Shown: positions 1-64,000 of the stretch, piece after piece
Layout of the letters: every line of letters begins with the position of its first letter
Position numbering within the stretch: position 1 is the stretch's first letter
Source: Escherichia phage vB_EcoS_VAH1
Sequence record: MK373792.1
Strand: one strand, 5' to 3'
Length of the DNA stretch: 64,000 nucleotides
The notes under the pieces: model-generated
The model's database searches: none
What the model was told of the DNA's origin: nothing
Seen by the model: only the letters and a program-made list of their open reading frames with translations
Program-made: the position numbers and the translations under genes

Positions 1-647
1 CTGAGACTGGCAAAGACGTTACCGCTCGCTCTGTTGGCTCTAAGCTGCGTAAAGAAGGTTTCGAAGTACAGAAAGCTAACGAAGTACAGAAATCTCCGTG
101 GACTCCTGAGCAGGAAGCTGAACTGGTTGATTTCCTGAACGCTCATGCTGGTCAGTATACCTATGCTGAAATCGCTGCTGCTGTAGCTGGTGGTCAGTTC
201 GGTGCTAAACAGGTACAGGGTAAGATCCTGAGTCTGGAAATGACCGCTTCTGTTAAACCAACCGAAAAAGCTGCTGCTGTTCGTTCCTTCACTCCGGATG
301 AAGAAACTGATTTTGTTAATCAGGTTGTTGCTGGGGCTACTATTGAAGCTATCGCTGCTCACTTCGGTCGTAATATCAAACAGATCCGTGGTAAAGCTCT
401 GAGTCTGCTTCGTGAAGGTCGTATCGCTGCTATGCCGGTACAGGAAACTTCAAGTGCTAAAACTCGTGAAGATCTGCTAGAAGGTCTGGATCTGGTTAAC
501 ATGACCGTTGCTGAGATCGCTGAGAAAACTGGTAAATCTGAGCGCGGTGTTAAATCTATGCTGTCTCGTCGTGGTCTGGTTGCTAAGGACTATGATGGTG
601 CCGCTAAGCGTGCTAAACTGGATGCAAAAGCTGCGGCTGCTGAATAA
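1..647 (+). CDS. 5'-truncated CDS; protein with three tandem helix-turn-helix-like repeats (putative DNA-binding/transcription factor)
   Basis: Frame open from the window edge to the stop at 645-647. Three ~40-aa repeats of the form TxAEIAxxxG...K.....L. Codon usage is strongly E. coli-optimal. Confidence 0.6.
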   Translation, partial: ETGKDVTARSVGSKLRKEGFEVQKANEVQKSPWTPEQEAELVDFLNAHAGQYTYAEIAAAVAGGQFGAKQVQGKILSLEMTASVKPTEKAAAVRSFTPDEETDFVNQVVAGATIEAIAAHFGRNIKQIRGKALSLLREGRIAAMPVQETSSAKTREDLLEGLDLVNMTVAEIAEKTGKSERGVKSMLSRRGLVAKDYDGAAKRAKLDAKAAAAE

Positions 648-664
648 TCTGGTAAATTAAACCT

Positions 665-698
665 AAGGGGAGGGGGCTATGCTCCTTCCCCTTTTTGC
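665..698 (+). terminator. Rho-independent terminator after the HTH-repeat gene
   Basis: GC-rich imperfect hairpin AAGGGGAGG...CCTTCCCCTT followed by TTTTTGCATTT. Confidence 0.6.
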
Positions 699-729
699 AT
701 TTAGAAGGCACGAAAGCGTGCAAAGGAGA

Positions 730-2202
730 ATGACCTTGTTTAACGTGCAAGCTGTAGTGTTGAAGATGCTTCTAGCTTCCGAACAGAAGCAAATAGCATT
801 GGAAACATTCTCAAAACTGCATAAAGATCATTTTAATGACGCTTTCTCCTCAATTTACCAAGCCGTCCAGAATTATTATAAAAAATATAACACAATGCCG
901 TCCATTGACGCACTTATGCTTGAAGCTAATAGGAACGCCCGCCTTTCTCAAGCTCTAGTCGTCTTAGCTAACACTCAAATTCCAGAAGTGAGCATGGAAC
1001 AGGCACTTGAAGTCCTAGAGGCCGAATATACACAGGATTTATTCCTGAAGCTTCTAGAAACAGACGTGCTTCAAGATTTAACAATGCTGGATCAGGGAGA
1101 AATTCTCAACCGAGTTGCCTCCCTTCACTTAAAATTAGAAGAGAAAGTAACGAATACTGGAAAAGTATTCAACGCAGATAACATGCGTATTTTCCAGAGA
1201 GAAGAAGATACCAAACTGAACTTAATCGCTCTTGGTATTTGTAATGAGTTCGACGCTCAAATCGGTTTAGCTCGCACAGAAACGTTACTGCTTGGTGGTT
1301 GGCGTGGTACTGGTAAATCCATTATCTGTTCAAACATACAGGTTCAGCAATATTTGAATGGGGATATTGCTCCATACTTCTCAATTGAGATGAAAGAACA
1401 TGAAGTATTTAGACGTAATCTAGCCATGTTAGCTGGTGTATCAGCATTAGCAATGCGTAATAATACTCTAGAAGGTGCAGCTCTGTTGAGATTAGCCAGA
1501 ACTAGAGCTAGAATGTTTAATGGTGGTGAAGAGCTTTTCGACAACTTCGTTAAACAGTATACAATGGCTAAGATGAGTGATTTCTACGATATGGAGAGTA
1601 AGCTAATAGAGGGATATGAACTACATACTCCTATGATTATCGTTTATGACCCTGAACTGTCCATTACAACAGTTGACGTAGAATTAAATAAATTAGTTGC
1701 TAGATATGGTGATAAAGTTACAGTAGCTCTACTTGACTATATTAACCAAACCCGACTTCCAGACTCTAAAACCATTGATATGTATGACTGGAAAGAACAG
1801 ATGGTTGTTAGCTCGTCTTTCAAATCTATCTGCCAGAAACATAACGTGGCTGGTGTAGCTCCTTACCAGATCGATCAAGATGGTAGAACACGTATGTCAA
1901 AGGGTATTCTTGATTCCGCAGATATGGCTGCTAATCTTAATGCTGCAAAAGCTGATAATGGTCAAGGTGCTATTATGTTTGACTTCGTTAAGACTCGTTC
2001 TTCTGATAGCGTGAAGTTTATGCCTAAAATGAACTGGGAAACCTTGCGGATGGATAACACTACCAACCTAGCAATGGAAGATATATCTCAAATGGAAGCT
2101 GAGTTCATTATCCCTATTGAGAAGGATAAGCCGGCTCAACCTAAACGTGCTAAGAAAGACAAAACTGAAAATTCAACAGGTGAACAGGCCAGCGATATAT
2201 GA
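730..2202 (+). CDS. DnaB-like replicative DNA helicase
   Basis: Walker A-like GGWRGTGKS and DnaB-like N-terminal domain. The ORF-track start at 679 lies inside the terminator hairpin; ATG at 730 follows the RBS AAGGAGA. Confidence 0.7.
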   Translation: MTLFNVQAVVLKMLLASEQKQIALETFSKLHKDHFNDAFSSIYQAVQNYYKKYNTMPSIDALMLEANRNARLSQALVVLANTQIPEVSMEQALEVLEAEYTQDLFLKLLETDVLQDLTMLDQGEILNRVASLHLKLEEKVTNTGKVFNADNMRIFQREEDTKLNLIALGICNEFDAQIGLARTETLLLGGWRGTGKSIICSNIQVQQYLNGDIAPYFSIEMKEHEVFRRNLAMLAGVSALAMRNNTLEGAALLRLARTRARMFNGGEELFDNFVKQYTMAKMSDFYDMESKLIEGYELHTPMIIVYDPELSITTVDVELNKLVARYGDKVTVALLDYINQTRLPDSKTIDMYDWKEQMVVSSSFKSICQKHNVAGVAPYQIDQDGRTRMSKGILDSADMAANLNAAKADNGQGAIMFDFVKTRSSDSVKFMPKMNWETLRMDNTTNLAMEDISQMEAEFIIPIEKDKPAQPKRAKKDKTENSTGEQASDI

Positions 2203-2732
2203 TAACACAGGAAAGGCTAAAAGAGTTATTTGATTACTCCCCAGGAACTGGGGAGTTTACTAGAAAAGTATCTAGAGGTAATCAGAAAGCTGGTAGTATA
2301 GCTGGTTCTTTAAGAAAAGATGATTATATATGTATATGGGTAGATGGAAAGCCTTACTATGCGCATCAACTAGCTTTTCTCTATATGGAAGGTTATTTAC
2401 CTGAAGAAGTAGACCATATAAACCGTATACGAAGTGATAATCGTTGGGTTAACCTTAAAGATTCTTCTCACCAAGAGAATAGCAGGAATAAAGCAGCTAA
2501 AAGTAAATCAGGGTATATAGGAGTTAGTTGGAATAAACAAAGGCAAAAATGGCAAGTTCAACTAAGAGATACCAATAAAAAGAAAATATTCGGTGGATAT
2601 TTTGAGTACCAGAATTTAGAATCAGCCGTAGATAAGATTAATAAGCTACGATTACAATTTCATGGGGAAAATGCTATTCAAGAAATATTCGACCCGTCTA
2701 ATTATCCTGCATTAGAGGAGATAAATTCATGA
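2199..2732 (+). CDS. HNH homing endonuclease (MITQERLKEL family, AP2-like C-terminal domain)
   Basis: YAHQLAFLYMEGY...VDHINRIRSDNRWVNL HNH motif. Paralog of 9787..10263 and 42044..42541. ATGA start/stop overlap with the upstream gene. Confidence 0.8.
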   Translation: MITQERLKELFDYSPGTGEFTRKVSRGNQKAGSIAGSLRKDDYICIWVDGKPYYAHQLAFLYMEGYLPEEVDHINRIRSDNRWVNLKDSSHQENSRNKAAKSKSGYIGVSWNKQRQKWQVQLRDTNKKKIFGGYFEYQNLESAVDKINKLRLQFHGENAIQEIFDPSNYPALEEINS

Positions 2733-3619
2733 GTAGAATAACAGAATTACTTGATCTTAAGGGAATTGAGTATAAAGATACTGGTGGAGATATTTTAATC
2801 TGTTGCTTAAATCCAGATCATGATGATAAACACCCAAGTTTGCGTATTGATCCTGAAACCGGGATTATGCACTGCTTGAGTTGCGGGTTTGGCAAAGGTA
2901 TACCTAGTATTTATCATTATTTTAATGAGACTCAATATAGACAATCTCCAAGACTATCCCAAGTACGTAAAAAGATTTCAGAGATTAGAAATGGATCTAC
3001 GAATCTTGCAATCCCAGAATCTGCCTGCCTTTTCGAAGGTGATTTCCGAGGTATCAGTTCTAAGACCTTGAAGAAATATTTTGCTTTCCAACATCAAGAG
3101 AACTGGGAAGGCAGAATTGTATTCCCAATCACAGATGCTGTTGGACGCAATATCCTATTTTTGGGTCGTTCTATAAACAGTTCTGCCCCTCCTAAATACT
3201 TAGTAAAACCAAAACAAGTTTCACCACCGATTTTCCCTGTACGATATAATACTCCAGTTCTTGTTCTAGTTGAAGGTATCTTTGATATGCTGAACCTAGA
3301 GGATAATGGTATAGACTATGCTTCTTGCTGCTTTGGTACACATCAGTTTACCTCGGATAACATTGCAGATAAGTTCAGTCCGTATATTATTGCTGGTGTT
3401 AAAGTTGTTGTTATCTTACTAGATAATGATGCTTCTGGTAATAAAGCCGCACAAGCACTGGCTAAGCTAATTCGTACAAAAACGCGTTTAACACCTGTAG
3501 TTGCTAACTTTCTTCTGCCTGAAGGTAAAGACCCAGGTGACTTAAATAAAGAAGAAATTGATATGTTAGCAAAACGTATTGAAATTTTAGTTGCTGAATC
3601 GCTTAAAGATTTGGTATAA
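2729..3619 (+). CDS. DNA primase (zinc ribbon plus Toprim)
   Basis: CCLNPDHDDKHPSLRID...CLSCGFGKG zinc-binding motif; Toprim-like VLVEGIFDM and ILLDNDASGNKAA. Confidence 0.8.
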   Translation: MSRITELLDLKGIEYKDTGGDILICCLNPDHDDKHPSLRIDPETGIMHCLSCGFGKGIPSIYHYFNETQYRQSPRLSQVRKKISEIRNGSTNLAIPESACLFEGDFRGISSKTLKKYFAFQHQENWEGRIVFPITDAVGRNILFLGRSINSSAPPKYLVKPKQVSPPIFPVRYNTPVLVLVEGIFDMLNLEDNGIDYASCCFGTHQFTSDNIADKFSPYIIAGVKVVVILLDNDASGNKAAQALAKLIRTKTRLTPVVANFLLPEGKDPGDLNKEEIDMLAKRIEILVAESLKDLV

Positions 3620-3645
3620 TAGTCCTAAATAACTGAGGAGCTACT

Positions 3646-3975
3646 ATGGAATATGTATATATTTATGCGGATGTTCCAGTGTATGATAGTATAACACACA
3701 AAGAGGTTAAACTAGAGCGGTTTACAACACTGGAGTCCCTTAATAAACGAAAGAATTTCCATTTATTTGGTGATCCTAAATTACCTGCATCTTATATTTA
3801 CTTTAAAGTAAAAGATACAGGTCAAGAGGTATACCTAACATATGATTGGGCTGTTGTAGAAAATACTGAGCAATCTATGAAAGCGCTAGATGCTTTTCTG
3901 CGTATAGATGAAGAATTTCGGGTACTAGAAAAGCAGCGCAATGAAATGCGTAAATTACTACATACCTATAAATAG
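3646..3975 (+). CDS. hypothetical protein
   Basis: ORF with RBS GAGGAG upstream, embedded in a plus-strand operon. Confidence 0.5.
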   Translation: MEYVYIYADVPVYDSITHKEVKLERFTTLESLNKRKNFHLFGDPKLPASYIYFKVKDTGQEVYLTYDWAVVENTEQSMKALDAFLRIDEEFRVLEKQRNEMRKLLHTYK

Positions 3976-3978
3976 TAT

Positions 3979-4007
3979 TTGCTATTATCCCAATATTTTG
4001 ATATAAT
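3979..4007 (+). promoter_or_regulatory. sigma70-type early promoter upstream of the DNA polymerase gene
   Basis: TTGCTA (3979-3984), 17-bp spacer, TATAAT (4002-4007), in an AT-rich context. Confidence 0.5.
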
Positions 4008-4068
4008 ATATTGGTAAGTTAGAGAAGAAACACTGAAGTTATACTTACTTACCAAGAGGAGATTAAAT

Positions 4069-6636
4069 TTGAAAATCGCAGTAGTTGATAAAGCTCTAAA
4101 TAACACTCGTTATGATAAACATTTCCAGCTATACGGCGAGGAAGTTGATGTATTCCATATGTGTAACGAGAAGTTGTCCGGTCGTTTGCTCAAAAAGCAT
4201 ATTACTATAGGGACTCCGGAAAACCCATTTGACCCGAATGATTATGATTTTGTTATACTGGTAGGTGCCGAACCTTTCCTGTACTTTGCAGGTAAGAAAG
4301 GTATTGGTGATTATACTGGTAAACGTGTAGAGTATAATGGATATGCTAACTGGATTGCGAGTATCAGCCCAGCCCAGTTACACTTTAAACCTGAAATGAA
4401 ACCAGTTTTTGATGCAACAGTAGAGAATATCCACGATATTATCAATGGTCGTGAGAAGATTGCAAAAGCTGGTGATTACCGTCCTATTACTGACCCTGAT
4501 GAGGCAGAAGAATATATCAAGATGGTGTATAATATGGTTATCGGACCTGTCGCATTCGACTCCGAAACCTCAGCACTATACTGTCGAGATGGTTATCTAC
4601 TTGGTGTTTCTATATCTCACCAAGAGTATCAGGGTGTATATATCGATTCTGATTGCCTCACAGAGGTTGCAGTATATTACCTCCAGAAAATCCTGGATAG
4701 TGAAAACCACACTATTGTTTTTCACAACTTGAAGTTTGATATGCACTTTTATAAGTACCATCTGGGACTTACTTTTGATAAAGCACATAAAGAACGCAGG
4801 CTCCATGATACCATGTTGCAGCACTATGTTCTAGATGAACGTCGTGGTACTCATGGCTTGAAATCTCTAGCAATGAAGTATACCGATATGGGTGACTATG
4901 ACTTTGAACTAGATAAGTTCAAAGATGATTACTGCAAAGCACATAAAATCAAGAAAGAAGATTTCACCTATGATTTAATTCCGTTTGATATTATGTGGCC
5001 TTACGCTGCGAAAGATACAGATGCCACCATACGTTTGCACAACTTCTTCTTACCAAAGATTGAGAAGAATGAAAAACTTTGCAGTCTGTATTACGATGTT
5101 TTGATGCCTGGTTGCGTATTCTTGCAACGTGTTGAAGATCGTGGTGTACCTATTTCTATCGATCGTTTAAAAGAAGCTCAGTATCAGTTAACCCATAATC
5201 TGAATAAAGCCCGTGAGAAACTGTACACTTATCCAGAAGTTAAACAGCTAGAACAAGATCAGAATGAAGCGTTTAACCCGAACTCTGTTAAGCAGCTGCG
5301 CGTTCTTCTGTTTGATTACGTTGGCTTAACTCCAACAGGTAAACTGACGGATACTGGAGCAGATTCTACAGATGCAGAAGCTCTGAATGAGCTGGCTACG
5401 CAGCATCCAATTGCTAAAACTCTACTAGAGATTCGTAAGCTGACTAAGCTGATCTCTACTTATGTTGAGAAGATTCTACTGAGTATTGATGCAGATGGTT
5501 GCATTCGTACTGGTTTCCATGAACATATGACTACTTCTGGTCGTCTGAGTTCTTCTGGTAAACTGAACCTGCAACAGCTACCTCGTGATGAATCTATTAT
5601 CAAGGGTTGTGTAGTTGCACCACCTGGATACCGTGTAATCGCGTGGGACTTAACAACTGCGGAAGTTTACTATGCTGCTGTTCTATCTGGGGATAGAAAT
5701 ATGCAACAGGTATTTATCAACATGAGAAATGAACCCGATAAATACCCAGACTTCCACTCTAACATCGCCCACATGGTATTTAAATTGCAATGTGAACCTC
5801 GTGATGTTAAGAAGCTGTTCCCAGCTCTACGTCAGGCAGCTAAGGCAATTACCTTTGGTATTTTGTATGGTTCTGGCCCGGCTAAAGTAGCACATTCTGT
5901 TAACGAAGCATTGCTCGAACAAGCAGCCAAAACTGGGGAACCGTTTGTTGAATGTACTGTTGCAGATGCTAAAGAGTACATTGAGACTTACTTTGGTCAA
6001 TTCCCACAGCTTAAGCGTTGGATTGATAAGTGCCACGATCAGATCAAGAATCATGGATTTATCTATAGTCACTTTGGTCGTAAACGTCGTCTGCATAATA
6101 TCCATTCCGAAGACCGTGGTGTTCAGGGTGAAGAAATTCGTTCTGGATTTAACGCAATCATTCAGTCTGCTTCTTCTGATAGTCTCCTTTTAGGTGCTGT
6201 AGATGCAGATAATGAGATCATTTCTCTTGGTTTAGAACAAGAGATGAAGATTGTTATGTTGGTTCATGACTCCGTAGTTGCTATTGTTCGTGAGGATTTG
6301 ATCGACCAATACAATGAAATCCTGATTCGTAATATTCAGAAAGACCGTGGTATCAGTATTCCTGGCTGTCCGATTGGTATTGATTCAGATTCTGAAGCCG
6401 GGGGTTCTCGTGACTATTCTTGTGGTAAGATGAAGAAACAGCACCCATCAATTGCTTGTATTGATGATGATGAATATACTCGTTACGTTAAAGAAATGCT
6501 ACTTGATGCAGATTTCGAGTATAAGAAACTAGCTGCGATGGATAAAGAGCATCCAGACCACAGCAAGTACAAGGATGATAAGTTTATTGCTGTATGTAAA
6601 GATCTGGATAACGTGAAAAGGATTCTCGGTGCTTAA
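4069..6636 (+). CDS. DNA polymerase, family A, with 3'-5' exonuclease domain (T5 DNA polymerase-like)
   Basis: 855 aa; TTG start after RBS AAGAGGA. Exonuclease motif FDSETSAL; polymerase motif B RQAAKAITFGILYGSG; motif C LVHDSV. Confidence 0.95.
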   Translation: MKIAVVDKALNNTRYDKHFQLYGEEVDVFHMCNEKLSGRLLKKHITIGTPENPFDPNDYDFVILVGAEPFLYFAGKKGIGDYTGKRVEYNGYANWIASISPAQLHFKPEMKPVFDATVENIHDIINGREKIAKAGDYRPITDPDEAEEYIKMVYNMVIGPVAFDSETSALYCRDGYLLGVSISHQEYQGVYIDSDCLTEVAVYYLQKILDSENHTIVFHNLKFDMHFYKYHLGLTFDKAHKERRLHDTMLQHYVLDERRGTHGLKSLAMKYTDMGDYDFELDKFKDDYCKAHKIKKEDFTYDLIPFDIMWPYAAKDTDATIRLHNFFLPKIEKNEKLCSLYYDVLMPGCVFLQRVEDRGVPISIDRLKEAQYQLTHNLNKAREKLYTYPEVKQLEQDQNEAFNPNSVKQLRVLLFDYVGLTPTGKLTDTGADSTDAEALNELATQHPIAKTLLEIRKLTKLISTYVEKILLSIDADGCIRTGFHEHMTTSGRLSSSGKLNLQQLPRDESIIKGCVVAPPGYRVIAWDLTTAEVYYAAVLSGDRNMQQVFINMRNEPDKYPDFHSNIAHMVFKLQCEPRDVKKLFPALRQAAKAITFGILYGSGPAKVAHSVNEALLEQAAKTGEPFVECTVADAKEYIETYFGQFPQLKRWIDKCHDQIKNHGFIYSHFGRKRRLHNIHSEDRGVQGEEIRSGFNAIIQSASSDSLLLGAVDADNEIISLGLEQEMKIVMLVHDSVVAIVREDLIDQYNEILIRNIQKDRGISIPGCPIGIDSDSEAGGSRDYSCGKMKKQHPSIACIDDDEYTRYVKEMLLDADFEYKKLAAMDKEHPDHSKYKDDKFIAVCKDLDNVKRILGA

Positions 6637-7126
6637 TTTCAAATTGCCCGTATATGCTTTACGGGCATTTGTATCAATTGAGCAAGAAGGTGATTATTCC
6701 GTAATTACAACAAGATATAATAAATATGTGCTAGATAACAGGAAGTTGCCTGGTACTTTTTCTCAACGTAGGCTTATTCTATTTGAGAAACGGAAAGAAT
6801 TACCATACAAGCTCTATCCTATTAGAGGTAGAATATCAATGTTGTCTCAATTAGTTGGGTCAAAGCGTAGCCAATTTATAGATTCTGATGGAAATCTTAT
6901 TAACTGGAAGAAAACTACGTTCTATGATGTTGTCACCTCTAAAGTTTTGCATTCAGCTAGAATTTATAACGGAAAATACCAATGCTATGTAGCTAAAGTT
7001 CCATATCCATTTGTATTATCCTATGTTCCAGCTTATATAAGCTATATTCTGGTAAATAATAGCCCTGTTATTTATCAAGTCCATCAAGAGGAGCCTGAAA
7101 TTCCTAGACTTAGAATAAAATTATGA
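6629..7126 (+). CDS. hypothetical protein
   Basis: ORF overlapping the polymerase stop; no recognisable motifs. Confidence 0.4.
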   Translation: MLNFKLPVYALRAFVSIEQEGDYSVITTRYNKYVLDNRKLPGTFSQRRLILFEKRKELPYKLYPIRGRISMLSQLVGSKRSQFIDSDGNLINWKKTTFYDVVTSKVLHSARIYNGKYQCYVAKVPYPFVLSYVPAYISYILVNNSPVIYQVHQEEPEIPRLRIKL

Positions 7127-7275
7127 AGGTTGTTATATCTAATAAAGCCTATTTCAAGCCCGATGATGAACTTTGGGATTATTGTAGTAAGCAAACCACT
7201 TATCACATAGAGACAATGACTAGTAAATACCCTATTATGTATAAGAATAGTGGTGTTGTTGCCCAAAGAGATTAA
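7123..7275 (+). CDS. N-terminal fragment of SF2 DNA helicase (frame 1 of 3)
   Basis: ATG at 7123; 50 codons ending just inside the start of the next helicase ORF in another frame. Confidence 0.4.
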   Translation: MKVVISNKAYFKPDDELWDYCSKQTTYHIETMTSKYPIMYKNSGVVAQRD

Positions 7276-7702
7276 GTGGATTCCTATTACGCGTCTGGAC
7301 TTATTAGATGCTAAAGGAATAAAATACGAATTAGTCGATAAACGCACATTAGCTCCAGTAGATATACCAAAACCTGAGTTCAAGCTGCGTGAAGAAGACC
7401 AGCTCCCAATATATAAAGAGTGTGATGATACCTGTATTATTAATGGTAAGCCTGGATTTGGTAAAACTATCCTAGCCCTTGCACTTGCGTATAAATTTGG
7501 CCAGAAAACTTTGGTAATCTGTACAAATACATCCATACGTGAAATGTGGGCGGCAGAAGTTCGTAAATGGTTTGGGTTTGAACCAGGCATCATAGGTTCT
7601 GGGAAGTACAATATTGATCCACCAATTGTAGTCAGCAATATTCAAACAGTAAATAAACATGCGAATAATCTTTCTAAAGTATTCGGTACTGTTTATAGTT
7701 GA
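7250..7702 (+). CDS. SF2 ATP-dependent DNA helicase, Walker A segment (frameshifted gene)
   Basis: Walker A GKPGFGKT. Ends ...KVFGTVYS* immediately before the helicase motif II in the next frame. Confidence 0.7.
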   Translation: MVLLPKEIKWIPITRLDLLDAKGIKYELVDKRTLAPVDIPKPEFKLREEDQLPIYKECDDTCIINGKPGFGKTILALALAYKFGQKTLVICTNTSIREMWAAEVRKWFGFEPGIIGSGKYNIDPPIVVSNIQTVNKHANNLSKVFGTVYS

Positions 7703-8477
7703 TGAAGTTCACCATTGTGTGGCTACAACTTTCACTAATTTCCTAGAAATATCATGTGCTCGCTATAAAATTGGACTATCCGGTACACTAAAACGAAAAG
7801 ATGGTTTACAAGTTATGTTCAAAGATTTCTTTGGATATAAGATATTTAGCCCGCCGGTTAATAATACTGTTGCACCTACAATCCATAGGTACTCCGTGCC
7901 TGTTGAGCTATCAGGAAACCAAAACGTGCCGTGGGCATTACGTGCTAACGATGTGTATAATCATCCTGAATATCGAGAGACTATTATAAACCTAGCACAT
8001 TTATATGTGAATATGGGGCATAAAGTACTCATTGTAAGTGATAGAACAGAGTTAATCCAAACAGTACTAGAAGCTCTTACGCAGCGGGGTGTTACAACAT
8101 ATGAAATTATAGGGGCAACCCACTTAGATGACCGATTAAAAATTCAGGAAGATATAGCAAAAGGTGGGCCTTGTGTACTTGCAGCAGCTCAAAGTATCTT
8201 CTCTGAAGGTATTTCTCTTAATGAGCTATCTTGTTTAATAATGGGAAGCCTCATTAATAATGAATCTCTCATTGAACAGCTTGCAGGCCGTGTTCAACGT
8301 ATTGTCGATGGTAAACTCGACCCTATTGTTGTAGATCTAATTATGAAAGGTGGCACTGGACTAAGACAGGCTTCTGGACGTATGGCAGTATATCGTAACA
8401 ACGGGTGGAAAACTATTACTATGACCCCGGAGAAAGCAGTTCAATTAGCTAAAATTGCATTTGGCAACAGCTCATAA
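7659..8477 (+). CDS. SF2 ATP-dependent DNA helicase, DExH and C-terminal domain (frameshifted gene)
   Basis: LFIVDEVHH (motif II), LSGTLKRKDG, and C-terminal helicase domain with QLAGRVQR. Confidence 0.7.
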   Translation: MRIIFLKYSVLFIVDEVHHCVATTFTNFLEISCARYKIGLSGTLKRKDGLQVMFKDFFGYKIFSPPVNNTVAPTIHRYSVPVELSGNQNVPWALRANDVYNHPEYRETIINLAHLYVNMGHKVLIVSDRTELIQTVLEALTQRGVTTYEIIGATHLDDRLKIQEDIAKGGPCVLAAAQSIFSEGISLNELSCLIMGSLINNESLIEQLAGRVQRIVDGKLDPIVVDLIMKGGTGLRQASGRMAVYRNNGWKTITMTPEKAVQLAKIAFGNSS

Positions 8478-8489
8478 ATGATGTATAAT
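8461..8489 (+). promoter_or_regulatory. sigma70-like promoter P1 (TTGGCA-17-TATAAT)
   Basis: TTGGCA at 8461-8466, TATAAT at 8484-8489. Shares the 20-mer GTATAATATATACATAAATT with P2. Confidence 0.4.
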
Positions 8490-8562
8490 ATATACATAAA
8501 TTTGAGAGAGAGAAAGTTTCGGATTGATAAGAAAGTCCGAAGCAGAAAAATAAAAATTTTAG

Positions 8563-8592
8563 TTGCTAAATTCTCTCGAAATCTAGTATAAT
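8563..8592 (+). promoter_or_regulatory. sigma70-like promoter P2 (TTGCTA-18-TATAAT)
   Basis: TTGCTA at 8563-8568, TATAAT at 8587-8592. Second copy of the 20-mer containing the -10 element. Confidence 0.4.
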
Positions 8593-8976
8593 ATATACAT
8601 AAATTCGAGGAGAAAACAAAAATTAAATTCTTCGATTATGAAAAGCTATACTTACTAGCTAGAGGAAATTCCGACTTAATTATTAAGTTATTCAAAAGAA
8701 TGCTTACAGAGCCTGATGCTCACCAATTATTGGTCGGTTCCTCATTCATTTTGAATGAATCAACAATAGTTGATAATCAAAATAAATTGTCTAATAGACA
8801 ACTGGCAGAATATCTAGGAATTTTAAGTCTACGAAATTATGCCGAATACAAGTTTACAAACGATCCTAGTTTGGACATACAATATGTTCCAGTATGGATA
8901 CCTCGTTTAGTAATCGACACTAACCCACTAATCGCAATTAACAAATCGAAATTAATCTTTAAAGAGGAAATAAAAT

Positions 8977-9750
8977 ATGGCTAAGTCTTGGGGCGAAACT
9001 ACTGGCGGTTCTAACGATAAAATCGAATTCCTGAAGTTCAACAACGGTATCACTCATGTTCGTATCGTTTCTGGTGTTCTTCCACGTTATGTCTACTGGC
9101 TGACTAATAAAGAGGGTAGCGTAGCTCCTTTCGAATGTCTCCGTTTTAACCGTGACAAAGAGAGCTTTGTTCGTGGTAAAGCTGATCCGGTTCATGAGAT
9201 GGGCTTCTTTGAGAAAGAGCTGGATAAAGATGGTAATCGCGTTCCGCTGAAACCGAAGAAAAACTATATCGCTTTTGTTATCGACCGTTCTGATAACAAA
9301 CTGAAAGTAATGGAAGTCAAAGCTACTATTCTGAAAGGCATCCAGTCTATCATGAAGCAGTTGAGTCTGGCAACTCCGTTTGATATTGATATTTCTATCG
9401 AGAAAAAAGGTAAAGGTTTCGATACTGAGTATGATGTACAGCAGATTGCTGCTATGCAATTCCAGATTAAGCTGCAAGATCCTAACAGTGCAGAATCTAA
9501 GCAATATGCTGCGGATGTAGATCTGATTGGTGAAGCTATGTGTGATGAAGATGGCGACATCATTAAGTTCGAGAAAGTTCCTTCTCTGGAGCAAACCTAT
9601 CCGGTTCCTACCTATGAAGAGCAGAAAGAAGCAATTCAAGCCTTCATGGAAGGTCGTGAGAATAAAGATGATGATGCCAAATCTGGTAACAGCAATGCTG
9701 GTTCCCAGAAAGGTATTGACCAAGAAGCTGCAAGCGATCTGGATGACTAA
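8977..9750 (+). CDS. putative ssDNA-binding/DNA-binding protein with acidic C-terminal tail
   Basis: Strong RBS AAAGAGGAAA; highly optimal codon usage; acidic C-terminus ...QEAASDLDD; followed by a terminator. Confidence 0.55.
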   Translation: MAKSWGETTGGSNDKIEFLKFNNGITHVRIVSGVLPRYVYWLTNKEGSVAPFECLRFNRDKESFVRGKADPVHEMGFFEKELDKDGNRVPLKPKKNYIAFVIDRSDNKLKVMEVKATILKGIQSIMKQLSLATPFDIDISIEKKGKGFDTEYDVQQIAAMQFQIKLQDPNSAESKQYAADVDLIGEAMCDEDGDIIKFEKVPSLEQTYPVPTYEEQKEAIQAFMEGRENKDDDAKSGNSNAGSQKGIDQEAASDLDD

Positions 9751-9755
9751 TAAAT

Positions 9756-9782
9756 AGAGGGGCTTCGGCCCCTTTCTTTTTA
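9756..9782 (+). terminator. Rho-independent terminator
   Basis: AGGGGC-TTCG-GCCCCT hairpin followed by TTCTTTTT. Confidence 0.7.
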
Positions 9783-9786
9783 ACCA

Positions 9787-10263
9787 ATGATTACACAAGA
9801 GCGATTAAAAGAGCTGTTAGATTATAATCCTGAGACTGGAGTATTTACCTGGAAAGTATCTCGTGGTAGAGTTTCAAAAGGATCTGTAGCTGGAACAGCA
9901 GTATCAGTAGGGAATAGGTACACCCGCTGGGAGATTCGAGTTGAAGGAAAAAGATATAAGGCGCATCAGTTAGCATTTCTATACGTTCATGGTTATATTC
10001 CACCTGAGATTGATCATGAAGATAGGAATCCATTGAATAATGCAATACTTAACCTAATAGACTCTTCAAAGTCTCGTAATCAATTAAATAAGAATAAAAA
10101 CTTCGGTAAAGAAACACCAAAAGGAGTCTTTGTAAAAGCCTCTACTGGAAGATACTTCGTACAGATTCAAGGAAAGCACTACGGCTACTTTGATGACGTA
10201 GAACAGGCCAGAACTGTTGCTAATGAGGTATATGATAGGTTGTTAAATGAGAATACTGTTTAG
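9787..10263 (+). CDS. HNH homing endonuclease (MITQERLKEL family)
   Basis: N-terminus MITQERLKELLDYNPETGVFTWKVSRG; HNH motif YKAHQLAFLYVHGYIPPEIDHEDRNPLNN. Confidence 0.8.
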   Translation: MITQERLKELLDYNPETGVFTWKVSRGRVSKGSVAGTAVSVGNRYTRWEIRVEGKRYKAHQLAFLYVHGYIPPEIDHEDRNPLNNAILNLIDSSKSRNQLNKNKNFGKETPKGVFVKASTGRYFVQIQGKHYGYFDDVEQARTVANEVYDRLLNENTV

Positions 10264-11224
10264 TGCTGATCACCATATCAAGCTAGGGCAGGATAAGGTA
10301 CCTAAAGAGTTTCAGAAGCGTCGCTTCCTGATGCTAGGAGAACGGTTAAATGATATATTCCATAATCATAACTGTGATCTTCATATTGCTGGTGGTGATA
10401 TACTTGATGTTGCCGACCCGTCGTCAGAAGAAATAGAACTGCTTGAACAGTTCATGTCAAGACTTGACCATCCAGGCAAAATCTTTACTGGAAATCATGA
10501 AATGTTAACTAAAACCATTTCATGTCTATACCATTATGCGGGAGTTATTAATAAAGTAACTAGTGGGAAGTGGGAAGTAATTACCAAACCATATCGTTCC
10601 CCTGAATTTGATATTGTTCCGTATGATGAGATTCATAAACCCAAGTGGAAACCTGCTGAATCAAAACTATGTTTCACGCATGTTCGTGGTGAAATCCCTC
10701 CACATGTAAAACCAGAAATTGATCTAACTAAGTACAACTGTTATGATACTGTAATTGCTGGCGATTTACATTCTTATACTAATAGCCAGACTATCGGGTC
10801 TACTAGACTCCTTTACCCAGGGTCTCCATTAACTACATCGTTCCATAGAGAACGCACAAAAGGTACAAATGGTTGCTTTATCATTGATACCGACACATTA
10901 AAAGTAGAATGGATTGAACTAGGTGATTTACCACAACTGATTCGTAAAACAATCGGAGCTGGGGAAGAGATGGAACCTAGTGATTATGATCGTGTAGTCT
11001 ACGAAGTTACTGGTGACGTTGTTCAATTAAAGTCTATCAAAGACTCTGATTTATTAGATAAGAAGATTAACCATCGAGTTACTAAAGATGCTAAGTTAAA
11101 TCTTGTTGATCTTGATATGTTGGGCGAACTTGAACTTTACTTCCGTGAAGTCGAGAAGCTATCTCAAGGCGACATTGATAGAATCTTGGCTAGAGCTGCG
11201 AAATATGTCAAAGATTACAATTAA
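10247..11224 (+). CDS. SbcD/Mre11-like recombination nuclease (metallophosphoesterase)
   Basis: Phosphoesterase motifs SADHH, GGDILD, GNHE, GDLH. Confidence 0.85.
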   Translation: MRILFSADHHIKLGQDKVPKEFQKRRFLMLGERLNDIFHNHNCDLHIAGGDILDVADPSSEEIELLEQFMSRLDHPGKIFTGNHEMLTKTISCLYHYAGVINKVTSGKWEVITKPYRSPEFDIVPYDEIHKPKWKPAESKLCFTHVRGEIPPHVKPEIDLTKYNCYDTVIAGDLHSYTNSQTIGSTRLLYPGSPLTTSFHRERTKGTNGCFIIDTDTLKVEWIELGDLPQLIRKTIGAGEEMEPSDYDRVVYEVTGDVVQLKSIKDSDLLDKKINHRVTKDAKLNLVDLDMLGELELYFREVEKLSQGDIDRILARAAKYVKDYN

Positions 11225-13043
11225 GACACTAAAATTTAGTAACGTTATGTCTTACGGTAAGGACATCGTAATTCATTTCGATAAGAATCCAGTTACTCAA
11301 CTAATTGGTGGCAATGGGCTAGGGAAATCCACCATCGCTACTGTTATCGAGGAATTGTTTTATAACAAGAACTCACGTGGTATTAAGAAGGATGCTCTAT
11401 TCTCTTGGAATGCCCCTAAGAAAGAATATGATATGCACGCTTATTTCTCGAAAGATGATGATGAGTATGAGCTGCATAAAGTAGTTAAATCAACTGCTAA
11501 AGTAACGTTGATTAAGAATGGGGAAGATATTAGTGGACATACGGCAACCCAAACATATAAAATGATTGAAGAGATTATGGGCGGTGACTTTCAAACGTTC
11601 ACCAAACTGATTTATCAATCAGTGGGTTCCAACCTAGATTTTCTAAAAGCAACAGATGCAACACGTAAGGCTTTTCTTGTCAACTTGTTTAATCAAGAAC
11701 AATACAAAGAAATGTCGGAAACTATTAAGGCTGACCGTAAAGAAATAGCAAATACCTTAAATAATTTGCAGGGCCAAATGGCTGTAATTACGAAAATCCT
11801 TAATGGAAAAAATAATCTAGGAACTTTGCAGGAACCTATAGAAGTACCGGAGTTTGATGAAGAGCCATTAGCACAAGAACTTACTGAATCGAAAATTAAG
11901 GCGGCATTAGCCAAGTCTCAAGAGGCTAATATTACTAAGTTGCGTAATTTGGACAAAGCTGTACAAGTTGCCGAACAATCTTTCGAACCTTTCAAAAATT
12001 TGCCCGCGCCCACCGACCAAAGTGAAGAGATCTCGAGTGTTACGCGTGACCTAACGATTGTGACCTCACGTGCGAGCGAAGTTAAGAAACGTTATCAGAA
12101 GTTCAAGCAAGAGGCTTCAAATACTGAATGCCCTACTTGTGGCACTCATCTGGATACAACTGCTGCTCAAAAAGCAATGGATATGGCTAGAATAGAATAT
12201 GATCCTCTGTTCAAAGAGAAGCAATCTCTTGAAGCTAAGCTAGAACAGTTGAAGAAAGAACAACTTGAGTACGTTGCGTATACTAGAGCAAAGGATGCTC
12301 TTGATAAAGCGGTGGTAGCTAGAGACGAGTTCAAAAATTCAATGAGTGATGCTTCTTTTGAAGAACTCAATGTGCAAATCCTACAGGTGCAAATACGACA
12401 ATTAGAACAGGCAATCGCTGATGGACGTTCTAAGGTTGCAATTGCCAAAGAGCATAATGCAAATGTCGAATTAGCCAATGCAAAATATAAAGCAAAGCTA
12501 GAACAGATTGAGAAAGCTGAAGCAGAAATGTCTGAGATTACTTCCAAACTGAATGGAGTATCTGAAGCTGTTGCTGATCTCGATATTCTGATTGCTGCAT
12601 TGAAAAATCTGGTGGGATATAAGCTAGAACATAGTGTGAAAGTATTTGAAGAACTAATTAATAAATACCTTTCCATTATGACTGGTGGTAAATTCGCACT
12701 TGGATTCGAACTTGATGAAACGAAGTTACAAGTAGTAATCTTCAATGATGGAAACCGTACCAGTATGGAGAACTGCTCTACTGGTCAGCAAAGTCGAATT
12801 AATCTAGCAACCCTGTTAGCTATTCGAATGCTGTTAACATCTATTAGTAAAGTTAATATTAATCTTCTATTCCTTGATGAAGTAATTAGCTTTATTGATA
12901 CGAAAGGACTTGATACTCTCGTTGAATTATTAAATGAGGAAGAAAGTCTAAATTCTATCATTGTTTCTCATGGGCATACGCATCCATTAGCTCATAAGAT
13001 TACTGTCAAAAAAGATGCAGAAGGATTTTCCTACTTAGAATAA
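11205..13043 (+). CDS. SbcC/Rad50-like ATPase
   Basis: Walker A GGNGLGKST; long coiled coil with CPTCG zinc-hook-like motif; signature CSTGQQSRINLATLLA; Walker B LLFLDEV. Start set at ATG 11205, overlapping the sbcD-like stop. Confidence 0.85.
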   Translation: MSKITIKTLKFSNVMSYGKDIVIHFDKNPVTQLIGGNGLGKSTIATVIEELFYNKNSRGIKKDALFSWNAPKKEYDMHAYFSKDDDEYELHKVVKSTAKVTLIKNGEDISGHTATQTYKMIEEIMGGDFQTFTKLIYQSVGSNLDFLKATDATRKAFLVNLFNQEQYKEMSETIKADRKEIANTLNNLQGQMAVITKILNGKNNLGTLQEPIEVPEFDEEPLAQELTESKIKAALAKSQEANITKLRNLDKAVQVAEQSFEPFKNLPAPTDQSEEISSVTRDLTIVTSRASEVKKRYQKFKQEASNTECPTCGTHLDTTAAQKAMDMARIEYDPLFKEKQSLEAKLEQLKKEQLEYVAYTRAKDALDKAVVARDEFKNSMSDASFEELNVQILQVQIRQLEQAIADGRSKVAIAKEHNANVELANAKYKAKLEQIEKAEAEMSEITSKLNGVSEAVADLDILIAALKNLVGYKLEHSVKVFEELINKYLSIMTGGKFALGFELDETKLQVVIFNDGNRTSMENCSTGQQSRINLATLLAIRMLLTSISKVNINLLFLDEVISFIDTKGLDTLVELLNEEESLNSIIVSHGHTHPLAHKITVKKDAEGFSYLE

Positions 13044-13046
13044 AAC

Positions 13047-13529
13047 ATGGCTGTAGATAGTAGAGAGAAAGGTAAACGTGGTGAATATCAGGTAAGAGAT
13101 ATTCTACGTGAGCGTACAGGTCTTGAGTGGGAACGTGTTCCTGGCTCTGGTGCTTTTGGCCAGAGCCACGGACTGAAGGGTGACATCTACCTTCCACCAC
13201 AAAGCGGGCACATTAGTAAATACTGCTTCGAAGTTAAGTGGTATAAAGATGATAATATATCAAGTAATTTATTTAATGTTGGTGAATCCACTCTAGAGAA
13301 GTGGTGGCAGCAGTGCTCACGTGAAGGTGAGCAGATGAACTCCAAACCTGCATTAATATTCAAAAAAGACAGAGGACAGTGGTTAATAGCTTTGGATAGC
13401 TCAGACCCGATGGTTGACAACTTAATGAGTCGTACCCATATGGTGTTAAATAAGAAAGACATGGAAATCGTAATTGGTTTATTTGAGCCGTGGCTACATA
13501 ATGCATCTGTTGAGGACTTAATTAAATAA
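13047..13529 (+). CDS. putative PD-(D/E)XK nuclease-fold protein
   Basis: GDIYL...FEVKWYK resembles a restriction-endonuclease-like D...E.K motif; lies between the SbcC-like and flap endonuclease genes. Confidence 0.45.
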   Translation: MAVDSREKGKRGEYQVRDILRERTGLEWERVPGSGAFGQSHGLKGDIYLPPQSGHISKYCFEVKWYKDDNISSNLFNVGESTLEKWWQQCSREGEQMNSKPALIFKKDRGQWLIALDSSDPMVDNLMSRTHMVLNKKDMEIVIGLFEPWLHNASVEDLIK

Positions 13530-14404
13530 TGAGTAAATCCTGGGGAAAATTTATTGAAGAAGAGGAAGCTGAAATGGCTTCTCGTCGTAACCTAATGATT
13601 GTCGATGGAACTAACTTAGGCTTTCGCTTCAAACATAACAATAGTAAAAAACCATTTGCCTCAAGTTATGTTTCCACTATTCAGTCTCTAGCAAAATCTT
13701 ATTCTGCTAGAACTACAATAGTTTTAGGGGATAAAGGGAAGTCTGCATTCCGCTTAGAGCATCTCCCTGAGTATAAAGGGAATCGAGATGAGAAATACTC
13801 GCAGCGTACGGAAGAGGAGAAAGCGCTAGATGAGCAGTTCTTCGAGTATTTGAAAGATGCTTTCGAGCTGTGCGAAACCACATTCCCAACATTCACTATT
13901 CGTGGTGTAGAAGCAGATGATATGGCAGCTTATATTGTTAAGCTCATTGGTCATCTTTATGATCACGTTTGGTTGATCTCTACTGATGGTGACTGGGATA
14001 CTTTATTAACAGATAAAGTTTCTCGTTTCTCTTTCACAACACGTCGTGAATACCATCTTCGTGATATGTATGAGCATCATAATGTTGACGATGTAGAGCA
14101 GTTTATCTCTCTAAAAGCAATTATGGGTGATTTAGGGGATAATATCCGTGGTGTTGAAGGTATTGGGGCAAAACGCGGGTATAACATTATTCGTGAATTC
14201 GGTAACGTTCTGGATATTATTGATCAGCTTCCACTGCCTGGAAAACAGAAATATATACAGAATTTAAATGCTTCGGAAGAATTGCTTTACCGAAACCTAA
14301 TTCTGGTTGATTTACCTACCTACTGTGTGGATGCTATTGCTGCTGTAGGTCAAGACGTATTAGATAAGTTTACAAAAGATATTTTGGAGATTGCAGAACA
14401 ATGA
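13529..14404 (+). CDS. flap endonuclease / 5'-3' exonuclease (T5 D15-like)
   Basis: N-terminal LMIVDGTNLGFRF and a helix-hairpin-helix region GIGAKRG typical of FEN/5' nuclease family. Confidence 0.9.
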   Translation: MSKSWGKFIEEEEAEMASRRNLMIVDGTNLGFRFKHNNSKKPFASSYVSTIQSLAKSYSARTTIVLGDKGKSAFRLEHLPEYKGNRDEKYSQRTEEEKALDEQFFEYLKDAFELCETTFPTFTIRGVEADDMAAYIVKLIGHLYDHVWLISTDGDWDTLLTDKVSRFSFTTRREYHLRDMYEHHNVDDVEQFISLKAIMGDLGDNIRGVEGIGAKRGYNIIREFGNVLDIIDQLPLPGKQKYIQNLNASEELLYRNLILVDLPTYCVDAIAAVGQDVLDKFTKDILEIAEQ

Positions 14405-14847
14405 TTAAAATTAAGTTAACTCATCCAGATTGTATGCCTAAGATTGGCTCTGAAGATGCCGCAGGTATGGATCTGCGAGCATTTTTTGGTACTAATCCTG
14501 CAGCGGATTTACGTGCTATTGCACCAGGCAAATCCCTAATGATTGACACCGGTGTCGCGGTAGAAATTCCACGAGGTTGGTTCGGTTTGGTGGTTCCGCG
14601 TAGTTCTTTAGGTAAGCGCCATCTGATGATTGCAAATACCGCAGGAGTGATCGACTCAGACTATCGTGGGACTATTAAGATGAACCTCTATAACTACGGT
14701 TCTGAAATTCAAACTCTGGAGAATTTTGAAAGACTTTGTCAGCTAGTAGTAGTACCACACTATTCAACTCATAATTTTGAAATCGTTGACGAACTAGAGG
14801 AGACTATTCGTGGAGAAGGTGGATTTGGAAGCTCAGGAAGCAAGTAA
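14401..14847 (+). CDS. dUTPase
   Basis: dUTPase motifs AAGMDLRA, VIDSDYRG and C-terminal GEGGFGSSG. Confidence 0.85.
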   Translation: MIKIKLTHPDCMPKIGSEDAAGMDLRAFFGTNPAADLRAIAPGKSLMIDTGVAVEIPRGWFGLVVPRSSLGKRHLMIANTAGVIDSDYRGTIKMNLYNYGSEIQTLENFERLCQLVVVPHYSTHNFEIVDELEETIRGEGGFGSSGSK

Positions 14848-15073
14848 TTTTGTTGATCCTAATATGGTAGGTATTGATACTAATATGTCAACTTATCAGA
14901 CTAAAACTACAGAACCAGAAACATTTGTGCTAAAAACAGACAAAGAAGGTAATGTTACTTTCTGGGATCCTGAAGGTTTTGTAGAACTTTGTACTAATAC
15001 AGATAATGAGCAGTTAAAATTACTACTAACTATTTATAATCTTGGTATTATAGAAGGTTGTAGAAAAGAATAA
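14810..15073 (+). CDS. hypothetical small protein
   Basis: ORF overlapping the dUTPase end; stops just before the bidirectional terminator. Confidence 0.35.
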   Translation: MEKVDLEAQEASNFVDPNMVGIDTNMSTYQTKTTEPETFVLKTDKEGNVTFWDPEGFVELCTNTDNEQLKLLLTIYNLGIIEGCRKE

Positions 15074-15075
15074 CA

Positions 15076-15116
15076 GAAAAAACCCCAGTGGATTTTGTCC
15101 ACTGGGGTTTCTTTTT
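15076..15116. terminator. bidirectional Rho-independent terminator between convergent early and late transcription units
   Basis: A-run, CCCCAGTGGA-TTTTG-TCCACTGGGG hairpin, T-run. Confidence 0.7.
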
Positions 15117-15117
15117 A

Positions 15118-18100
15118 CTATACCTTATTTGCTAGTAGAGAATTAACTACTAGGGTTAGGTCTGCAATTTGCTTTTTAAGATCAGATACTTCTGATTCTA
15201 GGGCTGAGATCCTGCTATCAGATTCTCTGCCTGCCTGTACTAATAGACCTGTTATAGCCGCATAGTCAACAGAATAGAAACGTTCCTCACCAACTAGTTG
15301 CTCACCAGTAAGTGTAGGCCCTTCAAGATCTGTATATTTTGTAAACCCACTTACAGCTTCAGGTAGAGCTTCCATTACTTCCTGAGCTATAACACCAGCG
15401 TAAGGTAGCCCATTTTCCTTAAGGGTATAAGTATAGCCTTTCATTTTACGCAATGATTCAGTGGCGTTTTGGATTTCCTCAATATTATCCTTCAGATCTC
15501 TATCGGATGACTGGGTAATGTTTGTTGCTTCAACTTTTCCATTAACATTAAAAACACGGGATCCATCAGAGCTTTGCTGAGCATAAAACAAATAACCATC
15601 TGATAGCTTACATTCAACAACAGAGGGCCTCCCAGTAGTATTACCCCATAGCAAGATAGTAGCACTTTTTGCGGCTGTCTGATTATTTTCGTAACTAAAC
15701 GTCCTACCATTACCCCGCCGTACAACCACTGCAGATCCATCAGCAAATATACCCCCATTATAATTAGGAGTTCTTAATGTGATATTATCGCTTACAGTTA
15801 GAGTACTGCTATTCATATCGTTATGTATGATAACATCCTTAGCAGCCCCACCTTTCCCCACATACCACAGTCTACCAGAATCTGTTCTACATGCTAAATA
15901 GCCAACTTGAGACGTATCGGTTCCGGTAAGTCTTATCGATAAGGCCTCACCAGCTTTAGTTATCGAAACAGGCACACCAAAATCAGCAAATTTATCTGTA
16001 ATTAATCTGTTCCATGCCCCAATAGTACCACCATCAATACTTCTAGCCCAGAATTTAGATCCACGACCTGCAAACTGGGTAGCATAATTACCGCTAAACC
16101 CTACATGGATACCACCATATACAACATTGTTTTCCGGAGTATTAACTTGACCAGCAATACCATAAAACTTATTGACAGTGTTATGTTGTGTATTCCAGTC
16201 TACACCAGTAGAAGATAGAATACCAGAAGGAGCTGAAAAAGTTCCTTCTTTATTGAAGTTAAAGAATTGATGGTTAATTCCTGCTGGATCTCTAACAATA
16301 ACCTGACCAGCATTTTCACTAGCTCTAAACTCTGCACCATATATTGTATCTCCCACTCTATACCTAGAATAGAAGGTGGCATTAGATACAGATATACCAT
16401 CAGCAATAACACCATTACCAGCCGCTATAGTACCACTAAAAGTAATCTTAGGAGCATATAAAGACAGTTCGTCCCCGACGTTCATACCGTTAGAAAGAAC
16501 TATACGCTCACCATTTCCTATGTAATAGTTCCCTTCCGTTGTTGCTTGATAGAAACCTATACGGTTTAAAGAAAAATCAAACATAGTAAGAACATCAGTT
16601 GAATCTGTTGCAGGATTAGCGGTCCCCCATGCGTAAGTTGTATTTTTATACGTAAAGTTTGACGTTGGTACAGTTACTTCACAGAATGCAGGAACACGTA
16701 GCTGAACAGGAAAACCACGGGCCTCAATATAAATTGCAACATATCTTTCAGCATCTTTGGAAGAAGAAAGAATACATTTCATTGCAATCTCACTTCTCGC
16801 ATAGTTATTGAAGTACCCGTACCCACCATCTTTACGATCACTCCAGCCCCCGCACCTAATAAAGCCATTGAAGCTACAACAGTTCATAGGGTCATTGCCA
16901 GTAGAGGATCGTGTTTTTATATCAATAAAAGCACCAGAGGCATATAGTGAACGGTAAGCAAGATCAATAATGACAGGATAATACTTTCCATCTTCAACAC
17001 CAGCAGGTGCATTAAGTGTTACCCATTCACCACCACCTATAGAGGGTATCTGGAGGTTATTTTTTGCTTCTGATATAGAGCGGCCACCGGTACCTCCTTG
17101 TCCTACTGCAAGAGGTATATATGATCTATTCTCTATATCATAAGCTCCCCAAAGTTTACCACTAGTAATAATGATTTTAGCATTATTACCTGGGTTTAAC
17201 AGTTGGGTCTCAGAGCTAAGCTGTACAAGCCTATTTACATCATCTATTCTAGCATTTTTTGTCCATAAAGGGCCGCTTTCTGGTCTCCAACGATATGAGT
17301 ATATTGCTTTAGTGGACGAGCCTACAAATAAGCCTGCAAATGAAGGTACACCATCAGTACCTGAAATAAATCCTGTAAGAACTGTTTCACCTACTGCTAT
17401 ACTAGGAAAACCTGTAGCCGTTTCATATATTCTTAGAAACCCCAGGAAATTGGAGGGATTACCAGAAATATCTGGACAATCCCTTGGGGAATCCCCAAGA
17501 CCGATAGAAGCTTTCATACCAGAAGCTACATTTTCAGCTTTAGTAGCAGATGCCGCCGCATTAGTTTCTGATGTTTTAGCATTGGTTTCTGATGCTTTAG
17601 CAGCATTAGCACTGTTAGCAGCAGCATTTTTACTATTATTAGCATTAGTTTCTGAAGTTTTAGCCGCAGCAGCCGAAGCACTGGCATTAGTTTCTGATGT
17701 TTTAGCTGCTGAAGCAGAAGCAGCCGCAGCAGTTTTGCTACTATTAGCATTGGTTTCTGAGGTTTTAGCTGCGGTTTCACTAGCCTTTGCTTTAGTTTCT
17801 GAAGTTTTAGCAGCAGTTTCACTAGCTTTTGCATTAGTTTCAGAAGTTTTTGCAGCTTTAGCGCTATTAGCAGAAGCAGTAGCAGAAGAAGCAGACTGAG
17901 TTGCAGACTGCTGAGAAGATGCCGCAGAAATTTCTGCTTCATTTTCAGAATCTTTGGCATTTAGCTCCGACTGTTTTGCATTAATTTCAGATTGCTTAGC
18001 TGCTGCAGCAGATGCTTTAGAAGACTCTATAGCAGAGACTAGCTCTCCTGCTGTAATAGAGCTGATTGTACTTCCCAGAACTATAGTATATTTAGGATAT

Positions 18101-18168
18101 TTACTTGCAGTTATACTATTCTGGTCCATAGTGACCATTTGCTGTAAAATTATTTTAGTTATAGCCAT
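15118..18168 (-). CDS. L-shaped tail fibre protein with C-terminal intramolecular chaperone (peptidase S74-like)
   Basis: 1016 aa; N-terminal low-complexity A/S/T/E/K repeats; C-terminal ...GYTYTLKENG...SDLKKQIADL resembles the auto-cleaving chaperone of phage fibres. Confidence 0.8.
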   Translation of the reverse strand: MAITKIILQQMVTMDQNSITASKYPKYTIVLGSTISSITAGELVSAIESSKASAAAAKQSEINAKQSELNAKDSENEAEISAASSQQSATQSASSATASANSAKAAKTSETNAKASETAAKTSETKAKASETAAKTSETNANSSKTAAAASASAAKTSETNASASAAAAKTSETNANNSKNAAANSANAAKASETNAKTSETNAAASATKAENVASGMKASIGLGDSPRDCPDISGNPSNFLGFLRIYETATGFPSIAVGETVLTGFISGTDGVPSFAGLFVGSSTKAIYSYRWRPESGPLWTKNARIDDVNRLVQLSSETQLLNPGNNAKIIITSGKLWGAYDIENRSYIPLAVGQGGTGGRSISEAKNNLQIPSIGGGEWVTLNAPAGVEDGKYYPVIIDLAYRSLYASGAFIDIKTRSSTGNDPMNCCSFNGFIRCGGWSDRKDGGYGYFNNYARSEIAMKCILSSSKDAERYVAIYIEARGFPVQLRVPAFCEVTVPTSNFTYKNTTYAWGTANPATDSTDVLTMFDFSLNRIGFYQATTEGNYYIGNGERIVLSNGMNVGDELSLYAPKITFSGTIAAGNGVIADGISVSNATFYSRYRVGDTIYGAEFRASENAGQVIVRDPAGINHQFFNFNKEGTFSAPSGILSSTGVDWNTQHNTVNKFYGIAGQVNTPENNVVYGGIHVGFSGNYATQFAGRGSKFWARSIDGGTIGAWNRLITDKFADFGVPVSITKAGEALSIRLTGTDTSQVGYLACRTDSGRLWYVGKGGAAKDVIIHNDMNSSTLTVSDNITLRTPNYNGGIFADGSAVVVRRGNGRTFSYENNQTAAKSATILLWGNTTGRPSVVECKLSDGYLFYAQQSSDGSRVFNVNGKVEATNITQSSDRDLKDNIEEIQNATESLRKMKGYTYTLKENGLPYAGVIAQEVMEALPEAVSGFTKYTDLEGPTLTGEQLVGEERFYSVDYAAITGLLVQAGRESDSRISALESEVSDLKKQIADLTLVVNSLLANKV
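17500..17930 (-). repeat. in-frame tandem nonapeptide-encoding repeats (AAKTSETNA-like) inside the tail fibre gene
   Basis: About 10 imperfect 27-bp units visible on the plus strand as GCATTAGTTTCTGATGTTTTAGC-like repeats. Confidence 0.6.
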
Positions 18169-18590
18169 TATTGAGTTACTCCATCACTAATATAAACTTT
18201 GCCTTCCATAATACGGAAAGAACTAGCAGCACTACCAACAGCTGTTCTAGTAATAATTACATCATAGTATCCAGCTAATCTCTGTCTAGGATTATATCTA
18301 TCCCTTTCTTTAGATGCTTTGGAAGCAATAGTTGTTACGGCACTAACAGGTAGACTTATAGATGCTACACCTTGTGTAGCATCTACAATAGATGTAGTAA
18401 AAGATGCTAAAGTTTCAGCTCCATCTTCTAAACTACTTTTAATACTTCCTCTAAGAGAGAAGCCAGTAAGATCTACTGGCTTAGATGTAGCAGGATAAAC
18501 ACTATCATCTACATCCATAAATTGCATAAGTAAACCATAAGGTACGTTTTCGTCTACTACTAAATCAATAACTCTATTTTCTGTACTCAT
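18168..18590 (-). CDS. tail collar-like protein
   Basis: 140-aa ORF between the fibre and baseplate genes; assignment by position only. Confidence 0.45.
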
Positions 18591-18595
18591 TATTT

Positions 18596-20698
18596 TTACC
18601 TTATATGGATATACCCGTTTTGCAGGTCTATCTTCATTTTGTAAGATCCCTCTGGATTAGAGGATAGTGCTGCTGCACGATCATATATAATATTTACACC
18701 AATTTGTGATAAGAAAGCATTATTAGCAACAATTTTACTAGCAGTTACCGTACCATTAACTATCATATCACCATGTAAAACCATTGCAGGGCTAGCCCAT
18801 GCTGAACCATTCCACTGCCTAGTAAACGCTGTTCCTGGTGCTCCACTTTTATACTCGGTTAATACATCATATTTAACAGGGCCAGTACCAAAGTTAGATG
18901 TAAAGAATGAATTAGCTTGTGAATCATTCCATGCTGTTAAATTAGCGATAGCAAGAGAATACATTCCAGGACCACGTTGTCCTGTATCTCCTGGCCTGCC
19001 ATCGGCACCTGGTTTACCGTCTGCTCCAGGCCTACCATCAACACCTTCTGTACCGCTCCATTGAACCACGTCTGACCAACTAGTTCCAGATACTAACTGA
19101 TTAGTAACAGGGTCTAAAGTACCTGTAGAACAGTAAATATTTTGAGTATTAGATGTTCTATTGGGTGGAGTCTTTGACCAACCTGAAGGTGGGTATGCAG
19201 GGCTTGTAGGTTTAGCAGGTAGTGAGGTTCCTAGAATATAGATAAATACTGTTTGCTTGCCCTGTATACCTGTCTGTATATCAATATCACCATTTGGTGT
19301 ACCAATTACAACCCCGCTAGAAATCCTTAATGTATCTCCATCATAACGTATATACTGAGTAGCATTACCAATATCTAGTTTTGGTTTAGCAGTAGCATTA
19401 TCCATGCCCATCCAGATACCAGATTTTGTATCGCCCCAAGTTTTACCCTGAGTATAGATTGCTGGGTTATCTTGACCGGTTAAATTAGTCATGACAAAGT
19501 TAGCAGCGTTAATAGTTTTAGTTATTACACTTCCATCAACGTTAACTATCTTTTTAATAGGGTCGAAAGATATTGGTGCTTTTCCTTCAGCATCTAGAAG
19601 ACCTATATTAATAGCACCGGTGGAGGCATCTATTAGGAAGGTTTGTTTCCAGGTAGATCCATCTTTAATTTTACCCTTAATGTACGCATAATTTACTTCG
19701 ATACCAGTTTCATTAACAAAACTATTGTCTAACGGTGTGCTCTCATTTAATATAAATGTCTGTACTGCGGAATCAGTAACATCTTGAGCGCCTGGTCCCC
19801 AGGCAATAGATGACACTTTAAATTTATGCTCTACTTTCCATGGGAATGATATAATTGTTGCCGACTGAGCAGCCCCCACGTTGATTTTTTGTGCTTTAGT
19901 CCATCCAGTTCTTGCAAACTCTGCCGAATCTATATAAGATAGAACGAACTCACGAACATTAGCACCTGCACCTCTATTCCAATCCCATTGTACACGCAAG
20001 TCATAGCGTTCTTTACCATCTGCAATACGCGCTGCTTTAAATTCAATATTAATAGGTGCAGTAGGGGGAACAAAATTATACTTAACTTCAAAAACAGTGG
20101 GATACTCATAGTATCCAGATGAATCAATAGTAACACCGTCTGGTAGGCTTATTTGACCAGAAATTCTTACTTTATAGAACCCGATTGGCACACCACCAAA
20201 CATAATAGTTGGCATTAGTGCACCAACGTAATATTTAACCCATGGATTATTGGCATTAGAATTATTTTTTAATTCTATAGTGCAATAATCGGCCTCCCCT
20301 GTAGTATCTATATAAACTATTGGTGCTCCAACACCAACATCTACTAGTTCTGACTCGCATCTAGCACCCATGATTTTGGGTGCTGATTTCATTTTAAAGG
20401 TTTGCTTATCAGATAGGTTAATTCCTATCTGTGCATTAAGGAGTTCAGAGTCTATTATGGAATCATAAAATGCACCCTGAACTTCATAAGTTGTTGTAGG
20501 TTTTAGATTATTAATAGTTACAGAGAAAGTATCAACACCCGTGAAGTCTCTACGAGTAATATTACTACCTTCCTTTAGCCAAAAAGATCTGCCTATAACG
20601 TCATAATCTGAGTAAATAGAATGCTGGATATACGCCAACGTATACCCAGTTAAGACGCTATTTAGGACCATTTTAGCTGGTGCATTATTTGAAATCAT
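18596..20698 (-). CDS. baseplate/central fibre protein with short collagen-like segment
   Basis: 700 aa; G-X-Y run [27 protein letters not shown]; position in the tail module. Confidence 0.6.
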
Positions 20699-23548
20699 TT
20701 AAATAGTAGCCCAACTAACAGATTGTTCTCCGCTTTCTCCTTCAGCCCGTATTCTAAATCGTAATTTACGATTGATACCTAGAGCACTTGAGTTCAGCAA
20801 AGCAAAATCCGCCTTATTATATGTTAATAGGTAATCATAAGTATAGACATCTTCTATTCTAACACTACGAAGCATTCTATCTTGAGAATCATAAATTTCC
20901 AGAGTATAATAGATTTCAGGAATTATCTCCTCCTCTGGAATCTTATCCCAGGCAAGTTTGACATCTGGACCAACAAATTCAGTCACATCTCCTGAAGCAG
21001 TATTAACAACTCTAAAGTTACTAACTACACTTAAGTTCTTAGCTGAATTAAGGTCTACAGATAGTGTAACTGGGGAACTACGTCTACCATTAATATCTAC
21101 TGCGCGTAGCTCAAAAATAGCTAAACCAGCAGGCTCTCCTATAATCTCCTGAACCATTCTTTCATTAGGATTATTTTCCAGTTGTTGAACTATATAGGGA
21201 TCAACATGTCCAGAATGTGCAATAGAATAGTATACTACGTTATTTGTAAGACTAGGAAGCCAGGATAACTCACCATTCTTACCTATAGCACCAACTACGC
21301 CACCTGGAGTAGGGGTGTATTTAAAATCTCTAGGAGGTAGAACATTATTACTAATATCAGGAATATCATTACCACTATTATCTACCTGTTCTGAATTAAT
21401 AAATACATCTTCCCCATACTCTTGGAGAACTAGATTAATTTTACCATCACGAGTATTTTCTACTTCGTCAACCAGGAAGAATTTGTCCTTCCAGCCATAA
21501 CGTTCGTATGTGAAAGCAATAGGATCGTTAGGTTCTATACCTATAAATTTATATGGTACAGAAAAACTTAAAGTACGGGAGTATCTAGATTTCTTAAGTT
21601 CTCTATCTGCGTAACTCCTAGCGGTGTAGTAGTTAGTAATATTTGCAAAAGATAGCTGAAGTTTTTTGTCCAAACCCTTATCTTGTTCTTTAAACTTAGA
21701 GTTATAGAACGTAATAGAGTTTGTTTTCCAGCTTAGTGCAGGGTCTACTAGAGATGCTTGTACTGAGTTAAACTTATTTCTACCAGTAGTATCAGATAAG
21801 TCTAAGTCCCCATAAGTATCTAGAAAACTTATCTTCAAAGGAGTTGTAGAATGTTTTTCTACTGTTATTCTATACTCACCTGATAGGTTATTTATAGCTC
21901 CGCCAAAAGAATCCAGTACTCCTTGAACATTTTTAAATACTGATTCGGAGGTATCTAATATAGTGTTTAACTGAACTACTTGGCGGTGTTCAGAGATAGA
22001 ATCACTCCAACCAACATATCTCCAATATGGTTGCCAGCTAACCTGATAAGATTCATCAATTATATCTAGAATTTTTGCTTCTGATATAATCTTTTGTAGT
22101 GGGAACTGATCTAGAGTTATATTAGCTCCATAACGTTCAGAGGTTAGATAGTCCATAAGCTGCCAGATACCGTTAAGGCTAGTTTTATCAGCTTTAACAG
22201 ACCCATCAGAACTATATACTTTGACTTTCTTACCTTGTACTTCAGCACTAATTTCTGGAATTTCAGTTCTATTCTCATTAATAGTAAATCTAACTACAGC
22301 GTAGGCTGTGTCTAAGAGCTTATAACGAGAATCCCAGTATTCTGGTCCATTGCCGTTTTGATTCTGTAAATAGAAACCTTTTCTTTTAGCAATATCCACT
22401 AATACTTGAGCTGCTGTCTGGTCTGGTTTGCCATGAAAGGTCCATATTCTTATGTCACCATTACCATCATTATACTTATACTCCTGACCATGAACAGAAG
22501 GTTGAGAAGTGCTTGTACCCGCAGCTAATCTATGCATTGTATCACCCACTAGTTTCTTACGACCGAAGCAGGTTCTAGCATTGGAATCCGTTTCATCGAA
22601 ACAGATCATTGGGCTGTCCCCAATATAGAAATCTAGGAATCCGTCAATTTCTCCTTCCGAAAAAGCATAGACTACATACACTATATTAGGGTTATTTAGC
22701 TCAGTATCTGCAAAAATAGGGATACCAGGAATTTTCTGAACTCCATATACAACAGGTATAAATTTAGCAGCTAAGTTAAAGTCTAAGTCAACTTCTTTAG
22801 TTACAGTCTCATAATACTTTTTAAGACTGTAACTTCTTGATAGACCAAAGAGTTTCTTCTTGGACTGAAGTTTATAACGCTCTTCTTTTACTTGATACTT
22901 AGCTAAGATAGTGGTACTTTTATTAGAGTGGAAGAATCCATAGTCTTCTTGGTATTCAGGACGTTTAGCCCCATTAGAAGGCTGTAATTGCCCATTAACA
23001 ACTTCAAGTCCTCGATGAGAAGCATCATCGGTATAACGACCATTCACCCTATCAAAGTCATAGAACTGGTTGGAACAGTTCCATGTGATAACAGAGGTTC
23101 CTATCCCTGAAGTAGTAACATTATCTTTTATTCCGCCTCCGGTAATTCTACCGCGGAAGAATAATAAAGGCCCGTCTGTACTAGGATCTACGGGAAGAAT
23201 ATTTCCTTCTTCATCAATTATCGCTTGGTGTATAGTAATAGTTCTATCTAAGAAAGATACCCCATTTTGAACTAGTTTTAACACTTCATCTTCTGCTGTA
23301 CCAGTTATTGTAAAAGATAAGCTACCAATAGATAGTTGACGGTTCTGCTTATGGGAGCTTATACTTTTTACTTTACCTGATCTGTACAAAATACCATTAT
23401 ATGTAACATCTCTAAAATAGTCTGTCAGGTAGATATAAGTAGCAGCAGAGCCAGATGAACTAGGAAGTTCTAAAGCTATAAGACAAGCTGTTTTTAGCTT
23501 GTCATGAGTATTAAGGTATGTTTTAGCACTATCGAGTATCTGCTTCAT
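20699..23548 (-). CDS. baseplate hub protein (T5 pb3-like)
   Basis: 949-aa ORF immediately downstream of the Dit-like gene in the tail operon. Confidence 0.65.
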   Translation of the reverse strand: MKQILDSAKTYLNTHDKLKTACLIALELPSSSGSAATYIYLTDYFRDVTYNGILYRSGKVKSISSHKQNRQLSIGSLSFTITGTAEDEVLKLVQNGVSFLDRTITIHQAIIDEEGNILPVDPSTDGPLLFFRGRITGGGIKDNVTTSGIGTSVITWNCSNQFYDFDRVNGRYTDDASHRGLEVVNGQLQPSNGAKRPEYQEDYGFFHSNKSTTILAKYQVKEERYKLQSKKKLFGLSRSYSLKKYYETVTKEVDLDFNLAAKFIPVVYGVQKIPGIPIFADTELNNPNIVYVVYAFSEGEIDGFLDFYIGDSPMICFDETDSNARTCFGRKKLVGDTMHRLAAGTSTSQPSVHGQEYKYNDGNGDIRIWTFHGKPDQTAAQVLVDIAKRKGFYLQNQNGNGPEYWDSRYKLLDTAYAVVRFTINENRTEIPEISAEVQGKKVKVYSSDGSVKADKTSLNGIWQLMDYLTSERYGANITLDQFPLQKIISEAKILDIIDESYQVSWQPYWRYVGWSDSISEHRQVVQLNTILDTSESVFKNVQGVLDSFGGAINNLSGEYRITVEKHSTTPLKISFLDTYGDLDLSDTTGRNKFNSVQASLVDPALSWKTNSITFYNSKFKEQDKGLDKKLQLSFANITNYYTARSYADRELKKSRYSRTLSFSVPYKFIGIEPNDPIAFTYERYGWKDKFFLVDEVENTRDGKINLVLQEYGEDVFINSEQVDNSGNDIPDISNNVLPPRDFKYTPTPGGVVGAIGKNGELSWLPSLTNNVVYYSIAHSGHVDPYIVQQLENNPNERMVQEIIGEPAGLAIFELRAVDINGRRSSPVTLSVDLNSAKNLSVVSNFRVVNTASGDVTEFVGPDVKLAWDKIPEEEIIPEIYYTLEIYDSQDRMLRSVRIEDVYTYDYLLTYNKADFALLNSSALGINRKLRFRIRAEGESGEQSVSWATI

Positions 23549-24159
23549 AGACTTTCCCTCAAGGAAAGTGAAATACCAGAATAAGTACCATTGTTATTTA
23601 GGGTAGAACCGAAGGAATCTCCGTTCATTAGCTTAGTTCTAAATAAGATACCGTTAAAAACTGGTTTTTCACTACCCGTAGTAGTAATAAATAGATCAGG
23701 ATACAGGGAAATATTCCATACGTTTCCTGAACTACTAAAATTTGTTATTTTATAAACTTTAGGATGATTAGATAACTTAAATAAATCCCCAGCTTTTGGC
23801 TGCCCAGCTAATGTTCCATTAGTATTTAGTATAATTTGAGAACCTTTTTGACCGGCAGGTATGGTAACACTCTTAGTATCACCACGTACTCTAAATGCTT
23901 CATACTGAGGCAGGAGTACATCTAAATAATCTCCAGTTCTTTTATATTCTAAAAGCCTAGAGTCTAGAAATGCATATTCATCCGGGAAAAGTTCCGGGTA
24001 TGAGATATTAATTCCCCAGTATTGAGCAGATATTTTAACCTCTTTGACTTTACCATTAGGTAATTCATCACGAATCATAGGGTCGTTATCTACTAAATTG
24101 ACGCTTTCAAAACCTAACCCTGGGTACTCTGGGTTCGTGTATGGATCTGGTAGTCTCAT
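23545..24159 (-). CDS. distal tail protein (Dit-like)
   Basis: 204-aa ORF directly after the tape measure gene; conserved siphophage order TMP-Dit-hub. Confidence 0.6.
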   Translation of the reverse strand: MRLPDPYTNPEYPGLGFESVNLVDNDPMIRDELPNGKVKEVKISAQYWGINISYPELFPDEYAFLDSRLLEYKRTGDYLDVLLPQYEAFRVRGDTKSVTIPAGQKGSQIILNTNGTLAGQPKAGDLFKLSNHPKVYKITNFSSSGNVWNISLYPDLFITTTGSEKPVFNGILFRTKLMNGDSFGSTLNNNGTYSGISLSLRESL

Positions 24160-24228
24160 AGTTAATTTCTCCTCTTTAATAACAATATTATAATAGTATT
24201 GGAAAATTTTATCAAGAAATTTTTATTT

Positions 24229-24262
24229 TTCCATAAAGAAAAGGAGGACATAAAGTCCTCCT
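24229..24262 (-). terminator. Rho-independent terminator after the tape measure gene
   Basis: On the minus strand: GGAGGAC-TTTAT-GTCCTCC hairpin followed by TTTTCTTTATGG. Confidence 0.6.
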
Positions 24263-24268
24263 CCAATA

Positions 24269-27200
24269 TTAAGAATTACCAAGAGATTTCAGGGTGGTTC
24301 CATTCTCATTAAGAGCCAGTTCCACGGCATCTCTGAAAGCAGTACTATTATTCGATGCAAAATCTCTGAAGCTTGCTGCATCCATAGTGCTGATATTCAG
24401 GATAATAGGTCTACCAGAAGAGGACCTTGATCCTTCGGAAAGCTGATCATTAGGCGTAGCTTTCATAGGAACCATAGGAGTAATTACCTCGGTACCGTGC
24501 TCACCCATTTGATAGCTTACTCCAGGATACATCATACCGCCTTCCGCACGTGGAACAAAGGAGTTAGCATTACCGATACCTTTATCACCACGTAGATAGG
24601 ATAATTCTCCTGAGCTAGCCTGCATAGATACATCAACGTTCTTCTGTCGTTCACCTAGGGTTAAATACTGAGTAGTATCTGCTCCAGAGTCAGCGATAGA
24701 AGACATACCAGATGCGGAAGATGCCTGAGCAAGAGCTAGTGCACCTGCCAAACCTGCCGCCACCATTAGAGGAATAGAGAACGGATATGGTACAGCTGTT
24801 GCTGCTTGCATTACTGCTACTGCTGTCTGAATGATAATCTGTTTCTTAGCTGCATCCTGTTGAATTTTAAGCTTTTCAGCTTCTAATTTCTTCAGTTTAG
24901 CTTTAGATGCCTCAGATTTACCATCACGCTTCTGTTCTGCGGCAATAGCCTGATCAATTGCACTAACCTGCTGACTAGTACTGTATTGAATCATAGAAGC
25001 CACAGTTTGCATACCAGAAGCAATCATAGACGTAGTATCTAAAGATCCCTGAGAGAATTGAATCATAGCATTAGTTAAATTACCCATGCTTTGAGCCACA
25101 GCGGTTGCTTCGGAATTTAATTCAGATAACTTAGAGATCGCCTGGTCATAAGAAGCCATTCTATTTTGCATATCAGCAAAATCTTTATCTTCTCCGATTA
25201 ACCCAGTAGTAGGAGTATAAGTAGCCCCAACAGAAGATCCTACCTGTTGCTGCATTTGACTTTCTCTCTGCTTTCTGAGTTGCTCTAGAGCAGCAACAGT
25301 TTTATAAATCTCATTACGATACTTAAGCTCTTCTTCCGTATTACCCTTAGATAGTTCCAGCTGTTGCTGCAGAATGGATAGTCTTTCCGTAAGAATTTGG
25401 GATTGGCCAGTAACATTTCTTTGTGTTTGGCTGACTTCTAGTGCATCCATGAGAGCTGATACATGTGAGGCAGTTGCTTGTTTTTCTGCTTCCCATAGCT
25501 CTCTGCTTATTTGTGCTTGCGCACGTCTAGACTGTTCCGCCTCTTTTTGTTTATCTGCCTGTTTTGTATACCATTCGTACTTCTCTTTCTCTATAGTTAG
25601 TTCTAGTTTTAGCTGAGCTAATCTATATTGAGTAGTAGTCATAGTACGGTCATTCAGAAGAGCTATCTCACGATCTACACCAAGAATTTTATCTGTGTAA
25701 TCCTTAACCTTCTTCTGAGCTTCCATACCCTGATTGGTAAGTTTAAGTTTCTCCAGCTGAATTTTTTCAATTTCTTTCTCAACAGCTTTATTTCCCTGGT
25801 TTGTTTGAAGAACACGTCGTAAAGCAGCTTCTTGCTCTTCTAACTGTTGCAACTCTAAACGTCTACCAGCTTCCTGAGCTTTTTCCTTATCCTTAGTTTG
25901 ATTATACACATCAGCTATTTTCTGTTGAACTGCTAACTGATTTTTAGTTTCATTACCAGTTAGTTTAACATACTCAGATAGAGCCTGAGAAGCAGTTTTC
26001 ATCTCAGATAACGTATTATAGCCTAAGTTAAGATTTTTAACGTACTCATCAGCACTTTTACCTGTTCCTATAGATAGGGACTCTATATTTTTTATAACAG
26101 CTACTAAAGTAGCGCTAGTTTTAGCCGCGGTATCTGTACTCTGAGCAACGTTCTGCATATCATTAGCTAAGTCACCAGCTGTTTTCTTAGTTTGATTATA
26201 CGCTTTCTGTTCTTCGGTTAGTCCTTTTAGTACTGCAGAGTTAAAATCATATACAGCACCAGGATCAGTAGTATCCCTATGTAGGTTAATCTGTTTTTGG
26301 AATTCTGGGTTAGCTTTTGCAGCGGCAGCACCCGCAGCTTGATAGGCTGACTTCCAAGCATTAAGGTTTTCAGTAGAGTCATCAACTTCTTTGCTTAACC
26401 TTGCTATCTGTAGTCCCATAGCTGCGGTTTCCTCTACGAACTTTTTATTAGCTTCGGAAGAACCTATGCGCATCCCTCCTACTTCAAATCCCCCAGCAGC
26501 TAACCCAACAGGCATTCCCTCACCCACCAACCTAATAGCGGCGGCAGTACTAGCGTCTGCTTGGGACATTCGTTTATCGAACTCAGATTTTAGCTTATTA
26601 CGCTTATCAAGGGATTCCCTATACATATCTAGAGCTTTATTATACCCTTCTTCAGAAGCGGCTAAACTTAAAGCAACAGCACCAACGTTGGTAGGATCTA
26701 TCTGTCTATTAGTCTTTTCTTGGGCTCTAGCTGCTTCAGCAGATACAGAAGCCTGAGAAGTATAGAATACCGTATTGATGGCATCGATTACTGGTCCTAA
26801 ATACTTAGCAGCAGCCTGCTGAATCTTTCTCAGTGCGGCATCAGCATTAGCGGCAAATTGCTCCCATGGAGTAGCTCGCAGAACTTCATCTAGATACCCA
26901 AAACGTCTGGTAGATTCTGCTATAACAGCATTGGCATACGCCTGCTGTTTCTGGAAAGTAGTAAGACTATTAATGTTATAAGTTATACCTGTGTTAGCAG
27001 CATTTAGCTGTTTAACATAGTCAGCATATGCGTCATTAAGACGAATAGTAACACCAAGTTCATCCAGAAGTTCTATTTCCTGTTTTGATACACCCTTGAT
27101 TACACGATTAAGCGCATCAGTCATATCAACACCAAGAACAGCAGCAGCACGACGAGCTACTAGACCAAATTTATTAAGTTGTTCAGCATCAAATCCGTAC

Positions 27201-27976
27201 GCAGAAGCAGAGGATGCTTGTCTCATTGCTTCTTCAAAGGAGATAGCATATCCGGCAGCTTCTTGTAGTGATCTAGCAAGAGACTGAACAGGAGTACCCG
27301 TCTGAGTACCTACTATAACACCAAATTTTTCTAGACGATTTAGCTGATCACCTAACTTAAGTTGCTCGAATGCAGATTGCAAAACGAAGATGTTGGAAGC
27401 AAGAGCTGCATACATAATAGGTAAACTACCACCGATCTTAGCCATTGCTGCAAAATCACGGGTAGCCCCACGTGCCGAACCAGAAGTATTACCAATAGCT
27501 CTAGAAGCTCTACCAGCGGCACTAGCAGTATCATTAAAACCTCTAGCTGTACCACCTAAAACTCTATTGGTGTCATACAATCTATCTTGAACTTTCTCTG
27601 TTGCAGCTGCAACATCATTACCCATTGCTTTAACAGATCTAGAAACTCCATCGAATCCAATTTCTAGTTTATCTGTTACTTCAATAAGTTGGATAGCCAG
27701 GTAATCTAGCTTATCACCAATACCATCAATGGATTTAGTGATACCAGCCATACCCCTACTAGCCTGCATTTTAGTAAGACTTCTTGCTGCTCTATCTGCT
27801 GCCCTCTCAATGGAGTATAGAGTTTTGGGCATTTTACCTAACTGTTCGTTTGTTAGTTCAGAAGCAGCAGCAGCGTTCTCTAATGCATCAGCTACGTTTT
27901 CAATAGACTTTGCAGTACGGGTTGCCCCCTTCTGTTTAACGTCTATTAATAATTCTCGTATTAGCTTATCAGTCAT
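24269..27976 (-). CDS. tail tape measure protein
   Basis: 1235 aa, largely alpha-helical/coiled-coil with hydrophobic segments, in the tail operon. Confidence 0.9.
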   Translation of the reverse strand: MTDKLIRELLIDVKQKGATRTAKSIENVADALENAAAASELTNEQLGKMPKTLYSIERAADRAARSLTKMQASRGMAGITKSIDGIGDKLDYLAIQLIEVTDKLEIGFDGVSRSVKAMGNDVAAATEKVQDRLYDTNRVLGGTARGFNDTASAAGRASRAIGNTSGSARGATRDFAAMAKIGGSLPIMYAALASNIFVLQSAFEQLKLGDQLNRLEKFGVIVGTQTGTPVQSLARSLQEAAGYAISFEEAMRQASSASAYGFDAEQLNKFGLVARRAAAVLGVDMTDALNRVIKGVSKQEIELLDELGVTIRLNDAYADYVKQLNAANTGITYNINSLTTFQKQQAYANAVIAESTRRFGYLDEVLRATPWEQFAANADAALRKIQQAAAKYLGPVIDAINTVFYTSQASVSAEAARAQEKTNRQIDPTNVGAVALSLAASEEGYNKALDMYRESLDKRNKLKSEFDKRMSQADASTAAAIRLVGEGMPVGLAAGGFEVGGMRIGSSEANKKFVEETAAMGLQIARLSKEVDDSTENLNAWKSAYQAAGAAAAKANPEFQKQINLHRDTTDPGAVYDFNSAVLKGLTEEQKAYNQTKKTAGDLANDMQNVAQSTDTAAKTSATLVAVIKNIESLSIGTGKSADEYVKNLNLGYNTLSEMKTASQALSEYVKLTGNETKNQLAVQQKIADVYNQTKDKEKAQEAGRRLELQQLEEQEAALRRVLQTNQGNKAVEKEIEKIQLEKLKLTNQGMEAQKKVKDYTDKILGVDREIALLNDRTMTTTQYRLAQLKLELTIEKEKYEWYTKQADKQKEAEQSRRAQAQISRELWEAEKQATASHVSALMDALEVSQTQRNVTGQSQILTERLSILQQQLELSKGNTEEELKYRNEIYKTVAALEQLRKQRESQMQQQVGSSVGATYTPTTGLIGEDKDFADMQNRMASYDQAISKLSELNSEATAVAQSMGNLTNAMIQFSQGSLDTTSMIASGMQTVASMIQYSTSQQVSAIDQAIAAEQKRDGKSEASKAKLKKLEAEKLKIQQDAAKKQIIIQTAVAVMQAATAVPYPFSIPLMVAAGLAGALALAQASSASGMSSIADSGADTTQYLTLGERQKNVDVSMQASSGELSYLRGDKGIGNANSFVPRAEGGMMYPGVSYQMGEHGTEVITPMVPMKATPNDQLSEGSRSSSGRPIILNISTMDAASFRDFASNNSTAFRDAVELALNENGTTLKSLGNS

Positions 27977-27988
27977 ATTTTATTTTTC

Positions 27989-28024
27989 CCAATAAAAAAG
28001 GCTCTGGGCAAATCACCCAGAGCC
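27989..28024 (-). terminator. hairpin plus T-run element immediately upstream of the tape measure start codon
   Basis: On the minus strand: GGCTCTGGG-TGATTTG-CCCAGAGCC then TTTTTTATTGGGAAAAATAAAAT-ATG. Confidence 0.5.
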
Positions 28025-28059
28025 AAGCCTCATCGTGGAACGCCCATTGGAGGAAACTT

Positions 28060-28428
28060 TTACCGTGCTCGAGATTTGGCGTGCGGCTTAACGTTAGGTA
28101 TTCTACCGTTTTGCGGCTTATGCTTCTCAGCACGTTTACGTGCAGCGTCTACAGCTTTAGCATCAAATATATTGATGATGTGTAGAACAAATTCTTTTTC
28201 TATAGGATCGGTAATCCCATAAATATCGAATAAAACACCTAAAGCAGCTTTGTCTTTACCTATAAATATAGGAAAGTCGCCAGGTATGAAACAGTCAACT
28301 AGACTATTATAAATATTCATACTAATAGCTACAATAGGTGGAAAATCTTCAAGTTCAACAGGCATAGCCTTAGGATCAGGTTCTATACCCATTGATTCAC
28401 AAAGTATTAAATATTGTTGTTTAGTCAT
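28060..28428 (-). CDS. putative tail assembly chaperone
   Basis: Small ORF directly upstream of the tape measure gene; assignment by position only. Confidence 0.4.
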   Translation of the reverse strand: MTKQQYLILCESMGIEPDPKAMPVELEDFPPIVAISMNIYNSLVDCFIPGDFPIFIGKDKAALGVLFDIYGITDPIEKEFVLHIINIFDAKAVDAARKRAEKHKPQNGRIPNVKPHAKSRAR

Positions 28429-28489
28429 TTTAGATGCTGAGCTTTTAATACACTTATCTGCAAAATCAGCAACAGCATCTAGTAATTCT

Positions 28490-28894
28490 TTACGCTTTTG
28501 AGCTACGAAAAGTGTCTAAATGGAACACTGTCTGGTTGATCCAAGAATCAAACGCAGCAGAGTTCTGCATAAGCATTACAGCATTATCACGACTAAATGG
28601 AACTTCAGTAGCAGGATCAGCATCTGTTTCAATCAGCATCAGTTTTTCAACGTCACCTACAGTCAAACCAGTCCAACCTTTAATCGCAGCATCAACGAAA
28701 GCTTCAATAAACTTATCATCATCTTGTACCTGAATCAAAGTACCATTAACCCACTCGTCACGCTTAGCAGAGGTGATAACTCGTTTAGAAGTAGCACGAG
28801 ACATATAATTAAGCTCTAGCTTAAAGTTCGGCATACCTGGGTATGAAAGAGTGACAGTACGAGTTTCTAGAGTAATATCTTTTAAGTTAATCAT
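28490..28894 (-). CDS. putative tail assembly chaperone
   Basis: Small ORF upstream of the tape measure gene; assignment by position only. Confidence 0.4.
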   Translation of the reverse strand: MINLKDITLETRTVTLSYPGMPNFKLELNYMSRATSKRVITSAKRDEWVNGTLIQVQDDDKFIEAFVDAAIKGWTGLTVGDVEKLMLIETDADPATEVPFSRDNAVMLMQNSAAFDSWINQTVFHLDTFRSSKA

Positions 28895-29790
28895 TATTTT
28901 CTTTCTCCAAAGAAGTTTATTTCTACAGGATCTGAATCAGCAGTAGGAATTACATCATACTCTACCTGATACAAATCTGAGAAGTTTAGGCGTTTTGAAA
29001 TACGTGCTAAAGGGAATGTTATAGAAACATACTTATTTTTAATAATTAGTGGAGTTCTTGTTTCAGGGTCTAGATTCAAGAACTTATCTCCTACCAATCT
29101 CTTAACGTAATAGAAAGCTAGTGTTGCGGAAGCATTCATTTCATTGACATAAGCTCGTTTATTAGTATAAACTTTGTTTATATCAAATATACTTCTATCT
29201 TCTCTCCAAGAACATTGTTGTTGGAAGGACATAGATGCTGAAATTAATGCCGGCAGCGGCGCGCTATTAGTATACACAGCTGGAGGACTATACGGAAGTA
29301 CTTCACCTTGTGTAATTGTATATCCATCACGGAAAGTAGATACTTCAGAGAATTTTCCAGACTCAATACCAACATTTAGAATTGGTACACTCTTATCTAG
29401 AGAAAAATCAACTGTTGATACATAACAGTTTTCGAAATAAATACAGCTATTATTATAATTAATAATATACATATTGAACATAATAGGTTCAATATTAGGA
29501 GTATTTCTTGGCAAAAATAAAGAATTTCCCTCACGCGTGAATCCCATCCAATCAAAGAAATTAGACTCAATAAGCGTAGTACTGAAATTTATTGCCAATG
29601 AAATAGATGAAGGATCTTGAGCATTAATAATAGAGTCTGCATAGTTAGTACGATTATGGATAGTACGTCTAAGAGTCTTAAACTCTTGAAAAGACGTACT
29701 AGCATCATAGTTAGAGAGGGCATCGAAATGATACCCCCTACCATCGTACTCAATAACTATTTTAGACTCTCGCATGAGAGAATAAAACAT
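28894..29790 (-). CDS. tail protein
   Basis: 298-aa ORF between the tail tube and chaperone genes. Confidence 0.45.
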   Translation of the reverse strand: MFYSLMRESKIVIEYDGRGYHFDALSNYDASTSFQEFKTLRRTIHNRTNYADSIINAQDPSSISLAINFSTTLIESNFFDWMGFTREGNSLFLPRNTPNIEPIMFNMYIINYNNSCIYFENCYVSTVDFSLDKSVPILNVGIESGKFSEVSTFRDGYTITQGEVLPYSPPAVYTNSAPLPALISASMSFQQQCSWREDRSIFDINKVYTNKRAYVNEMNASATLAFYYVKRLVGDKFLNLDPETRTPLIIKNKYVSITFPLARISKRLNFSDLYQVEYDVIPTADSDPVEINFFGERK

Positions 29791-29794
29791 TTAA

Positions 29795-31186
29795 TTAACC
29801 ACCTGTTACAGTAATCTGTTTAGTACCTTTAACTCCAGAACCATCTTTAGCAGTAGCTTCTACAGTTACTGCACCAGTTTTACTAGCATGTGCTGTTAAT
29901 AGTCCTGTTGCACTGATAGTAGCTGCATCGCCAGCAGTAATAGCCCAGGTAACATCCTTATTCCTTGCGGAAGAAGGAGTAACTTCAACGCTCATCTGAA
30001 GAGTTTGTCCAGTCCGAACAGAAGTAGCATCACCGGCAGATTTAACAGTAATTGCGGTTACAGCATCAATAGCACCATCACCATTAACAATCAAATTATT
30101 AATAGTTGTTTTGGTATATTTACTAGAGAAGCCCAAGTAACCCTCATCACCAGCATCCAGATCTGACGGAATAGCCTTAAATTCTACCGAAGTACCAAGT
30201 ACATCATCAGTCTCAATAGTAGGAATATTAACGTGTGCCTGTTTAGCTACCAGAATAGCGGCAGGACGTTCATCATCGTATTCACCACCAAGTACCAGAG
30301 CGATTTCGAAGCGGTTAACTACTTTCAGAGTTTTGATAAGATCTTTATACAGTTCCATAGAACCAAGAGATTTATCATTCAGATAGGCAGTTAATGAACC
30401 AGTTAATTCAAAAGCACCAGTAAAGGAACCAATTGGAATAGTAACACGGGACATTACATTAGGTGTTAGGTAAGTAATGTTGTTGTTAATAGTAAAAGTA
30501 CCACCGGTAATTGGTATGTCATAAGACTTATTGGTATCCATATCCTTGATCTTCAAGACGGTTAGTTTGTTCTTAATGTAAGAACCCTGGATAGTCATAT
30601 AAGTTTCATCATCAATACCTATTTCATCCGGATCAAATGGTTGCTCATCCAGCGGGATTAACTGGTTACCATTACCAGACCAAGTTACACGACCAATATC
30701 TTCGATATCAACGTTAACTTCTGCCTGATTAATCTGACAGGAATCAATATAACTCCATGCTTTATCAGTCAGAATATAAATATGTAACATTGCTAACTCA
30801 TGATAGGAGTTATCTTTGAAGTTAACCATGAAGTTAGTTGCGTTATTGTGTGCCCCTGTATTACCTTCTAAGTTAATAGCTTTACCACTAGAAAGTGCAT
30901 GCCATAACATATAGTCAGGAACAATTTGTTTGCTAGTAGTTTTATCTTTATACGGTAGGATGTAAGTAGAGAAACTCCACTCAGCTGCGTTTAAAGAATC
31001 GTTAAAACGTTTAGAACCACGAGTTGGACGCGGACCAGCTTCATTAACAGTAATATCTGTTGAGTTACTGTCCTGACCCCAAGAAATATCATCCTGAACT
31101 AGAATCTCTTGCGTGTTGGTCTTATTATGACCAGTCTTAACCGTAGACACGAAGATTCGAGTATTACGTAATAGTTGTAAAGACAT
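29795..31186 (-). CDS. major tail tube protein with C-terminal Ig-like (Big_2-like) domain
   Basis: 463 aa; C-terminal ...VKSAGDATSVRTGQTLQMSVEVTPSSARNKDVTWAI...VTVEATAKDGSGVKGTKQITV is a typical bacterial Ig-like domain. Confidence 0.8.
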   Translation of the reverse strand: MSLQLLRNTRIFVSTVKTGHNKTNTQEILVQDDISWGQDSNSTDITVNEAGPRPTRGSKRFNDSLNAAEWSFSTYILPYKDKTTSKQIVPDYMLWHALSSGKAINLEGNTGAHNNATNFMVNFKDNSYHELAMLHIYILTDKAWSYIDSCQINQAEVNVDIEDIGRVTWSGNGNQLIPLDEQPFDPDEIGIDDETYMTIQGSYIKNKLTVLKIKDMDTNKSYDIPITGGTFTINNNITYLTPNVMSRVTIPIGSFTGAFELTGSLTAYLNDKSLGSMELYKDLIKTLKVVNRFEIALVLGGEYDDERPAAILVAKQAHVNIPTIETDDVLGTSVEFKAIPSDLDAGDEGYLGFSSKYTKTTINNLIVNGDGAIDAVTAITVKSAGDATSVRTGQTLQMSVEVTPSSARNKDVTWAITAGDAATISATGLLTAHASKTGAVTVEATAKDGSGVKGTKQITVTGG

Positions 31187-31212
31187 TTAATTATTTTCTC
31201 CTAATCTGTAAC

Positions 31213-31698
31213 TTATCTGCGAAGTGACCTACGTGGAGGCTGATACCTCACTGTTACATTTATTTCTGCTAAACCATATGGGGCCAGTAGACCCTCATCT
31301 GTACTAACTGATGTAATGATCATATCAGTTACCTCACATGGGAAGGTCGATCCATTAGGTTTACTAACAGTATATTCTAAATTTCCACCTGTGTCAATAA
31401 CGGTTTTTATATCCGCTACGAGTTTTTCAAGTTGCTCTTGAATGTCTGTTTTCTCTTTATCGTACACCAGGATTGGAAGTTCTAAAAACATCCACTGTTG
31501 GCCTGAAGGAAGATACTGCCCAGTTTCAGTTCCGATATGAACTGCTACATAAGGAAACTCTCGTATTTCCTCAAATTTATAAGTTTGACGAGAAACGTTT
31601 CCATATAGGTTATTAAAATATTCGTCAGGTTGAGAACCATCCATTTGTTTAGAGATTCGGTCAACCATAGCTTGTGCAATACTTGTTCTATGGTCCAT
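31213..31698 (-). CDS. putative tail terminator protein
   Basis: 161-aa ORF immediately upstream of the tail tube gene. Confidence 0.5.
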   Translation of the reverse strand: MDHRTSIAQAMVDRISKQMDGSQPDEYFNNLYGNVSRQTYKFEEIREFPYVAVHIGTETGQYLPSGQQWMFLELPILVYDKEKTDIQEQLEKLVADIKTVIDTGGNLEYTVSKPNGSTFPCEVTDMIITSVSTDEGLLAPYGLAEINVTVRYQPPRRSLRR

Positions 31699-31701
31699 TT
31701 A

Positions 31702-32469
31702 CTAGGTTCCTTGATTAACCTTAATTTTATATCTGGAGTGAATTAGGTCTCTTGCAGCTTTTGCTATAGCCTCACCAATAAGTTTTTGTGGGTTTCTAGC
31801 GCCAGGATAAGGTCGTAGGGATAATCTTCTGTATGTAGATACTGCCGGATTGAACACAGAATATGGACGAGTCATATAATTATATGTTACGTTTAGTTCA
31901 GGAGAGCCTTTACTAGTTTCAGAATCACGAAGCATAACATCTTTAATTTTTAAAGAGTTTGCAAAGCGACCGGTTCTAAACTTTAATGGTGCTCCAGCTT
32001 TTTTCATATCCTTTATTAAGTATTCTTTAGCAACTATCTCTAGTATAATCTTCATATTGCTGTTAGACACGAAACGTCCAGAAGCACCTGTTACTGCACC
32101 AGAATATCCATCTTCAACATCACTAGGATCACCAAAGTTTACCTGCACTCTACCAGTAGAACGTTTTTTACCTACTGAGGATTTTTTACCAGCGGTTGCT
32201 TGTATTAGATTCTCCAGAGCACCTAAATCTCCAGAAAGATCTAAACTAGAGGATACAGCTTTTAATATAGAAGCTGTTCTAATATTAAGGAGATCTTGTG
32301 ATACAGGTTTTGAAAACTTAAAAGATACTTGAGCAACAGTACCATCTCGGGTAGGATCTTTTAACCCTGTTTCAACAGAATATACAACGGTATTCTTATT
32401 GTTTTCAGATCGGCTTGCAGTATCTAGCTGCTCTTTAATAATTTGTCTAGCTAGATCAGAAAGAGACAT
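31702..32469 (-). CDS. putative head-tail joining / tail completion protein
   Basis: Position between the head and tail modules. Confidence 0.4.
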   Translation of the reverse strand: MSLSDLARQIIKEQLDTASRSENNKNTVVYSVETGLKDPTRDGTVAQVSFKFSKPVSQDLLNIRTASILKAVSSSLDLSGDLGALENLIQATAGKKSSVGKKRSTGRVQVNFGDPSDVEDGYSGAVTGASGRFVSNSNMKIILEIVAKEYLIKDMKKAGAPLKFRTGRFANSLKIKDVMLRDSETSKGSPELNVTYNYMTRPYSVFNPAVSTYRRLSLRPYPGARNPQKLIGEAIAKAARDLIHSRYKIKVNQGT

Positions 32470-32981
32470 TATACTCTCCTATATACTTCAATAATAGTAC
32501 GAATATGCTCTGGAATACCAGATTTAGTGTTATTGAAGGTTACTGTTTCACCACCAATTGTTCTAGCTTGGCGATAATCTTGTTTGTGCCAATGATCTAC
32601 TAGCATACATGCTGCAAGTTTGAGATCTTCAGGAATTGGGTTAAATCCACCTTGTGTGTACTCTACATCCATATAACCTTCTGGAGGACTAAATTTAAGA
32701 AGTATAACCCCATCAGAGTATAACTTATACTGTTCGGGATCTATCTCCTTATCATTAATAGTCATTTTGGTTACTGAAGTAGCTGAGGGAGAACTTAAAA
32801 AATATTTTTTTCTAGTAGGTTTTGTATTGATTAACTGGTCTACCGCATCAGCATCATCCATACCTAAAAGGCTAGTAATCAGCGCATTGGCAGCAGTAAT
32901 CATCATCTCTACTCCAGATTCTAGTTCAGGTCGTTTTAACCCGCCGTATAATCTATAGTCTTCAGCTGTGATTATTTGCAT
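32469..32981 (-). CDS. putative head completion protein
   Basis: Position immediately after the major capsid terminator. Confidence 0.4.
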   Translation of the reverse strand: MQIITAEDYRLYGGLKRPELESGVEMMITAANALITSLLGMDDADAVDQLINTKPTRKKYFLSSPSATSVTKMTINDKEIDPEQYKLYSDGVILLKFSPPEGYMDVEYTQGGFNPIPEDLKLAACMLVDHWHKQDYRQARTIGGETVTFNNTKSGIPEHIRTIIEVYRRV

Positions 32982-32988
32982 TTATTTT

Positions 32989-33022
32989 TCCCAATAAAAA
33001 AGGAGAGCCGAAGCTCTCCTTA
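32989..33022 (-). terminator. Rho-independent terminator after the major capsid protein gene
   Basis: On the minus strand: AGGAGAGC-TTCG-GCTCTCCT then TTTTTTATTGGG. Confidence 0.65.
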
Positions 33023-33040
33023 TCGGCTGAAAAGCCTGTA

Positions 33041-34417
33041 TTAAACGGAAGCGTAAGCACCAGATACAACGCCATTATTAAAGTAACGTTGCAGGTTAAC
33101 ACGCTGAGTAACGTAGTATGCGTCACGCTGTTTACCAGCTTGGCGCTCACGTTCAACAGTAACAGCACGCTGACGTGGCATTACGAAGTTATCTTTATAA
33201 ACAATAACTGCGAACTCTTTATCAGCCGCTTTAGCTGGGAAGTACTCAGAAACTACAACCGGCAGACCGTAAATACGACCAACTTGACCTTGCAGTTTAA
33301 CAGCATCATTACCAACCTGGGAAACATCCTGCCATTCTTCATCTTCCAGCAGATCGTAGTAAGCATCCATAGATACAATCAGTACCAGTTTGCTTAGCTT
33401 CAGACCATGACGGCCCAGTTTACGACGCAGTTTAGAGATAGTTTTAGCAGTTACCAGAACAGAACCATCAGCTTTAGCTTCGGTAGTAACTTTAGCACTA
33501 TCTTCACTAGCAAGAGTCAGCAGACCTTTCGGTTTACCAGAACCATCACCAGTCATGAAAGCTTCTTCGATAGAAACAGCATGTGCTTCAATCAGACGCT
33601 TACGCAGCAGCGGCAGCAGGGAGAAGATTGCATCTTCTTCAGTTTCATCAGTAATAAAGGACTTAGCAGCCAGTTTATAGGTCTTAAACTGGATTTCTTT
33701 AAGAGCGCCTTTAACTTCGTTACCAGTAGTTGTATCATTACCATAAGTAGAAGCATCTACCCAAGTAGCTTTACCAGCTTCTGGTTCAACCAGCATAGTA
33801 AGAATCTTACTGGACATCGGCAGTTCTTCGAACAGTGCACCAACTACCAGCTCTTTCTGCAGGTCACGAATGATACGCTGAGAGAAGATAGTTTCATAGC
33901 TTTCACTAGAAACTTCTACAGAAGAAGAGTTATTTACTGCCTTAAGATGATTCTGACCGTGTTCGGTTTCGAATACACCTTTTTCCATTACGTAAGACAA
34001 CAGAACCAGTTTTTCTACTTCATCTTCAAAGTTTTCCTGAGTACCATACAGTGCTTTAGCTACGCTATCACCGACGAAGGAACGACCTTCACGAGCTGTC
34101 AGCAGGGATTTGATTTCATCCTGAAGACCAACAATAGTTTCCTGCTGTTTTTCTACGGTTTGTGCAAACAGTTCTGCACTCTTCTTAGATTTCTCATCCA
34201 GCGACTTAACCAGTTCCAGAGCCTCTTCCAGACGCTTACGGTCTTCGCCAACTGCTTTAGAAACCAGGTCATTCATACGAGCCAGTTCTTTTTCTTCCTG
34301 CTCTTTACGCATACGTTCAGCTTCCTGAGCTTTCTGAGCAGCGGTCAGACCTTCCAGAGATTTAGCCAGATCACCCAGACCAAGTTCTTCTTTCAGCTTA
34401 TTAATATCAATAGTCAT
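33041..34417 (-). CDS. major capsid protein (HK97-fold)
   Basis: 458 aa; follows the protease gene, followed by a strong terminator; optimal codon usage; N-terminal coiled-coil scaffold-like delta domain. Confidence 0.9.
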   Translation of the reverse strand: MTIDINKLKEELGLGDLAKSLEGLTAAQKAQEAERMRKEQEEKELARMNDLVSKAVGEDRKRLEEALELVKSLDEKSKKSAELFAQTVEKQQETIVGLQDEIKSLLTAREGRSFVGDSVAKALYGTQENFEDEVEKLVLLSYVMEKGVFETEHGQNHLKAVNNSSSVEVSSESYETIFSQRIIRDLQKELVVGALFEELPMSSKILTMLVEPEAGKATWVDASTYGNDTTTGNEVKGALKEIQFKTYKLAAKSFITDETEEDAIFSLLPLLRKRLIEAHAVSIEEAFMTGDGSGKPKGLLTLASEDSAKVTTEAKADGSVLVTAKTISKLRRKLGRHGLKLSKLVLIVSMDAYYDLLEDEEWQDVSQVGNDAVKLQGQVGRIYGLPVVVSEYFPAKAADKEFAVIVYKDNFVMPRQRAVTVERERQAGKQRDAYYVTQRVNLQRYFNNGVVSGAYASV

Positions 34418-34434
34418 TTTTAAATAATTCTCCG

Positions 34435-35067
34435 TTATTCTTTAACGTAGCCTAAAGCTATCGCAAGTTTTTCTAGTTCAGAAAGATTACGTTCTTGAGC
34501 TGGGACAGCTTTAGAACTTATTGCAGTAAAAGATTTACGCCATTCAGTATAATCATGACCATTCATGCTCTTAGCGAGATTGAACGTTGAGTCCTGATTA
34601 CAAGGTACAGAAACTACCGAAACTTCGTATAGTTCTAAATCTTTAATAATAAATATATCAGTAGCTTCATCCCACTCTGCATCTAGGCAGCGGAATCCGA
34701 TACTAAAAGTTTTCAGTACACCGTTTTTAATTAGTGAAAAGATAGCCGGGTCAGAACTTTCATAGATCTCGCATTCGATTTCGAGACCCATTTCAGTAGG
34801 GTTAAGATCAATACACTTGCCGATTGGACGACGATGATCGTGTCCGAAAAGAATAATCGGGTTTTTCATGTAGTTAGCAAGTGCATTAGATGTTTTCCAC
34901 GCAGAAGCAGGAATTACATCACCAGCGCGATCTTTACTAATTGTGTTAGCGAATCCACGGATTTTTACAACACCTTCTTTGGATTCGCTATCAATAGATT
35001 TAATATAAGCATCTAAATGAACGGGTGCTGATTTTAACTTGTTATAGTCAATAGCAGCTTGTGTCAT
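34435..35067 (-). CDS. prohead protease
   Basis: 210-aa ORF between the decoration/portal genes and the capsid gene; contains HDHRRPIG-like motif. Confidence 0.7.
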   Translation of the reverse strand: MTQAAIDYNKLKSAPVHLDAYIKSIDSESKEGVVKIRGFANTISKDRAGDVIPASAWKTSNALANYMKNPIILFGHDHRRPIGKCIDLNPTEMGLEIECEIYESSDPAIFSLIKNGVLKTFSIGFRCLDAEWDEATDIFIIKDLELYEVSVVSVPCNQDSTFNLAKSMNGHDYTEWRKSFTAISSKAVPAQERNLSELEKLAIALGYVKE

Positions 35068-35070
35068 TTA

Positions 35071-35562
35071 TTAGCCTCCAACACCAGGATTAACTGTAGT
35101 TACACACTCGTTAGAGGTTAAACTAGCTTGTTTACTATCAGTAACTACTACTTTATAAGTACCAGCGTCATCCTCAGCAGCACTAGCCTTAGTAAAGTTA
35201 GGTCCTGATGCTTCTTCTAGAGGGGAACCATCCTTAGTCCAAGCATACGTATATGGGGCTGTACCGCCACTAACTGTTACGCTTAGATTAATTGCCGCTC
35301 CAGTATCAACTGCCAAAGTTTTCTCTAGATTCTTGGTAAAAGCCAGCGGAGGGGTAGGAGGAGCAGGAGGAACTGCTTTACCATAAGCCTCTACAAATTT
35401 CTTCCATACTTTACGGTTAGTATGCGCAGATGAAAGCCCTAGTTCTCTACGCAGAAAAGCATAGCTAGGAACATATTTATTCGCAGCAACCGTAGCAAAG
35501 AAGATATGAGATTCTGGCAGTTTTTCACCAAAAATGGTCTTTAGACCATTATAATCAATCAT
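35071..35562 (-). CDS. capsid decoration protein with Ig-like domain
   Basis: 163 aa; C-terminal Ig-like segment ...TVSGGTAPYTYAWTKDGSPL.... Confidence 0.6.
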   Translation of the reverse strand: MIDYNGLKTIFGEKLPESHIFFATVAANKYVPSYAFLRRELGLSSAHTNRKVWKKFVEAYGKAVPPAPPTPPLAFTKNLEKTLAVDTGAAINLSVTVSGGTAPYTYAWTKDGSPLEEASGPNFTKASAAEDDAGTYKVVVTDSKQASLTSNECVTTVNPGVGG

Positions 35563-36776
35563 TCTTTATCTCCCTCGGTGGAACCTTGAGGTCTACCACC
35601 TTCTTGACCAGATACACCTGTTGCAGAACCAGCAACGTTAGCAGGAATACGAATCCTATCCATCTGCTCATCATCTAAAGGTTCAAGGTTCAGCTCTAAA
35701 CGAGCTTCGTTACCAGTCATAATACCATTATTAACCAATGAGGTTAAATGTTTAGCCTCAGCTTCTTTATCTGGTGTTAATGCAGCTACCTCCTTAGTAT
35801 TGGGGGTAATCTTATAACCAAAAAAGAAAGTAAGAGAACTAGTCAGTTTGTTCAGCATAGGAATGATAGTCATATAATAGAACAATTCGATGTTTGGTCG
35901 AATATTCGCATTATTACCACCATCAAGTAGTACTTGCGGAACTCCAAAGGCTAGACAAATAGATTTATTAAATCCTTCGATGTCTTCCTTAAAGTCTAGA
36001 TCTTTAAAAGAGGATATTTGGGAGTACGGTTTAGCTTTCATACCACCATCTAGAATCAGGACAGAAGACTGACCCGTACTAGGATTATAATCGAGTTGTA
36101 ATTCTTCTTGTTTACGCTCACGCAATTTCTTGTTCAGGATTTCATCCGTCTCAAGAATAAGACCAATCACGGTTCCGTTATCTAGGAATTTCTCTTTAAA
36201 GTTAAGCATCTTAGAACGCTTCTCAAGAGAATCAATAACAGTAGCAACACGAGATTGTCCAGAAATTTGAGAATTTGTGCCACACACGTAACTGTTATCC
36301 TTTATAAAGATAATCTCATCTACGCGATAGTCTATCTGATTATTAAATATAAATTTTTTGATAAACTTATTGGCATCTGCCTCGACCTGCATAAGAGCGG
36401 CCGGGACATGGTAAAGCGATGTGCCATCCCAATAGATGTATGCACAACCTTCAAAAAGTAGGTCAGTGACTACAAGTCTACGGAATGTGCTTATATCCAT
36501 GAATGGATTAGGTCGTACATTTAAGAGAGTGTCTAGAGTCTTTGTCTTGATGCCATTGGCATACGTGACAATATTATATTTATCTCCGACAGTATAAGAA
36601 CACTCCGCCGCACTATCTATAACCATATTGGCAGTTCGATTGAGAATCTCAATCTTGCTATAGGCTTGTCCAGTGGTAAAAGGCTTACGGTTAGTGCGAT
36701 GACTAACTGGTTCCATGTCTCTTATAATACGTTGACCCGGATTTAACTTTTCAGTAATCCAGCTTTTTAAACCCAT
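35559..36776 (-). CDS. portal protein
   Basis: 405 aa, directly downstream of the terminase and HNH genes. Confidence 0.8.
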   Translation of the reverse strand: MGLKSWITEKLNPGQRIIRDMEPVSHRTNRKPFTTGQAYSKIEILNRTANMVIDSAAECSYTVGDKYNIVTYANGIKTKTLDTLLNVRPNPFMDISTFRRLVVTDLLFEGCAYIYWDGTSLYHVPAALMQVEADANKFIKKFIFNNQIDYRVDEIIFIKDNSYVCGTNSQISGQSRVATVIDSLEKRSKMLNFKEKFLDNGTVIGLILETDEILNKKLRERKQEELQLDYNPSTGQSSVLILDGGMKAKPYSQISSFKDLDFKEDIEGFNKSICLAFGVPQVLLDGGNNANIRPNIELFYYMTIIPMLNKLTSSLTFFFGYKITPNTKEVAALTPDKEAEAKHLTSLVNNGIMTGNEARLELNLEPLDDEQMDRIRIPANVAGSATGVSGQEGGRPQGSTEGDKE

Positions 36777-37213
36777 TATAAGAACCTTGCGAATCCTGAT
36801 TTTATTTCAGTCTTGACTTGTGTCTTTTCTTGAGGATTCTGTAATTTGTCTTTCTGCTTTTGAACCCACACTTTTTGCTTATTAGCAGAAAATAAAGGAG
36901 GTTCTTTTGTGTAAACCTTATGTAATAGTTGGTGATGGTGTACACAAAGGGTAACAGTGTCTTCTACTAGCTCATGCCTATATCGATCATAGAATGCCGT
37001 CCTATTTGAAAGGACTGTTTCTTCGTCAGTGAAATCCAATTGGAGTTCTTTAGCAAATTTTTTAACTAGTAGAGACACCGTATGGTAATGATGAAGCTCT
37101 AATTCTTCAGCACAACCGCAGATAGCACATTGAGAGTCTTTTTTATATTGACTTTTTATTCCGTCTCTCATAAGGGATATAGCATCGCGTTTATATTTTA
37201 TATTGCTTGCCAT
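36776..37213 (-). CDS. HNH endonuclease (terminase-associated)
   Basis: CAICGC...ELHHYH...LCVHHHQLLH zinc-finger/HNH motif. Start set at ATG 37211-37213 after RBS GAGGAG. Confidence 0.7.
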   Translation of the reverse strand: MASNIKYKRDAISLMRDGIKSQYKKDSQCAICGCAEELELHHYHTVSLLVKKFAKELQLDFTDEETVLSNRTAFYDRYRHELVEDTVTLCVHHHQLLHKVYTKEPPLFSANKQKVWVQKQKDKLQNPQEKTQVKTEIKSGFARFL

Positions 37214-37327
37214 AGTGTTCTCCTCAACTGTATGAATATAGTATACATAATCGTATCGAATTTGTAAAGGGGATTTTAAAATACAGGAATGGGATACCAA
37301 CTGAGTAGTATCCCATCCTATACTTAT

Positions 37328-37840
37328 TTATTTACCGCGGGAAATAGAGTAAATTCCATAGCGCAGCGCATCACAAAGGTGAGAGTTAGCATCATGACGT
37401 GGTTTTTCACGTGATAATTTCTCTTCACCTTCTTGGAAATCCCACTTATAGTTCTGCAATGCATGGATTAGTGAGGAACATGAAGCATCTACAATAATCT
37501 TGCCCTGCTGGAATAGCGCTTGCAAGCATGCTAGACCATCTAGGACAGATTTTTTAGCTGGAGCTGATGCAATTTCGTGCTCGTAAGCTAAGTCCTGGCG
37601 GAACTGAGCGGCGGCAGAGTCAACAAAAATACGATCAACTTTATAACGATCTATACAGTGCTGAATATAAGCAGCATGCTGAGCTGTAGTTTTTTCAGCC
37701 TGCTGGTATTCTTCTAACACGTAGTAGGTATCCGTATCGTAATGATATTTAATAGTAAGAACTGCTGTAGGATCACGATAACCAACGTCAATACCAAGCA
37801 ACGTTTCGAATGCTTCATCATCTTTAAAGAAGTGACGCAT
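37328..37840 (-). CDS. terminase large subunit, C-terminal nuclease domain (frame open up to about 37941)
   Basis: Terminase nuclease region. The frame continues upstream as NYFRQEYEADFSVFEGQIFDTFNAIDHV... to a stop adjacent to the frameshift site. Confidence 0.8.
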   Translation of the reverse strand: MRHFFKDDEAFETLLGIDVGYRDPTAVLTIKYHYDTDTYYVLEEYQQAEKTTAQHAAYIQHCIDRYKVDRIFVDSAAAQFRQDLAYEHEIASAPAKKSVLDGLACLQALFQQGKIIVDASCSSLIHALQNYKWDFQEGEEKLSREKPRHDANSHLCDALRYGIYSISRGK

Positions 37841-38643
37841 ACCTTTGAGATCTTTAACATGATCAATAGCATTAAAGGTATCAAAGATCTGGCCTTCGAA
37901 TACAGAGAAGTCAGCCTCGTATTCTTGGCGGAAGTAGTTTTACTAACTGTACGACGTGCTTCCTCAATGTCATTCAGGTCAGCACGTGGGTTATCACGAT
38001 ATGTACCATGAATAGATACCCAGTTAGGCAACGTATCATCAAATCCGTAGGCGTAAAATTCTTTAAACCAGTTACCCCCACGAGGGGTGGAAATAAATAG
38101 AGCTTTAGAATTAGGTTTATCTAGAGTAGGACGCAGCTGAACCCTGAAGGCATCACCACCCACATCGGAAATTGCCGCCTCGTCAAAGATGATAAAATCA
38201 TATGAACGTCCAACTGCGGAGTCAGCCTGAGCCGCGGAAGCTAGTTTAAATAGAGAACCATTAGCTAACTCAATCTCTTTATCTTTAGCGTTTTCACGTT
38301 CGGTTTGTAGGCCATACTTCTTAATAAGACCACGAATCTGAGACCATCCGATATTGGCCAGTGAGTAGTTAGGGGCAACTACTAGCACCTTCACATTAGG
38401 TTCCAGCAATTTTAGGAACCCAAGTGTATACGCTATAAAAGATTTACCTACACGGCGTGATACACACGCCGTTACAAAACGATGTCTAGGGTCTTCTAGC
38501 GCATTGATAATTGCTATTTGAGGGCCGTTAGGTGTAATACCCTCTTGTGCTAGTATTCCGGAAACGGGTAAACGAAAGAAACGCTTATCTATTCCGAAAT
38601 CAATAACATCTACTGTATTAACATAAGGTCTTGATACTTCCAT
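37714..38643 (-). CDS. terminase large subunit, N-terminal ATPase domain (frameshifted gene)
   Basis: Walker A-like SRRVGKS and Walker B YDFIIFDEAA. After ...DIEEARRTVSK the frame turns into low-complexity garbage. Confidence 0.85.
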   Translation of the reverse strand: MEVSRPYVNTVDVIDFGIDKRFFRLPVSGILAQEGITPNGPQIAIINALEDPRHRFVTACVSRRVGKSFIAYTLGFLKLLEPNVKVLVVAPNYSLANIGWSQIRGLIKKYGLQTERENAKDKEIELANGSLFKLASAAQADSAVGRSYDFIIFDEAAISDVGGDAFRVQLRPTLDKPNSKALFISTPRGGNWFKEFYAYGFDDTLPNWVSIHGTYRDNPRADLNDIEEARRTVSKTTSAKNTRLTSLYSKARSLIPLMLLIMLKISKVCVTSLKMMKHSKRCLVLTLVIVILQQFLLLNIITIRIPTTC

Positions 38644-39125
38644 TACTTCTTACCTCCAGTAGCTAGGGAAGTGATTAAGTCCATGTAATTTTGATCCCCA
38701 GCTCCAGCAATAATGTTATTCTGGATATTGGTCTGATTAGCAGGAGCTCGGACGGCAGCTTTAGCTTTTTCTAGCTCTACCATCATCTTCATTTCTTCCA
38801 TCTTCATTTTGTGTGCTTTCCAGAGAATATCCATAATATCTTGGTCAGAACCCATGCCGGTTTCTTCCAGTTCCTCTAGTTTACGCTTGATAACTTCATC
38901 CAGAACACCAAATAAACGATCCCTATTACGGAAACCACTCTCCATAAAAATATCATTTAAGTAGTTCTTAACTTCACTACGATTCATAATATCTCGGAAA
39001 GCAATTTCGGACATTCCAAGACTACGTGCGGCAGAAGGCACATCGCTGCCACACTGTAAATAAGCTTCAATTACATCCATCCCTTCAGGGGACATAAGAT
39101 CTGGTACTAATACATCATTTGCCAT
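38643..39125 (-). CDS. putative terminase small subunit (HTH protein)
   Basis: 160-aa ORF immediately upstream of the terminase large subunit; HTH-like [19 protein letters not shown]. Confidence 0.5.
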
Positions 39126-39135
39126 ATTTCCTCCT

Positions 39136-40665
39136 TTAGGTAAGGCGTTGAACTGTTACTCTTAATCTAGGTAGGAAAACTGCGCTACCCAAACTCACGT
39201 GCATAACTACTCCTAACTCTACATTTCCATTTCCTAGATTTTTAACGGTATATATAAAACTGTTTCTACTAAGAGCATTGTTAGGTGTATATCTAAAAGC
39301 AGATGTAGTATGAAAAGGTACTAGATAACCCACAGGTAGCGTTAAAATCTGGTGGAATATTGCATCTCCATTACTATAACTATGCGCTTTTCTTCCTTGT
39401 ACTTGAAATACACCATTATTCCATGTATTAGCTGGAACACCCGCACAATTAAGATTACCTGATATAACTTCAGTAGTAAGAATTACGGTAGCATTTCCGC
39501 CTGGTATACCTAGCCCAATAGTTGATAAACCAACGTATCTATCCCCAGTTCCTGGATAGTGGGGTGTAATATCATCTCCCATATAAGAACTACCTACATT
39601 TCCACTAAAAAGTCGAAGTGGAACTGCTGATGGTCCCCAAACAATCCCATGTTCATTACCAATAGTATTATTATTTGAGTTTACATACCATTGTTTACCG
39701 GCCCCAAATTTATAAATACTAATTTGAGATTTAGCCCCTCCGTAATCTACAGGAGACCACAACCCTCCATTACTAGACCCTACAAGTTCACACCTTGCAG
39801 TGGTATCCCCAAAAACCCCAGTATACGCTGCGTTATTCCCTATATACTCCATATCAGGACGGTAACCTAGGTTACCAAAAGCATTCTGATTTATAAATTT
39901 ATACCCGGTATTAGGGAGACTTACCCCTTTAATTATGAAATTAGAAGGAGATATAAGAATATCAGAACCAGTAAAGGGATTGCCTGAAATACTCATACCT
40001 CCATTCGAGTACCTTAAATTAAGAACATACCAAATAACCTTAGTAGGAGTTATATTATACCAGTCCTGTATTACCGTAGGATTGCCAGACTGATTAGCCA
40101 AATTAGTAGTAGATCCCCTACAAACAAATCTGTTCCCACCGTCGTGGTACATAGTATTTACACTACCTGGGAGCCCTTGCCTAACCCCACCATACCCACG
40201 TATATTAGAATTACAAACATAAAACCAATCATGCCCTCTATGCGCTGCTCCTAGAGGTGACATCCATCCGGGATCCCAATAGTACGGGTTATTCCCATCT
40301 ACAGGTACTGTACTACTGTTAGTAGGAAACCCTAATTGTGCAAAAGCTTCTGCAACAGTAACACCTACAGGAGCTCCCGCACCGGGCCTAACTATACCAT
40401 GGTAGGTACTATGTAATGTAGTACCCCCTGTGCCACTCCTAGATATAGATTCTTCATGCCCTAGAGAGGGATTATAATTATAAGTTCCAGATGCTAGACT
40501 ATTACCAAAGGCAAATCCACTGGTTTGAGAAACACTAGCAAAAGATCTAAAGGGATCTGCCTGGGTGGCAACTATAGTTTGACCAACTTTACTCTGAGTA
40601 CCATTAAGAAAAGCTCTGTGAGTACCATTTATCTCAATAGCAGTTAGTAACTCTACCTGGGTCAT
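39136..40665 (-). CDS. receptor-binding tail protein (T5 pb5-like), C-terminal part
   Basis: 509-aa Gly/Asn/Thr/Ser-rich ORF next to a divergent llp-like lipoprotein gene; overlaps the preceding 85-aa ORF by 32 nt in another frame. Confidence 0.55.
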
Positions 40666-40891
40666 TAGATTTAATATTTATTATGTCAGAGGGCATTTGA
40701 CATACAAAAAACCCATTCCCGGCATTACCTAATGCAGCCTCATAAGTACCATCAACTAGGACAAATGGCATATCACTATGAAAAATACTATTGGCATTTG
40801 GACTATAGTGACGATTAATGTCACCACCAGATTCAGTATTTAAAGATAGTACGGTCTTACCATCGCTATATTTTCCAGCGAAAAAACCCAT
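40634..40891 (-). CDS. receptor-binding tail protein, N-terminal 85-aa fragment
   Basis: Strong RBS AGGAGA before the ATG at 40889-40891; ends in frame conflict with 39136..40665. Confidence 0.5.
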   Translation of the reverse strand: MGFFAGKYSDGKTVLSLNTESGGDINRHYSPNANSIFHSDMPFVLVDGTYEAALGNAGNGFFVCQMPSDIINIKSNDPGRVTNCY

Positions 40892-40916
40892 ATAATCTCC
40901 TATTATAAAAATGTAT

Positions 40917-40945
40917 TTGCTTTCATCCCTCTATTTTGCTATAAT
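40917..40945 (+). promoter_or_regulatory. sigma70-type promoter for the llp-like gene
   Basis: TTGCTT (40917-40922), 17-bp spacer, TATAAT (40940-40945). Confidence 0.55.
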
Positions 40946-40976
40946 AGATTCATAAATTAGAAATGGAGAGATAAAT

Positions 40977-41243
40977 ATGAAAAAGTTTGTGATTGCACTA
41001 GTTGCCGCAGTTATGTTGTCTGGTTGTGCACCTACCCCCAAACCATTTTGTACGGGATTTGTAAAATCTTTTGGCGGTGCTGGGGAGGAGCATTACGGCC
41101 TCAAGGTTCAAAAAGTTCGTATTAAGGGAGATCGCTTCCCAGTAGTACAGCTCCGTACTAAGTTTGGGTGGTGGGATCTCAGTCAGTTTGACCTTAAATA
41201 CGGTGATTGTAAATTTAAACTAGAGCAATCTAACTACCTGTAA
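40977..41243 (+). CDS. llp: lipoprotein, Llp-like receptor-blocking/superinfection-exclusion candidate
   Basis: Signal peptide with lipobox LSGC (MKKFVIALVAAVMLSGC); divergent to and adjacent to the receptor-binding protein gene, as for llp/oad in T5. Confidence 0.65.
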   Translation: MKKFVIALVAAVMLSGCAPTPKPFCTGFVKSFGGAGEEHYGLKVQKVRIKGDRFPVVQLRTKFGWWDLSQFDLKYGDCKFKLEQSNYL

Positions 41244-41419
41244 TTAGTATAAAGCAAAAAGACATCCAAGTAAACTAAATTTTTTATTTCTTGGATGGTG
41301 TACTGGCAGAAACCACTATATAAGAAAAGTAGAAGTCCTTCTAGGAGTTCACAGGCACGGTTGGTTGTACACAAATTATAGAATATTTCAAAAATCACAT
41401 TTATAGGAGTATGAAAGAT

Positions 41420-41548
41420 ATGTCAAACAAAAGAAAGAGCAGACGCGGAGAAGTGTACGATAGCTGGATTAATAGTTTTGGACTTGGTACTATCCTATTC
41501 TTTATTTTCGTAGGTTTTTGGTTAGCAGCTATGGCGGGGTGGATTTAA
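41420..41548 (+). CDS. small membrane protein (42 aa)
   Basis: Basic N-terminus plus one TM helix; RBS AGGAG about 10 nt upstream; stop overlaps the next start (TAATG). Confidence 0.4.
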   Translation: MSNKRKSRRGEVYDSWINSFGLGTILFFIFVGFWLAAMAGWI

Positions 41549-41655
41549 TGGAATGGGTAATTATTGCACTACTAGGGATTGTGATTATCGGGCAATGTAT
41601 TTTAGATAATCACTTAGCTAGAATTGAAACCTTATTAACGGAGAAACGTAAATGA
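41548..41655 (+). CDS. small membrane protein (35 aa)
   Basis: One TM helix; translationally coupled to its neighbours. Confidence 0.35.
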   Translation: MEWVIIALLGIVIIGQCILDNHLARIETLLTEKRK

Positions 41656-41846
41656 TGGAAGTAGTAGCTACACTAATAGTAATACTAGTATGGGCAACTT
41701 TCATTGTTTCTTATAACGCGTATGTTCGCCTAAAAACTCTAGAAGCTCAAGTAAAACAACAACAAGTTACTCTAGAAAAGCTAGTACTACTGCAACGTTG
41801 TGATAGCACCCGTATTCTGCAAATTGAGAGGGAATTAGATGTTTAG
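41652..41846 (+). CDS. small membrane protein (64 aa)
   Basis: N-terminal TM helix followed by a coiled-coil-like tail; ATGA overlap with the previous ORF. Confidence 0.5.
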   Translation: MMEVVATLIVILVWATFIVSYNAYVRLKTLEAQVKQQQVTLEKLVLLQRCDSTRILQIERELDV

Positions 41847-42057
41847 TATTATAATTGCTTTTATTATCGGGGTACTTGCGGGAATTTTCGGAATGACTGC
41901 GGCTATTAACAAGCATCGTAAGTATACTGCGGAAGTATCGCGGGAGATTGCGGAAAGGGAGCGGAAGTTTGACGAGAAACGTGCGGAGTTTGAGCGGGAG
42001 TGGAATGATGGTTCAAGAAGTTCTCGGAGGAGATTCAAGATAGATGGCAAATCATAA
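41839..42057 (+). CDS. small membrane protein (72 aa)
   Basis: N-terminal TM helix and a charged C-terminal tail. Confidence 0.5.
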   Translation: MFSIIIAFIIGVLAGIFGMTAAINKHRKYTAEVSREIAERERKFDEKRAEFEREWNDGSRSSRRRFKIDGKS

Positions 42058-42541
42058 ACCTCTACTTCCCTTAGCAGAATACCAGAAGAAATTTGATTAT
42101 GACCCTGAAACCGGTATGTTTACTTGGAATTCAGGGAGTCGTAAAGGTAAACCAGCAGGTAGTAGAAATAGTTCAGGAATATCCCTATCAATGGGTAGTA
42201 ATGGGCTATATAAGGCCCATCGGGTAGCGTATCTATACATGACAGGAGAAGACCCGGGTGAATTTCTCATTGATCACAAAGATCAAGACCCCTTCAACAA
42301 TAGGTGGAATAACTTACGTAAAGCAACAAATGCAGAGAATGGAAAAAACTCTTCGGGATGGAAGAATGAGTCTACAGGGGTTAAGGGAGTATATAAACGC
42401 GAGGAGGGAAAGTTCGAAGCAAAACTACGTGTAAATGGTAATAGAATTACCATAGGAACTTTTAAAACTCTTGAGCAGGCTGAAAAAGAACTTAGAAAAG
42501 CCAGGGAGCATTACCACGGTGAGTTTGCAAACCATAATTAA
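42044..42541 (+). CDS. HNH homing endonuclease
   Basis: PETGMFTWNSGSRKGKPAGS...YKAHRVAYLYMTGEDPGEFLIDHKDQDPFNNRWNNL; same family as 2199..2732 and 9787..10263. Confidence 0.8.
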   Translation: MANHKPLLPLAEYQKKFDYDPETGMFTWNSGSRKGKPAGSRNSSGISLSMGSNGLYKAHRVAYLYMTGEDPGEFLIDHKDQDPFNNRWNNLRKATNAENGKNSSGWKNESTGVKGVYKREEGKFEAKLRVNGNRITIGTFKTLEQAEKELRKAREHYHGEFANHN

Positions 42542-42716
42542 TTAGCGCTATTAACCTTTTTGCCAAATTCTTTGGATTACGTACGCGTGGGTGTGCTCAC
42601 TGCCACCGGCGAAAATACTTAGTCTGCTAACCGCCACCCCCGTTACTATTACCATGCTAACTGTTTCACCCTGCAACCATTTTAATTGCAAGGTGAAACA
42701 ATTTCAACTTTAATTA

Positions 42717-43451
42717 TTACGCAACTTTTAATTTCTCAATATACTGTTGCGGGCTGCAACTATATTCTGCGCGTTCTTCTTCAGTCATACCTTCCCAACA
42801 TAATTGCAAGCGATCGGCTAGGAACTGATAATCATTATCATCCTCAAGAGATTCGTCAATAAAGGTTTCACCTATCAATGTGACACCGATTGATAGAATA
42901 TCATTAACGGCTTGCGCGTCCAGCGTTTTAAATCCGTATGATGCCGCCGCTGCCAATACTCCCTTATGATCGTCGATCATCGTGAAATCAGCGTTCGGAT
43001 ATAGCTGTTTAAATAGCTCAAAGTAATGACTTTTATATATAGCGTCCTTACTGTGGTATATTTCGCTAACCTTATCAGCTTCAAAATATTTGTGAAGCGT
43101 ATCGCGGGAAAATACACGGATATTACTATTTCCACGCCCTCGCAGTCCTTGTTTGCGCAGGTAATAATAATCTGACTTGCTCATCAGTCGAGCGGTACAA
43201 ATAACGTTTAACGTGTTGGCGTCATTCATGCACTGGCGCATATATGTAACAAGCGGCAATAGTGTATCTTGCATTATTAAATCATGTTTGCAGGCTTCAT
43301 TTTTATACTTATTTAAATCTAAATTGCCCTCGCTATCAAAGCAAGGCGCTACGCGATGGAAAGAATTGATGATTGTTCCGTCCAGATCCCAAATCATGAC
43401 GCGGGAAATATGCGGGAAATTACGGGTAATATTCGTTTTAACTTGATTCAT
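42717..43451 (-). CDS. dmp: 5'-deoxyribonucleotidase, HAD-superfamily (T5 dmp-like)
   Basis: HAD motif I IWDLDGTI; 244 aa; adjacent to the A1/A2-like genes. Confidence 0.75.
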   Translation of the reverse strand: MNQVKTNITRNFPHISRVMIWDLDGTIINSFHRVAPCFDSEGNLDLNKYKNEACKHDLIMQDTLLPLVTYMRQCMNDANTLNVICTARLMSKSDYYYLRKQGLRGRGNSNIRVFSRDTLHKYFEADKVSEIYHSKDAIYKSHYFELFKQLYPNADFTMIDDHKGVLAAAASYGFKTLDAQAVNDILSIGVTLIGETFIDESLEDDNDYQFLADRLQLCWEGMTEEERAEYSCSPQQYIEKLKVA

Positions 43452-43491
43452 TTTGTTACGTTCTCCGTTTAAGGGATTAGATTAATTCAGC

Positions 43492-43518
43492 ATTGCCCGC
43501 TTATAAATAGCGGGCAAT
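43492..43518 (-). other. perfect 9-bp stem-loop downstream of the A2-like gene
   Basis: ATTGCCCGC-TTATAAATA-GCGGGCAAT; no U-tract follows on the minus strand. Confidence 0.4.
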
Positions 43519-43531
43519 AATAAATCAACTA

Positions 43532-43927
43532 TTAAAGACCATAAGCCAACGCATCAGCGATAAAACTAATATCCTCACCTGATACATCGGAACGGATGCC
43601 CGCGCATGTAAATACCTTCGCGCTCATTAGCTGATCATCAAGGCAAGCGGGGCAAGGCGCGACAACTGCAAAGGCTAGGCCTGATTTCACCGCGTCGATG
43701 ATAATCGTTTCCTGTTTTACCGTGTCAATGTAAACGCCTTTCGCCTTGATGCGGCTGGATAGTTTGCCCGTGGTATAGGCGAAAGTCGTGATCTGAAGCG
43801 CCTCGTTAAACTCCATCAAATCATCAACAACGTGACCGGCCTCAACGTGATACCGCTCACCATTTGAATAAACTAGGACGATGGAAGAATGAGCGCGATC
43901 GAATGGAATACGGTTATTAATAGCCAT
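43532..43927 (-). CDS. pre-early protein, A2-like by position
   Basis: 131-aa ORF immediately downstream of the A1-like gene; called by synteny with T5 only. Confidence 0.4.
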   Translation of the reverse strand: MAINNRIPFDRAHSSIVLVYSNGERYHVEAGHVVDDLMEFNEALQITTFAYTTGKLSSRIKAKGVYIDTVKQETIIIDAVKSGLAFAVVAPCPACLDDQLMSAKVFTCAGIRSDVSGEDISFIADALAYGL

Positions 43928-43996
43928 GTTTATAACTCCAATTAATTTAATAAACTTTTATAGCGGCGGTATATTTCATCCGCCCGCCTGATTTAA

Positions 43997-45661
43997 TTAC
44001 GAGAAAAATTTACCATTTTTAAAGTCGATCAAGGTGCGTTGACCGTTTGCATAGGTAATAACATGCGTTTGTGTCCAGCTTGACGCGCCAACGTTATAGC
44101 CCATATCAAGGGAACCAGACACGCCAGCGGTATAAACGCCGCCGTAGATGCTGGCGGTGTGAGTGTGCCCCGTGTTTAATTTGCCCAATTTCTTAAACTG
44201 TTTTGGATTTCCACGGCTCCCGTTAATGCCGTTGTGACCATGTACACCGCACTCAATGCCTGCAATCTTGAAAGATTGATCAGTCGTTAGGAAAATTGCG
44301 TTAAACTCACAACCTGCAACCTTGCGCAGCGCATAATCTAGCACGTTGAAGGTGTCATCTTTTTCTGCAATAGCTCCGTAAATCGCAGCATTAAGGCGGT
44401 GATACAGTTCCGCGTTGGCTGGGTCGTCTTTAATGTTGGCGTTACGATCATCCAGCCAACGTGATAGCGCCAGATCGTGATTAGATTCAACAATGATTGT
44501 TTGACTAAAATCACGTTCCATCGATTCCAGCACGCGCCCCGTATCGATAAGATCATCCAGAACTTTATCACGTCCGGCTGCATATTGTTTTGCTAGGAAT
44601 ACACCGGACGCACGATTATGATGATTGCGCGATGTAAAATCATGCACGTCATGGATAAACTGATATTTTGGTTTAAGAATATCAAGCAAGCTATTTTCGC
44701 CAGCCCATGACGCAGCGGCGCAATCGTCATCTAATTTTTCGGCGTGTATGTCACCGTATTGTAAACCTAAAACATGCCCCGATGTTTCATAGCATCCTGC
44801 GGGAGTAGCGCAAACATTCAGATCATAAAACACGCCGCTTTCGTCCATCGTTTCAAGCTGGCGCACAAAAAACTCACCGTCTTCGTCGAACTCAACAATA
44901 AGCGCACCGAAGTTATGCAGCGCCTCGGCCTTTTGTCCTGCTTTCTGCTGGATGTAATTTTTTAGCGTCGCCGTGCCGGTTGAATACATACGGCGTACTA
45001 CTTCACCTTTTAAAGCTGGAACGCTTTCGGCGGTGATTTTAGCGTGACCAATTGCCAGACCTTCAAGATTAAGCGCGGTTGCAGTTTCAGCGAATCCAGA
45101 AAGCGGATAATCTGCGGTGGGCAAAACATTAATTTCAGCCATGAAAGCAAAGCGGCGATTGTTTAAAAACACGTTTTTATTGCAGATATATTTGTCAAAC
45201 GCGGAATCATATTTGATTCCGTCAGCACCTTCCCCATTTTGAAAACCGTTTTTATTATAAATATACTTGCTAACCAGCAAATCAGCGCCAATAAATTGGG
45301 CATATTGTTCAAGCGAGGCTAAAAAGTTTTTATGCGGGAAAGTATTATTCTGAATCGATGTAATAATAAAGCGTTTACCTTGTTTTACTTCCCAGCTTTC
45401 CACCGTGCTAGAAATAACTCCAGCGGCTTCAGGGCGGTCATCGTTTTTTATGGCTTTTGCTACTTTCGCCGCTTTTGGTTTCGCTGGTTTATTTGCTTCC
45501 AACCAGTCACAAATCGCGGTCGAGTGTTTTGTAGTATCATAGACCGCTTTTGAAATATCGTCGCAGACTTCCAGTTTAGTAGCGCGCAGACGTTTACCGT
45601 AGAAATTGAAATCAGCGGCCATTTTCAGGATAACGGTTTGTTTTTCTGCGGAAATAATCAT
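43997..45661 (-). CDS. A1: pre-early A1-like protein with calcineurin-like metallophosphoesterase motifs
   Basis: 554 aa; metallophosphoesterase-like motifs GDIH, ESNHD, GHTHT; higher GC than the surrounding genome. Confidence 0.7.
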   Translation of the reverse strand: MIISAEKQTVILKMAADFNFYGKRLRATKLEVCDDISKAVYDTTKHSTAICDWLEANKPAKPKAAKVAKAIKNDDRPEAAGVISSTVESWEVKQGKRFIITSIQNNTFPHKNFLASLEQYAQFIGADLLVSKYIYNKNGFQNGEGADGIKYDSAFDKYICNKNVFLNNRRFAFMAEINVLPTADYPLSGFAETATALNLEGLAIGHAKITAESVPALKGEVVRRMYSTGTATLKNYIQQKAGQKAEALHNFGALIVEFDEDGEFFVRQLETMDESGVFYDLNVCATPAGCYETSGHVLGLQYGDIHAEKLDDDCAAASWAGENSLLDILKPKYQFIHDVHDFTSRNHHNRASGVFLAKQYAAGRDKVLDDLIDTGRVLESMERDFSQTIIVESNHDLALSRWLDDRNANIKDDPANAELYHRLNAAIYGAIAEKDDTFNVLDYALRKVAGCEFNAIFLTTDQSFKIAGIECGVHGHNGINGSRGNPKQFKKLGKLNTGHTHTASIYGGVYTAGVSGSLDMGYNVGASSWTQTHVITYANGQRTLIDFKNGKFFS

Positions 45662-45757
45662 ATTAATAAAACTCCATTAAAGGGATTAAAAACGTTTGTT
45701 ATTGGCAAATATTGCCAAATATAACGCCTTGAATAATAGGCGTTATAATTTGCAACA

Positions 45758-45955
45758 TTAATTTAAAGGCATAAGGCTAGAACTAACACCACAAGCAACG
45801 GCAACAATAAAGCAAAGTAAGCCTAAACGCTTCGCTAGTTTAGATTTACGTTTAAAATAATATGAATCTAAATCATTTTGAAAATAAGCAAATAATAATG
45901 AGGCCGCCATAATAAATAAGCCTAGAATGAGGGATTCAGTAGGGTAAAAGATCAT
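45758..45955 (-). CDS. small membrane protein
   Basis: 65 aa with two predicted TM helices. Confidence 0.45.
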   Translation of the reverse strand: MIFYPTESLILGLFIMAASLLFAYFQNDLDSYYFKRKSKLAKRLGLLCFIVAVACGVSSSLMPLN

Positions 45956-46011
45956 TTTAAAACTCCAGTCAAAGGGAAATTATAGTGGGGAATATTCCCC
46001 ACTAATTAAAT

Positions 46012-46428
46012 TTATTCACCTGCGGCCTGTTTTACTTCATCGGCAACGCCCAATAGTTGCGCCACGGCGTCCAGCGTTTCCAATTTTGCGCTTTCCAGTG
46101 ATGCCAGATCGTCAGCGTCTTTGATAATGCCGGAATCGATGGCATGTTTTGCAATGACGCGTACATAATGCGCCTTGCGAATTGAACTGCCGCCGCCAAC
46201 TTTGCGCGGCTTATCGCTTTTCTGATACGCTTTTGCGCTGGTCAATTTTGAGCGAACAGACACGGGAGAAGCCGCGCCAACTGTTTTTGCAATCTCTTTC
46301 AGGCCGTCGCTGTTAGCGAACTCCAAGCCGTTTTCATTGATGAGCTGTTGATACATGGTAACAGCCTGTTGGGTGTTTTCTTCATTCCATGCGAATTTTG
46401 CGGATTTTTCGGTTTTAACGTTAGCCAT
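46012..46428 (-). CDS. hypothetical pre-early protein
   Basis: 138-aa ORF with RBS GGAG; preceded by an operator-like palindrome. Confidence 0.5.
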   Translation of the reverse strand: MANVKTEKSAKFAWNEENTQQAVTMYQQLINENGLEFANSDGLKEIAKTVGAASPVSVRSKLTSAKAYQKSDKPRKVGGGSSIRKAHYVRVIAKHAIDSGIIKDADDLASLESAKLETLDAVAQLLGVADEVKQAAGE

Positions 46429-46463
46429 GATTGTAACTCCTATCGATTTAATTTAAGGGATAA

Positions 46464-46512
46464 GATTAACATAATGTTAATCGTTATATACCCCGAACTA
46501 CTGGGGTATATA
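46464..46512. promoter_or_regulatory. operator-like 19-bp palindrome plus 10-bp-stem hairpin
   Basis: GATTAACAT-A-ATGTTAATC (46464-46482) and TATATACCCC-GAACTACT-GGGGTATATA (46485-46512). Confidence 0.45.
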
Positions 46513-46526
46513 AAAGTAACACTAAA

Positions 46527-46778
46527 TTACGCTACAGCTTCCCATTTTTCGTTGCGCTGGATAACCTTTACAACGTCGCCGGATTTAACCCGAACGCTAT
46601 AAATAGTTTTTCCGTTGTTACTCCGTTCCGTTTCAGCGTATACCGCGTCAATCACATCAAACGGCATAAGCGCCGCGCCTTTGATGCGTTCGGCCTTTCC
46701 GGTTAATTCGTCCGTTTTAGTAACGAAAGGGATGAAAACGGATTGACCAATTTTTGGCGCATTAGTAACGTTTTTCAT
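46527..46778 (-). CDS. hypothetical pre-early protein
   Basis: 83-aa ORF with RBS GGAG. Confidence 0.5.
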   Translation of the reverse strand: MKNVTNAPKIGQSVFIPFVTKTDELTGKAERIKGAALMPFDVIDAVYAETERSNNGKTIYSVRVKSGDVVKVIQRNEKWEAVA

Positions 46779-47010
46779 GGTATAAACTCCAGTTTATTCA
46801 GTGGATTGTTCCGCATTACCTGCTGTAAAAATAGTGGCAGGTAATAAGTAACAATCCGCTCGCCATTATAATCAATTTAAAGAACTCCTCTCAGGCCGCT
46901 ATATCCCAGTTAGGGGGCGGGGCACATTATGGTAAGTGCCGACCGTCAAATTGTATCAAGTTATCGCTCTTATCGAACTGGGTACATCTTAAAGCCTATC
47001 GGCTAGGGTG

Positions 47011-47214
47011 TCAAACAATTTTTTGCAGTTTTTTATGATTTTCTTTCAAGTCAATCATAATGTTTCGCCAGATCATTTCCAGACCTTGCTGGCGGCCTTT
47101 CTTGTACTGCGTGAATCTATATTTTACGGATTGCTGAGCTATTGTCAACAATTTTTTAGTAGTACCATCCAATTTTTTGGCGGGTTTACCAGTGATCAAT
47201 AAAGTTTGTTTCAT
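47011..47214 (-). CDS. hypothetical basic small protein
   Basis: 67-aa Lys-rich ORF. Confidence 0.4.
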   Translation of the reverse strand: MKQTLLITGKPAKKLDGTTKKLLTIAQQSVKYRFTQYKKGRQQGLEMIWRNIMIDLKENHKKLQKIV

Positions 47215-47715
47215 ATCTGCGATTCCTTATATTATATAAGTTTTCCGCCGATAGACTTTAAGATATACCCAATTTTTAAAGAGCGCGGCGGTAAACTTCC
47301 CCGCCGTTGTAGTCCGTTGCCGTCCTACGAGATAAATAATAGGTGATTCCCAAAAATGGCGCAACCTTATTTTTGTAAAGAAACGTAAAGAAAGCAAATA
47401 ATCGCAGGGTGTCCGGCGATTGCCTAAGTTTAAAGGAAACGGGCGCGCGAATACCATAAAACCGAGCAGATAGGCAAGTAATTTTTTCATTTATATTTGC
47501 TTTGCCCTACTTGACAAATCTTAAAAAGCTCGTGGTAGCGATAAACGAGGGTAGGCAATGCAATGGCATACCTGAAAATTTTACCGCTTTCTAGGGCGTT
47601 TTAGGCGGCTCATTTTCGATTTAACAAATATTTAACAAAAGCAAAATTGAAAAATAGTTTGAAAAGGTATTGACTTTTTAAAATCAAGACTAAACGAGTT
47701 ATTTTATAAAATTAA

Positions 47716-48234
47716 TTAATTGACAATTCCAAATTCAGCTTTTTTAGTTTCTACCCATAATAATAACTCTTGTAAATCATAACCTGATTTACTAACACTT
47801 TTGTTACTAGTAGGATCTTTAACTATAGCGCGCAAATAGTTTCTTCCGTTATTATCAACTCTAGAACCATTATAATAGATATGCTTAGGCAACTTATTAG
47901 CACGCTTATAATCTTTCTTGTTATTCATATTCTGCTTATGATCTACTAAGCGAAGATTATTAATGTTATTATTAGCACGGTTACGATCATTATGATCGAT
48001 TGTTAGATTGCTATCAATCTCACCATTAAATAATACCCATATTATTCTATGCACTGCGTATTGTTCGCCTGCTAACTTTACTCGATAGTAACCTGTGTTA
48101 CTATAATGCCCTGCAATATCACCCACCTTACTATTACCTTTCTGTACTTTCCACCTTAGAAATGATGGGGATGTTTCATCATAATAAAAGTTATCATTAG
48201 CAAGCGAATAATCTATATCTTTAAATAGACCCAT
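47716..48234 (-). CDS. HNH homing endonuclease
   Basis: YAVHRIIWVLFNGEIDSNLTIDHNDRNRANNNINNLRL HNH motif; AP2-like C-terminal domain. Confidence 0.75.
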   Translation of the reverse strand: MGLFKDIDYSLANDNFYYDETSPSFLRWKVQKGNSKVGDIAGHYSNTGYYRVKLAGEQYAVHRIIWVLFNGEIDSNLTIDHNDRNRANNNINNLRLVDHKQNMNNKKDYKRANKLPKHIYYNGSRVDNNGRNYLRAIVKDPTSNKSVSKSGYDLQELLLWVETKKAEFGIVN

Positions 48235-48425
48235 TGTTATAGTTTCCTTATGTTATTAGTTTAATCTCTATTATATTATATCAAAATCATTAGCAGACTA
48301 CCTAATGAGTTTTTCAGGTTTAATTAGCAGACTCATAATCACTCTAAAAACCTATTAGCCAACTAACTATATTTTATTATATAATAACAACATAAATTAG
48401 TTAGTGAGAAACACTATCATTTAAG

Positions 48426-48533
48426 TTATCCACAGGTTTATACATTTTGTAAATTTGATTGACACAATAGGAAGGCTTTATAGCACTTTTACACAGACTT
48501 ATCCACAGGTTATTCCACTGTATAAATATACAG
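48426..48533. promoter_or_regulatory. DnaA-box pair plus 16-bp palindrome module (copy 1)
   Basis: TTATCCACA at 48426-48434 and 48499-48507; palindrome CTGTATAAATATACAG at 48518-48533. Confidence 0.55.
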
Positions 48534-48799
48534 GGTAAAGGGGAAGCATATTATAATGATGCCCAAAATAAGCGGCCTAAAACGCTTTCTAACGAGCTAA
48601 ATGCGGTGGGGTAATATTAAAGTAAAGCCTTCACCCGTCGCCCTGGTGGCTTCACCGTGTTTTGCTCTTTACTGTACCGCTGCGCGGTTAGCATAAAACT
48701 AGGCGTTAGGCAAGGAAAATAAAAAGGTAAAATAATATTTGCCTATGCTAGAAAATTACCTTTACCATTCACTCACCGATTAACGAGGGAGGCCAACAA

Positions 48800-49777
48800 A
48801 TGAGGCTGTATAAACCAGATAACGCAACCGTCTTAAAAGGTGCGCTGCGTAACCTGCTGGACGGTAGCAGAACAACCAGCATCAAACATTTTGTTAACAA
48901 GGCCGAAGATATTCACCAAAACTTTTTTGATGATTTCGATGCCTATGATATGAGTAGTTTTTTGCAACTGTATAAGCAAGGGGCAACGATTATCTTGTAT
49001 AATCGAGATAATCACTTGCTTACTAGCAGGGGGCCGGATACTGATTTTATAATCGTAAAAGGTAGCATAGTAAAAGCCTATGATACTGGGGCGGGCTTAG
49101 AAGTTTTTTCAATAGAAAATTATGAAGCCAACCCCAATGATCTTTATGACGTAGAAAATTTTCTCGATTCATTTTGGCGTTATTTATCAGTTGGCTGGAA
49201 TCGGTCAATTGGTGACGGGTATCGTCTGGCGGCTGTAATGGCTTTTGATGACGATGGCAATTTTTTGCTACCACGGGAGCTATACCCATATGTATATGAT
49301 GGCGACATCGAAAGCGCGGGCTTTTCTTTCTGGAAGGAGGAGGATCAGCCTATTGACAACACGGAAAAACATGCTGTAAATTCTAACACTCAAACCATTG
49401 AAAACAAAGGAAAAAATGCCATGACCAAGATCGCTAATATCGTTGCCGCTAATAAGTCCGCCGTTGTAAATGCTGCAAAACTGGAAGCGGGTAAAATTGC
49501 ACTGACTCAAATTACGAAAGTAGCGGCTAAAAAAGCACCGTTTATTATCAAGGGTTATATTGATACGCCGATTGGTCGGGTAGTGATTGCCAACCTGCTG
49601 AGCGTAGCGGTTGACCAGTACGCCCCAAGTAACCAAAAGGCGAAAGCGGTAGCGGATGCAGCTATGGAAGCGGCTATGTTAGAAATGGTGCAATCTTTTA
49701 ACATTGCTGAGATGATTGATGAAATGGTGAAAGGTATTGATATTTCTACTTTTACCGTTAACACCGAAAACGAGTAA
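48800..49777 (+). CDS. hypothetical protein (pre-early region)
   Basis: 325-aa ORF with RBS GAGGGAGG; no recognisable motifs. Confidence 0.55.
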   Translation: MRLYKPDNATVLKGALRNLLDGSRTTSIKHFVNKAEDIHQNFFDDFDAYDMSSFLQLYKQGATIILYNRDNHLLTSRGPDTDFIIVKGSIVKAYDTGAGLEVFSIENYEANPNDLYDVENFLDSFWRYLSVGWNRSIGDGYRLAAVMAFDDDGNFLLPRELYPYVYDGDIESAGFSFWKEEDQPIDNTEKHAVNSNTQTIENKGKNAMTKIANIVAANKSAVVNAAKLEAGKIALTQITKVAAKKAPFIIKGYIDTPIGRVVIANLLSVAVDQYAPSNQKAKAVADAAMEAAMLEMVQSFNIAEMIDEMVKGIDISTFTVNTENE

Positions 49778-49897
49778 TAGTTAACCTAGTGTAAAGTTTT
49801 GTAAAGGTCGCCATAATCGGCGGCCTTTTTTGTTATAATGCCTTTACACCGTTCGAGGACGGTTGAAAATTTTCCCAAAAAATTTTGGAGGCTTAAA

Positions 49898-50128
49898 ATG
49901 GTTGCATATTCTTCTTCTGACGCTCTTTTCACTGGAAAAGGCTGGGTATCAAATCGCTGGATCATTCAAGAAATGGTGCAAGAATACGGCATTGCTAAAA
50001 CTTACACTACCATTCAGGCGCTTTATGATAATGATCAAATTGATCAGCAAACAGCGGGCTTTTTGCTGGATACCCTGAAGGCGGAACATTGCACTAAAAA
50101 ACAAGCTGCAAAAATTATTTTAATGTAA
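49898..50128 (+). CDS. hypothetical small protein
   Basis: RBS TGGAGG before ATG 49898; the ORF-track start at 49838 is an upstream in-frame Met without an RBS. Confidence 0.45.
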   Translation: MVAYSSSDALFTGKGWVSNRWIIQEMVQEYGIAKTYTTIQALYDNDQIDQQTAGFLLDTLKAEHCTKKQAAKIILM

Positions 50129-50177
50129 GTAATAACGGGGGATATACAGTATCCCCCACTAACTAGGGGAAATAAAA

Positions 50178-50324
50178 ATGGTTATTTTTCGGTCAATTCT
50201 AGCGGGTATCTTGGGCGCTATTTTATCCCTTTTTGCAATAGCTTTCGACGTTCACGCGGTTACTATTGGCGCGGGTATCGCTGTTTTTTCTTATTTGCTG
50301 GGCTGCATGAGTAAAGGAGAATAA
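50178..50324 (+). CDS. small membrane protein (48 aa)
   Basis: RBS AGGGGA; two hydrophobic helices; preceded by hairpin GGGGGATA-TACAG-TATCCCCC. Confidence 0.4.
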   Translation: MVIFRSILAGILGAILSLFAIAFDVHAVTIGAGIAVFSYLLGCMSKGE

Positions 50325-50326
50325 AA

Positions 50327-50539
50327 ATGATTCGTAACGTTTCCCTTGCCCGTTCCAAAGGCTTTAAGCTGGTGGACGTTAACACGTTCGAACGGGAAGA
50401 CTGTAAAATCGAATATATAGCACGGAATAAAAACGCCTTTCGTGTTACAGAAAAGAAATTTGATAAGCGTGGCAACGTGATAGCTGAAAAGGTTAAATAT
50501 TTTGCCACCTTTTACGCTGCATTTCGTGGGGTACTATGA
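50327..50539 (+). CDS. hypothetical small protein
   Basis: 70-aa ORF tightly packed after the previous gene. Confidence 0.45.
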   Translation: MIRNVSLARSKGFKLVDVNTFEREDCKIEYIARNKNAFRVTEKKFDKRGNVIAEKVKYFATFYAAFRGVL

Positions 50540-50766
50540 AAAGCGTTGTTGTTATTATCCTTGCAATGGTTGGCGGTTTTACTGCCACCTTATTTAAGAA
50601 TGATCCCCTTTTACTGGGGATTTTTATGCTTTTATCTGGTTATCTGATTGGGAGGCTAACAAATGATTCAACAAATTAAAAGGGCGTTCCAATATTGGGG
50701 CGTCCTGCCTTCAATCGGTTTTATTCTGATAATCATTAGTCAGCTAATGATTATAGGCGGAACTAT

Positions 50767-51126
50767 TTGGGAGCTATGCAAATGGTAATTTATGAGGGCA
50801 ATCGCTTTGTTACTAATTGCCGTCCGGCATTGTTAGCAAACTACTTAAACCAGCTTTCACCTGAATATAAGGGCGTCATTAATATTTACGAGGGAAAAGC
50901 GCATTATAAAATCAATGCGGTCGTTGCCCGTGAACTAGCGTTTCAATTTTTAACCTTTGCATCGTGTGATATTCAGGTCATGGGTGAGGCATTAATTGCA
51001 GAAAATGAAGACGATTTTATTAATATTTTTCGCAAGGTGTGCACCGAGCGCCTGATCATGAAAGGCGCATATATTCAATCAACGGCGGATAGTATTGAAA
51101 CAGCGTTTCGAAAGGTGGCGCAATGA
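50767..51126 (+). CDS. hypothetical protein
   Basis: 119-aa ORF. Confidence 0.5.
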   Translation: MGAMQMVIYEGNRFVTNCRPALLANYLNQLSPEYKGVINIYEGKAHYKINAVVARELAFQFLTFASCDIQVMGEALIAENEDDFINIFRKVCTERLIMKGAYIQSTADSIETAFRKVAQ

Positions 51127-51227
51127 GATTATATATTTTCATTGGTAATGTTAAGGCTGCAAATGATTCCGCCGGGGGCGATAATGTTCGCCACTATTGG
51201 CAAAATTATATTTACTAGGGCGTTATT

Positions 51228-51422
51228 ATGAGCAATAAAATTATTGTAACCAAAACTACCACAATGGTTGACGTTTTTTATGTGCCCGATACGCTGGAAA
51301 ACCGGCAAGCGGTCGAGCGTGGCGAGTATGATAAAGTGATTTATGATCACGATGGTTATTATAAGCATTTGGTGGATTCCTACGGGGAGGAGGAAAAAAT
51401 CACGCATCAATTACCGGACTGA
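51228..51422 (+). CDS. hypothetical small protein
   Basis: 64-aa ORF with an acidic C-terminus. Confidence 0.45.
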   Translation: MSNKIIVTKTTTMVDVFYVPDTLENRQAVERGEYDKVIYDHDGYYKHLVDSYGEEEKITHQLPD

Positions 51423-51661
51423 CAACAAGCGGGGCGCAACTATCAGGGAGTGCCCCCAATTCTCAAATGAGAATGATTCTCATTTGACCGCGCCCGCGAT
51501 GGTTAGCCTGCTAATGATTAGGGTGTTACGTGTCGCCTTGTGTGATAGTTAGCGAGCTAACTAATTTTCAAGCCTCCTCCAATTTTGCCCTTGTTTTAGT
51601 ATCCCCATCAAAATAAAACGCGTTAGAATGCGATTCAGGGCGTTTTAGGCCTATATTAGAA

Positions 51662-51789
51662 TTATCCACTGTGTAGGAATACTGTATAAATATACAGTAG
51701 GATAAGCTGTGGATAAGTCTGTTGATAACGCTTCAAAATGGCTAGAATTCTGTCAAGGCAAATCGTGCTGTTGATAAGTCTGTGGATAA
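51662..51789. promoter_or_regulatory. cluster of five DnaA-box-like sites plus 16-bp palindrome (copy 2)
   Basis: TTATCCACT (51662-51670), TGTGGATAA (51708-51716, 51781-51789), TGTTGATAA (51720-51728, 51769-51777); palindrome CTGTATAAATATACAG at 51682-51697. Confidence 0.6.
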
Positions 51790-51814
51790 CTTAAATAACA
51801 GTGTTTCTCACTTC

Positions 51815-51980
51815 CATTCTTAAATGAGAATCATTATCATTCGTATTCCACTTTTTAAATGAGAATCATTTCACTTTTTAAATGAGAATCATTTCACTTT
51901 TTAAATGAGAATCATTCCCTTTCTTAAATGCGAATCATTATCATTCGCATTTCACTTTTTAAATGAGATTGATTCTCATT
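51815..51980. repeat. tandem array of about six ~21-bp repeats (consensus TCACTTTTTAAATGAGAATCATT)
   Basis: Direct reading: repeated TTAAATGAGAATCATT cores with sub-repeats CATTATCATTCGCATT. Confidence 0.75.
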
Positions 51981-51999
51981 ATCATTCGCATTCAGGCGA

Positions 52000-52017
52000 G
52001 CAGGGCAATTGCCCTGC
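52000..52017. other. perfect 18-bp palindrome GCAGGGCAATTGCCCTGC
   Basis: Perfect dyad, followed by a short T-run (GCTTTTG). Confidence 0.5.
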
Positions 52018-52022
52018 GCTTT

Positions 52023-52803
52023 TGTGCAAATCCGACATTTGCTCCAAGGGTTACGTGCTGGCGTGTATGTGCGAATCCGACAATTTTTGGTAGTGTGCAA
52101 ATCCGACCCGAAAAATTTTTATAGTGTGCGAATCCGACAATGAATTTTCCCAAAAACTCCAGCAATCACGAACTGCGTTCGAATCCTGTGGGATATGTGC
52201 AAATCCGACACGGTTTTTCTAGGATTAAGATGTGCGAATCCTACAAGATTTTTGTGACTTCGATGAGAGGGTGTGTGATTGTATAGGTTTGAGGAGAAGT
52301 TGAGAGAGCGAGAAAAATTTGGGGAGCTAGAAGGATGTGGGCGCAGGATTGGTGCGAAGCACCTGATTTGCGGGGATTTTGGGGAAGAGTTGAGATAATT
52401 TGGGGAAATTTGAGATAGGTGCAGAAAAAGTAAAATTTTATTAGCAAAATGGGGCAAAATAGCTTGACAAGTGAAAATTCTTGTGGCTCTAAAAACTCAG
52501 GCAATCATGGGCCTTCGGCCCGAAATAATGCTGCTATTTTCAGGAGAGTAAGAGTTCCTAAAAACTTAGGCGTTTGTGCAAATCCGACCATAAATTTCTA
52601 GAAATGCAGTGTGCAAATCCGACAGTAATTTCTGGAAATGTGTTTTCAAAAAATGTCTCCTAGAAATAACCGCCCTCCCTATAACCGCCCTGTATTAAAC
52701 CGCCTAGTATATGTAACGTTGGAGAGAAACTGCCCTAGAATATGTGCAAATCCGATGAATATTTTTGTGCTTATCAATTTCCTAGAATATGTGCAAATCC
52801 GAT
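52023..52803 (+). repeat. dispersed array of ten 15-bp iterons, consensus TGTGC(A/G)AATCCGACA
   Basis: Copies at 52023, 52068, 52095, 52125, 52196, 52231, 52575, 52610, 52743 and 52790, all in the same orientation. The last two lie in a duplicated ~35-bp unit; TGTGCTTATCAATTTCCTAGAA is also duplicated. Confidence 0.75.
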
Positions 52804-53176
52804 GAATATTTTTGTGTGATCTCTAGAATTTGTGCTTATCAATTTCCTAGAAACTTAGGAGTCTAGAAGAAAGTGTTGTGCCATCCTAGCAGATGAGCGG
52901 CAACCGGTGTATCATCTTGAACACAGATATTGCCTTTAAATATTATAAGGTAAATTAAAAGTAAAGTAGCCCCCATTACATGTGTGCTTACTCGTGGGGC
53001 GCGTGATTAATTACGTAAGTCCTCGACTGTCATACCCCTGTTGCTCGGTCGCAAAGAGTTAACGAAGTCTCGTGTAATAATCATCGCCCCTAGAGTTCAA
53101 AACAAGAGTTGTTTTTAATCTATGTGATTATTATAACATGTGCCGCAATGAGTTGTCAAGAAGATTTTGTTAACTT

Positions 53177-53560
53177 TTATTCCTCCTCTTCGAGATTGGT
53201 ATTGGGATCGTAAATTTTCTTGGCTCCTGTATTTAATAGGAATCGCTCTGCAAGTTGTGGGTGAATATCAAAGAACTCTGTGCATCCTTCGAATCCCTTT
53301 AAATTACAGCGGTATTTCTTAAAGTAGATATGAGCAGCGGCTTCTAGATCTCTAGGATTATGGGTTTCATAAATCCCATACACGTATAAATCGTCAAAAC
53401 CTCGATAGACTATCTTATCTAAGTTTAGTGTTTGAATCCTATTATGTGGATTCATACTGATACCGATCTTTGTTCTTTTAGGGATCTTCGTCAGATCCCT
53501 ATTTGCAAGAATATATACTTTATATAGTGACATTCTTTCTAGCCTTGAGTTTGATACCAA
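53177..53560 (-). CDS. T5orf172 (GIY-YIG-like) domain protein
   Basis: KVYILANRD...KIGIS...RIQTLNLD...YVYGIYETHNP...GCTEFFDIH matches the T5orf172 domain pattern; TTG/ATG start ambiguous. Confidence 0.6.
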   Translation of the reverse strand: MVSNSRLERMSLYKVYILANRDLTKIPKRTKIGISMNPHNRIQTLNLDKIVYRGFDDLYVYGIYETHNPRDLEAAAHIYFKKYRCNLKGFEGCTEFFDIHPQLAERFLLNTGAKKIYDPNTNLEEEE

Positions 53561-54236
53561 GAGATGCGAAGTAGATATAAGTTGCTAAATAGGACATAGC
53601 AGATCCTGTCTCTTCGTAAGAGAGAGTTCCTTTCACGTACCTCTTATATTCTGGCTCTAGATTAATAATCGTAGTACTTGGCAATCCTAGCGAATTACAT
53701 AATGATTTGAATGTTTCTTTATCTCTATGAATCGCATAGTGAATGGCTTTCTCCATTGGAGTTAACTCTAGATCTTTGGTAATGGCTACATGCAAACTCG
53801 CTATAGTCATGCCAATCCCACGATACGTTTCTTCTTTATTAAGGGAAGGTCTCTGTTTTTCTAGCTCAGGAAGATGTGCAAATTCTCCCTTCTTTCTAGG
53901 AATCTTATCATCACTAAGTAATGCTGTTAAGAAATCTGTTTCTTCATAGGCTGGGAGCACTTCATCAATTAATACTAGAATAGAGCTAGCATTGATACCT
54001 TTCGCACTAGGATCTAAAGATTTTAATGCTTTATTAGTTTCAACGTAGGAGCCTGCTAACACAACTTTTGAGCTATTCCGATCATATTTAATTTTATTCG
54101 CTTCCCAACGCGCAGGACGATAATCAGATAGAAACATTACCGCATACTTTTGTTCATCTGTTAGCTCGGAGAAACATTTCTGGTTTGATTCTTTTGCTAG
54201 CGCAATAAGGTGCTTTAGTTTTTCTGCTTTATTCAT
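53520..54236 (-). CDS. hypothetical protein (possibly the N-terminal part of the T5orf172 protein)
   Basis: 238-aa ORF overlapping the downstream ORF by 41 nt in another frame. Confidence 0.5.
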   Translation of the reverse strand: MNKAEKLKHLIALAKESNQKCFSELTDEQKYAVMFLSDYRPARWEANKIKYDRNSSKVVLAGSYVETNKALKSLDPSAKGINASSILVLIDEVLPAYEETDFLTALLSDDKIPRKKGEFAHLPELEKQRPSLNKEETYRGIGMTIASLHVAITKDLELTPMEKAIHYAIHRDKETFKSLCNSLGLPSTTIINLEPEYKRYVKGTLSYEETGSAMSYLATYIYFASLGIKLKARKNVTI

Positions 54237-54238
54237 TG

Positions 54239-54628
54239 TTAGACCTCCTGAGCTTTATCTTCTGTATAGAAATCTTCGGTAGCTTGATAATGTAATGTAA
54301 AGAATTCAAAAGACAGGCAATCTGATGCTGTATTTTGAATGTATCTTAATTCATTAATAAAGGATTCTTTGAAGATCTTACGGTTAGGTTTTAGTTCTAT
54401 CAGTTGGTTAATAAGCTCATCGATTAATTCTATTGCATCATCTATATACTCATCCATAAATACTGGGGATTCATAGATTATTTCTTCAACTCCGTTAGTA
54501 ACTAAAGCGACTACAATTACCTCTCCCGTAGTTTCTTCAGGGTAAAGATAACCTGAATCTACTTTACGAACAGTAACGCGAGTTTGGCTAGTAATTTGAC
54601 GATTTATAGCAATAATATAATGTAACAT
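54239..54628 (-). CDS. hypothetical acidic protein
   Basis: 129-aa ORF. Confidence 0.5.
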   Translation of the reverse strand: MLHYIIAINRQITSQTRVTVRKVDSGYLYPEETTGEVIVVALVTNGVEEIIYESPVFMDEYIDDAIELIDELINQLIELKPNRKIFKESFINELRYIQNTASDCLSFEFFTLHYQATEDFYTEDKAQEV

Positions 54629-54702
54629 AAATTCTCCTAATATGCCTCTCCTATTAAAAGGTCTGGAGAGGCGTAGACCTATAAATTAGTTAACGATCTT
54701 TA

Positions 54703-55296
54703 TTAATCCTTTTTACTTTCGTTAATAACAGCTCCCAGTGCTTCCATAATTGTATCTTCTAGACTTCCATGTTTATCAGGATTGCTTAAGTGAATAGTAT
54801 ATGAGTTCCTAGAAACTCCAGAGTCCACAGGTGCTACGCTTTTCATGTCAGATTCAAAAGCTTCTTGAGTATGTTTCAACTGTGCAGAAGGTCCATAATC
54901 TTCACCAAACTTATATGACTGCGTACTACTTACCACACCCCCACAAGGAACATTGTGCAAATCCGATGATTTATTTAGCATTGAGATTGTCCCTGACTGC
55001 CACGGATCTCTAATAGTCACAGGAGTACTAGGACGGTTCACCTCAGTCTTCACGAGTTTATAGCCAGCATCTATTAATGCGTTAATAAGGTTATCAGCTG
55101 GAATGCGAGCCTTGCCAAAAATCTCACGAGCGTTGTTGAGCCTACCTTCAAAACCTTTACATGCTCTAATATTAGTGTGTGCAAAGGTTAGCTTCATAGA
55201 TTTGAATTGTACAGTAGCAGTTAAATCTTTAAAGCTATAATCCCATGTGTTCAGTTCATGGTCTGGTACTACTTGAATAGGTTGTTGTGTAAACAT
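54703..55296 (-). CDS. hypothetical protein
   Basis: 197-aa ORF. Confidence 0.5.
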   Translation of the reverse strand: MFTQQPIQVVPDHELNTWDYSFKDLTATVQFKSMKLTFAHTNIRACKGFEGRLNNAREIFGKARIPADNLINALIDAGYKLVKTEVNRPSTPVTIRDPWQSGTISMLNKSSDLHNVPCGGVVSSTQSYKFGEDYGPSAQLKHTQEAFESDMKSVAPVDSGVSRNSYTIHLSNPDKHGSLEDTIMEALGAVINESKKD

Positions 55297-55481
55297 TATT
55301 TATTCTCCAGTTTGTCTAACAGTTTATGGGCTGCTAGATTATATTGTTTGAGTTCACGATTAAGGATTTGGTTCTCACACTTTAGTTCTATGTTCTCCTT
55401 ATTAAGAATACTACAGATTAATAGGAGTGCTAATATAACTACTAACGAACCTACGAGCATTAAAAGAAAAAGAGTTTCCAT
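55296..55481 (-). CDS. small membrane protein
   Basis: 61 aa; TM helix plus coiled-coil tail. Confidence 0.4.
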   Translation of the reverse strand: METLFLLMLVGSLVVILALLLICSILNKENIELKCENQILNRELKQYNLAAHKLLDKLENK

Positions 55482-55714
55482 TATTTAATTCCCATATAGC
55501 GTTTGAGATACGTGATGAAGTCTTCCGCTGTATGCGCTACGCTACCTTGAGCTACAAATACTTTTAAGGTCGCTCGCTGTAGTTTAAGGGTAGCCAACTC
55601 ACCACGTAATTTTGTTATATCTTCAGCTAGTTCTCTAGCTCTGCGCATAATAGCAAATGATACAAATGTTACAATAAATAACATAACTGCTAAAATAATT
55701 ACTATGATCTCCAT
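55481..55714 (-). CDS. small membrane protein
   Basis: 77 aa; N-terminal TM helix. Confidence 0.4.
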   Translation of the reverse strand: MEIIVIILAVMLFIVTFVSFAIMRRARELAEDITKLRGELATLKLQRATLKVFVAQGSVAHTAEDFITYLKRYMGIK

Positions 55715-55992
55715 ATTAACATCCAGCTCTTATCGTATATTTGGGCATGTTCTACTAATTCATTTATCGATGTAGAATTATCGTAGATACCCTCTAGTAA
55801 ACGTTTTCTGTCAAATTTATCAACCAAGTACTCTGTGCCATTTATCACTACCCTATACAGCTCTGGAACTAAGGGGTGTTTGTTTGGTATTGGACGACTA
55901 CCTAAGTCTATTTCATTATACCCCCACGTTGTTTTAAATAGTTTATTACTAAGTGCTGCTAGTGGGTTTGACCATACAATATAGCTACTCAC
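55702..55992 (-). CDS. hypothetical protein
   Basis: 96-aa ORF. Confidence 0.45.
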   Translation of the reverse strand: MSSYIVWSNPLAALSNKLFKTTWGYNEIDLGSRPIPNKHPLVPELYRVVINGTEYLVDKFDRKRLLEGIYDNSTSINELVEHAQIYDKSWMLIWRS

Positions 55993-56431
55993 TACTTATC
56001 TCCATTCTTAACTTTGAAAACTTATTATACCAAACTATGTGATTATCGTCAATTACAAATTTATGGTAACATGCTGGTACGGTATAAGTTCCATAATCCG
56101 TGACACGCTGCACAACCTTGTGTGCACACAGTCGACACCCATGCCCTTCTAAATGAGATCTAGCAGTTTGCCAGTAATAACCATCATGATCTGGACAATA
56201 GATCTCGACTTGCTGTTGCATTGTCTTATAATTTACACGCTCATACCCGAAGAAAGCTCCATGAGCTGCAATGGCTTTCTTGATAAATATAAGGTTTAGT
56301 GCTTCTTGTTGAAAGTCGGGGTGTAGTTGCTTAATCTTAGTTCTATTAATAGACCCATCCGATTTGATGAACCTATTTATTGGGAAGTTGTTAGCTTCCT
56401 CGATTAATAATTCATTTACTTTCTCTCTCAT
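55985..56431 (-). CDS. hypothetical Cys/His-rich protein (putative zinc-binding)
   Basis: CPDHDGYYWQ...HGCRLCAH; start set at the internal ATG at 56429-56431, 2 nt downstream of the upstream gene's stop codon. Confidence 0.45.
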   Translation of the reverse strand: MREKVNELLIEEANNFPINRFIKSDGSINRTKIKQLHPDFQQEALNLIFIKKAIAAHGAFFGYERVNYKTMQQQVEIYCPDHDGYYWQTARSHLEGHGCRLCAHKVVQRVTDYGTYTVPACYHKFVIDDNHIVWYNKFSKLRMEISSE

Positions 56432-56432
56432 A

Positions 56433-56636
56433 TTATATACTCTCACAACTAAGGTGGAAACATTCGTAAGCATCCCCAGTAAACTCTTTATCTTGTAATA
56501 AGCACTTAGCCTGGTCTTCCGGTACTCCAGCATCTAATAATTGTTGTTTACTTGGCTTTTCAGCGAATACTTTTACAAAGTACTCACCATCTTGATTATA
56601 CTCATTTATATCTCTAGTAAGGACATATACTTGCAT
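56433..56636 (-). CDS. hypothetical small protein
   Basis: 67-aa ORF. Confidence 0.4.
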   Translation of the reverse strand: MQVYVLTRDINEYNQDGEYFVKVFAEKPSKQQLLDAGVPEDQAKCLLQDKEFTGDAYECFHLSCESI

Positions 56637-56692
56637 TTGAAGTTCCTTAAAAACATAAAAGGCCAGAACAACTAAGTCCTGGCCTCCTAAAA

Positions 56693-57064
56693 TTAATGAA
56701 GCTGTTTACCACTTCTTAACATAGTGGCCGTTTCCATAAGACCTAGCGTAGCATCACGCTTATTGATCTGTTTACCAAGTTCATCAGTACGTTTACTGAT
56801 GTAAGCATTAATAGCCATATTCATAGCTGTAGCGAGATCTTCTTTGGTTATCTCTTCATCGTCTAAAGCTAATTTAGCCAAAGAATCAAATGTGCTAGAG
56901 AGTCCTATAAGATCTGAGGTTTCTCCCGCCAAAATAAGATTAATATTATCTACTGTTACTTCTAGCATGGAGTTGACAATATCTTCACCGTCTATTAGAC
57001 CAGTTTCAATATTACTCTCCCACTCCTTCATCTGCTCCAATAATGGATTTTTCTTTTCTGTCAT
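56693..57064 (-). CDS. hypothetical protein
   Basis: Start set at the Met of MTEKKNPLLEQ; the ORF-track start at 57130 overlaps the upstream gene. Confidence 0.45.
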   Translation of the reverse strand: MTEKKNPLLEQMKEWESNIETGLIDGEDIVNSMLEVTVDNINLILAGETSDLIGLSSTFDSLAKLALDDEEITKEDLATAMNMAINAYISKRTDELGKQINKRDATLGLMETATMLRSGKQLH

Positions 57065-57473
57065 GGTAGAGGTTTCCTGTGTCAGTCGGTAAGAATGATG
57101 ATTGCGTTTTAGGTGGGTGTTGTTTAGCAATCCAGTTAAGAATCAGCACGCGACTAGGAACAATATCGGTATTATACCAAAAATCGTGAACCCATTGACG
57201 AGCATCTTCAAACTTACCAAATTTATATGCTTTCTTAAACAATTCAAATCCAAAACAATCTGGTGTAAAATCTACTTCGCGATATTGAATTACTTTAGAA
57301 CCAGTTAGGTCTTGTATCGCTGCATTAATTTCTGTATGTGAGAATTTTGTTTCATGAAACTTATTAAAGAATCGGTAGTTGAAGCGTCCGTTCGTTTCGA
57401 CAAACAACTGGATGAAAAGATCGTTAAATTGGTTATCAAACCAGTAATTCTGTAGTTGTTGTAGTGCTGTCAT
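57012..57473 (-). CDS. hypothetical protein
   Basis: 153-aa ORF. Confidence 0.45.
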   Translation of the reverse strand: MTALQQLQNYWFDNQFNDLFIQLFVETNGRFNYRFFNKFHETKFSHTEINAAIQDLTGSKVIQYREVDFTPDCFGFELFKKAYKFGKFEDARQWVHDFWYNTDIVPSRVLILNWIAKQHPPKTQSSFLPTDTGNLYHDRKEKSIIGADEGVGE

Positions 57474-57670
57474 TTACGAACCCCGTTAATCGCCATAATG
57501 ATGCCTTCATACATAAAAGGAAGTAACCCAGAAGTATAGAATATATTTTCTGTTATTTCTAGATGTCGAAAAAGTATATTAAATAATGCTGTTAGAAATA
57601 CAATCTGAGGCAGTAATACAAAATACTCAGTTACAATCTTTGGTGCCTGATAAACAAGACGTTTTACCAT
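57470..57670 (-). CDS. small membrane protein
   Basis: 66 aa, hydrophobic. Confidence 0.4.
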   Translation of the reverse strand: MVKRLVYQAPKIVTEYFVLLPQIVFLTALFNILFRHLEITENIFYTSGLLPFMYEGIIMAINGVRK

Positions 57671-57769
57671 TGTTTTTAAGTCTCCTTATTACTTTGGCCT
57701 GCTCCACAATAATGAAAACTGCGAGCACTAATAGTGCTATTAGCCCCGCAGTAATTGGTACTAAATCAA

Positions 57770-58096
57770 TCATGGGAGACGCCATACATAATTAGCTGTC
57801 TGTAGAACCTTAGGTGTGTCATCATGGTACATTACTACAGACTTTGGTGAATAACTATCAGCTAGTTCTTTACGAATCATCTTACATTCTTCACCAGTAT
57901 CGATATTTTTAACTATCACTTTCATATTAAGAGGTGTTAATACAGAAAGCGGTTTCCAGGAGTCCTCAATCTCAATTCCTACCTTTTTCTCGATTACCGT
58001 GAGAACTTCTAGTGTATCATCTGGAATACTAATATTATTATTCACAAACTGTAATATCTCATGTAAGGTATTTAATTCATTAAAATTAAGCTTCAT
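57770..58096 (-). CDS. hypothetical protein
   Basis: 108-aa ORF. Confidence 0.5.
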   Translation of the reverse strand: MKLNFNELNTLHEILQFVNNNISIPDDTLEVLTVIEKKVGIEIEDSWKPLSVLTPLNMKVIVKNIDTGEECKMIRKELADSYSPKSVVMYHDDTPKVLQTANYVWRLP

Positions 58097-58301
58097 CTTT
58101 AAGAATATCCTCTACCATATCACAGGACTGTTGCAATTCGTCAGCAATACGTTTAATATCGGTTTTTGTTACTTTACCAACTAACATCACCAGTAACATA
58201 GAAAAGATAATAAGTGGAACTGGAATAACAAATAAAGCTACCTTAACAACATTCTTTGGCGTCCATGTGTGGTACTTGGTAACCAGTACACCAAACCACA
58301 A
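58086..58301 (-). CDS. small membrane protein
   Basis: 71 aa with a TM segment. Confidence 0.4.
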   Translation of the reverse strand: MWFGVLVTKYHTWTPKNVVKVALFVIPVPLIIFSMLLVMLVGKVTKTDIKRIADELQQSCDMVEDILKDEA

Positions 58302-58336
58302 TCAAATAAAACGCTAGAATAAACATCATCATTTTT

Positions 58337-58612
58337 TTAATCTCCGTAATTATCTGAGCACGCATCATCACTTTTTGGTAATTTTGTATTCCCAGCTATT
58401 GCTTCAATATTGTTTAGTTTTTCTTTTAGAATATCTGAGCGTCTCTGTGCTAGTTCAATATCTTGTTCTTGTTCTATTAAGCGGCAGTGAAGTCCATCAT
58501 TAGTAATAAGCATACTTTCCATGTTTTTTCGTGCGTTTACAATCCCAATAACTCCACCAATCGCTACTAGTGTAGTAAGAACTAGTAACCCAATAAGAAT
58601 TTCTGTAATCAT
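58337..58612 (-). CDS. small membrane protein
   Basis: 91 aa; N-terminal TM helix. Confidence 0.45.
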   Translation of the reverse strand: MITEILIGLLVLTTLVAIGGVIGIVNARKNMESMLITNDGLHCRLIEQEQDIELAQRRSDILKEKLNNIEAIAGNTKLPKSDDACSDNYGD

Positions 58613-59148
58613 TTATTTAATTCCTCTAAAGTAGGTAAGGGTTTTGTATGATCAAAAGTTTCTATAACAGCGTTAGGCCCATGTAGTTCTAAACGTAGTT
58701 CATTAGCTCTTTGAACTGCCAACTCTAAATCTAGATACCTAAAGTAGCCTCCGTGTACTGTAATGCTTTCGGCGCTTCTGGCCTGGACTCTCCATTGTTG
58801 TCGATCTTTTTTCCAGGTAACTCCTAAGTATCCCCGAATTAGATTGAGCGATTCTGCTACGATTATTCTCTTGGGACGTACAATCTTTTAAATTACACCA
58901 TTATTATCTTTTCTTATATTATTTAAGTGGTGTACTAGATTTGGAATATACCCCTCCATGTACAAAAAAGCTAACCTATGGGCTGCATATCTTTTTCTAT
59001 TTATTCCAATAAATATATATAACCATCCTTATCAGGACTACCAGCAATACTACCTGCTTTACCTCGCCCTCTACTGACTTTCCTTATAAATTCGCCCGTT
59101 TCCGGGCGGTATTCAAATAGCTCTTTTAATCTTTCTTGTGTTATCATT
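58613..59148 (-). pseudogene. degenerate HNH homing endonuclease (MITQERLKEL family) with multiple frameshifts/stops
   Basis: Minus-strand translation from ATG 59146-59148 gives MITQERLKELFEYRPETGEFIRKVSRGRGKAGSIAGS... then a stop; HNH-like pieces (AHRLAFLYMEGYIPNLVHH, KDRQQWRVQ..., ...LELHGPNAV) continue in other frames. Confidence 0.6.
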
Positions 59149-59374
59149 TTTTCTTTAATTGCTTAACTTCACGCTCAAAGCTAGCCGCTCGTCGTTCTGC
59201 CACTGCTTGATGCTCCTTAGCAAAGCGTGCCTCTTGTTTTGCTAAGTTAAAGGCCATAGCGTTCTTGTTAAGAGAATCGTACATCTTCTTCATCGCCGGA
59301 ATAGACATTTTCATCAGTTGCCCCTCAAATCCTTGCATATCGAGGAGAATTGCCAGAACGTTAGCCATTTTCAT
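59144..59374 (-). CDS. hypothetical protein
   Basis: 76-aa ORF. Confidence 0.45.
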   Translation of the reverse strand: MKMANVLAILLDMQGFEGQLMKMSIPAMKKMYDSLNKNAMAFNLAKQEARFAKEHQAVAERRAASFEREVKQLKKK

Positions 59375-59471
59375 TTTTAGTCATGTTTTCCATTAGAATT
59401 TCCTCTCTCATTAATTTATGAACTTATTATACAGAATTTTAAGGCTTAAAGCAACTGAATTTTTTAATTAC

Positions 59472-59903
59472 TTACCAATCGTTAACAACACCAGAGAACT
59501 CAGAAGCAAAAACTTTTTCAAATTTTTCTGCAATTTCAGGATGATCTTTGCAGATCAGCTCAATGCATGCTTCTGGAGTCATTCCTTCATCTTCAGGATC
59601 ACCATAGTATTTATCCCAAAGATCATCGGGAATGATATGCTCTGCCAAATCTTGGAAAGAGATTAACTGATAACGTTCTGCCTCCTCAGCGATAAGAATT
59701 TCGCACAGATCTTTATCTATATCGCTACGATAATCCGCAATTAATAAGGCATTGCAAGCATGACATTCCCAGACCATCAAACGTTCAGAGATAGGATTAG
59801 ACTTATCCTGAACGTAAGACTGGAACAAGGTTCGGAAAGTTGCCTTAACTTGTTCAAACTTATCTGCTGCTGCGAAAACTAGAGCTTTATCAACTTTGTT
59901 CAT
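59472..59903 (-). CDS. hypothetical acidic protein
   Basis: 143-aa ORF. Confidence 0.5.
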   Translation of the reverse strand: MNKVDKALVFAAADKFEQVKATFRTLFQSYVQDKSNPISERLMVWECHACNALLIADYRSDIDKDLCEILIAEEAERYQLISFQDLAEHIIPDDLWDKYYGDPEDEGMTPEACIELICKDHPEIAEKFEKVFASEFSGVVNDW

Positions 59904-60070
59904 TTTGATTCCTTCTCATCAATTTATAAAGTAATTATACAGAAACTTAAGCATTTTAGCAAATAAAACTTTCAATTAAAATGCCTAATCCTGTGCCAAT
60001 AGCAATACAAATGATTATAAGTATTGCTATCGCTTGTATGCTTCGTTTAATAATAGCCTCAGCTATATAC

Positions 60071-60665
60071 TTAGACATTTATATCGCCACGTAATACAGC
60101 AGCTACATCTTCCCCTATTTGTAATACTTCGCCAGTAGTACAATTAACTACTCTATCATAGCTAGTAAACTTACCAGACACAATATCCTCTAGTGGAATT
60201 GGAGTTTTACTCATTTCAAATGAGACATTAATATAACGTGGATCACGTAAAGAAGTAGTATGTACATGTCCGTGAATATTTAGTTTTTGCCACGAAGTTC
60301 ATTAGGGTGCAAAGGGCAGTGAGATAGCCAAAACTTTTTGCCACCTCCAGTCTGTTTGCCTAGAGCTTGAATATCGTCATAAACTTCCGCTAAGTCCCTA
60401 ATACTCAGTCCTTGACGCTCCGCATCATGATTACCCATAATGAGTTGATTAGGGACATTGGATAAACCGACTTTAATTTGGCCAGACCTTCACGACCTAC
60501 TGCAATATCTCCTAGCAAAATAAGTTTTGTTCGTTTACCAATATGCTTGGATAAAGTATCTAGAATATACTCATCGTGCTCTTTCATGTTCTTAAACCAC
60601 GGACGGAAACGTAGTGCTCCGGGGTGGTCTAAGTGCAAGTCTGACCAGAATTTAACCTTCATCAC
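60071..60665 (-). CDS. calcineurin-like metallophosphoesterase, interrupted by two apparent frameshifts
   Basis: Frame 1 (60405..60665) has SDLHLDH...LLGDIAVGREG; frame 2 has MGNHDAERQGL; frame 3 has IHGHVHTTS... running to the stop at 60071-60073. Confidence 0.65.
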
Positions 60666-60682
60666 TTACTCCTTTTTTTGTA

Positions 60683-60952
60683 TTAAATTATATCAACCCA
60701 GGTAGTTAATACTCTAGTTTTAAACTCCTCGGGAGTCTCTCCTTCCTTAAGGTCTACCTCATTAAGGTAGGTAGTAAGCCTTGTTTCTATCTCTATTTCA
60801 GCAGGAGAATTAAAACAAAAATTGACTGCTATTCCAGAATATATTACTCCGGTATCTCCTTTGACGAAAGCATTAACTAATGCTCTCCAACGAAGGGCAT
60901 CAATACGCATTGCTCGTAATTCTTCTTGTACTTCTTTCATTCTATCATTCAT
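60683..60952 (-). CDS. hypothetical protein
   Basis: 89-aa ORF. Confidence 0.45.
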   Translation of the reverse strand: MNDRMKEVQEELRAMRIDALRWRALVNAFVKGDTGVIYSGIAVNFCFNSPAEIEIETRLTTYLNEVDLKEGETPEEFKTRVLTTWVDII

Positions 60953-61022
60953 TAAAGAATCCTCTGTACACCACAGCTATCTTCGAAGCGTGGTAAATGT
61001 TGTGATTTTCCCAGTTTCATCA

Positions 61023-61826
61023 TTAACTTGCGCAACCGTCAACTGCCCGTTGAAAAACACCGCCAGTATCAAGATAAACACGGTTCTGGTATAAAATCGG
61101 GTAAGGTACTCCAGTATGCCCGTGAAACACGAAATCTACCCCTTTAACTTCTGGCACTTCTACCATGTATTTCTCTTTAAACCCTGCATAACGCTGGAAA
61201 TATGAGTGTTCTTCACCATTTTTAGATAAGTGAAAACCTATTTCTTGGATTACATCTCGATCCCATAAGTATGGTTCAACATGGTATCCAGGATGGTCAT
61301 GTGTGGGTCTTCCTTAGATGCTTCTACTTGTGCAATAAGGTTATCCCATACTGGGGTTTCTACTTCGTTACCACATTCTTTGTACGTAAAAGGTACACCA
61401 CCATGAACAACACCATACTTTTTACCACGATGCAATACAGTCAGAAATACTGGCATTTTTTCAGCCATGTCTTCAGCAATATTTTTAATGGTATCTGCAT
61501 CTAGTTCATTCATAGCCCACATACCACCATTATACATCCAGTTAGCCCAATCTCCCACAATCATAAATTGGTCATGATTACCTCGGACACTGATAAAGCG
61601 TGGATTATACAGGAATTTGGAAAACTTGTAGGTTCTGCGTGCCTCGATCAATTAAATCTCCCACGCATACAACACAATCTTTCTTGCCGTTATAGCCAGC
61701 TAATTGTAGTGCATCTTCTAGTAAATCGTTACATCCATGAATATCACCAACGAAAAACAAGTTGGCGTCATCCGGCACTACTAGAGTTTTATGTACATTA
61801 AATTCTTTTTTCATAATTATTCCCAA
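61023..61826 (-). CDS. Ser/Thr protein phosphatase (PPP family, lambda-PPase-like), interrupted by two apparent frameshifts
   Basis: GDIHGC and GDLIDRG in 61605..61826; GNHD and VVHGG in 61250..61651; FVFHGHT in a third frame ending at about 61023. Confidence 0.7.
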
Positions 61827-62155
61827 ATAACAGTTAAAATAGTTGTGCCATAATCATTAGATAGCTGGAGAGTATAACCCTCTTTATAGAGGGCTTTTAT
61901 AGCTTCATAACTAATTTCATCACGATTAAACTGTACAAAACCCCCAATCTCCACAGAAGAAACTATTCTCTTTTAACATACTTATATGGTTTCTTTCTGC
62001 TCTTGAGAAGAGCAGCTCTATTAACTCTAGCTAAATGTTTTGCTTGCTCTGCTAACATTTAATCCTCCTATCAATCTATATAAATAGTATACCAAAATTT
62101 TTAGCAAAAAGCAAGTAAAATAAAAGCCTGATCCGCTAAGATCAGGCTTGGTTTA

Positions 62156-62455
62156 TTAATCCTCTGGATTATCGTCTAGGAAATTTTTAATAGCTTCGTG
62201 CATAGTTTCTTTACGAAGCTGACGTCCAACCAAAATATGATTAGCTTCTACTCGACCATTAGGTAAGCGATCCGCTAGAACTACTACAGGAACAGCTCTT
62301 ACTCCGAACTTCTGCATTAATTCTGTATTATCAGTCTCTTTGTGGACTTCCAAATTATAGTCATTGACTACTTTATCAAATACTACTGGCTCGAAAAGAG
62401 CACAAGGACGACACGTGGAACCTTTTAATAAATAAATAACTTTGCTCATATACAC
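62156..62455 (-). CDS. glutaredoxin/thioredoxin-fold protein (NrdH-like)
   Basis: CxxC motif CRPC near the N-terminus; about 95 aa. Confidence 0.6.
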   Translation of the reverse strand: MYMSKVIYLLKGSTCRPCALFEPVVFDKVVNDYNLEVHKETDNTELMQKFGVRAVPVVVLADRLPNGRVEANHILVGRQLRKETMHEAIKNFLDDNPED

Positions 62456-62560
62456 TCCTATTTTACTTGTTAAGCTCTTCTAAATCTGGTATATATCCAA
62501 GAAACTCCTCAATTAAAGCGTACTCCCCAGCAATCTCCTGTCTAGACTTATTCGCTAAGT

Positions 62561-62996
62561 CTACTGCAGAGCTAAGTCTTCATAATTGAAGATTCCTTTC
62601 ATACGTTTTCGGCCTGTTTCATCCGTAATTTGAACTCTCCATTTCTGCCTATCTTTAGCCCACATAACATTTGCATATCCGGATTTGGATTTTATGCTTT
62701 TATTACGACAATTTTGTGGTTTAGATGCAGAACGTAAATTTTTCCATCGGTTATTTTGTGGATTTCTATCTATGTGATCCACAAATTCAGGTATATATCC
62801 TTCCATATATATAGGCCCATCTATGGGCTCCCTGCCTCTCCCCTTCCCACCATTATCATTATGTAATCATTGTTGTACAGGGTTCCAGCTTCCATTCCCC
62901 TCTTTACATACTGATTATTACCATCTATCTTCCAGGTAAACACACCCGTTTCCGGGTTATAATCTAGTAATTCCTTTAATCTTTCTTGTGTTATCA
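62561..62996 (-). CDS. HNH homing endonuclease (MITQERLKEL family), apparently frameshifted
   Basis: GTG start at 62994-62996 gives VITQERLKELLDYNPETGVFTWKIDG... then a stop; the C-terminal HNH part YMEGYIPEFVDHIDRNPQNNRWKNL... is in another frame (62561..62806). Confidence 0.6.
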
Positions 62997-63003
62997 CAAT
63001 TTA

Positions 63004-63210
63004 TTAATGGCCTCCAAGAAGTTTTTTCATGCACCTAACAGTTGCAGTGCTGAGATCTAGAGTAGTTCCTAAACATTCTGTTAATGCTGCCTGGTAAGGC
63101 GCTTTTAAACGCCCTTCAGGGACTTCTACCTTTTTGTAGGTTTTATTCTTTACTTTATCCAACATAGCTTCAAGAACATTGAGAGGCAATTTCGCACCCT
63201 CAATATTCAC
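63004..63210 (-). CDS. hypothetical small protein
   Basis: 68-aa ORF with GTG/ATG start overlapping the upstream stop by 11 nt. Confidence 0.4.
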   Translation of the reverse strand: MNIEGAKLPLNVLEAMLDKVKNKTYKKVEVPEGRLKAPYQAALTECLGTTLDLSTATVRCMKKLLGGH

Positions 63211-63397
63211 ACCACATTTCGGTCAGCATGTTATTAAGATCAATACGAGTAAGTTTCTTGCCTTTAGACATAGTAGTTCCTGCCCTCTTCTCAAGTTTTT
63301 TACGCTCTGGTGAATCGAGGTCACGTAATGCGATGTTCAACTCATATGGAGCCATGTTATAATGTTCCGCCATTTGAGTGTAGAAACGATCAGACAT
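63200..63397 (-). CDS. hypothetical small protein
   Basis: 65-aa ORF. Confidence 0.4.
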   Translation of the reverse strand: MSDRFYTQMAEHYNMAPYELNIALRDLDSPERKKLEKRAGTTMSKGKKLTRIDLNNMLTEMWCEY

Positions 63398-63472
63398 AAT
63401 ATATACCTCTCTTAACTAATTTATGTATATATTATATAATAACTAGGGCTAAAAGTCAACTACTTTTTTATC

Positions 63473-63889
63473 TTAATCTACTACATGTATAAATCTTTTT
63501 CTAACTAGATACATAGTTATTGGGTAAATTGAGTACATAAGTATCGGGGAGAAAAGGGTGAAATACGCTGTAACTCCCCCAGCTAACATCAAAGGTATTA
63601 ATGCTAGAGTAAGGGCCATAAGAATCATACCGAATGAAACAGCCAAAGCTATGGATATAGGATTCTCTAGTTCCATCCATAACCAACAATATTTCGTATC
63701 TCTATGGCAATTGCATTTACAAACGCCGAATGAACCCATAATTATATACTCTAGTCCGTGAATAACCTTTATTAATAAGCTATTTCGGGTAGTTAATGCA
63801 ATGATAGTAAAGACTATCATTAAAACGAATACTACTAGACTTATTTTCCAGATACCTAGCAGCATCATAGTGAATAGTTCTGCAAACAT
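63473..63889 (-). CDS. integral membrane protein
   Basis: 138 aa with about four hydrophobic helices. Confidence 0.5.
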   Translation of the reverse strand: MFAELFTMMLLGIWKISLVVFVLMIVFTIIALTTRNSLLIKVIHGLEYIIMGSFGVCKCNCHRDTKYCWLWMELENPISIALAVSFGMILMALTLALIPLMLAGGVTAYFTLFSPILMYSIYPITMYLVRKRFIHVVD

Positions 63890-64000
63890 GGCTTTCTCCT
63901 ATCTTCAAAAATTTATTAAAGCCCCCTTTGCCTAAAAAGGCGGGAATATTCCCGCCTAAGTTATTAATTAAACTAGTTCGACATGACCGCCATCATAGGT

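Follow-up and report, generated by a model that had tools for sequence, protein, structure and literature searches.

In the late region of Escherichia phage vB_EcoS_VAH1 (MK373792.1), three hairpins are each followed by almost the same AT-rich tail and, in two cases, this tail leads directly to the start codon of the next gene. Does this recurrence reflect one dedicated regulatory element? The preliminary description suggested a combined terminator/attenuator and translation-initiation or late-promoter element, controlling the stoichiometry of structural proteins. The window considered here is the whole stretch of 64,000 nucleotides that was analysed. It shares its gene order and 90-95% DNA identity with many T5-like phages, and represents the virion (late) operon of such a phage, a Tequintavirus. 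We consider it probable that the three hairpins are Rho-independent terminators, placed after the major capsid, tail assembly chaperone and tape-measure genes, and that the tail they share is composite. The AT-rich tail is not a single element with a single function. Its first part is the terminator's own U-tract, TTTTTTATT or TTTTCTTTAT. The second, at sites 2 and 3, is a degenerate Shine-Dalgarno (SD) sequence, GGGA, with an A-rich spacer reaching the ATG. The third, at site 1, is an UP-like A-tract of the sigma-70 late promoter PG25.

The recurrence itself is as first described. All three GC-rich minus-strand hairpins are present (Table 1), with (A)TT/ATGG(G)AAAAATAAA after each. The tail runs into the start codon of the tape-measure gene as GGGAAAAATAAAAT-ATG and into that of the head-completion gene as GGGAAAAATAA-ATG, the identities of both genes agreeing with the BF23 and HASG4 annotations. 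An exact 23-mer, CCTTTTTTATTGGGAAAAATAAA, is common to sites 2 and 3, and a repeat search matches site 1 at 83%; exact occurrences of GGAAAAATAAA in the 64 kb are confined to these three places. The consensus string initially given fits no copy literally, each having 3 mismatches, but at 3 mismatches it retrieves exactly these three sites, where 0.01 would be expected by chance. The motif is not a genome-wide one. In a search of 2.9 million viral contigs, T5-like genomes hold at most two exact copies of the 20-mer, and it is absent behind ten other annotated terminators in BF23 1-40 kb. The intergenic modules show higher conservation than the flanking coding DNA, and a conserved non-coding block is located ahead of terminator 2.

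Table 1. Features of the three late-operon junctions, with coordinates in the window.
Feature	Position	Strand	Context and basis
PG25 strong SD AAGAGGAG	about 24169-24176	-	downstream of PG25; distal-tail-protein ATG at 24159
PG25 core TTGATA-17 nt-TATAAT	24187..24215	-	11/12 consensus positions
Putative UP-like tract GGAAAAATAAAAATTT	24217..24232	-	directly upstream of the PG25 -35 hexamer, about -37 to -52
Terminator 1 U-tract TTTTCTTTAT	24233-24242	-	terminator scan
Terminator 1 hairpin GGAGGAGGAC-UUUAU-GUCCUCC..	24240..24264	-	after tape-measure stop at 24269; scan, folding
Tape-measure weak RBS	27977..27990	-	GGGA 27990-27987 and spacer AAAATAAAAT; ATG at 27976
Terminator 2 U-tract TTTTTTATT	27991..27999	-	
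Terminator 2 hairpin GGCUCUGGGU-GAUUU-GCCCAGAGCC	28000..28024	-	after second tail-assembly-chaperone-like gene, stop at 28060; scan, folding
Head-completion weak RBS	32982..32992	-	SD remnant GGGA 32992-32989 and spacer AAAATAA; ATG at 32981
Terminator 3 U-tract TTTTTTATT	32993..33001	-	read in the sequence; identical in nearly all enterobacterial Demerecviridae examined
Terminator 3 hairpin AAGGAGAGC-UUCG-GCUCUCCUU	33000..33021	-	after major capsid gene, stop at 33041; scan, folding
Small hairpin GGCU-UUUC-AGCC	33025..33036	-	between capsid stop codon and terminator 3; predicted MFE folds

The three hairpins have the features of intrinsic terminators. In the terminator scan, the stems of terminators 1, 2 and 3 comprise 10, 11 and 9 pairs, 5-7 of them GC, and their loops 5, 3-5 and 4 nt, the loop of terminator 3 being cUUCGg. 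Folded together with short flanks, they reach -18.6, -24.6 and -20.7 kcal/mol (z-scores of -3.1 to -5.1), and 0/200, 0/200 and 2/200 shuffled sequences, respectively, fold equally well. At all three terminators, the U-rich tract begins 0-2 nt past the stem and the hairpin lies 4-36 nt from the stop codon on the coding strand. These are the best minus-strand terminator-like sites within the late operon, and the only other strong terminator-like site is a bidirectional terminator at 15077-15113. Their initial reading as intrinsic-terminator-type structures is upheld by comparison across the family Demerecviridae, where pairing is kept via compensatory substitutions: double compensatory changes affect 4/9 pairs of terminator 3 (9 lineages), and compensatory changes affect 5/9 pairs of terminator 2, or 7/12 in a further analysis; hairpins 2 and 3 together were compared over 8-9 lineages. 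A hairpin followed by a T-tract occupies the same three junctions in Demerecviridae of Klebsiella, Pectobacterium, Enterobacter, Providencia, Proteus and Vibrio. Terminators 1 and 2 are already annotated as terminators in the HASG4, BF23 and PR1 records, and the site homologous to terminator 3 carries a terminator annotation in HASG4 and BF23. Literature searches returned no T5 transcript-end data.

The attenuator half of the original proposal gained no support, in the sense of a terminator with an alternative antiterminator fold. A leader attenuator or a riboswitch was considered and rejected, since no conserved competing fold was found and RNAalifold supports the terminator stems only. The upstream segments have no better complementarity to the ribosome-binding sites (RBS) than shuffles, and a search of Rfam gave no match with E below 0.6. 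Another view of the hairpins would make them mainly processing or stability elements, protecting the 3' ends of capsid and chaperone transcripts once an endonuclease, RNase E for instance, has cut within the AU-rich tail. Stable hairpins followed by single-stranded A/U-rich RNA would suit such a role, and differential stability would yield the same stoichiometric outcome. The second, small conserved hairpin upstream of terminator 3 points in the same direction; MFE folding predicts it for most enterobacterial lineages, and it reads GGCA/UGCC in KKP_3711 and PR1, both sides of the pair being changed. However, a canonical U-rich tract of 8-10 nt placed 0-2 nt after a GC-rich stem is a specific signature of intrinsic termination, and no other part varies so little across the family. 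Processing as the main role of the hairpins appears unlikely, bearing in mind that termination and processing are not mutually exclusive.

At sites 2 and 3, the idea that the motif forms a translation-initiation region holds. The claim that no classical Shine-Dalgarno sequence is present there is half right: the canonical motif is absent, but a weak GGGA stands at canonical distance from the ATG (10 nt for the tape measure, 7 nt for head completion), and its duplex with the anti-SD amounts to -4.2 kcal/mol at both genes. The SD duplexes of 21 late genes range from +0.9 to -11.6 kcal/mol, with the GGGA sites toward the weak end. SD variants replace GGGA in relatives that include phi3, D124, DU_PP_V, My1, KKP_3711 and Stubb. 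At site 3 the position is occupied by GGAGG (phi3), AGGAGG (D124), AGAGG (DU_PP_V), TGGAG (My1) or GGGT (Stubb), the last being labelled as ribosome_binding_site by the depositors of this Proteus phage; at site 2 it is occupied by TGAGG, AGGTG or AGGAG. The occurrence of canonical SDs at this position in distant relatives indicates that GGGA and the A-rich spacer behind it make up a weak RBS, directly abutting TTTTTTATT. Moreover, close relatives place GGGA anywhere from 7 to 11 nt ahead of the tape-measure ATG, a spread which an RBS tolerates and a promoter would not, and which thus favours an RBS. In T5, an inserted gene of about 0.8 kb parts the T-tract of site 2 from the RBS of pb2, which keeps CAGGAAAACATTAG-ATG; the two halves of the motif are therefore separable. 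According to the T5 record, pb2 was identified by N-terminal sequencing, with the same MTDKL start, and an alignment of the head-completion protein shows M1 to be invariant.

Ribosomal protein S1 is known to assist in the recognition of initiation regions with a weak SD and a high A/U content. Sites 2 and 3 resemble them in having an SD remnant of 3-4 nt at the correct spacing, preceded by an unstructured U-run and followed by an A-run. They differ in that the U-rich 'enhancer' doubles here as the terminator U-tract, and a role of S1 at these sites is putative. As to a late-promoter element, the search detected no sigma-70 promoter at either site 2 or site 3: neither has a sigma-70-like hexamer pair of at least 9/12, whereas PG25 and PJ5 both score 11/12. 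A T4-type late promoter was also rejected; the TATAAATA box is absent from all three sites, where the motif reads GGGAAAAATAAA.

Site 1 is base-for-base identical to T5, from the hairpin through TTTTCTTTATGGAAAAATAAAAATTTC and TTGATA-17-TATAAT to AAAGAGGAGAAATTAACT-ATG. In the T5 record AY692264, the motif falls within the feature 'promoter P-G 25', and PG25 has been mapped in vivo, its transcripts being detected by primer extension late in T5 infection (PMC7472727). The SD duplex downstream of this promoter reaches -9.1 kcal/mol. The A-run of site 1, organised in two blocks as AAAAA-T-AAAAA-TTT at about -38 to -51, is read as a putative UP-like tract of PG25. A near-identical tract, AGAAAAATAAAAATTTTAG, precedes an unrelated promoter, TTGCTA-18-TATAAT, at 8544-8592 on the plus strand, the promoter itself being placed at 8563, and A-blocks occur upstream of other strong promoters in the window. 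PG25 belongs to the set of T5 promoters from the Bujard laboratory. UP elements of sigma-70 promoters are A/T-rich tracts, lying around -40 to -60, to which the C-terminal domain of the RNA polymerase alpha subunit (alpha-CTD) binds. The A-blocks of PG25 are alike in position, and alpha-CTD may bind there and stimulate the promoter, whereas the A-run at sites 2 and 3 comes without a promoter. In T5 promoters, a UP element is marked in the legend of Fig. S5 of Klimuk et al. (2020). Compared with T5 PG25, site 1 shows no difference; sites 2 and 3 share the A-run only and lack the promoter core.

Could the 20-mer nevertheless be one element acting alike at all three places, whether as a late promoter, as an activator site or as a combined attenuator? 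A near-identical sequence stands behind three terminators of the late operon, the window containing no further copy, and what confines T5 late promoters to late times has yet to be explained (PMC7472727). However, the downstream contexts differ: site 1 has a promoter and a strong SD, whereas at sites 2 and 3 the motif is followed at once by a start codon, no hexamer pair exists and any transcription start would fall within the gene. PJ5, the other validated late promoter, does without the motif. In relatives, its place is taken at sites 2 and 3 by ordinary SDs and at site 1 by other A-tracts, and T5 is viable though the motif is split at site 2. A single element of this kind is highly improbable and already largely refuted. 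The notion of one conserved element with one function had to be given up: the A-run is part of PG25, which has its own strong SD, at site 1, and it belongs to an RBS at sites 2 and 3.

Some observations count against a composite tail. The exact identity of sites 2 and 3 over 23 nt exceeds the expected need of a terminator tail plus a weak RBS, and site 1 retains GGAAAAATAAA without needing an RBS there. The 41-nt hairpin-plus-motif is 100% identical in PR1, a Providencia phage that shares only 31% identity in its head-completion protein. The same 20-mer also precedes the tape-measure gene of an unrelated siphophage, which could point to a more specific function, or else be due to chance. It may then be imagined that the hairpin and its tail form an RNA or DNA binding site for a phage or host factor coordinating tape-measure and head-completion output, such as a translational repressor, a dimeric protein that reads the inverted repeat TTTATT-N6-AATAAA, or an antiterminator. 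The primary sequence itself, and not the structure alone, is near-invariant, GGAGAGCTTCGGCTCTCCTTTTTTATT being common to seven enterobacterial genera; the 41-mer is intact in PR1 despite flanking proteins only 31% and 57% identical; the intergenic regions surpass their coding surroundings in conservation; and the tail contains an AT-only inverted repeat at all three sites. Yet the AU hairpin that results is of negligible stability, at -1.5 to -3 kcal/mol, and does not clearly outperform shuffled sequences, and distant members drop the A-rich half while keeping the terminator and the SD. Besides, there is no known candidate factor and no Rfam family, and recombination at module boundaries could also produce the conservation. 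We hold a dedicated binding site to be rather improbable.

In another model, the intergenic modules would be recombination linkers, at mosaic boundaries or insertion hotspots, their identity arising from exchange between phages and not from regulatory selection. The identical 41-mer of PR1 indeed lies between a capsid gene of 57% identity and a head-completion gene of 31% identity. The extra T5 gene, encoding a CapR-domain/treble-clef protein, is located exactly at site 2, where Vibrio phages have an extra gene too, and two of the compared sequences, L020 and L022, join a different capsid 3' end to the same hairpin. However, the compensatory evolution of hairpin 2 indicates long vertical descent under structural selection, and the modules are short, about 40 nt. 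Linkers would account for the conservation and not for the function, and they are compatible with composite terminators; as the explanation of these junctions, they seem quite unlikely.

Returning to terminators with a composite tail, a model of their action may be proposed. The terminators must be leaky, because essential genes follow them without an intervening promoter. Most RNA polymerases would halt at terminators 3 and 2, giving plentiful capsid and tail-tube/chaperone mRNA, and the read-through minority would carry the sole copies of the head-completion and tape-measure cistrons. These cistrons would be translated from their weak SDs, probably aided by the single-stranded U/A-rich flank through S1-type recognition. 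A precedent is found in phage T7, where T-phi, an intrinsic and incompletely efficient terminator, follows the major capsid gene 10; the downstream virion genes rely on read-through and have lower expression. Here too, a terminator stands right behind the most abundantly needed structural gene. Unlike T7, which has its own RNA polymerase, the T5-type operon uses the host RNA polymerase and contains three terminators and the internal sigma-70 promoters PJ5 and PG25; in addition, the RBS of the next gene starts right after the U-tract.

Taken as a whole, the finding is ordinary and for the most part already known. With leaky terminators before essential genes, the control of structural-protein stoichiometry first proposed for this region can reasonably be inferred. 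Virion proteins needed in low copy would be made in small amounts; terminator 1 followed by PG25 would then reset the level for the baseplate and fibre genes, PG25 restarting transcription of the distal tail genes with their own strong SD.

The region 24000-33200 is matched by 548 phage records, 431 of them over at least 80% of its length, with identity reaching 95% across the whole region. These matches are T5-like phages of Salmonella and Escherichia (Demerecviridae, Tequintavirus), and the minus-strand gene order is that of T5 and of the annotated T5-like phages BF23 and HASG4. The late operon runs up to a strong bidirectional terminator (16-pair stem, T-runs on both strands), where it meets the converging plus-strand genes. 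In the large terminase gene (TerL), a 1-nt deletion in a five-T run breaks what is a single 438-aa ORF in T5 into two ORFs that overlap (309 and 170 aa). The two halves are 99.5% identical to the T5 protein. The frameshift is probably a sequencing error; otherwise the genome would be defective. The tandem array in the homologue of the L-shaped tail fibre gene has a period of 21 nt, which implies a heptad-like repeated peptide near the N-terminus. On the plus strand, about 10 copies of a 14-22 nt repeat, (A/G)TGTGC(A/G)AATCCGA(C/T), lie close to families of AT-rich repeats, the whole forming a non-coding-looking repeat field.

Coordinates of the late-operon features and of the other elements discussed (window numbering)
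Feature	Coordinates	Strand	Remarks
TerL	37328-38643	-	split near ~37938
Major capsid	33041-34417	-	
Small hairpin GGCU-UUUC-AGCC	33025-33036	-	between capsid stop codon and terminator 3
Terminator 3	33021-33000	-	-20.7 kcal/mol
Head completion	32469-32981	-	
Tail completion, tail terminator, tail tube, baseplate tube		-	in that order after head completion
PJ5 promoter	31397-31369	-	within tail-terminator gene
Chaperone-like genes	28490-28894; 28060-28428	-	
Non-coding block UUUCCUCCAAUGGGCGUUCCACGAUGAGG	28028-28056	-	between chaperone-like stop codon (28060) and terminator 2
Terminator 2	28024-28000	-	-24.6 kcal/mol
Tape measure	24269-27976	-	
Terminator 1	24264-24240	-	-18.6 kcal/mol
Distal-tail-protein leader ATTAAAGAGGAGAAATTAACTATG	24157-24180	-	
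Distal tail protein	23545-24159	-	
L-shaped tail fibre homologue	15118-18168		
21-nt tandem array	17532-18012		families D1, D2
Bidirectional terminator	15077-15113	both	
Tandem promoters	8461-8609	+	family D8
14-22 nt repeats	52022-54976	+	families D3, D4, D5, D9, D13 (together with the AT-rich repeats)
AT-rich repeats	51808-51993		

The preliminary description reported three minus-strand hairpins, each followed by nearly the same AT-rich sequence, and this observation is confirmed: hairpins and common tail are all present, after the tape-measure gene (site 1), the chaperone-like genes (site 2) and the major capsid gene (site 3). The hairpins are the three best minus-strand sites found within the late operon by a terminator scan, their T-rich run begins 0-2 nt after the stem, and their folding energies are far beyond those of shuffled controls. 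Pair changes affecting both sides of the stem are found at 4 of 9 pairs at site 3 and at 5 of 9 and 7 of 12 pairs at site 2, and RNAalifold recovers the terminator stems only. Judged from these alignments, the hairpins behave as selected structures. The records of HASG4, BF23 and Providencia phage PR1 already list the sites as predicted Rho-independent terminators; no Rfam family matched, and no T5 transcriptome paper was found in the literature search. An additional AU hairpin drawn from the inverted repeat TTTATT-N6-AATAAA (TTTATT-GGGAAA-AATAAA) was discarded, its energy being only -1.5 to -3 kcal/mol.

As for the tail itself, the 23-mer CCTTTTTTATTGGGAAAAATAAA is present without mismatch at both site 2 and site 3, and site 1 is 83% identical to it (repeat family D11). 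Within the window, GGAAAAATAAA occurs exactly at the three sites only. The consensus first proposed requires three mismatches per copy, and still matches only these sites (0.01 matches expected). All three copies start with TTTTTTATT, the standard terminator tail of the family, and the motif does run into the ATG of the tape-measure (27976) and head-completion (32981) genes.

What the motif does at these two start codons was addressed by comparing relatives. Junctions were gathered from 29 close relatives (IMG/VR; a second search with an alignment as query recovered these 29 loci again), from Klebsiella phage Roth37, Pectobacterium phages DU_PP_V and My1 and Enterobacter phage KKP_3711, and further from PR1, Proteus phage Stubb and Vibrio phages phi 3 and D124. 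In every lineage, the capsid/head-completion and chaperone/tape-measure junctions consist of a hairpin, a T-tract, a purine block, a short A/T spacer and the ATG. At the former, the purine block is GGGA in the T5-like phages and PR1, GGGT in Roth37, Stubb and KKP_3711, AGAGG in DU_PP_V, TGGAG in My1, GGAGG in phi 3 and AGGAGG in D124; at the latter, it is GGGA, GGA, TGAGG, AGGTG or AGGAG. The depositors of Stubb label these blocks ribosome_binding_site. In the window, GGGA lies 10 nt from the tape-measure ATG and 7 nt from the head-completion ATG, and its duplex with the anti-SD (-4.2 kcal/mol) is at the weak end among the 21 late genes scored. Hence, the claim that no classical Shine-Dalgarno is present holds in so far as only this weak GGGA is found, and fails in that GGGA occupies the position of a ribosome-binding site and is replaced by SD-type blocks in relatives. 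Among close relatives, GGGA at site 2 stands anywhere between 7 and 11 nt from the ATG, a range that fits a ribosome-binding site and not a promoter. On these comparative sequence data, which settle the question, each of the two sites is the tail of a terminator joined directly to a weak ribosome-binding site.

Two other roles were considered for sites 2 and 3. A hexamer scan found no sigma-70 pair reaching 9/12 at either of them, and any transcription start would fall inside the gene. When site 2 is aligned by hand to PG25, a T5 late sigma-70 promoter, CTGATA and a poor -10 are obtained within tape-measure codons; the similarity of sites 1 and 2 over 36 nt (75%, family D20) is due to T-D-K codons. 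It was also envisaged that upstream segments (CUUUUC..CCGAUAA at site 3, UUUCCUCCAAU at site 2) would act as anti-SD in cis and sequester the ribosome-binding site in read-through RNA. Folding of a short segment hinted at this pairing; once the whole intergenic region is folded, these bases instead pair among themselves in a small hairpin. RNAalifold gave no support for the pairing, and in 15 lineage-by-site tests the duplexes were not better than shuffles (shuffles at least as good in a fraction of 0.05 to 0.98). Between the capsid stop codon and terminator 3, the small hairpin listed in the table is found in most enterobacterial lineages, with a two-sided pair change to GGCA/UGCC in KKP_3711 and PR1, and is absent from the Vibrio phages.

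In T5, a gene of about 0.8 kb sits directly after TTTTTTATT at site 2 and is followed by CAGGAAAACATTAG-ATG before pb2, the tape-measure protein. A viable phage can thus carry the motif with its two halves physically apart. The inserted gene, T5p137 (250 aa; 17735-18486 in AY692264, equivalent to window position ~27990), is bordered exactly by the T-tract of terminator 2 on one side and by the pb2 ribosome-binding site on the other. Because it carries a CapR-homology domain (E = 2e-24) and a treble-clef zinc finger, its sequence suggests a mobile endonuclease-like gene; its annotated start lies before the terminator and appears to be wrong. An additional gene, without a Pfam match, is also found at this junction in Vibrio phages phi 3 and D124.

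The proposal of a late-promoter element fails at sites 2 and 3, where no hexamer pair of at least 9/12 was found; at site 1, the motif overlaps PG25. There, the motif is followed by TTGATA, 17 nt and TATAAT (11 of 12 consensus positions), by the strong SD AAGAGGAG (-9.1 kcal/mol) and by the ATG at 24159. The stretch is identical base for base to T5, in which the feature 'promoter P-G 25' (AY692264) covers it and starts within the motif. In T5, PG25 and PJ5 transcripts were seen by primer extension from 30 min post infection, and the -10, -35 and UP element of T5 promoters are marked (Klimuk et al. 2020, PMC7472727; Fig. S5 legend). In the window, an A-run lies at about -38 to -51 relative to PG25. 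A near-identical AGAAAAATAAAAATTTTAG tract precedes another promoter, TTGCTA-18-TATAAT at 8563 (+), and A-blocks are found just upstream of the -35 of other strong promoters as well. In view of the T5 identity, the position of the PG25 feature and these A-blocks, the site 1 motif is best described, from sequence, as the U-tract of terminator 1 in its 5' half and a UP-like tract of PG25 in its 3' half. All lineages compared have at this third junction a hairpin, a T-tract, an A-rich tract, a good -35/-10 pair and a strong SD.

The promoter at 8563 is the second of two tandem near-duplicates, the first being TTGGCA-17-TATAAT; a hairpin without T-tract lies between them, and the second has the AGAAAAATAAAAATTT tract of PG25. 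The leader of the distal tail protein appears identical to the 'RBSII' sequence of the pQE/pDS expression vectors. If so, a widely used vector ribosome-binding site derives from the T5 PG25 transcript.

The idea of a genome-wide motif was not borne out by the search, which gave no more copies in the window or in BF23 1-40 kb, and never more than two per genome in IMG/VR; no other terminator of the window or of BF23 1-40 kb is followed by it. A search of 2.9 million viral contigs gives one or two exact copies of the 20-mer per T5-like genome, and matches to a shorter 17-mer beyond the T5-like phages are mostly gene-junction or coding sequence without hairpin. The lineages can be arranged in series, GGAGGTAA (phi 3), GGAGTAAA (My1), GGGTAAAAT (Roth37, Stubb) and GGGAAAAAT for site 3, and TTGGAAAAA (DU_PP_V, Roth37, PR1) and TTGGGAAAAA for site 2, which suggests that the copies arose by short evolutionary paths. 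As the ancestors were already similar, one or two steps would suffice for the 23-nt identity between sites 2 and 3. Recent variants in close relatives (L005, L020, L027) have one site altered and the other unaltered; thus, there is no sign of concerted evolution.

The degree of conservation is nevertheless odd. In the enterobacterial lineages, the intergenic modules are 74-84% identical to the window at the nucleotide level, versus 46-81% for the adjacent 90 nt of coding sequence. In PR1, the 41-nt hairpin-plus-motif is 100% identical, as compared with 57% and 31% for the capsid and head-completion proteins. Moreover, an unrelated siphophage of 42.6 kb has the exact TTTTTTATTGGGAAAAATAAATG after a different hairpin, running into a 639-aa tape-measure gene (IMG/VR 3300032255_000005, contig L043, 9509-9531; 3300032254_000181, contig L074, 3124-3146) whose closest relatives are in Pseudoalteromonas phages (27-32% identity). 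It may be imagined that the hairpin plus TTTTTTATTGGGAAAAATAA is a sequence-specific regulatory cassette instead of a generic terminator and ribosome-binding site, read as RNA or DNA by a putative T5-family or host factor that would set read-through and/or translation of the two lowest-copy assembly proteins. Such a factor would explain the identity of primary sequence across genera with flanking proteins at 31-57% identity, the 23-nt identity of two sites in one genome and the 20-mer ahead of the unrelated tape-measure gene. This last match is possibly a coincidence, since a rough estimate predicts a handful of chance matches in such a collection. We consider the specific factor unlikely, and recombination-linker effects about equally so. 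Such a factor, if real, could bear on the unsolved control of T5 late expression.

The nucleotide sequence of the non-coding block ahead of terminator 2 is conserved in Roth37, My1, KKP_3711, PR1, Stubb and DU_PP_V, and partly in phi 3 and D124. A coding role was rejected because indels of 1-3 nt between lineages break the frame. The block contains an anti-SD-like CCUCC and yielded neither a supported structure nor an Rfam match; a small RNA derived from the 3'UTR, with its end at terminator 2, could have this block as its body.

The interpretation first offered, a combined terminator and translation-initiation or late-promoter element, is right in part. No promoter was found between terminator 3 and PJ5, or between terminators 2 and 1. 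Head completion with the next two genes, and tape measure, would therefore be expressed only by read-through polymerases, so that terminators 3 and 2 must be leaky. Most likely, these leaky terminators and the weak SD sequences would together give a low output of few-copy proteins, the capsid and tail-tube genes being placed before the terminators or after PJ5. For the baseplate and fibre genes, transcription would be reset by terminator 1 and the PG25 promoter immediately behind it. Around GGGA, the U-run and A-run would provide an unstructured A/U-rich context, of the kind favoured by S1-assisted initiation. The closest analogue is T-phi of T7, the terminator behind capsid gene 10.

The components are ordinary and essentially known already: T5 late terminators, PG25 with its A-tract and two weak ribosome-binding sites. 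For annotation, GGGA should be labelled a ribosome-binding site, and the site 1 A-run should be assigned to PG25. Insertions right after TTTTTTATT would be tolerated, since T5 itself has one, which is useful for the engineering of T5-like phages. The module would carry greater weight only if its strict conservation reflects a specific factor, and would otherwise be housekeeping. A T5-type phage would split one long late operon into expression levels by host-type signals, namely leaky terminators, internal sigma-70 promoters and graded ribosome-binding sites.

Follow-up and report, generated by a model that had tools for sequence, protein, structure and literature searches.

The split terminase gene of a T5-like phage sequence is very probably one of many consensus indel errors

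The gene for the terminase large subunit (TerL) of Escherichia phage vB_EcoS_VAH1 is written as two pieces, with the packaging ATPase and the nuclease in different reading frames. Does the phage have a split or recoded terminase, has the gene become a pseudogene, or is a whole gene broken only on paper? The question was addressed in a window of 64,000 nucleotides from sequence record MK373792.1, a segment of a T5-like siphophage genome (Tequintavirus, Demerecviridae). Over 25 kb, the nearest records were ~88-93% identical. In a megablast search of GenBank phages, the terminase region matched 446 records, the top ones at 96-97% identity and none at 99% or above, and megablast yielded no GenBank phage above 97%; the top matches were Salmonella phages GEC_vB_N3, N5, and N7 and Escherichia phages chee24 and Bf23.

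The terminase gene as written and after repair

The minus-strand gene order, namely receptor-binding protein (RBP), TerS (39125..38643), TerL, nicking endonuclease, and portal, matched that of Bf23 and GEC_vB_N3, and the order from TerS to the portal was also found in 10 public contigs. The TerL start ATG (38643) overlaps the TerS stop, the same arrangement as in the relatives, where a gene of 1317 nt annotated as "terminase large subunit" occupies the syntenic position. Within the gene (Table 1), the 309-aa open reading frame (ORF) matched Terminase_6N (PF03237, packaging ATPase) at residues 62-236 (E=1.1e-11; 45.2 bits, with a Pfam cut-off of 22 bits), and the downstream frame matched Terminase_6C (PF17289, RNaseH-like nuclease) at residues 49-196 (E=4.8e-12; 46.6 bits, with a cut-off of 22.6 bits). 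By the ORF listing and its translation, the 309-aa product is genuine TerL up to ...EEARRTVSK and continues as an unrelated tail (TTSAKNTRLTS...). The nuclease frame starts with NYFRQEYEADF... directly after a TAA at 37942..37940 and, from 37939 to 37328, reads NYFRQEYEADFSVFEGQIFDTF... through to the normal C-terminus. Read in the coding direction, the junction is AGT AAAA CT ACT, its four As lying at 37941..37938. A sequence-only reading had placed the split at the T-run at 37938-37941, with the ATPase and nuclease domains intact in different frames; the ORFs, the Pfam matches, and the alignment showed these coordinates to be exact.

Table 1. Coordinates of the features discussed, with the differences from relatives that affect them
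Feature	Position	Strand	Remark
TerL gene	37328..38643	minus	1316 nt as written; 1317 nt (438 codons) in relatives, hence 1 base short
ORF with ATPase domain	37714..38643	minus	309 aa: residues 1-237 genuine TerL, then an out-of-frame tail of ~72 aa
Frame with hinge and RNaseH-like nuclease domain	37328..37939	minus	203 codons, open directly after the A-run
A4 run, frame-switch point	37938..37941	minus	T4 on the plus strand; A5 in relatives (AAA AAC = Lys-Asn)
D10 DNA helicase gene	7123..8477	plus	two +1 insertions
RBP (pb5/Oad) gene	39136..40891	minus	2-nt deletion, TATA to TA, at ~40648
Early-gene region	59020..63934		~16 indels of 1-2 nt, length not a multiple of 3
Insertions, 59-64 kb	59020 (+TA), 59371 (+T), 60284 (+TT), 60464 (+A), 60673 (+T), 60689 (+TA), 61053 (+A), 61300 (+TG), 63027 (+T), 63912 (+T), 63934 (+A)		
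Deletions, 59-64 kb	60459 (-TG), 60982 (-2), 61621 (-CT), 61969 (-1), 63214 (-2)		
HNH_3 (PF13392) ORF	2199-2732	plus	intact, between conserved genes
HNH_3 (PF13392) ORF	9787-10263	plus	intact, between conserved genes
HNH_3 (PF13392) ORF	42044-42541	plus	intact, between conserved genes
HNH_3 (PF13392) ORF	47716-48234	minus	intact, between conserved genes

The missing base could be located by alignment to the TerL genes of relatives: one A is absent from an A5 run at 37941..37938. A 1601-nt terminase query aligned to 1602 nt in the best records by megablast, and nucleotide alignment placed the single gap in the run, which on the plus strand is T4 in the window versus T5 in relatives. All 26 related loci aligned had T5 on that strand. 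The contrast is fixed in the sequences themselves and does not rest on statistics. A flank pattern permitting either four or five As was run on IMG/VR, GTDB genomes, and JGI/ENA metagenomes. The A5 allele, in its 26-nt form, was present in each of the contigs matching the flanks (9/9 from IMG/VR and 4/4 from metagenomes) and A4 in none of them; the GTDB genomes held no match to the TerL flank pattern with four or five As. Likewise, a 71-mer centred on the A-run had no gap-free full-length match in GenBank phages, and its best full-length match among 107 GenBank phage records, at 98.6%, differed by the one gap. The identical TerS was encoded by 10 public contigs, and an intact 438-aa TerL adjoined it in every one. 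Complete E. coli genomes and PLSDB plasmids held no match, and exact-protein searches with the 309-aa frameshift product and with the portal protein gave no hit.

Insertion of one A produced a 1317-nt ORF of 438 codons, and Terminase_6N and Terminase_6C, which do not share a continuous frame as written, did so once that base had been added. Compared with the Tequintavirus TerL genes of Bf23 (WLW40757.1) and GEC_vB_N3 (YP_011815939.1), the VAH1 gene has the same TerS-adjacent place and stop/start overlap, and its DNA is 96-97% identical; after the 1-nt repair it encodes the same 438 amino acids, with 100% protein identity, and as written, without one A of the A5 run, it falls into two ORFs. Domain content (Terminase_6N plus Terminase_6C), synteny, and sequence all identify it as an ordinary Tequintavirus TerL, of the T4-type Terminase_6 family; the one hallmark that it lacks, an unbroken frame, comes back with the 1-nt repair. 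Insertion of an intein, an intron, or a homing endonuclease into the gene was rejected, as its length departs from that in relatives by exactly 1 nt.

Selection on the displaced frame and the unlikely options of recoding or a functional split

Repaired TerL showed no amino acid differences from the proteins of GEC_vB_N3, Bf23, L022, and L027, at 42-73 nucleotide differences (42-51 for GEC_vB_N3 and Bf23), and one or two amino acid differences from those of seven other relatives. The repaired DNA differed at 42-87 sites, of which 39-84 fell at codon position 3, 2-7 at position 1, and none at position 2, and this position-2-free pattern was seen on both sides of the break. Codon-position comparison with relatives gave no sign of relaxed selection in TerL on either side. 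Because amino acid differences are lacking despite 42-51 nucleotide differences, none of them at position 2, the whole TerL frame, including the displaced nuclease part, has been under strict purifying selection to the tip of the lineage. Selection of such strictness excludes a pseudogene of any age, so that the break must be either an artefact or a very recent lesion. The earlier view of the break as a homopolymer sequencing or assembly indel thus finds support in the A5 run of all relatives examined and in the identity of the repaired protein, and its ranking of a pseudogene or programmed slippage as far less likely agrees with the synonymous differences on both sides of the break.

Could the two frames nevertheless be joined during expression? 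If the ribosome shifted by -1, or transcription slipped, at the A-run or beyond it, the TerL frame would be restored. The shift needed is indeed -1, and in tailed phages the programmed frameshifting of the tail assembly chaperone G/GT likewise uses a -1 shift to connect two frames that overlap. Unlike G/GT, the TerL junction has no slippery heptamer, no stimulatory structure, and no conservation in relatives. Read as AGT AAA ACT, the junction lacks an X XXY YYZ heptamer; a -1 slip of tRNA-Lys at the A-run would pair with UAA, and the +1 direction, in which re-pairing is perfect, leads to the wrong frame. At 37828..37822 (minus strand), T TTA AAG does look like a canonical heptamer; by chance it fits the -1 register when the shifted frame is read, whereas the native frame does not bring it into register. 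By a rough estimate, chance alone would place ~0.3 heptamers of this kind in 75 codons. It sits 38 codons downstream, and its use would turn ~38 conserved residues into junk. Folding of the RNA downstream of this heptamer revealed no stimulatory structure (MFE of -15 kcal/mol versus a shuffle mean of -16.9, z=+0.63). Known transcriptional slippage sites are much longer than four As, and slippage of this kind at TerL was rejected on the 4-nt length of the run. With the extra base, the frame runs straight through the site in all aligned relatives, and wherever genes are called or annotated TerL is one ORF of 438 codons, so recoding is not a family trait. The literature searched contained no account of recoding in a T5-like terminase, and we know of none in the terminase gene family. 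Recoding would moreover leave the +1, +1, -2, and further breaks in other genes (described below) unexplained, and we give it almost no credence.

A natural split terminase, in which an ATPase (the 309-aa ORF) and a nuclease (a 170-aa ORF with its ATG at 37840) are made as two polypeptides that assemble, would account for the fact that each domain is intact by Pfam. It could also draw on the in-frame ATG (Met, 37840) ahead of the nuclease core, which has a weak AAGG upstream. In the repaired 438-aa protein, that ATG simply encodes one of the internal Met residues, and a start there would lose the 33 conserved residues from the A-run to the ATG (NYFRQEYEADF...), which are under purifying selection with no amino acid changes. 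No relative has a split TerL, and the breaks in other genes point to a common trivial cause. The chance that VAH1 assembles its terminase from two such polypeptides is, in our estimate, vanishingly small.

Frame breaks elsewhere in the window

A raw list of blastn gaps against divergent relatives proved too noisy. Its place was taken by a tblastn test and, region by region, by nucleotide alignments with the closest relative. In the test, every non-shadow stop-to-stop ORF from GEC_vB_N3 and from Bf23 was translated and searched against the window by tblastn, and a break was called where adjacent high-identity HSPs lay in different frames. As a control, the same test was applied to these two high-quality relatives against each other, in both directions, and left all large conserved coding sequences unbroken; this pair showed breaks only in short ORFs or in the upstream, probably non-coding ends of stop-to-stop ORFs.

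Two large genes besides TerL were broken outside the early region. The D10 helicase gene carries an extra C at 7262-7264 (CC to CCC) and an extra T at 7692-7694 (TT to TTT), the second of which splits the ResIII domain between two ORFs. Unrepaired, D10 stops at codon 50; with both extra bases removed, a 450-aa ORF results that is identical to Bf23 D10 at 446 of its 450 residues (99%). In the RBP gene, re-insertion of TA restored a 585-aa ORF (557/585 residues, or 95%, identical to the RBP of GEC_vB_N3). Elsewhere, the tblastn test found two to three breaks in the phosphoesterase gene, four in the Ser/Thr phosphatase gene, and others in several small early genes. Two more differences, of the slippage type seen in the coding indels, appear to lie outside the main genes: a (GA)n tract at 8504 is longer by 2 nt than in relatives, and at 49882, upstream of an ATG, A5T3 has become A6T4.

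The indels were spread very unevenly. Between 59 and 64 kb, where they were scored mainly against NBEco001 (the closest relative there, at 94% identity) and also against Bf23 and GEC_vB_N3, their density was ~3 per kb, versus ~0.1 per kb elsewhere. Only four indels in this stretch had a length that is a multiple of 3, and the genes broken were those for the phosphoesterase and the Ser/Thr phosphatase, an HNH gene, and hypothetical genes. In the tail and head module at 15-37 kb, no indel was detected and every large ORF was intact.

Nearly all of the indels fell in short homopolymers or dinucleotide repeats. Each of the 13 insertions copied the adjacent base or dinucleotide, and most deletions shortened a short repeat by a single unit. 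About half of the indels were 2 nt long, and several lay in runs of just 2-3 bases. This spectrum is that of slippage-type or base-caller-type error. It differs from the textbook 454/Ion Torrent error in long homopolymers by its many 2-nt events and very short runs, which is a point against the reading as consensus error. Thus, the source may be the base-caller, the consensus step, or amplification.

Origin of the indels and use of the record

Because ~20 other slippage-type indels break other essential genes in the window, an error-prone consensus is by far the simplest explanation for the state of TerL, and the earlier view of the break as an indel error extends to the window as a whole. With TerL, D10, and RBP all broken, the phage could not package, replicate, or adsorb, yet these genes are otherwise conserved, which argues for consensus error. 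We regard it as very probable that the TerL split is a consensus indel error, one of many in the window, and the split is almost certainly not a real biological feature. For the indels in general, we infer that they arose during sequencing or assembly and not in the DNA itself. The consensus of a T5-like phage would have come to carry many small slippage-type indels during base-calling, consensus building, or assembly, and one such error would have shortened the A5 run in TerL codons Lys237-Asn238 by one A. The ATPase and nuclease domains would then stand in different frames on paper, the TerL of the real phage being most likely a normal, continuous 438 codons.

T5-like GenBank entries include many with sequencing or assembly errors (bioRxiv 10.1101/866236). 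Two unannotated T5-like records, MG969412.1 and MG969413.1, aligned over only 1597 and 1572 nt of the 1601-nt terminase region, which suggests that they also hold multiple indels. The VAH1 sequence resembles these draft phage records in having isolated 1-2 nt indels in short runs, within conserved genes, that are absent from relatives. It is unlike typical draft-record errors in that many of its events are 2-nt changes in very short runs and their density is strongly regional. This regional density counts against the reading as consensus error to the extent that something more must then be assumed, for instance low coverage or a lack of polishing in that stretch; the uneven density itself suggests that the sequence at 59-64 kb was poorly covered or left unpolished.

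Alternatively, the mutations may have been present in the DNA that was sequenced, coming from a defective genome or from a mixed, unselected population, with TerL and the other broken genes as very recent pseudogenes. Variants of this explanation include a non-viable form carried by a co-infecting wild type, amplified DNA with polymerase slippage, and a mutagenised stock. Replication or amplification errors also give slippage-type indels in short repeats, and an error in the molecule and an error in its reading look alike in a consensus sequence. Against this, the substitutions relative to relatives are only synonymous, so that all of the lesions would need to be extremely recent, and they would have to stand without nonsense or missense decay, the repaired proteins being 95-100% identical to those of relatives. 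The shorter TerL allele was found in none of the public contigs and records checked at the TerL site. A T5-type phage without TerL, the D10 helicase, and the receptor-binding protein together could not propagate. Real mutation is in our judgement unlikely, and mutations in a defective or amplified template would equally be an artefact as regards phage biology. Still more doubtful, and by a wide measure, is that A4 and the other indels are real in packaged DNA, whether in a helper-dependent, defective or satellite-like T5 derivative or with a terminase made from two ORFs. If the frameshifts were real, VAH1 would be an unprecedented, multiply defective T5-like genome, for which nothing here provides support.

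On the preferred reading of the indels as consensus errors, the window should be treated in quality control as an error-prone consensus. Unpolished gene calls will be wrong, as split or truncated genes, for TerL, the D10 helicase, the receptor-binding protein, and most of the early region at 59-64 kb, and other odd findings of frameshifts, pseudogenes, or split genes from this window should be discounted on the same grounds.

Several other features were noted along the window. The four intact HNH_3 ORFs (Table 1) are probably homing endonucleases. The one at 2199-2732 sits at an interruption in the alignment with GEC_vB_N3 and, compared with that phage, looks inserted. Two more HNH-like frames, at ~58615-59159 and 62573-62994, are frame-broken. 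At ~42170-42720, the late region, which holds the genes for the RBP and the receptor-blocking protein, runs straight into dmp/A1/A2, the genes that T5 carries in its left terminal repeat. A single copy of the terminal repeat aligned in the window, where the ~10-kb repeat is collapsed, as in a circular-style assembly.

Follow-up and report, generated by a model that had tools for sequence, protein, structure and literature searches.

The locus considered here raises two questions: whether an apparently split receptor-binding protein (RBP) gene really is in two pieces, and which receptor would be served by this gene and by the lipoprotein gene that faces it. It lies in a 64,000-nucleotide stretch of Escherichia phage vB_EcoS_VAH1 (MK373792.1), hereafter the window, which comes from a phage of the genus Tequintavirus (T5-like) and shares about 92-93% DNA identity with Escherichia phage ESCO40 over 20 kb. 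A reading of the sequence alone had described minus-strand ORFs of 85 and 509 aa that overlap by 32 nt in different frames, and all of these coordinates were confirmed. Our preferred account, with a probability of about 0.87, takes the region for the module by which a T5-like phage recognises its host, in its BF23-type version, and the split of the RBP gene for an artefact. The features of the module are as follows.

38643-39125, minus strand: terminase small subunit gene, 10 nt downstream of the RBP gene; its product TerS shows 100% amino acid identity to that of ESCO40
39136-40891, minus strand: RBP gene, homologue of hrs/oad, of BF23 and predicted BtuB type; 1756 nt, read as ORFs of 85 and 509 aa (1758 nt and 585 aa in relatives)
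39136-40665, minus strand: 509-aa ORF, from the ORF list
40634-40891, minus strand: 85-aa ORF, from the ORF list
40634-40665, minus strand: 32-nt overlap of the two RBP ORFs, which are in different frames
40647-40648, minus strand: site of a 2-nt deletion, from alignments with ESCO40
40897-40901, minus strand: Shine-Dalgarno sequence AGGAG of the true RBP start (ATG at 40891), gene sense TAATAGGAGATTATATG
40917-40945, plus strand: llp promoter, with -35 TTGCTT (40917-40922), a 17-nt spacer, TG (40937-40938) and -10 TATAAT (40940-40945)
40977-41243, plus strand: llp, encoding the 88-aa precursor of a predicted receptor-blocking (superinfection-exclusion) lipoprotein, lipobox LSGC

The gene order portal, endonuclease, TerL, TerS, RBP and then llp in the opposite orientation is common to the window and ESCO40, and the DNA of the module is 95.8% identical between the two. 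Within the phage collection, identity did not rise above about 96% for the module or about 93% for 20 kb. As stated as a rule in PMC8594841, and as in T5 with its oad (pb5) and llp genes, the RBP gene immediately precedes the genes for the small and large terminase subunits and is divergent from the lipoprotein gene; the terminase small subunit neighbour fixes the locus as the canonical T5-like RBP position.

The two ORFs are genuine coding sequence and not chance reading frames, because their products line up with adjoining segments of PHROG 4815 ('receptor binding tail protein'), namely profile positions 1-81 for the product of 85 aa (E 2.7e-48) and 82-650 for that of 509 aa (E 2.2e-217). 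A Pfam search found no family for the RBP; all that the 85-aa piece gave there was a sub-threshold KOW match, which was dismissed as chance. Restoring two nucleotides to the window gene yields a protein of 585 aa, referred to here as the repaired RBP, which is rich in Gly (13.5%), Asn (9.2%) and Ser (9.1%), as the sequence-only reading had said of this tail protein. The repaired RBP shows 98.3% amino acid identity to its ESCO40 counterpart, 97% to the Cit2 RBP, 74% to DT57C Hrs and 67-68% to BF23 Hrs, the last from end to end by BLASTP. Identity to T5 pb5 is 29-33%, yet this match also extends from end to end (BLASTP, E 3e-55), and the pb5 chains 8b14_B and 8a8c_B of the PDB were matched at E 3e-48. 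Similarity to T5 pb5 and BF23 Hrs was thus found along the whole length of the protein, and the profile, the PDB chains and the ESCO40 alignment together bear out the earlier suggestion of a single pb5-like receptor-binding gene broken by a frameshift.

This similarity is unevenly distributed. The RBPs of T5, S131 and H8 align well with the repaired RBP only over its first 88-104 residues, and its most divergent stretch relative to BF23 Hrs comprises residues 100-250, with 32-58% identity per 50-aa bin. The same mosaic divergence from BF23 was described for DT57C Hrs (Golomidova et al. 2016, PMC4728585). According to van den Berg et al., part of pb5 interacts with pb4, and we infer that this part is the N-terminal segment conserved with T5, S131 and H8.

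In relatives the RBP is encoded by a single CDS, of 1758 nt and 585 aa in ESCO40, phiLLS and Cit2, 1761 nt in DT57C, 1788 nt in BF23 (Hrs, 595 aa) and 1923 nt in T5 (pb5, 640 aa). An uninterrupted ORF of about 585-640 codons is the one tested defining feature of the pb5/Hrs family that the window lacks; all the others were found. Alignment with the ESCO40 gene shows a sole gap of 2 nt between positions 40647 and 40648, where the gene-sense sequence GTTATACTAAC has become GTTACTAAC (TATA to TA). This deletion shifts the RBP frame after codon 81, and a frame-0 stop is encountered four codons on.

A tblastn search with the N-terminal 189 aa of the repaired RBP, which span the break, found matches in 529 records. 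From the whole ranking 60 rows were sampled, and each was a match in one piece; 45 of these matched all 189 aa (66.8-98.9% identity), and every one of the 45 crossed the break point uninterrupted. The deletion allele, searched for as a degenerate pattern, had no match in viral, metagenome or genome collections, where the intact allele, used as a control for the pattern search, was found in 14 IMG/VR contigs. An exact 42-mer spanning the deletion junction was absent from IMG/VR, and the 509-aa product was not on record in the databases searched.

About 100 sequenced phages carry the RBP allele of the window, within an identity band of 95-99%. It is the allele of AKFV33, phiLLS, chee24, ESCO40 and Bas31, and a different one from that of DT57C. 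Two records with RBPs of this enterobacterial T5-like kind (95-97% amino acid identity) are labelled Listeria phage LM 4-14-1 (OR849067) and Campylobacter phage C13 (MG065692); these labels probably reflect contamination or mislabelling.

The two ORFs could be thought functional as they stand, joined by a programmed +1 or -2 frameshift or translated as an RBP in two parts, an 85-aa adaptor that binds the fibre and a 509-aa portion that binds the receptor. A full-length protein of 585 aa would indeed result from a -2 shift at GTT-A, and the N-terminal segment shared even with T5 and H8 (residues 1 to about 90-104) ends close to the break; no other observation favours this view. However, the site has no known slippery motif, no relative shares the arrangement, the 45 covering records included, and no other record contains the 509-aa product. 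The 509-aa ORF also has no ribosome-binding site: its internal ATG at 40665 is preceded by no Shine-Dalgarno sequence (AATATTAAATCTAATG), whereas the true start of the gene has AGGAG. A programmed frameshift or two-subunit RBP was rejected on the lack of conservation, of a slippery site and of a ribosome-binding site, and we regard either as highly improbable. Equally slim is the chance that the deletion is real in an infectious phage that makes its RBP by a -2/+1 frameshift or by reinitiation past the N-terminal fibre-attachment segment.

Frame-breaking indels also occur in other genes of the window. An additional C at 7262 (CC to CCC) and an additional T at 7692 (TT to TTT) leave the replicative helicase gene (7123-8474, plus strand; 450 aa in ESCO40) in three frames, with 96-99% protein identity in the flanking parts. 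The terminase large subunit gene (37328-38643, minus strand) is split into ORFs of 309 and 170 aa by the loss of one T at 37938 (TTTTT to TTTT), so that it measures 1316 nt versus 1317 nt in ESCO40 and T5; protein identity on either side of the indel is 99.6-100%. Including the RBP gene, at least four indels break the frame of essential genes in the window.

These indels bear on whether the 2-nt deletion might be genuine, that is, carried by a defective genome or a minority variant whose RBP is truncated after 85 aa and which would be non-infectious unless complemented. The RBP indel is a dinucleotide slip in a TATA repeat, where replication slippage can occur, and thus differs in kind from the three homopolymer indels of the helicase and TerL genes. 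Nevertheless, a strictly lytic phage without an RBP is unable to propagate, and its genome would therefore not become the prevailing one in a stock; with the helicase and terminase genes also broken, four independent lethal mutations would be needed; and the allele occurs in no other sequence searched. A genuine deletion therefore seems unlikely. Because the window contains three other frameshifts in essential genes and the deletion allele is unique, we judge the split to be, very probably, a sequence error. Four lethal frameshifts are impossible for a lytic phage, which makes a draft-quality sequence the simplest reading, as judged from the deposited sequence. The real phage almost certainly has one intact RBP gene, and an annotation should join the two ORFs into a single RBP gene or mark them as a likely sequencing error. 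The sequence-only reading had recognized the split as a likely frameshift, which it is, but had missed that it is one of at least four such indels and hence a probable sequence error.

The lipoprotein that faces the RBP gene begins with MKKFVIALVAAVMLSGC, which contains a lipobox with Cys17, and it passes the Pfam LPAM_1 model with 23.9 bits against a cut-off of 20. Residues 1-16 are the predicted signal peptide, and the codon of the lipidated Cys17 is predicted at 41025-41027. The cleavage region reads MKKFVIALVAAVMLSG/CAPT (the stroke marks the cut), with Cys at +1 and no Asp at +2; Ala at +2 is an outer-membrane sorting signal. The protein is identical to BF23 Llp at 87 of 88 positions, and its mature form differs from BF23 and DT57C Llp at a single residue (T20 for A20). 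An llp-like lipoprotein with a lipobox had been called here from the sequence alone, correctly.

Full-length matches to PHROG 1119 ('Cor superinfection exclusion protein') were obtained with both the window Llp (E 2.6e-26) and T5 Llp (E 1.1e-19). Cys25 and Cys78 are invariant in 12 Llp homologues, and the cysteines of the window Llp (17/25/78) follow the pattern of T5 Llp (16/26/73); by sequence, the two further conserved cysteines would take the positions of the T5 Llp intramolecular disulphide. T5 Llp (77 aa) belongs to the same PHROG family and is the best, though tentative, fold match; identity to it is about 30% over 67 aa (E 2e-4). BF23-type and T5-type Llp, which are often called non-homologous, are therefore members of one profile family and may share a fold, each being the other's best fold match. 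Structures of the T5 proteins are 8A8C and 8B14 (FhuA-pb5) and 8A60 (FhuA-Llp). The Cor proteins of T1 and phi80, also in PHROG 1119, resemble Llp in being small lipoproteins of the outer membrane that block the TonB-dependent receptor used by their own phage. Their likeness to the window Llp is known at the profile level (the PHROG 1119 match given above), and they differ in that they act on FhuA and come from unrelated small siphoviruses.

Upstream of llp, the -10 element is perfect and extended and the spacer has 17 nt, but the -35 element fits the consensus at only 3 of 6 positions, so that the 'textbook' sigma70 promoter of the sequence-only reading holds for the first two elements and not for the third. 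A promoter consensus scan did not list the llp promoter because of the 3/6 match of its -35 element, and no terminator was found. The promoter call relies instead on the BF23 record DQ097178, which annotates identical hexamers as the llp -35 and -10 signals.

The module is a known one, of the BF23-type hrs-llp family (GenBank DQ097178; Mondigler et al. 2006, as cited in PMC4728585 and PMC10644984), with nothing new in kind. Since the module has been characterised genetically in BF23 and DT57C, the discovery value is small. The BF23 module has the same divergent arrangement, and it differs in that Hrs is ten residues longer and the window gene is frameshifted in sequence. Both proteins had been described as divergent, which is true relative to T5 (29-33% for the RBP and about 30% for Llp); they are near-identical to characterised proteins. 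The proposed alignment with the T5 and BF23 pairs gave 67-68% for the RBP and 87/88 for Llp against BF23.

We predict that the receptor of the window phage is BtuB and not FhuA, the receptor of T5, and that the pair is of the BF23/DT57C/Bas31 type; the suspicion that receptor specificity differs from that of T5 thus appears well founded on sequence grounds. The RBP groups with BtuB-type RBPs and not with the FhuA or FepA clusters, a classification that rests on identity bands. ESCO40, Cit2, phiLLS, chee24, Bas31 (DaisyDussoix) and Bas32 (IrisVonRoten) have RBPs with 95-98% amino acid identity to that of the window and the same Llp and flanking genes; all of them have an intact 1758-nt RBP gene, whereas that of the window is 2 nt short. 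The 509-aa part is 95.4% identical to the protein of DaisyDussoix (BASEL phage Bas31), for which the BASEL supplement lists BtuB as terminal receptor, and 64-66% identical to those of EPS7, S132, TrudiRoth/Bas30 and BF23, each of which is cited or has been shown to bind BtuB. The assigned receptor would thus be the one that BF23 uses.

The partner gene predicts BtuB independently, because the window Llp is near-identical to a tested BtuB blocker. BF23 Llp blocks BtuB and prevents superinfection, btuB mutants are resistant to BF23 and the DT57C group, and in the presence of cloned DT57C llp the plating of BF23 and of DT57C-group phages fell more than 100-fold, that of T5 being unaffected (PMC4728585). 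Like the window, DT57C and DT571/2 combine an Hrs divergent from that of BF23 with an almost unchanged BF23-type Llp, and for these phages BtuB use and Llp cross-exclusion were demonstrated experimentally (PMC4728585); the DT57C RBP, at 74% identity, represents an allele different from that of the window. Published work has thus demonstrated BtuB use and exclusion by Llp for proteins nearly identical to these, and by sequence similarity both would be expected here.

A published claim runs against this assignment. PMC12980165 gives an identity of 96.9% between the RBPs of Cit2 and T5, infers FhuA as the receptor and describes the BtuB-type Llp of Cit2 as 'decoupled'. If this were right, the window allele, 97% identical to that of Cit2, would likewise be FhuA-specific and paired with a BtuB-type Llp. 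By direct BLASTP, however, the Cit2 RBP (OP745948, 437-2194) is 30% and not 96.9% identical to T5 oad (NC_005859, 8428-10350, 640 aa), and PMC12980165 itself also reports 67-73% identity of the Cit2 RBP to BtuB binders. Moreover, Bas31, which carries the allele of the window, is listed as BtuB-dependent, and the partner Llp is of the BtuB-blocker type. The FhuA specificity claimed for Cit2 was rejected on the direct comparison (30% to T5 pb5, 97% to the window RBP), and a FhuA-specific RBP in the window phage is hardly to be expected. The published FhuA assignment appears to rest on a wrong identity value; most likely, judging from its sequence, Cit2 depends on BtuB and has an RBP and an Llp that belong together.

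Under the BtuB assignment, the 585-aa Hrs, as the homologue of T5 pb5, would sit at the tip of the straight central fibre and bind BtuB, the outer-membrane vitamin B12 transporter, whereupon the phage would be committed to DNA ejection. The llp gene would be transcribed divergently and early in infection from its own sigma-70-type promoter, early timing being presumed for the window phage. Llp would then be exported, lipidated at Cys17 and, given Ala at +2, sorted to the outer membrane, where it would inactivate BtuB as a receptor, so that infected cells and debris would no longer adsorb phages using the same receptor. By analogy with T5 Llp and FhuA, Llp may act from the periplasmic side, with the plug jammed and extracellular loops folded inward. 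In T5, van den Berg et al. found that periplasmic Llp binds a non-native plug conformation of FhuA, which folds two extracellular loops inward over the pb5 site, and they proposed 'jamming' for other TonB-dependent transporters. We infer a similar periplasmic jamming of BtuB by the window Llp because of its lipobox with Ala at +2, the shared Cys pattern and the full-length PHROG 1119 matches. The predicted outcome is a phage with BtuB, also the colicin E transporter, as its terminal receptor, which would exclude other BtuB-dependent T5-like phages.

Other regions of the window were compared with relatives as well. At 43500-52700 and 52700-64000, the pre-early (terminal repeat) genes are followed without a gap by sequence that is found at about 9.8-20.8 kb in relatives, just past their left terminal repeat; the assembly seems to contain the terminal repeat as one collapsed copy and to be permuted or circularised. 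ARAGORN found no tRNA genes in window positions 1-64000, so the T5-type tRNA cluster lies outside the window. The small membrane-protein genes that follow llp are separated from the dNMPase gene by an HNH homing-endonuclease gene (42044-42541, plus strand), whose 165-aa product is 95% identical to that of ESCO40; the T5, BF23 and DT57C records annotate no endonuclease CDS in the equivalent stretch. Weak HNH-like similarities (29-51% identity) were also noted at about 2190-2675, 9800-10250 and 62630-63000. The lateral tail fibre locus (15100-18200, minus strand) differs from that of ESCO40: two ESCO40 proteins of 559 and 88 aa have no match there, and the 815-aa fibre protein matches ESCO40 only over its first 244 aa, with 56% identity. 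The O-antigen specificity of the window phage is therefore probably different from that of ESCO40.

Follow-up and report, generated by a model that had tools for sequence, protein, structure and literature searches.

T5 is a model phage, and four conserved hypothetical genes adjoin its well-studied pb5/Llp module. A comparable group of genes had been noticed in Escherichia phage vB_EcoS_VAH1 (record MK373792.1), in a window, the whole stretch of DNA analysed, of 64,000 nucleotides. A preliminary description made from the letters had likened its architecture to holin/antiholin/spanin-like or superinfection-exclusion modules. What are these genes, and what could their products do for the phage? 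The block is compact and easily cloned, and hundreds of Tequintavirus and Epseptimavirus isolates that are candidates for therapy carry it.

Identity and coding capacity of the four genes

Four consecutive small ORFs (35–72 aa) were found on the + strand exactly at 41420–42057, between llp and a terminal HNH gene, in agreement with the preliminary description. The genes of the locus are:

40977..41243, + strand: llp, receptor-blocking lipoprotein of the BF23/BtuB type, 88 aa, lipobox LSGC
41420–41548, + strand: ORF1, 42 aa, orthologue of T5.159
41548–41655, + strand: ORF2, 35 aa, orthologue of T5.160
41652–41846, + strand: ORF3, 64 aa, orthologue of T5.161
41839–42057, + strand: ORF4, 72 aa, orthologue of T5.162
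42044–42541, + strand: HNH homing endonuclease ORF, 165 aa (Pfam HNH_3, 50.5 bits; PHROG 99)

The llp product matched the Cor/Llp family (PHROG 1119, E 2.6e-26) and Pfam LPAM_1, and is 97–99% identical to Llp of BF23 and SSP1. Comparison with T5 (NC_005859) showed that ORF1–4 correspond to T5.159–T5.162, annotated as 'contains single transmembrane domain', with protein identities of 100, 97, 80 and 87%, respectively. ORF1 matched PHROG 8596 over its full length (E 3.8e-32), while ORF2, ORF3 and ORF4 aligned, over practically the full length of both protein and profile, with PHROG 6369 (E 2.8e-26), PHROG 5851 (E 4.7e-34) and PHROG 6447, 'membrane protein' (E 7e-43). The last family is categorized as 'moron, auxiliary metabolic gene and host takeover'. 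We therefore assign the cassette, in identity and anatomy, to the T5.159–T5.162 operon with high confidence. ORF1–4 were already known as annotated T5 genes; this is a re-identification of hypothetical genes and not a discovery.

T5 has the same gene order and overlaps, with the genes likewise placed between llp and the right terminal repeat, and the synteny (strand, order, location directly behind llp and ahead of the terminal repeat/dmp) is common to T5, BF23, SSP1 and SelmaRatti. VAH1 and T5 differ as follows. The llp gene upstream is of the BF23/BtuB type in VAH1 and of the T5/FhuA type in T5; T5 has no HNH gene after T5.162, whereas VAH1 carries one inserted after ORF4; and this insertion replaces the last 14 codons of the gene by 7, so that ORF4 has 72 aa compared to 81 aa for T5.162. 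Several GenBank records omit or mislabel ORFs of the cassette, for example as 'tail fiber protein', and Epseptimavirus records leave ORF1 unannotated.

The coupled stop/start codons described earlier were also confirmed: TAATG joins ORF1 to ORF2 and ATGA joins ORF2 to ORF3. In addition, ORF3 and ORF4 share 8 nt, ATGTTTAG, and the start of the HNH gene overlaps the end of ORF4 by 14 nt. Each of the four starts is preceded at 6–11 nt by a Shine–Dalgarno-like motif. For ORF1 this is a conserved AGGAG at 41405–41409; as the alternative ATG at 41411 lies merely 1 nt past this motif, too near to it, the start proposed earlier, 41420, is the plausible one.

Could such short ORFs have arisen by chance, or through annotation, in an AT-rich spacer? 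Their length, the level of about 1 TPM recorded for ORF1 and ORF2 in the Bas33 expression table (see below) and the GenBank records in which several ORFs are missing or misannotated would speak for it. However, selection on them is frame-specific. Median pairwise dN/dS was 0.09, 0.14, 0.33 and 0.32 for ORF1 to ORF4, and pN/pS in the annotated frame was 0.13, 0.14, 0.55 and 0.28, compared to 0.5–2.7 in the +1 and +2 frames; purifying selection is thus limited to the annotated frame. The proteins are conserved over their full length down to 44–83% identity between genera, the Shine–Dalgarno sites are conserved, and the block is transcribed. Both the TAATG and the ATGTTTAG junctions occur in 28 of 28 loci, and TAATG is re-formed where genes are missing (ORF1 to ORF4 in smaug, ORF2 to ORF4 in five loci). 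ORF1–4 are therefore genuine protein-coding genes, the chance-ORF explanation having practically no likelihood, and the preserved overlaps fit translational coupling.

The claim of one transmembrane helix per product was upheld as well, each protein having a single uncharged stretch of 19–24 residues with a mean Kyte–Doolittle hydropathy of 2.2–2.6. In ORF1, a basic N-terminus with five K/R precedes a C-terminal helix. The other three have the transmembrane helix at the N-terminus, followed in ORF2 by a short C-terminal helix (..HLARIETLL..) and in ORF3 by a heptad-like helical tail ending in an invariant R-I-x-Q-x-E-R-E-L-D-V. The N-terminal helix of ORF4 bears a small-xxx-small motif (GVLAGIFG), and its helical tail is highly charged (16 K/R, 11 D/E); an AlphaFold2 model of ORF4 consists of a single long helix over residues 2–68 (pLDDT 70). 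Hydropathy and flanking charges suggest that all four insert into the inner membrane. By the positive-inside rule, on which alone the topologies are based and which finds a small charge bias in ORF3, ORF1 would be anchored by its tail, its basic N-terminus facing the cytoplasm; in ORF2–4 the N-terminus would be outside and the charged helical tail on the cytoplasmic side.

Searches of ORF1–4 against Pfam, NCBIfam, PADLOC and PDB sequences gave nothing above threshold, and an hhalign comparison of ORF2 with ORF3 for possible paralogy gave 24% probability. Sub-threshold matches of ORF4 to LapA_dom (21.8 bits, cut-off 28), ZapG-like (15.9) and FtsL (12.5) families were rejected as evidence of relationship, being below the curated cut-offs and of the generic kind expected of a transmembrane segment plus a charged helix.

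Transcription, surroundings and distribution

The features upstream of the cassette are:

40917..40945, + strand: putative llp promoter, read from the sequence as TTGCTT (40917–40922), a 17-nt spacer and TGcTATAAT
41244..41419, + strand: llp–ORF1 spacer, studied in an alignment of 29 distinct spacers

The promoter in front of llp is of the extended –10 type, with TATAAT at 40940–45. It was missed by a consensus scan because TTGCTT matches TTGACA at only three of six positions; the scan itself returned 10 sites compared to 10.0 expected from shuffled sequence. At the corresponding position ahead of llp, the T5 record annotates a promoter on the + strand, and it has no annotated promoter or terminator between llp and T5.159. 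In the spacer, a conserved hairpin (41263–41270 / 41290–41297) is predicted by the MFE as well as the centroid fold, with no U-tract after it, and the spacer as a whole is not unusually stable (RNA fold z = –0.9). The spacer also contains the decayed remnant of an acidic 104-aa ORF that is intact in Epseptimavirus. Promoter scan, alignment and RNA folding revealed no convincing promoter or terminator in it, and an Rfam scan of 40600–43000 detected no RNA element. ORF1–4 thus appear to be transcribed rightwards from a strong sigma-70 promoter that precedes llp and probably drives it and the four ORFs together. Against this, the annotation of BF23 includes a separate predicted promoter within the spacer, and a promoter-like site with 10 of 12 matches lies within ORF3 (41824–41852).

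Published RNA-seq of the related phage Bas33 bears on expression. At 20 min, llp was recorded at 219/127 TPM, an ORF2 paralogue at 162/137, ORF3 at 462/408 and the HNH gene at 525/444, all of the same order of magnitude (PMC13250531 Dataset S1). These four genes fall to about zero once daunorubicin confines expression to the pre-early genes (PMC13250531); the cassette in Bas33 is thus transcribed only after second-step DNA transfer, the single time point assigning no temporal class. Counts are uneven, with about 1 TPM for ORF1 and ORF2 and 13–22 for ORF4. The data set seems to undercount genes shorter than about 130 nt systematically: a 96-nt gene beside one with ∼11,000 counts scores 0 and 3 (PMC13250531 Dataset S1).

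Downstream of ORF4 we recorded the following:

42037..42544, + strand: facultative HNH insertion, delimited by blastn against T5 and BF23
42590..42600 (about 42594), unstranded: predicted start of the terminal repeat, by alignment transfer from T5 and BF23
42659..42703, unstranded: inverted repeat with 18-nt arms, a 9-nt loop and 89% complementarity, from a repeat search

The insertion, which supplies the last seven codons of ORF4, is missing from T5 and BF23: blastn homology stops at 42036 and resumes at 42545 with BF23 and at 42590 with T5. As the right terminal repeat is annotated to begin 42 bp past T5.162 in T5, the VAH1 cassette is likely to be the last unique block ahead of the repeat. 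The inverted repeat lies between the cassette/HNH genes and the convergent pre-early gene dmp (42717–43451, – strand) and is a candidate two-way transcription stop.

The preliminary description had named lack of conservation in relatives as one ground for refutation; tblastn found the cassette, which is under purifying selection, in 448 phage records from Tequintavirus and Epseptimavirus. ORF1 and ORF4 are present in every locus examined from these genera. ORF1 is the constant first gene and extends to Erwinia KEY, Pantoea AAS21 and Eos-like phages. ORF2 and ORF3 show loss, duplication or replacement in some lineages: ORF2 is missing from S124 and smaug and has a clear 51-aa paralogue beside it in ECOP18, Bas33 and others, while ORF3 is missing from the SPC35/fp01 group and smaug. 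Other bitopic proteins take the place of ORF2–4 in Erwinia KEY, Eos-like phages and Klebsiella Sugarlandvirus. The C-terminal tail of ORF4 differs with the downstream neighbour gene.

An exhaustive profile search covering 1.84 billion representative proteins found no ORF4 relatives outside T5-like phages, its five matches all being of the same family, nor did a word-indexed search of 5.8 billion proteins yield a remote homologue (82 matches, all at least 69% identical). An ORF1 profile search returned 32 clusters, all from T5-like phages, and viral contigs scanned with ORF1 and ORF4 gave nothing beyond further T5-likes. As far as these searches reach, the four genes are restricted to T5-like phages.

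Some deposited isolates carry internal stops (ORF3 of L027, ORF4 of NBSal003) or in-frame deletions within ORF4 (SP3, SelmaRatti). We argue from such natural loss or disruption that at least ORF2, ORF3 and ORF4 can be dispensed with, and the whole cassette is probably dispensable. In a CRISPRi-ART screen of T5, T5.159–162 were all scored 'Not Fit' (PMC11879866 source data), a result that adds little weight because the portal, endolysin and tail-fibre genes were scored likewise (PMC11879866).

Possible roles at the inner membrane

The best explanation of ORF1–4 is that in T5-like phages they prolong the llp ('lytic conversion') transcription unit as a small accessory operon. For its function, the lysis module suggested in the preliminary description has to be weighed. 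Small proteins with one transmembrane helix each, encoded by overlapping genes next to that of an outer-membrane lipoprotein, would suit a holin/antiholin pair or a spanin-like set, and the charged C-terminal tail of ORF4 is a holin trait, though a generic one that is common among non-holins. However, T5-like phages carry a separate lysis cassette. T5.041 is a holin of the T4 T-holin family (Pfam PF11031 Phage_holin_T, 396 bits); it lies with the endolysin gene T5.040 ∼20 kb from the four genes in T5 coordinates, just past the end of our window, which closes with a T5.039 homologue (63476–63889). Both i- and o-spanins of T5-likes have been reported in that cassette. The adjoining llp encodes an experimentally established receptor blocker (PMC9586334). 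ORF1–4 have no match to holin, antiholin or spanin families in PHROG, Pfam or NCBIfam and possess no lipobox: ORF2 has Q at –1 of the cysteine (..IIGQC..), and the cysteine of ORF3 sits in the soluble tail. That tail, of 43 aa, is too short for an i-spanin and is predicted to be cytoplasmic because K/R adjoin the transmembrane helix, whereas an i-spanin would need it in the periplasm; predicted cytoplasmic tails in general do not suit a spanin or an RI-type antiholin. Moreover, the genes are absent or broken in deposited isolates. ORF1–4 are not the lysis machinery of the phage, and their being lysis effectors proper is very improbable.

A regulatory part in lysis is a separate matter. The T-holin of T4 is controlled by the small proteins RI (periplasmic, with an N-terminal membrane anchor) and RIII (cytoplasmic). 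One or more of ORF1–4 might accordingly be membrane-tethered antiholins that time lysis by a holin of the T4 type: T5.041 belongs to that family, the surroundings of the T5 lysis cassette are devoid of an annotated antiholin, and ORF2–4 are small, helical and anchored at the N-terminus. However, no RI/RIII match was obtained in PHROGs (E <= 0.01) or Pfam (E <= 1), the lysis cassette is ∼20 kb away, and ORF2 and ORF3 are absent from phages of genera whose members have a T5-type lysis cassette. The predicted cytoplasmic tails would exclude an RI-like mechanism, and lysis inhibition in T5 has not, to our knowledge, been reported. This regulatory role is unlikely. Alternatively, in host takeover or counter-defence, the products would leave incoming phages alone and bind inner-membrane proteins of the host so as to modulate them; transporters, proteases, division or envelope-biogenesis factors and membrane-bound abortive-infection effectors are the targets envisaged. 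The genes are probably dispensable and vary by lineage, as is usual for such functions, the locus is a variable island in which ORF2–4 are replaced by other bitopic proteins, PHROG places the ORF4 family in its host-takeover category, and ORF4 has its faint likeness to host proteins with a transmembrane segment and a cytoplasmic helix (LapA_dom, ZapG, FtsL). That likeness, however, is below the curated cut-offs and is given by any protein of this build, ORF1–4 match no PADLOC or anti-defence family, there is no candidate host target, and ORF1 and ORF4 are highly conserved and not fast-evolving (dN/dS 0.09 and 0.32). We regard host takeover or counter-defence as a serious but doubtful possibility.

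Superinfection exclusion, the other function named at the outset, is possible given the linkage to llp. With exclusion genes the cassette shares its probable dispensability and its neighbour, llp. We tentatively favour, while conceding that it may well be wrong, a dispensable inner-membrane complex, co-expressed with llp, whose action would not depend on the type of receptor; superinfection exclusion is one example of such an action. The four products would assemble into a small hetero-oligomer in the membrane. Llp shuts the outer-membrane receptor, and the complex would complement it at the inner membrane by blocking or aborting DNA entry of superinfecting T5-like phages; alternatively, it may stabilize the membrane after injection. 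Since the same cassette follows FhuA-type llp in T5 and BtuB-type llp in BF23 and VAH1, and ORF1 occurs without llp in Erwinia KEY, its action is proposed to be independent of the receptor.

A more specific form of the proposal is correspondingly more doubtful: ORF1 and ORF4 would form the core and ORF2 and ORF3 exchangeable adaptors of a second, receptor-independent layer of lytic conversion, which would close the inner-membrane route of the tape-measure/DNA-transfer machinery of any T5-like phage. This would account for the constancy of the cassette in the face of exchanges of RBP and llp among FhuA, BtuB and other receptor types. In a variant, T5 would owe an unrecognized lysis-inhibition response to the complex, which would hold an RIII-like antiholin function at the membrane. 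The strong exclusion reported for Llp alone, more than 10^6-fold for BF23 llp (Mondigler et al., as quoted in PMC4728585), counts against an inner-membrane exclusion role. An llp-only clone, however, gave about 100-fold exclusion, which is at odds with the value for the BF23 clone of Mondigler et al. 2006 (PMC4728585).

ORF1–4 showed no similarity to exclusion families (Imm, Sp, SieA/B, gp15, Cor/Llp) in PHROGs, Pfam, NCBIfam, PADLOC or PDB. In the literature searched, no exclusion assay on T5.159–162 is reported and the genes are not named in running text; papers on BF23, Llp structure, DT57C, phiR2-01, T5 injection and T5 pre-early genes are silent on them, and the HIDEN-SEQ phages include no T5-like. 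If inner-membrane exclusion or membrane protection proved true, a receptor-independent layer would be added to T5 lytic conversion, and the design of phage cocktails would be affected, as mutual exclusion might then occur even among related T5-likes that use different receptors.

Comparison with known systems

Two-component spanins (Rz/Rz1) resemble the cassette in their small overlapping genes, and ORF3 is like them in its N-terminal transmembrane helix and coiled-coil-like segment; the nearby lipoprotein here, however, is the characterized receptor blocker Llp. In the case of T4 RI/RIII, the T-type holin that they target has family members in T5-likes, and the cassette proteins are likewise small and helical, some of them N-terminally anchored. 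However, RI and RIII have no homology to ORF1–4, whose predicted tails are cytoplasmic and membrane-tethered.

The Llp/Cor lipoproteins (T5 Llp, BF23 Llp and T1 Cor) are, like ORF1–4, small proteins of the envelope of the infected cell. The llp gene is the neighbour of the cassette on the same strand, probably in one transcription unit, and was 'Not Fit' in the T5 CRISPRi-ART screen, as were T5.159–162 (PMC11879866). Llp has a signal peptide and a lipobox, whereas ORF1–4 lack a lipobox and are predicted to be inner-membrane proteins with cytoplasmic tails; nor do ORF1–4 vary with receptor type.

T4 Imm and HK97 gp15 are small, dispensable inner-membrane proteins made by the phage for superinfection exclusion. 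They act as single proteins, whereas ORF1–4 form a coupled set of four, and no sequence similarity was detected between them. Theirs is nevertheless the mechanism class that we judge the likeliest for ORF1–4.

Layout and coding status of the cassette

Four consecutive small ORFs, ORF1-ORF4 (35-72 aa; jointly the cassette), had been placed at 41420-42057 by the preliminary description, and their coordinates, all on the plus strand, bore this out. The two proposed flanks, llp (a receptor-blocking lipoprotein gene, here of the BF23/BtuB type) and an HNH gene, were both confirmed in the window.

Features of the locus (position, strand where assigned, description)
39136-40891, minus, receptor-binding protein (RBP) gene, upstream of the cassette
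40917-40945, putative strong sigma-70 promoter of T5 type before llp (TTGCTT, 17 nt, TGcTATAAT), read from the sequence
40977-41243, plus, llp, upstream of the cassette
41420-41548, plus, ORF1, 42 aa
41548-41655, plus, ORF2, 35 aa
41652-41846, plus, ORF3, 64 aa
41839-42057, plus, ORF4, 72 aa
~42037-42544, HNH-bearing insertion relative to BF23
42044-42541, HNH endonuclease gene, 14-nt overlap with ORF4
42659-42703, inverted repeat of 18 nt (89% complementary, 9-nt loop), between the cassette and convergent dmp
42717-43451, minus, dmp, downstream of the cassette
63476-63889, T5.039 homologue

The junctions along the cassette are, in order, TAATG, ATGA and ATGTTTAG, which fits the proposed coupling by overlapping stop and start codons, and a Shine-Dalgarno-like motif is present at every one of the four starts. 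A1, also on the minus strand, lies downstream as well; the T5 terminal repeat begins with dmp and A1. The neighbourhood of dmp, A1, llp and the RBP gene indicates that the window comes from a T5-like phage, and its identity to several Tequintavirus isolates is ~92-96%. The RBP gene is broken into two ORFs, of 85 aa (40634-40891) and 509 aa (39136-40665), by a 2-nt (TA) deletion at 40647/40648 in comparison with phage ESCO40, which has one undivided RBP ORF of 585 aa; this reflects either a sequencing error or a genuinely frameshifted RBP.

As tblastn queries, the four proteins hit 448 phage records carrying the cassette. These belong to Tequintavirus or Epseptimavirus, the exception being Erwinia phage KEY, hit weakly by ORF1; conservation in relatives, whose absence would have counted against the preliminary description, is therefore present. 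For the window and 34 fetched loci, median pairwise dN/dS of ORF1-ORF4 was 0.09, 0.14, 0.33 and 0.32 (llp, 0.06; HNH gene, 0.19). In the annotated frame pN/pS was 0.13, 0.14, 0.55 and 0.28, and the two shifted frames gave 0.5-2.7, which indicates frame-specific selection. TAATG and ATGTTTAG were each invariant (28/28 loci), and where a gene is lost TAATG again joins the resulting neighbours. On these comparative grounds we regard ORF1-ORF4 as real genes; the frame-specific selection, invariant junctions and 448 records leave chance ORFs a negligible probability.

Membrane features and variation among T5-like phages

Each protein has a single uncharged stretch of 19-24 residues (mean hydropathy 2.2-2.6), in agreement with the one transmembrane helix per ORF noted earlier. 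ORF1 carries five K/R ahead of its C-terminal helix, and ORF2-ORF4 either lack an N-flank or are acidic at residue 2 or 3, with K/R directly after the helix; from these charges the soluble parts are predicted to face the cytoplasm. An AlphaFold2 model of ORF4 is a single helix (residues 2-68, pLDDT 70). Searches of ORF1-ORF4 against Pfam, NCBIfam, PADLOC and PDB gave no match above threshold. ORF4 had 82 cluster-level relatives among 5.8 billion proteins, all at least 69% identical, and when 1.84 billion representatives were searched exhaustively with a profile, five proteins came back, all of its own family. ORF1 matched 32 clusters, all from T5-like phages, and these searches revealed no remote homologue of either protein outside this group. 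The four genes are translationally coupled, encode bitopic membrane proteins and occur in T5-like phages only.

ORF1-2-3-4 is complete in most Tequintavirus and Epseptimavirus genomes, with ORF1 left unannotated in several Epseptimavirus records. ECOP18, Bas33 and two others have an additional 51-aa ORF2 paralogue (BLASTP E 5e-7); the SPC35/fp01 group is without ORF3, S124 without ORF2, and smaug has ORF1 and ORF4 only. Deposited isolates carry internal stops in ORF4 (NBSal003) and ORF3 (locus L027), and in-frame ORF4 deletions (SP3, SelmaRatti). In more distant T5-likes (Erwinia KEY, an Eos-like phage, a metagenomic contig) an ORF1 homologue comes first after RBP or llp, and the small bitopic proteins behind it are different ones. 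Two positional analogues, each combining an N-terminal TM helix with a coiled coil, are present in Klebsiella Sugarlandvirus, and Vibrio PG07 has none at this locus. None of the loci compared showed a natural loss of ORF1. By this comparison ORF1 is the constant element, ORF4 is constant inside Tequintavirus and Epseptimavirus, and ORF2 and ORF3 are exchangeable; the natural losses and disruptions make at least ORF2, ORF3 and ORF4 appear dispensable. At the same locus Klebsiella Sugarlandvirus (L064 4861-5550) and an Eos-like T5 relative (L068 2876-3898) encode larger proteins, of 153 and 183 aa. In each, an N-terminal TM helix is combined with a coiled coil and with a Ser-rich tail that has a Cys-containing motif at its end (..SSYCDSGSS..SGCSF and ..SSYDCGGSSFSPSCD).

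A T5 CRISPRi-ART screen scored T5.159-162, the T5 orthologues of ORF1-ORF4, and llp all as 'Not Fit' (-3.6 to -4.1; KS p 0.24-0.91; PMC11879866 source data). The agreement with dispensability is weak because portal, endolysin and tail-fibre genes were likewise 'Not Fit' (PMC11879866).

Expression and the downstream boundary

In the T5 record a promoter is annotated at the equivalent position before llp, and the interval from llp to T5.159 is left blank. The 176-nt llp-ORF1 spacer contains a conserved hairpin, with no U-tract, and an AGGAG, likewise conserved, that serves ORF1; we found no convincing promoter in it, and BF23 annotators predicted one in the corresponding spacer. In alignment, the spacer (41244-41419) corresponds to an acidic ORF of 104 aa that is still whole in Epseptimavirus Sepoy, EH7 and EPS7 (L005-L007 1236-1550), where it overlaps an unannotated ORF1 homologue. 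The Tequintavirus version has ~147 nt deleted and the start codon lost, and is thus a gene remnant.

In the related phage Bas33 (HildyBeyeler), with a five-gene cassette version, published RNA-seq at 20 min gave TPM values of 219/127 for llp, 162/137 for the ORF2 paralogue, 462/408 for ORF3, 22/13 for ORF4 and 525/444 for HNH, falling to ~0 for llp, cassette and HNH when daunorubicin limited expression to pre-early genes (PMC13250531). ORF1 and ORF2 had ~1 TPM each, in a table where genes under ~130 nt appear undercounted, since a 96-nt gene beside one of ~11,000 counts received only 0 and 3 (PMC13250531). Transcription of the cassette begins only once second-step transfer has taken place, and llp is probably transcribed with it. 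A promoter-like site at the ORF3/ORF4 junction (41824-41852; TTGAGA, 17 nt, TATTAT; 10/12 match) would start a transcript within ORF4 that could serve the HNH gene; in the Bas33 reads HNH is far above ORF4.

The insertion replaces the last 14 ORF4 codons with 7 (tail ..KIDGKS), and homology to T5 picks up again at 42590. On an ORF4 otherwise of its own genus type, Epseptimavirus EH7 carries this tail too, next to a related HNH (71% identical), and this sharing across two genera suggests spread by homing with co-conversion. In other phages the site is taken by at least two unrelated HNH types and by one non-HNH gene, and the ORF4 tail differs with each; residues 1-66 would therefore form the functional core of ORF4. 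The HNH gene is a facultative insertion ~50 bp ahead of the predicted terminal-repeat boundary. In T5 the right repeat begins 42 bp past T5.162, and here, judged by alignment, it should start near 42594. The inverted repeat, immediately 3' of dmp and within the predicted terminal repeat, may act as a stop for transcription converging from the llp side and the pre-early operon. Late genes, llp and cassette lead into a single pre-early (terminal-repeat) copy and, across 42594-64000, on to the T5.039 homologue, which makes the source record circularly permuted or repeat-collapsed, the genome being linear with terminal repeats.

Possible roles and comparison with T5

The preliminary description had the anatomy right, four coupled single-TM genes; its holin/antiholin/spanin-like reading was not supported. 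In T5 the holin, T5.041, falls with the T4-type T holins (Pfam PF11031, 396 bits), the endolysin is T5.040, and T5-like phages have inner- and outer-membrane spanins in the lysis cassette (PMC4342426, PMC11664485). From the position of the T5.039 homologue, this separate cassette is expected just past the window end. ORF1-ORF4 have no holin, antiholin or spanin family match and no lipobox. Lysis effectors proper are very improbable, as these functions are encoded elsewhere and cytoplasmic soluble parts, as predicted, are unfit for spanins. Antiholin-like control of the T-type holin is quite unlikely; the predicted topology does not fit RI, the periplasmic T4 antiholin, and an antiholin family match is missing.

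The same cassette genes are found after llp of the FhuA and of the BtuB type and also where llp is absent. We tentatively propose a receptor-independent membrane function complementing Llp. The proteins would sit in the inner membrane with their tails in the cytoplasm, and coupled synthesis and small-xxx-small motifs in the helices suggest a single complex, which might keep the DNA of superinfecting T5-like phages from crossing the inner membrane or protect the membrane after injection. The superinfection-exclusion role, possible as first suggested, is based on llp linkage and receptor-type independence. Modulation of host membrane proteins, or counter-defence, is an alternative of similarly low likelihood. 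One published lead is that an llp-only clone whose reverse primer ended at the ORF1 start lowered plating ~100-fold (PMC4728585); a passage of that paper gives >10^6-fold for an earlier BF23 clone, differing 'for reasons not clear' (PMC4728585), a discrepancy that could be relevant.

ORF1-ORF4 correspond to T5.159, T5.160, T5.161 and T5.162 (100, 97, 80 and 87% identity), each labelled 'contains single transmembrane domain' in the T5 reference record, and match PHROGs 8596, 6369, 5851 (unknown function) and 6447 ('membrane protein') at full length. T5.160-162 homologues are labelled 'tail fiber protein' or 'tail assembly protein' in ESCO40, ECOP18, JLBYU40 and GEC_vB_N7, and some T5-like sequences have been deposited under the names 'Listeria phage' and 'Campylobacter phage'; such labels probably reflect errors of annotation or host assignment. 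The comparison with the T5 region near llp and the terminal repeat thus makes the observation a rediscovery of hypothetical genes, already known in T5: a tidy, testable, conserved accessory module of a model phage that will not surprise the specialist.
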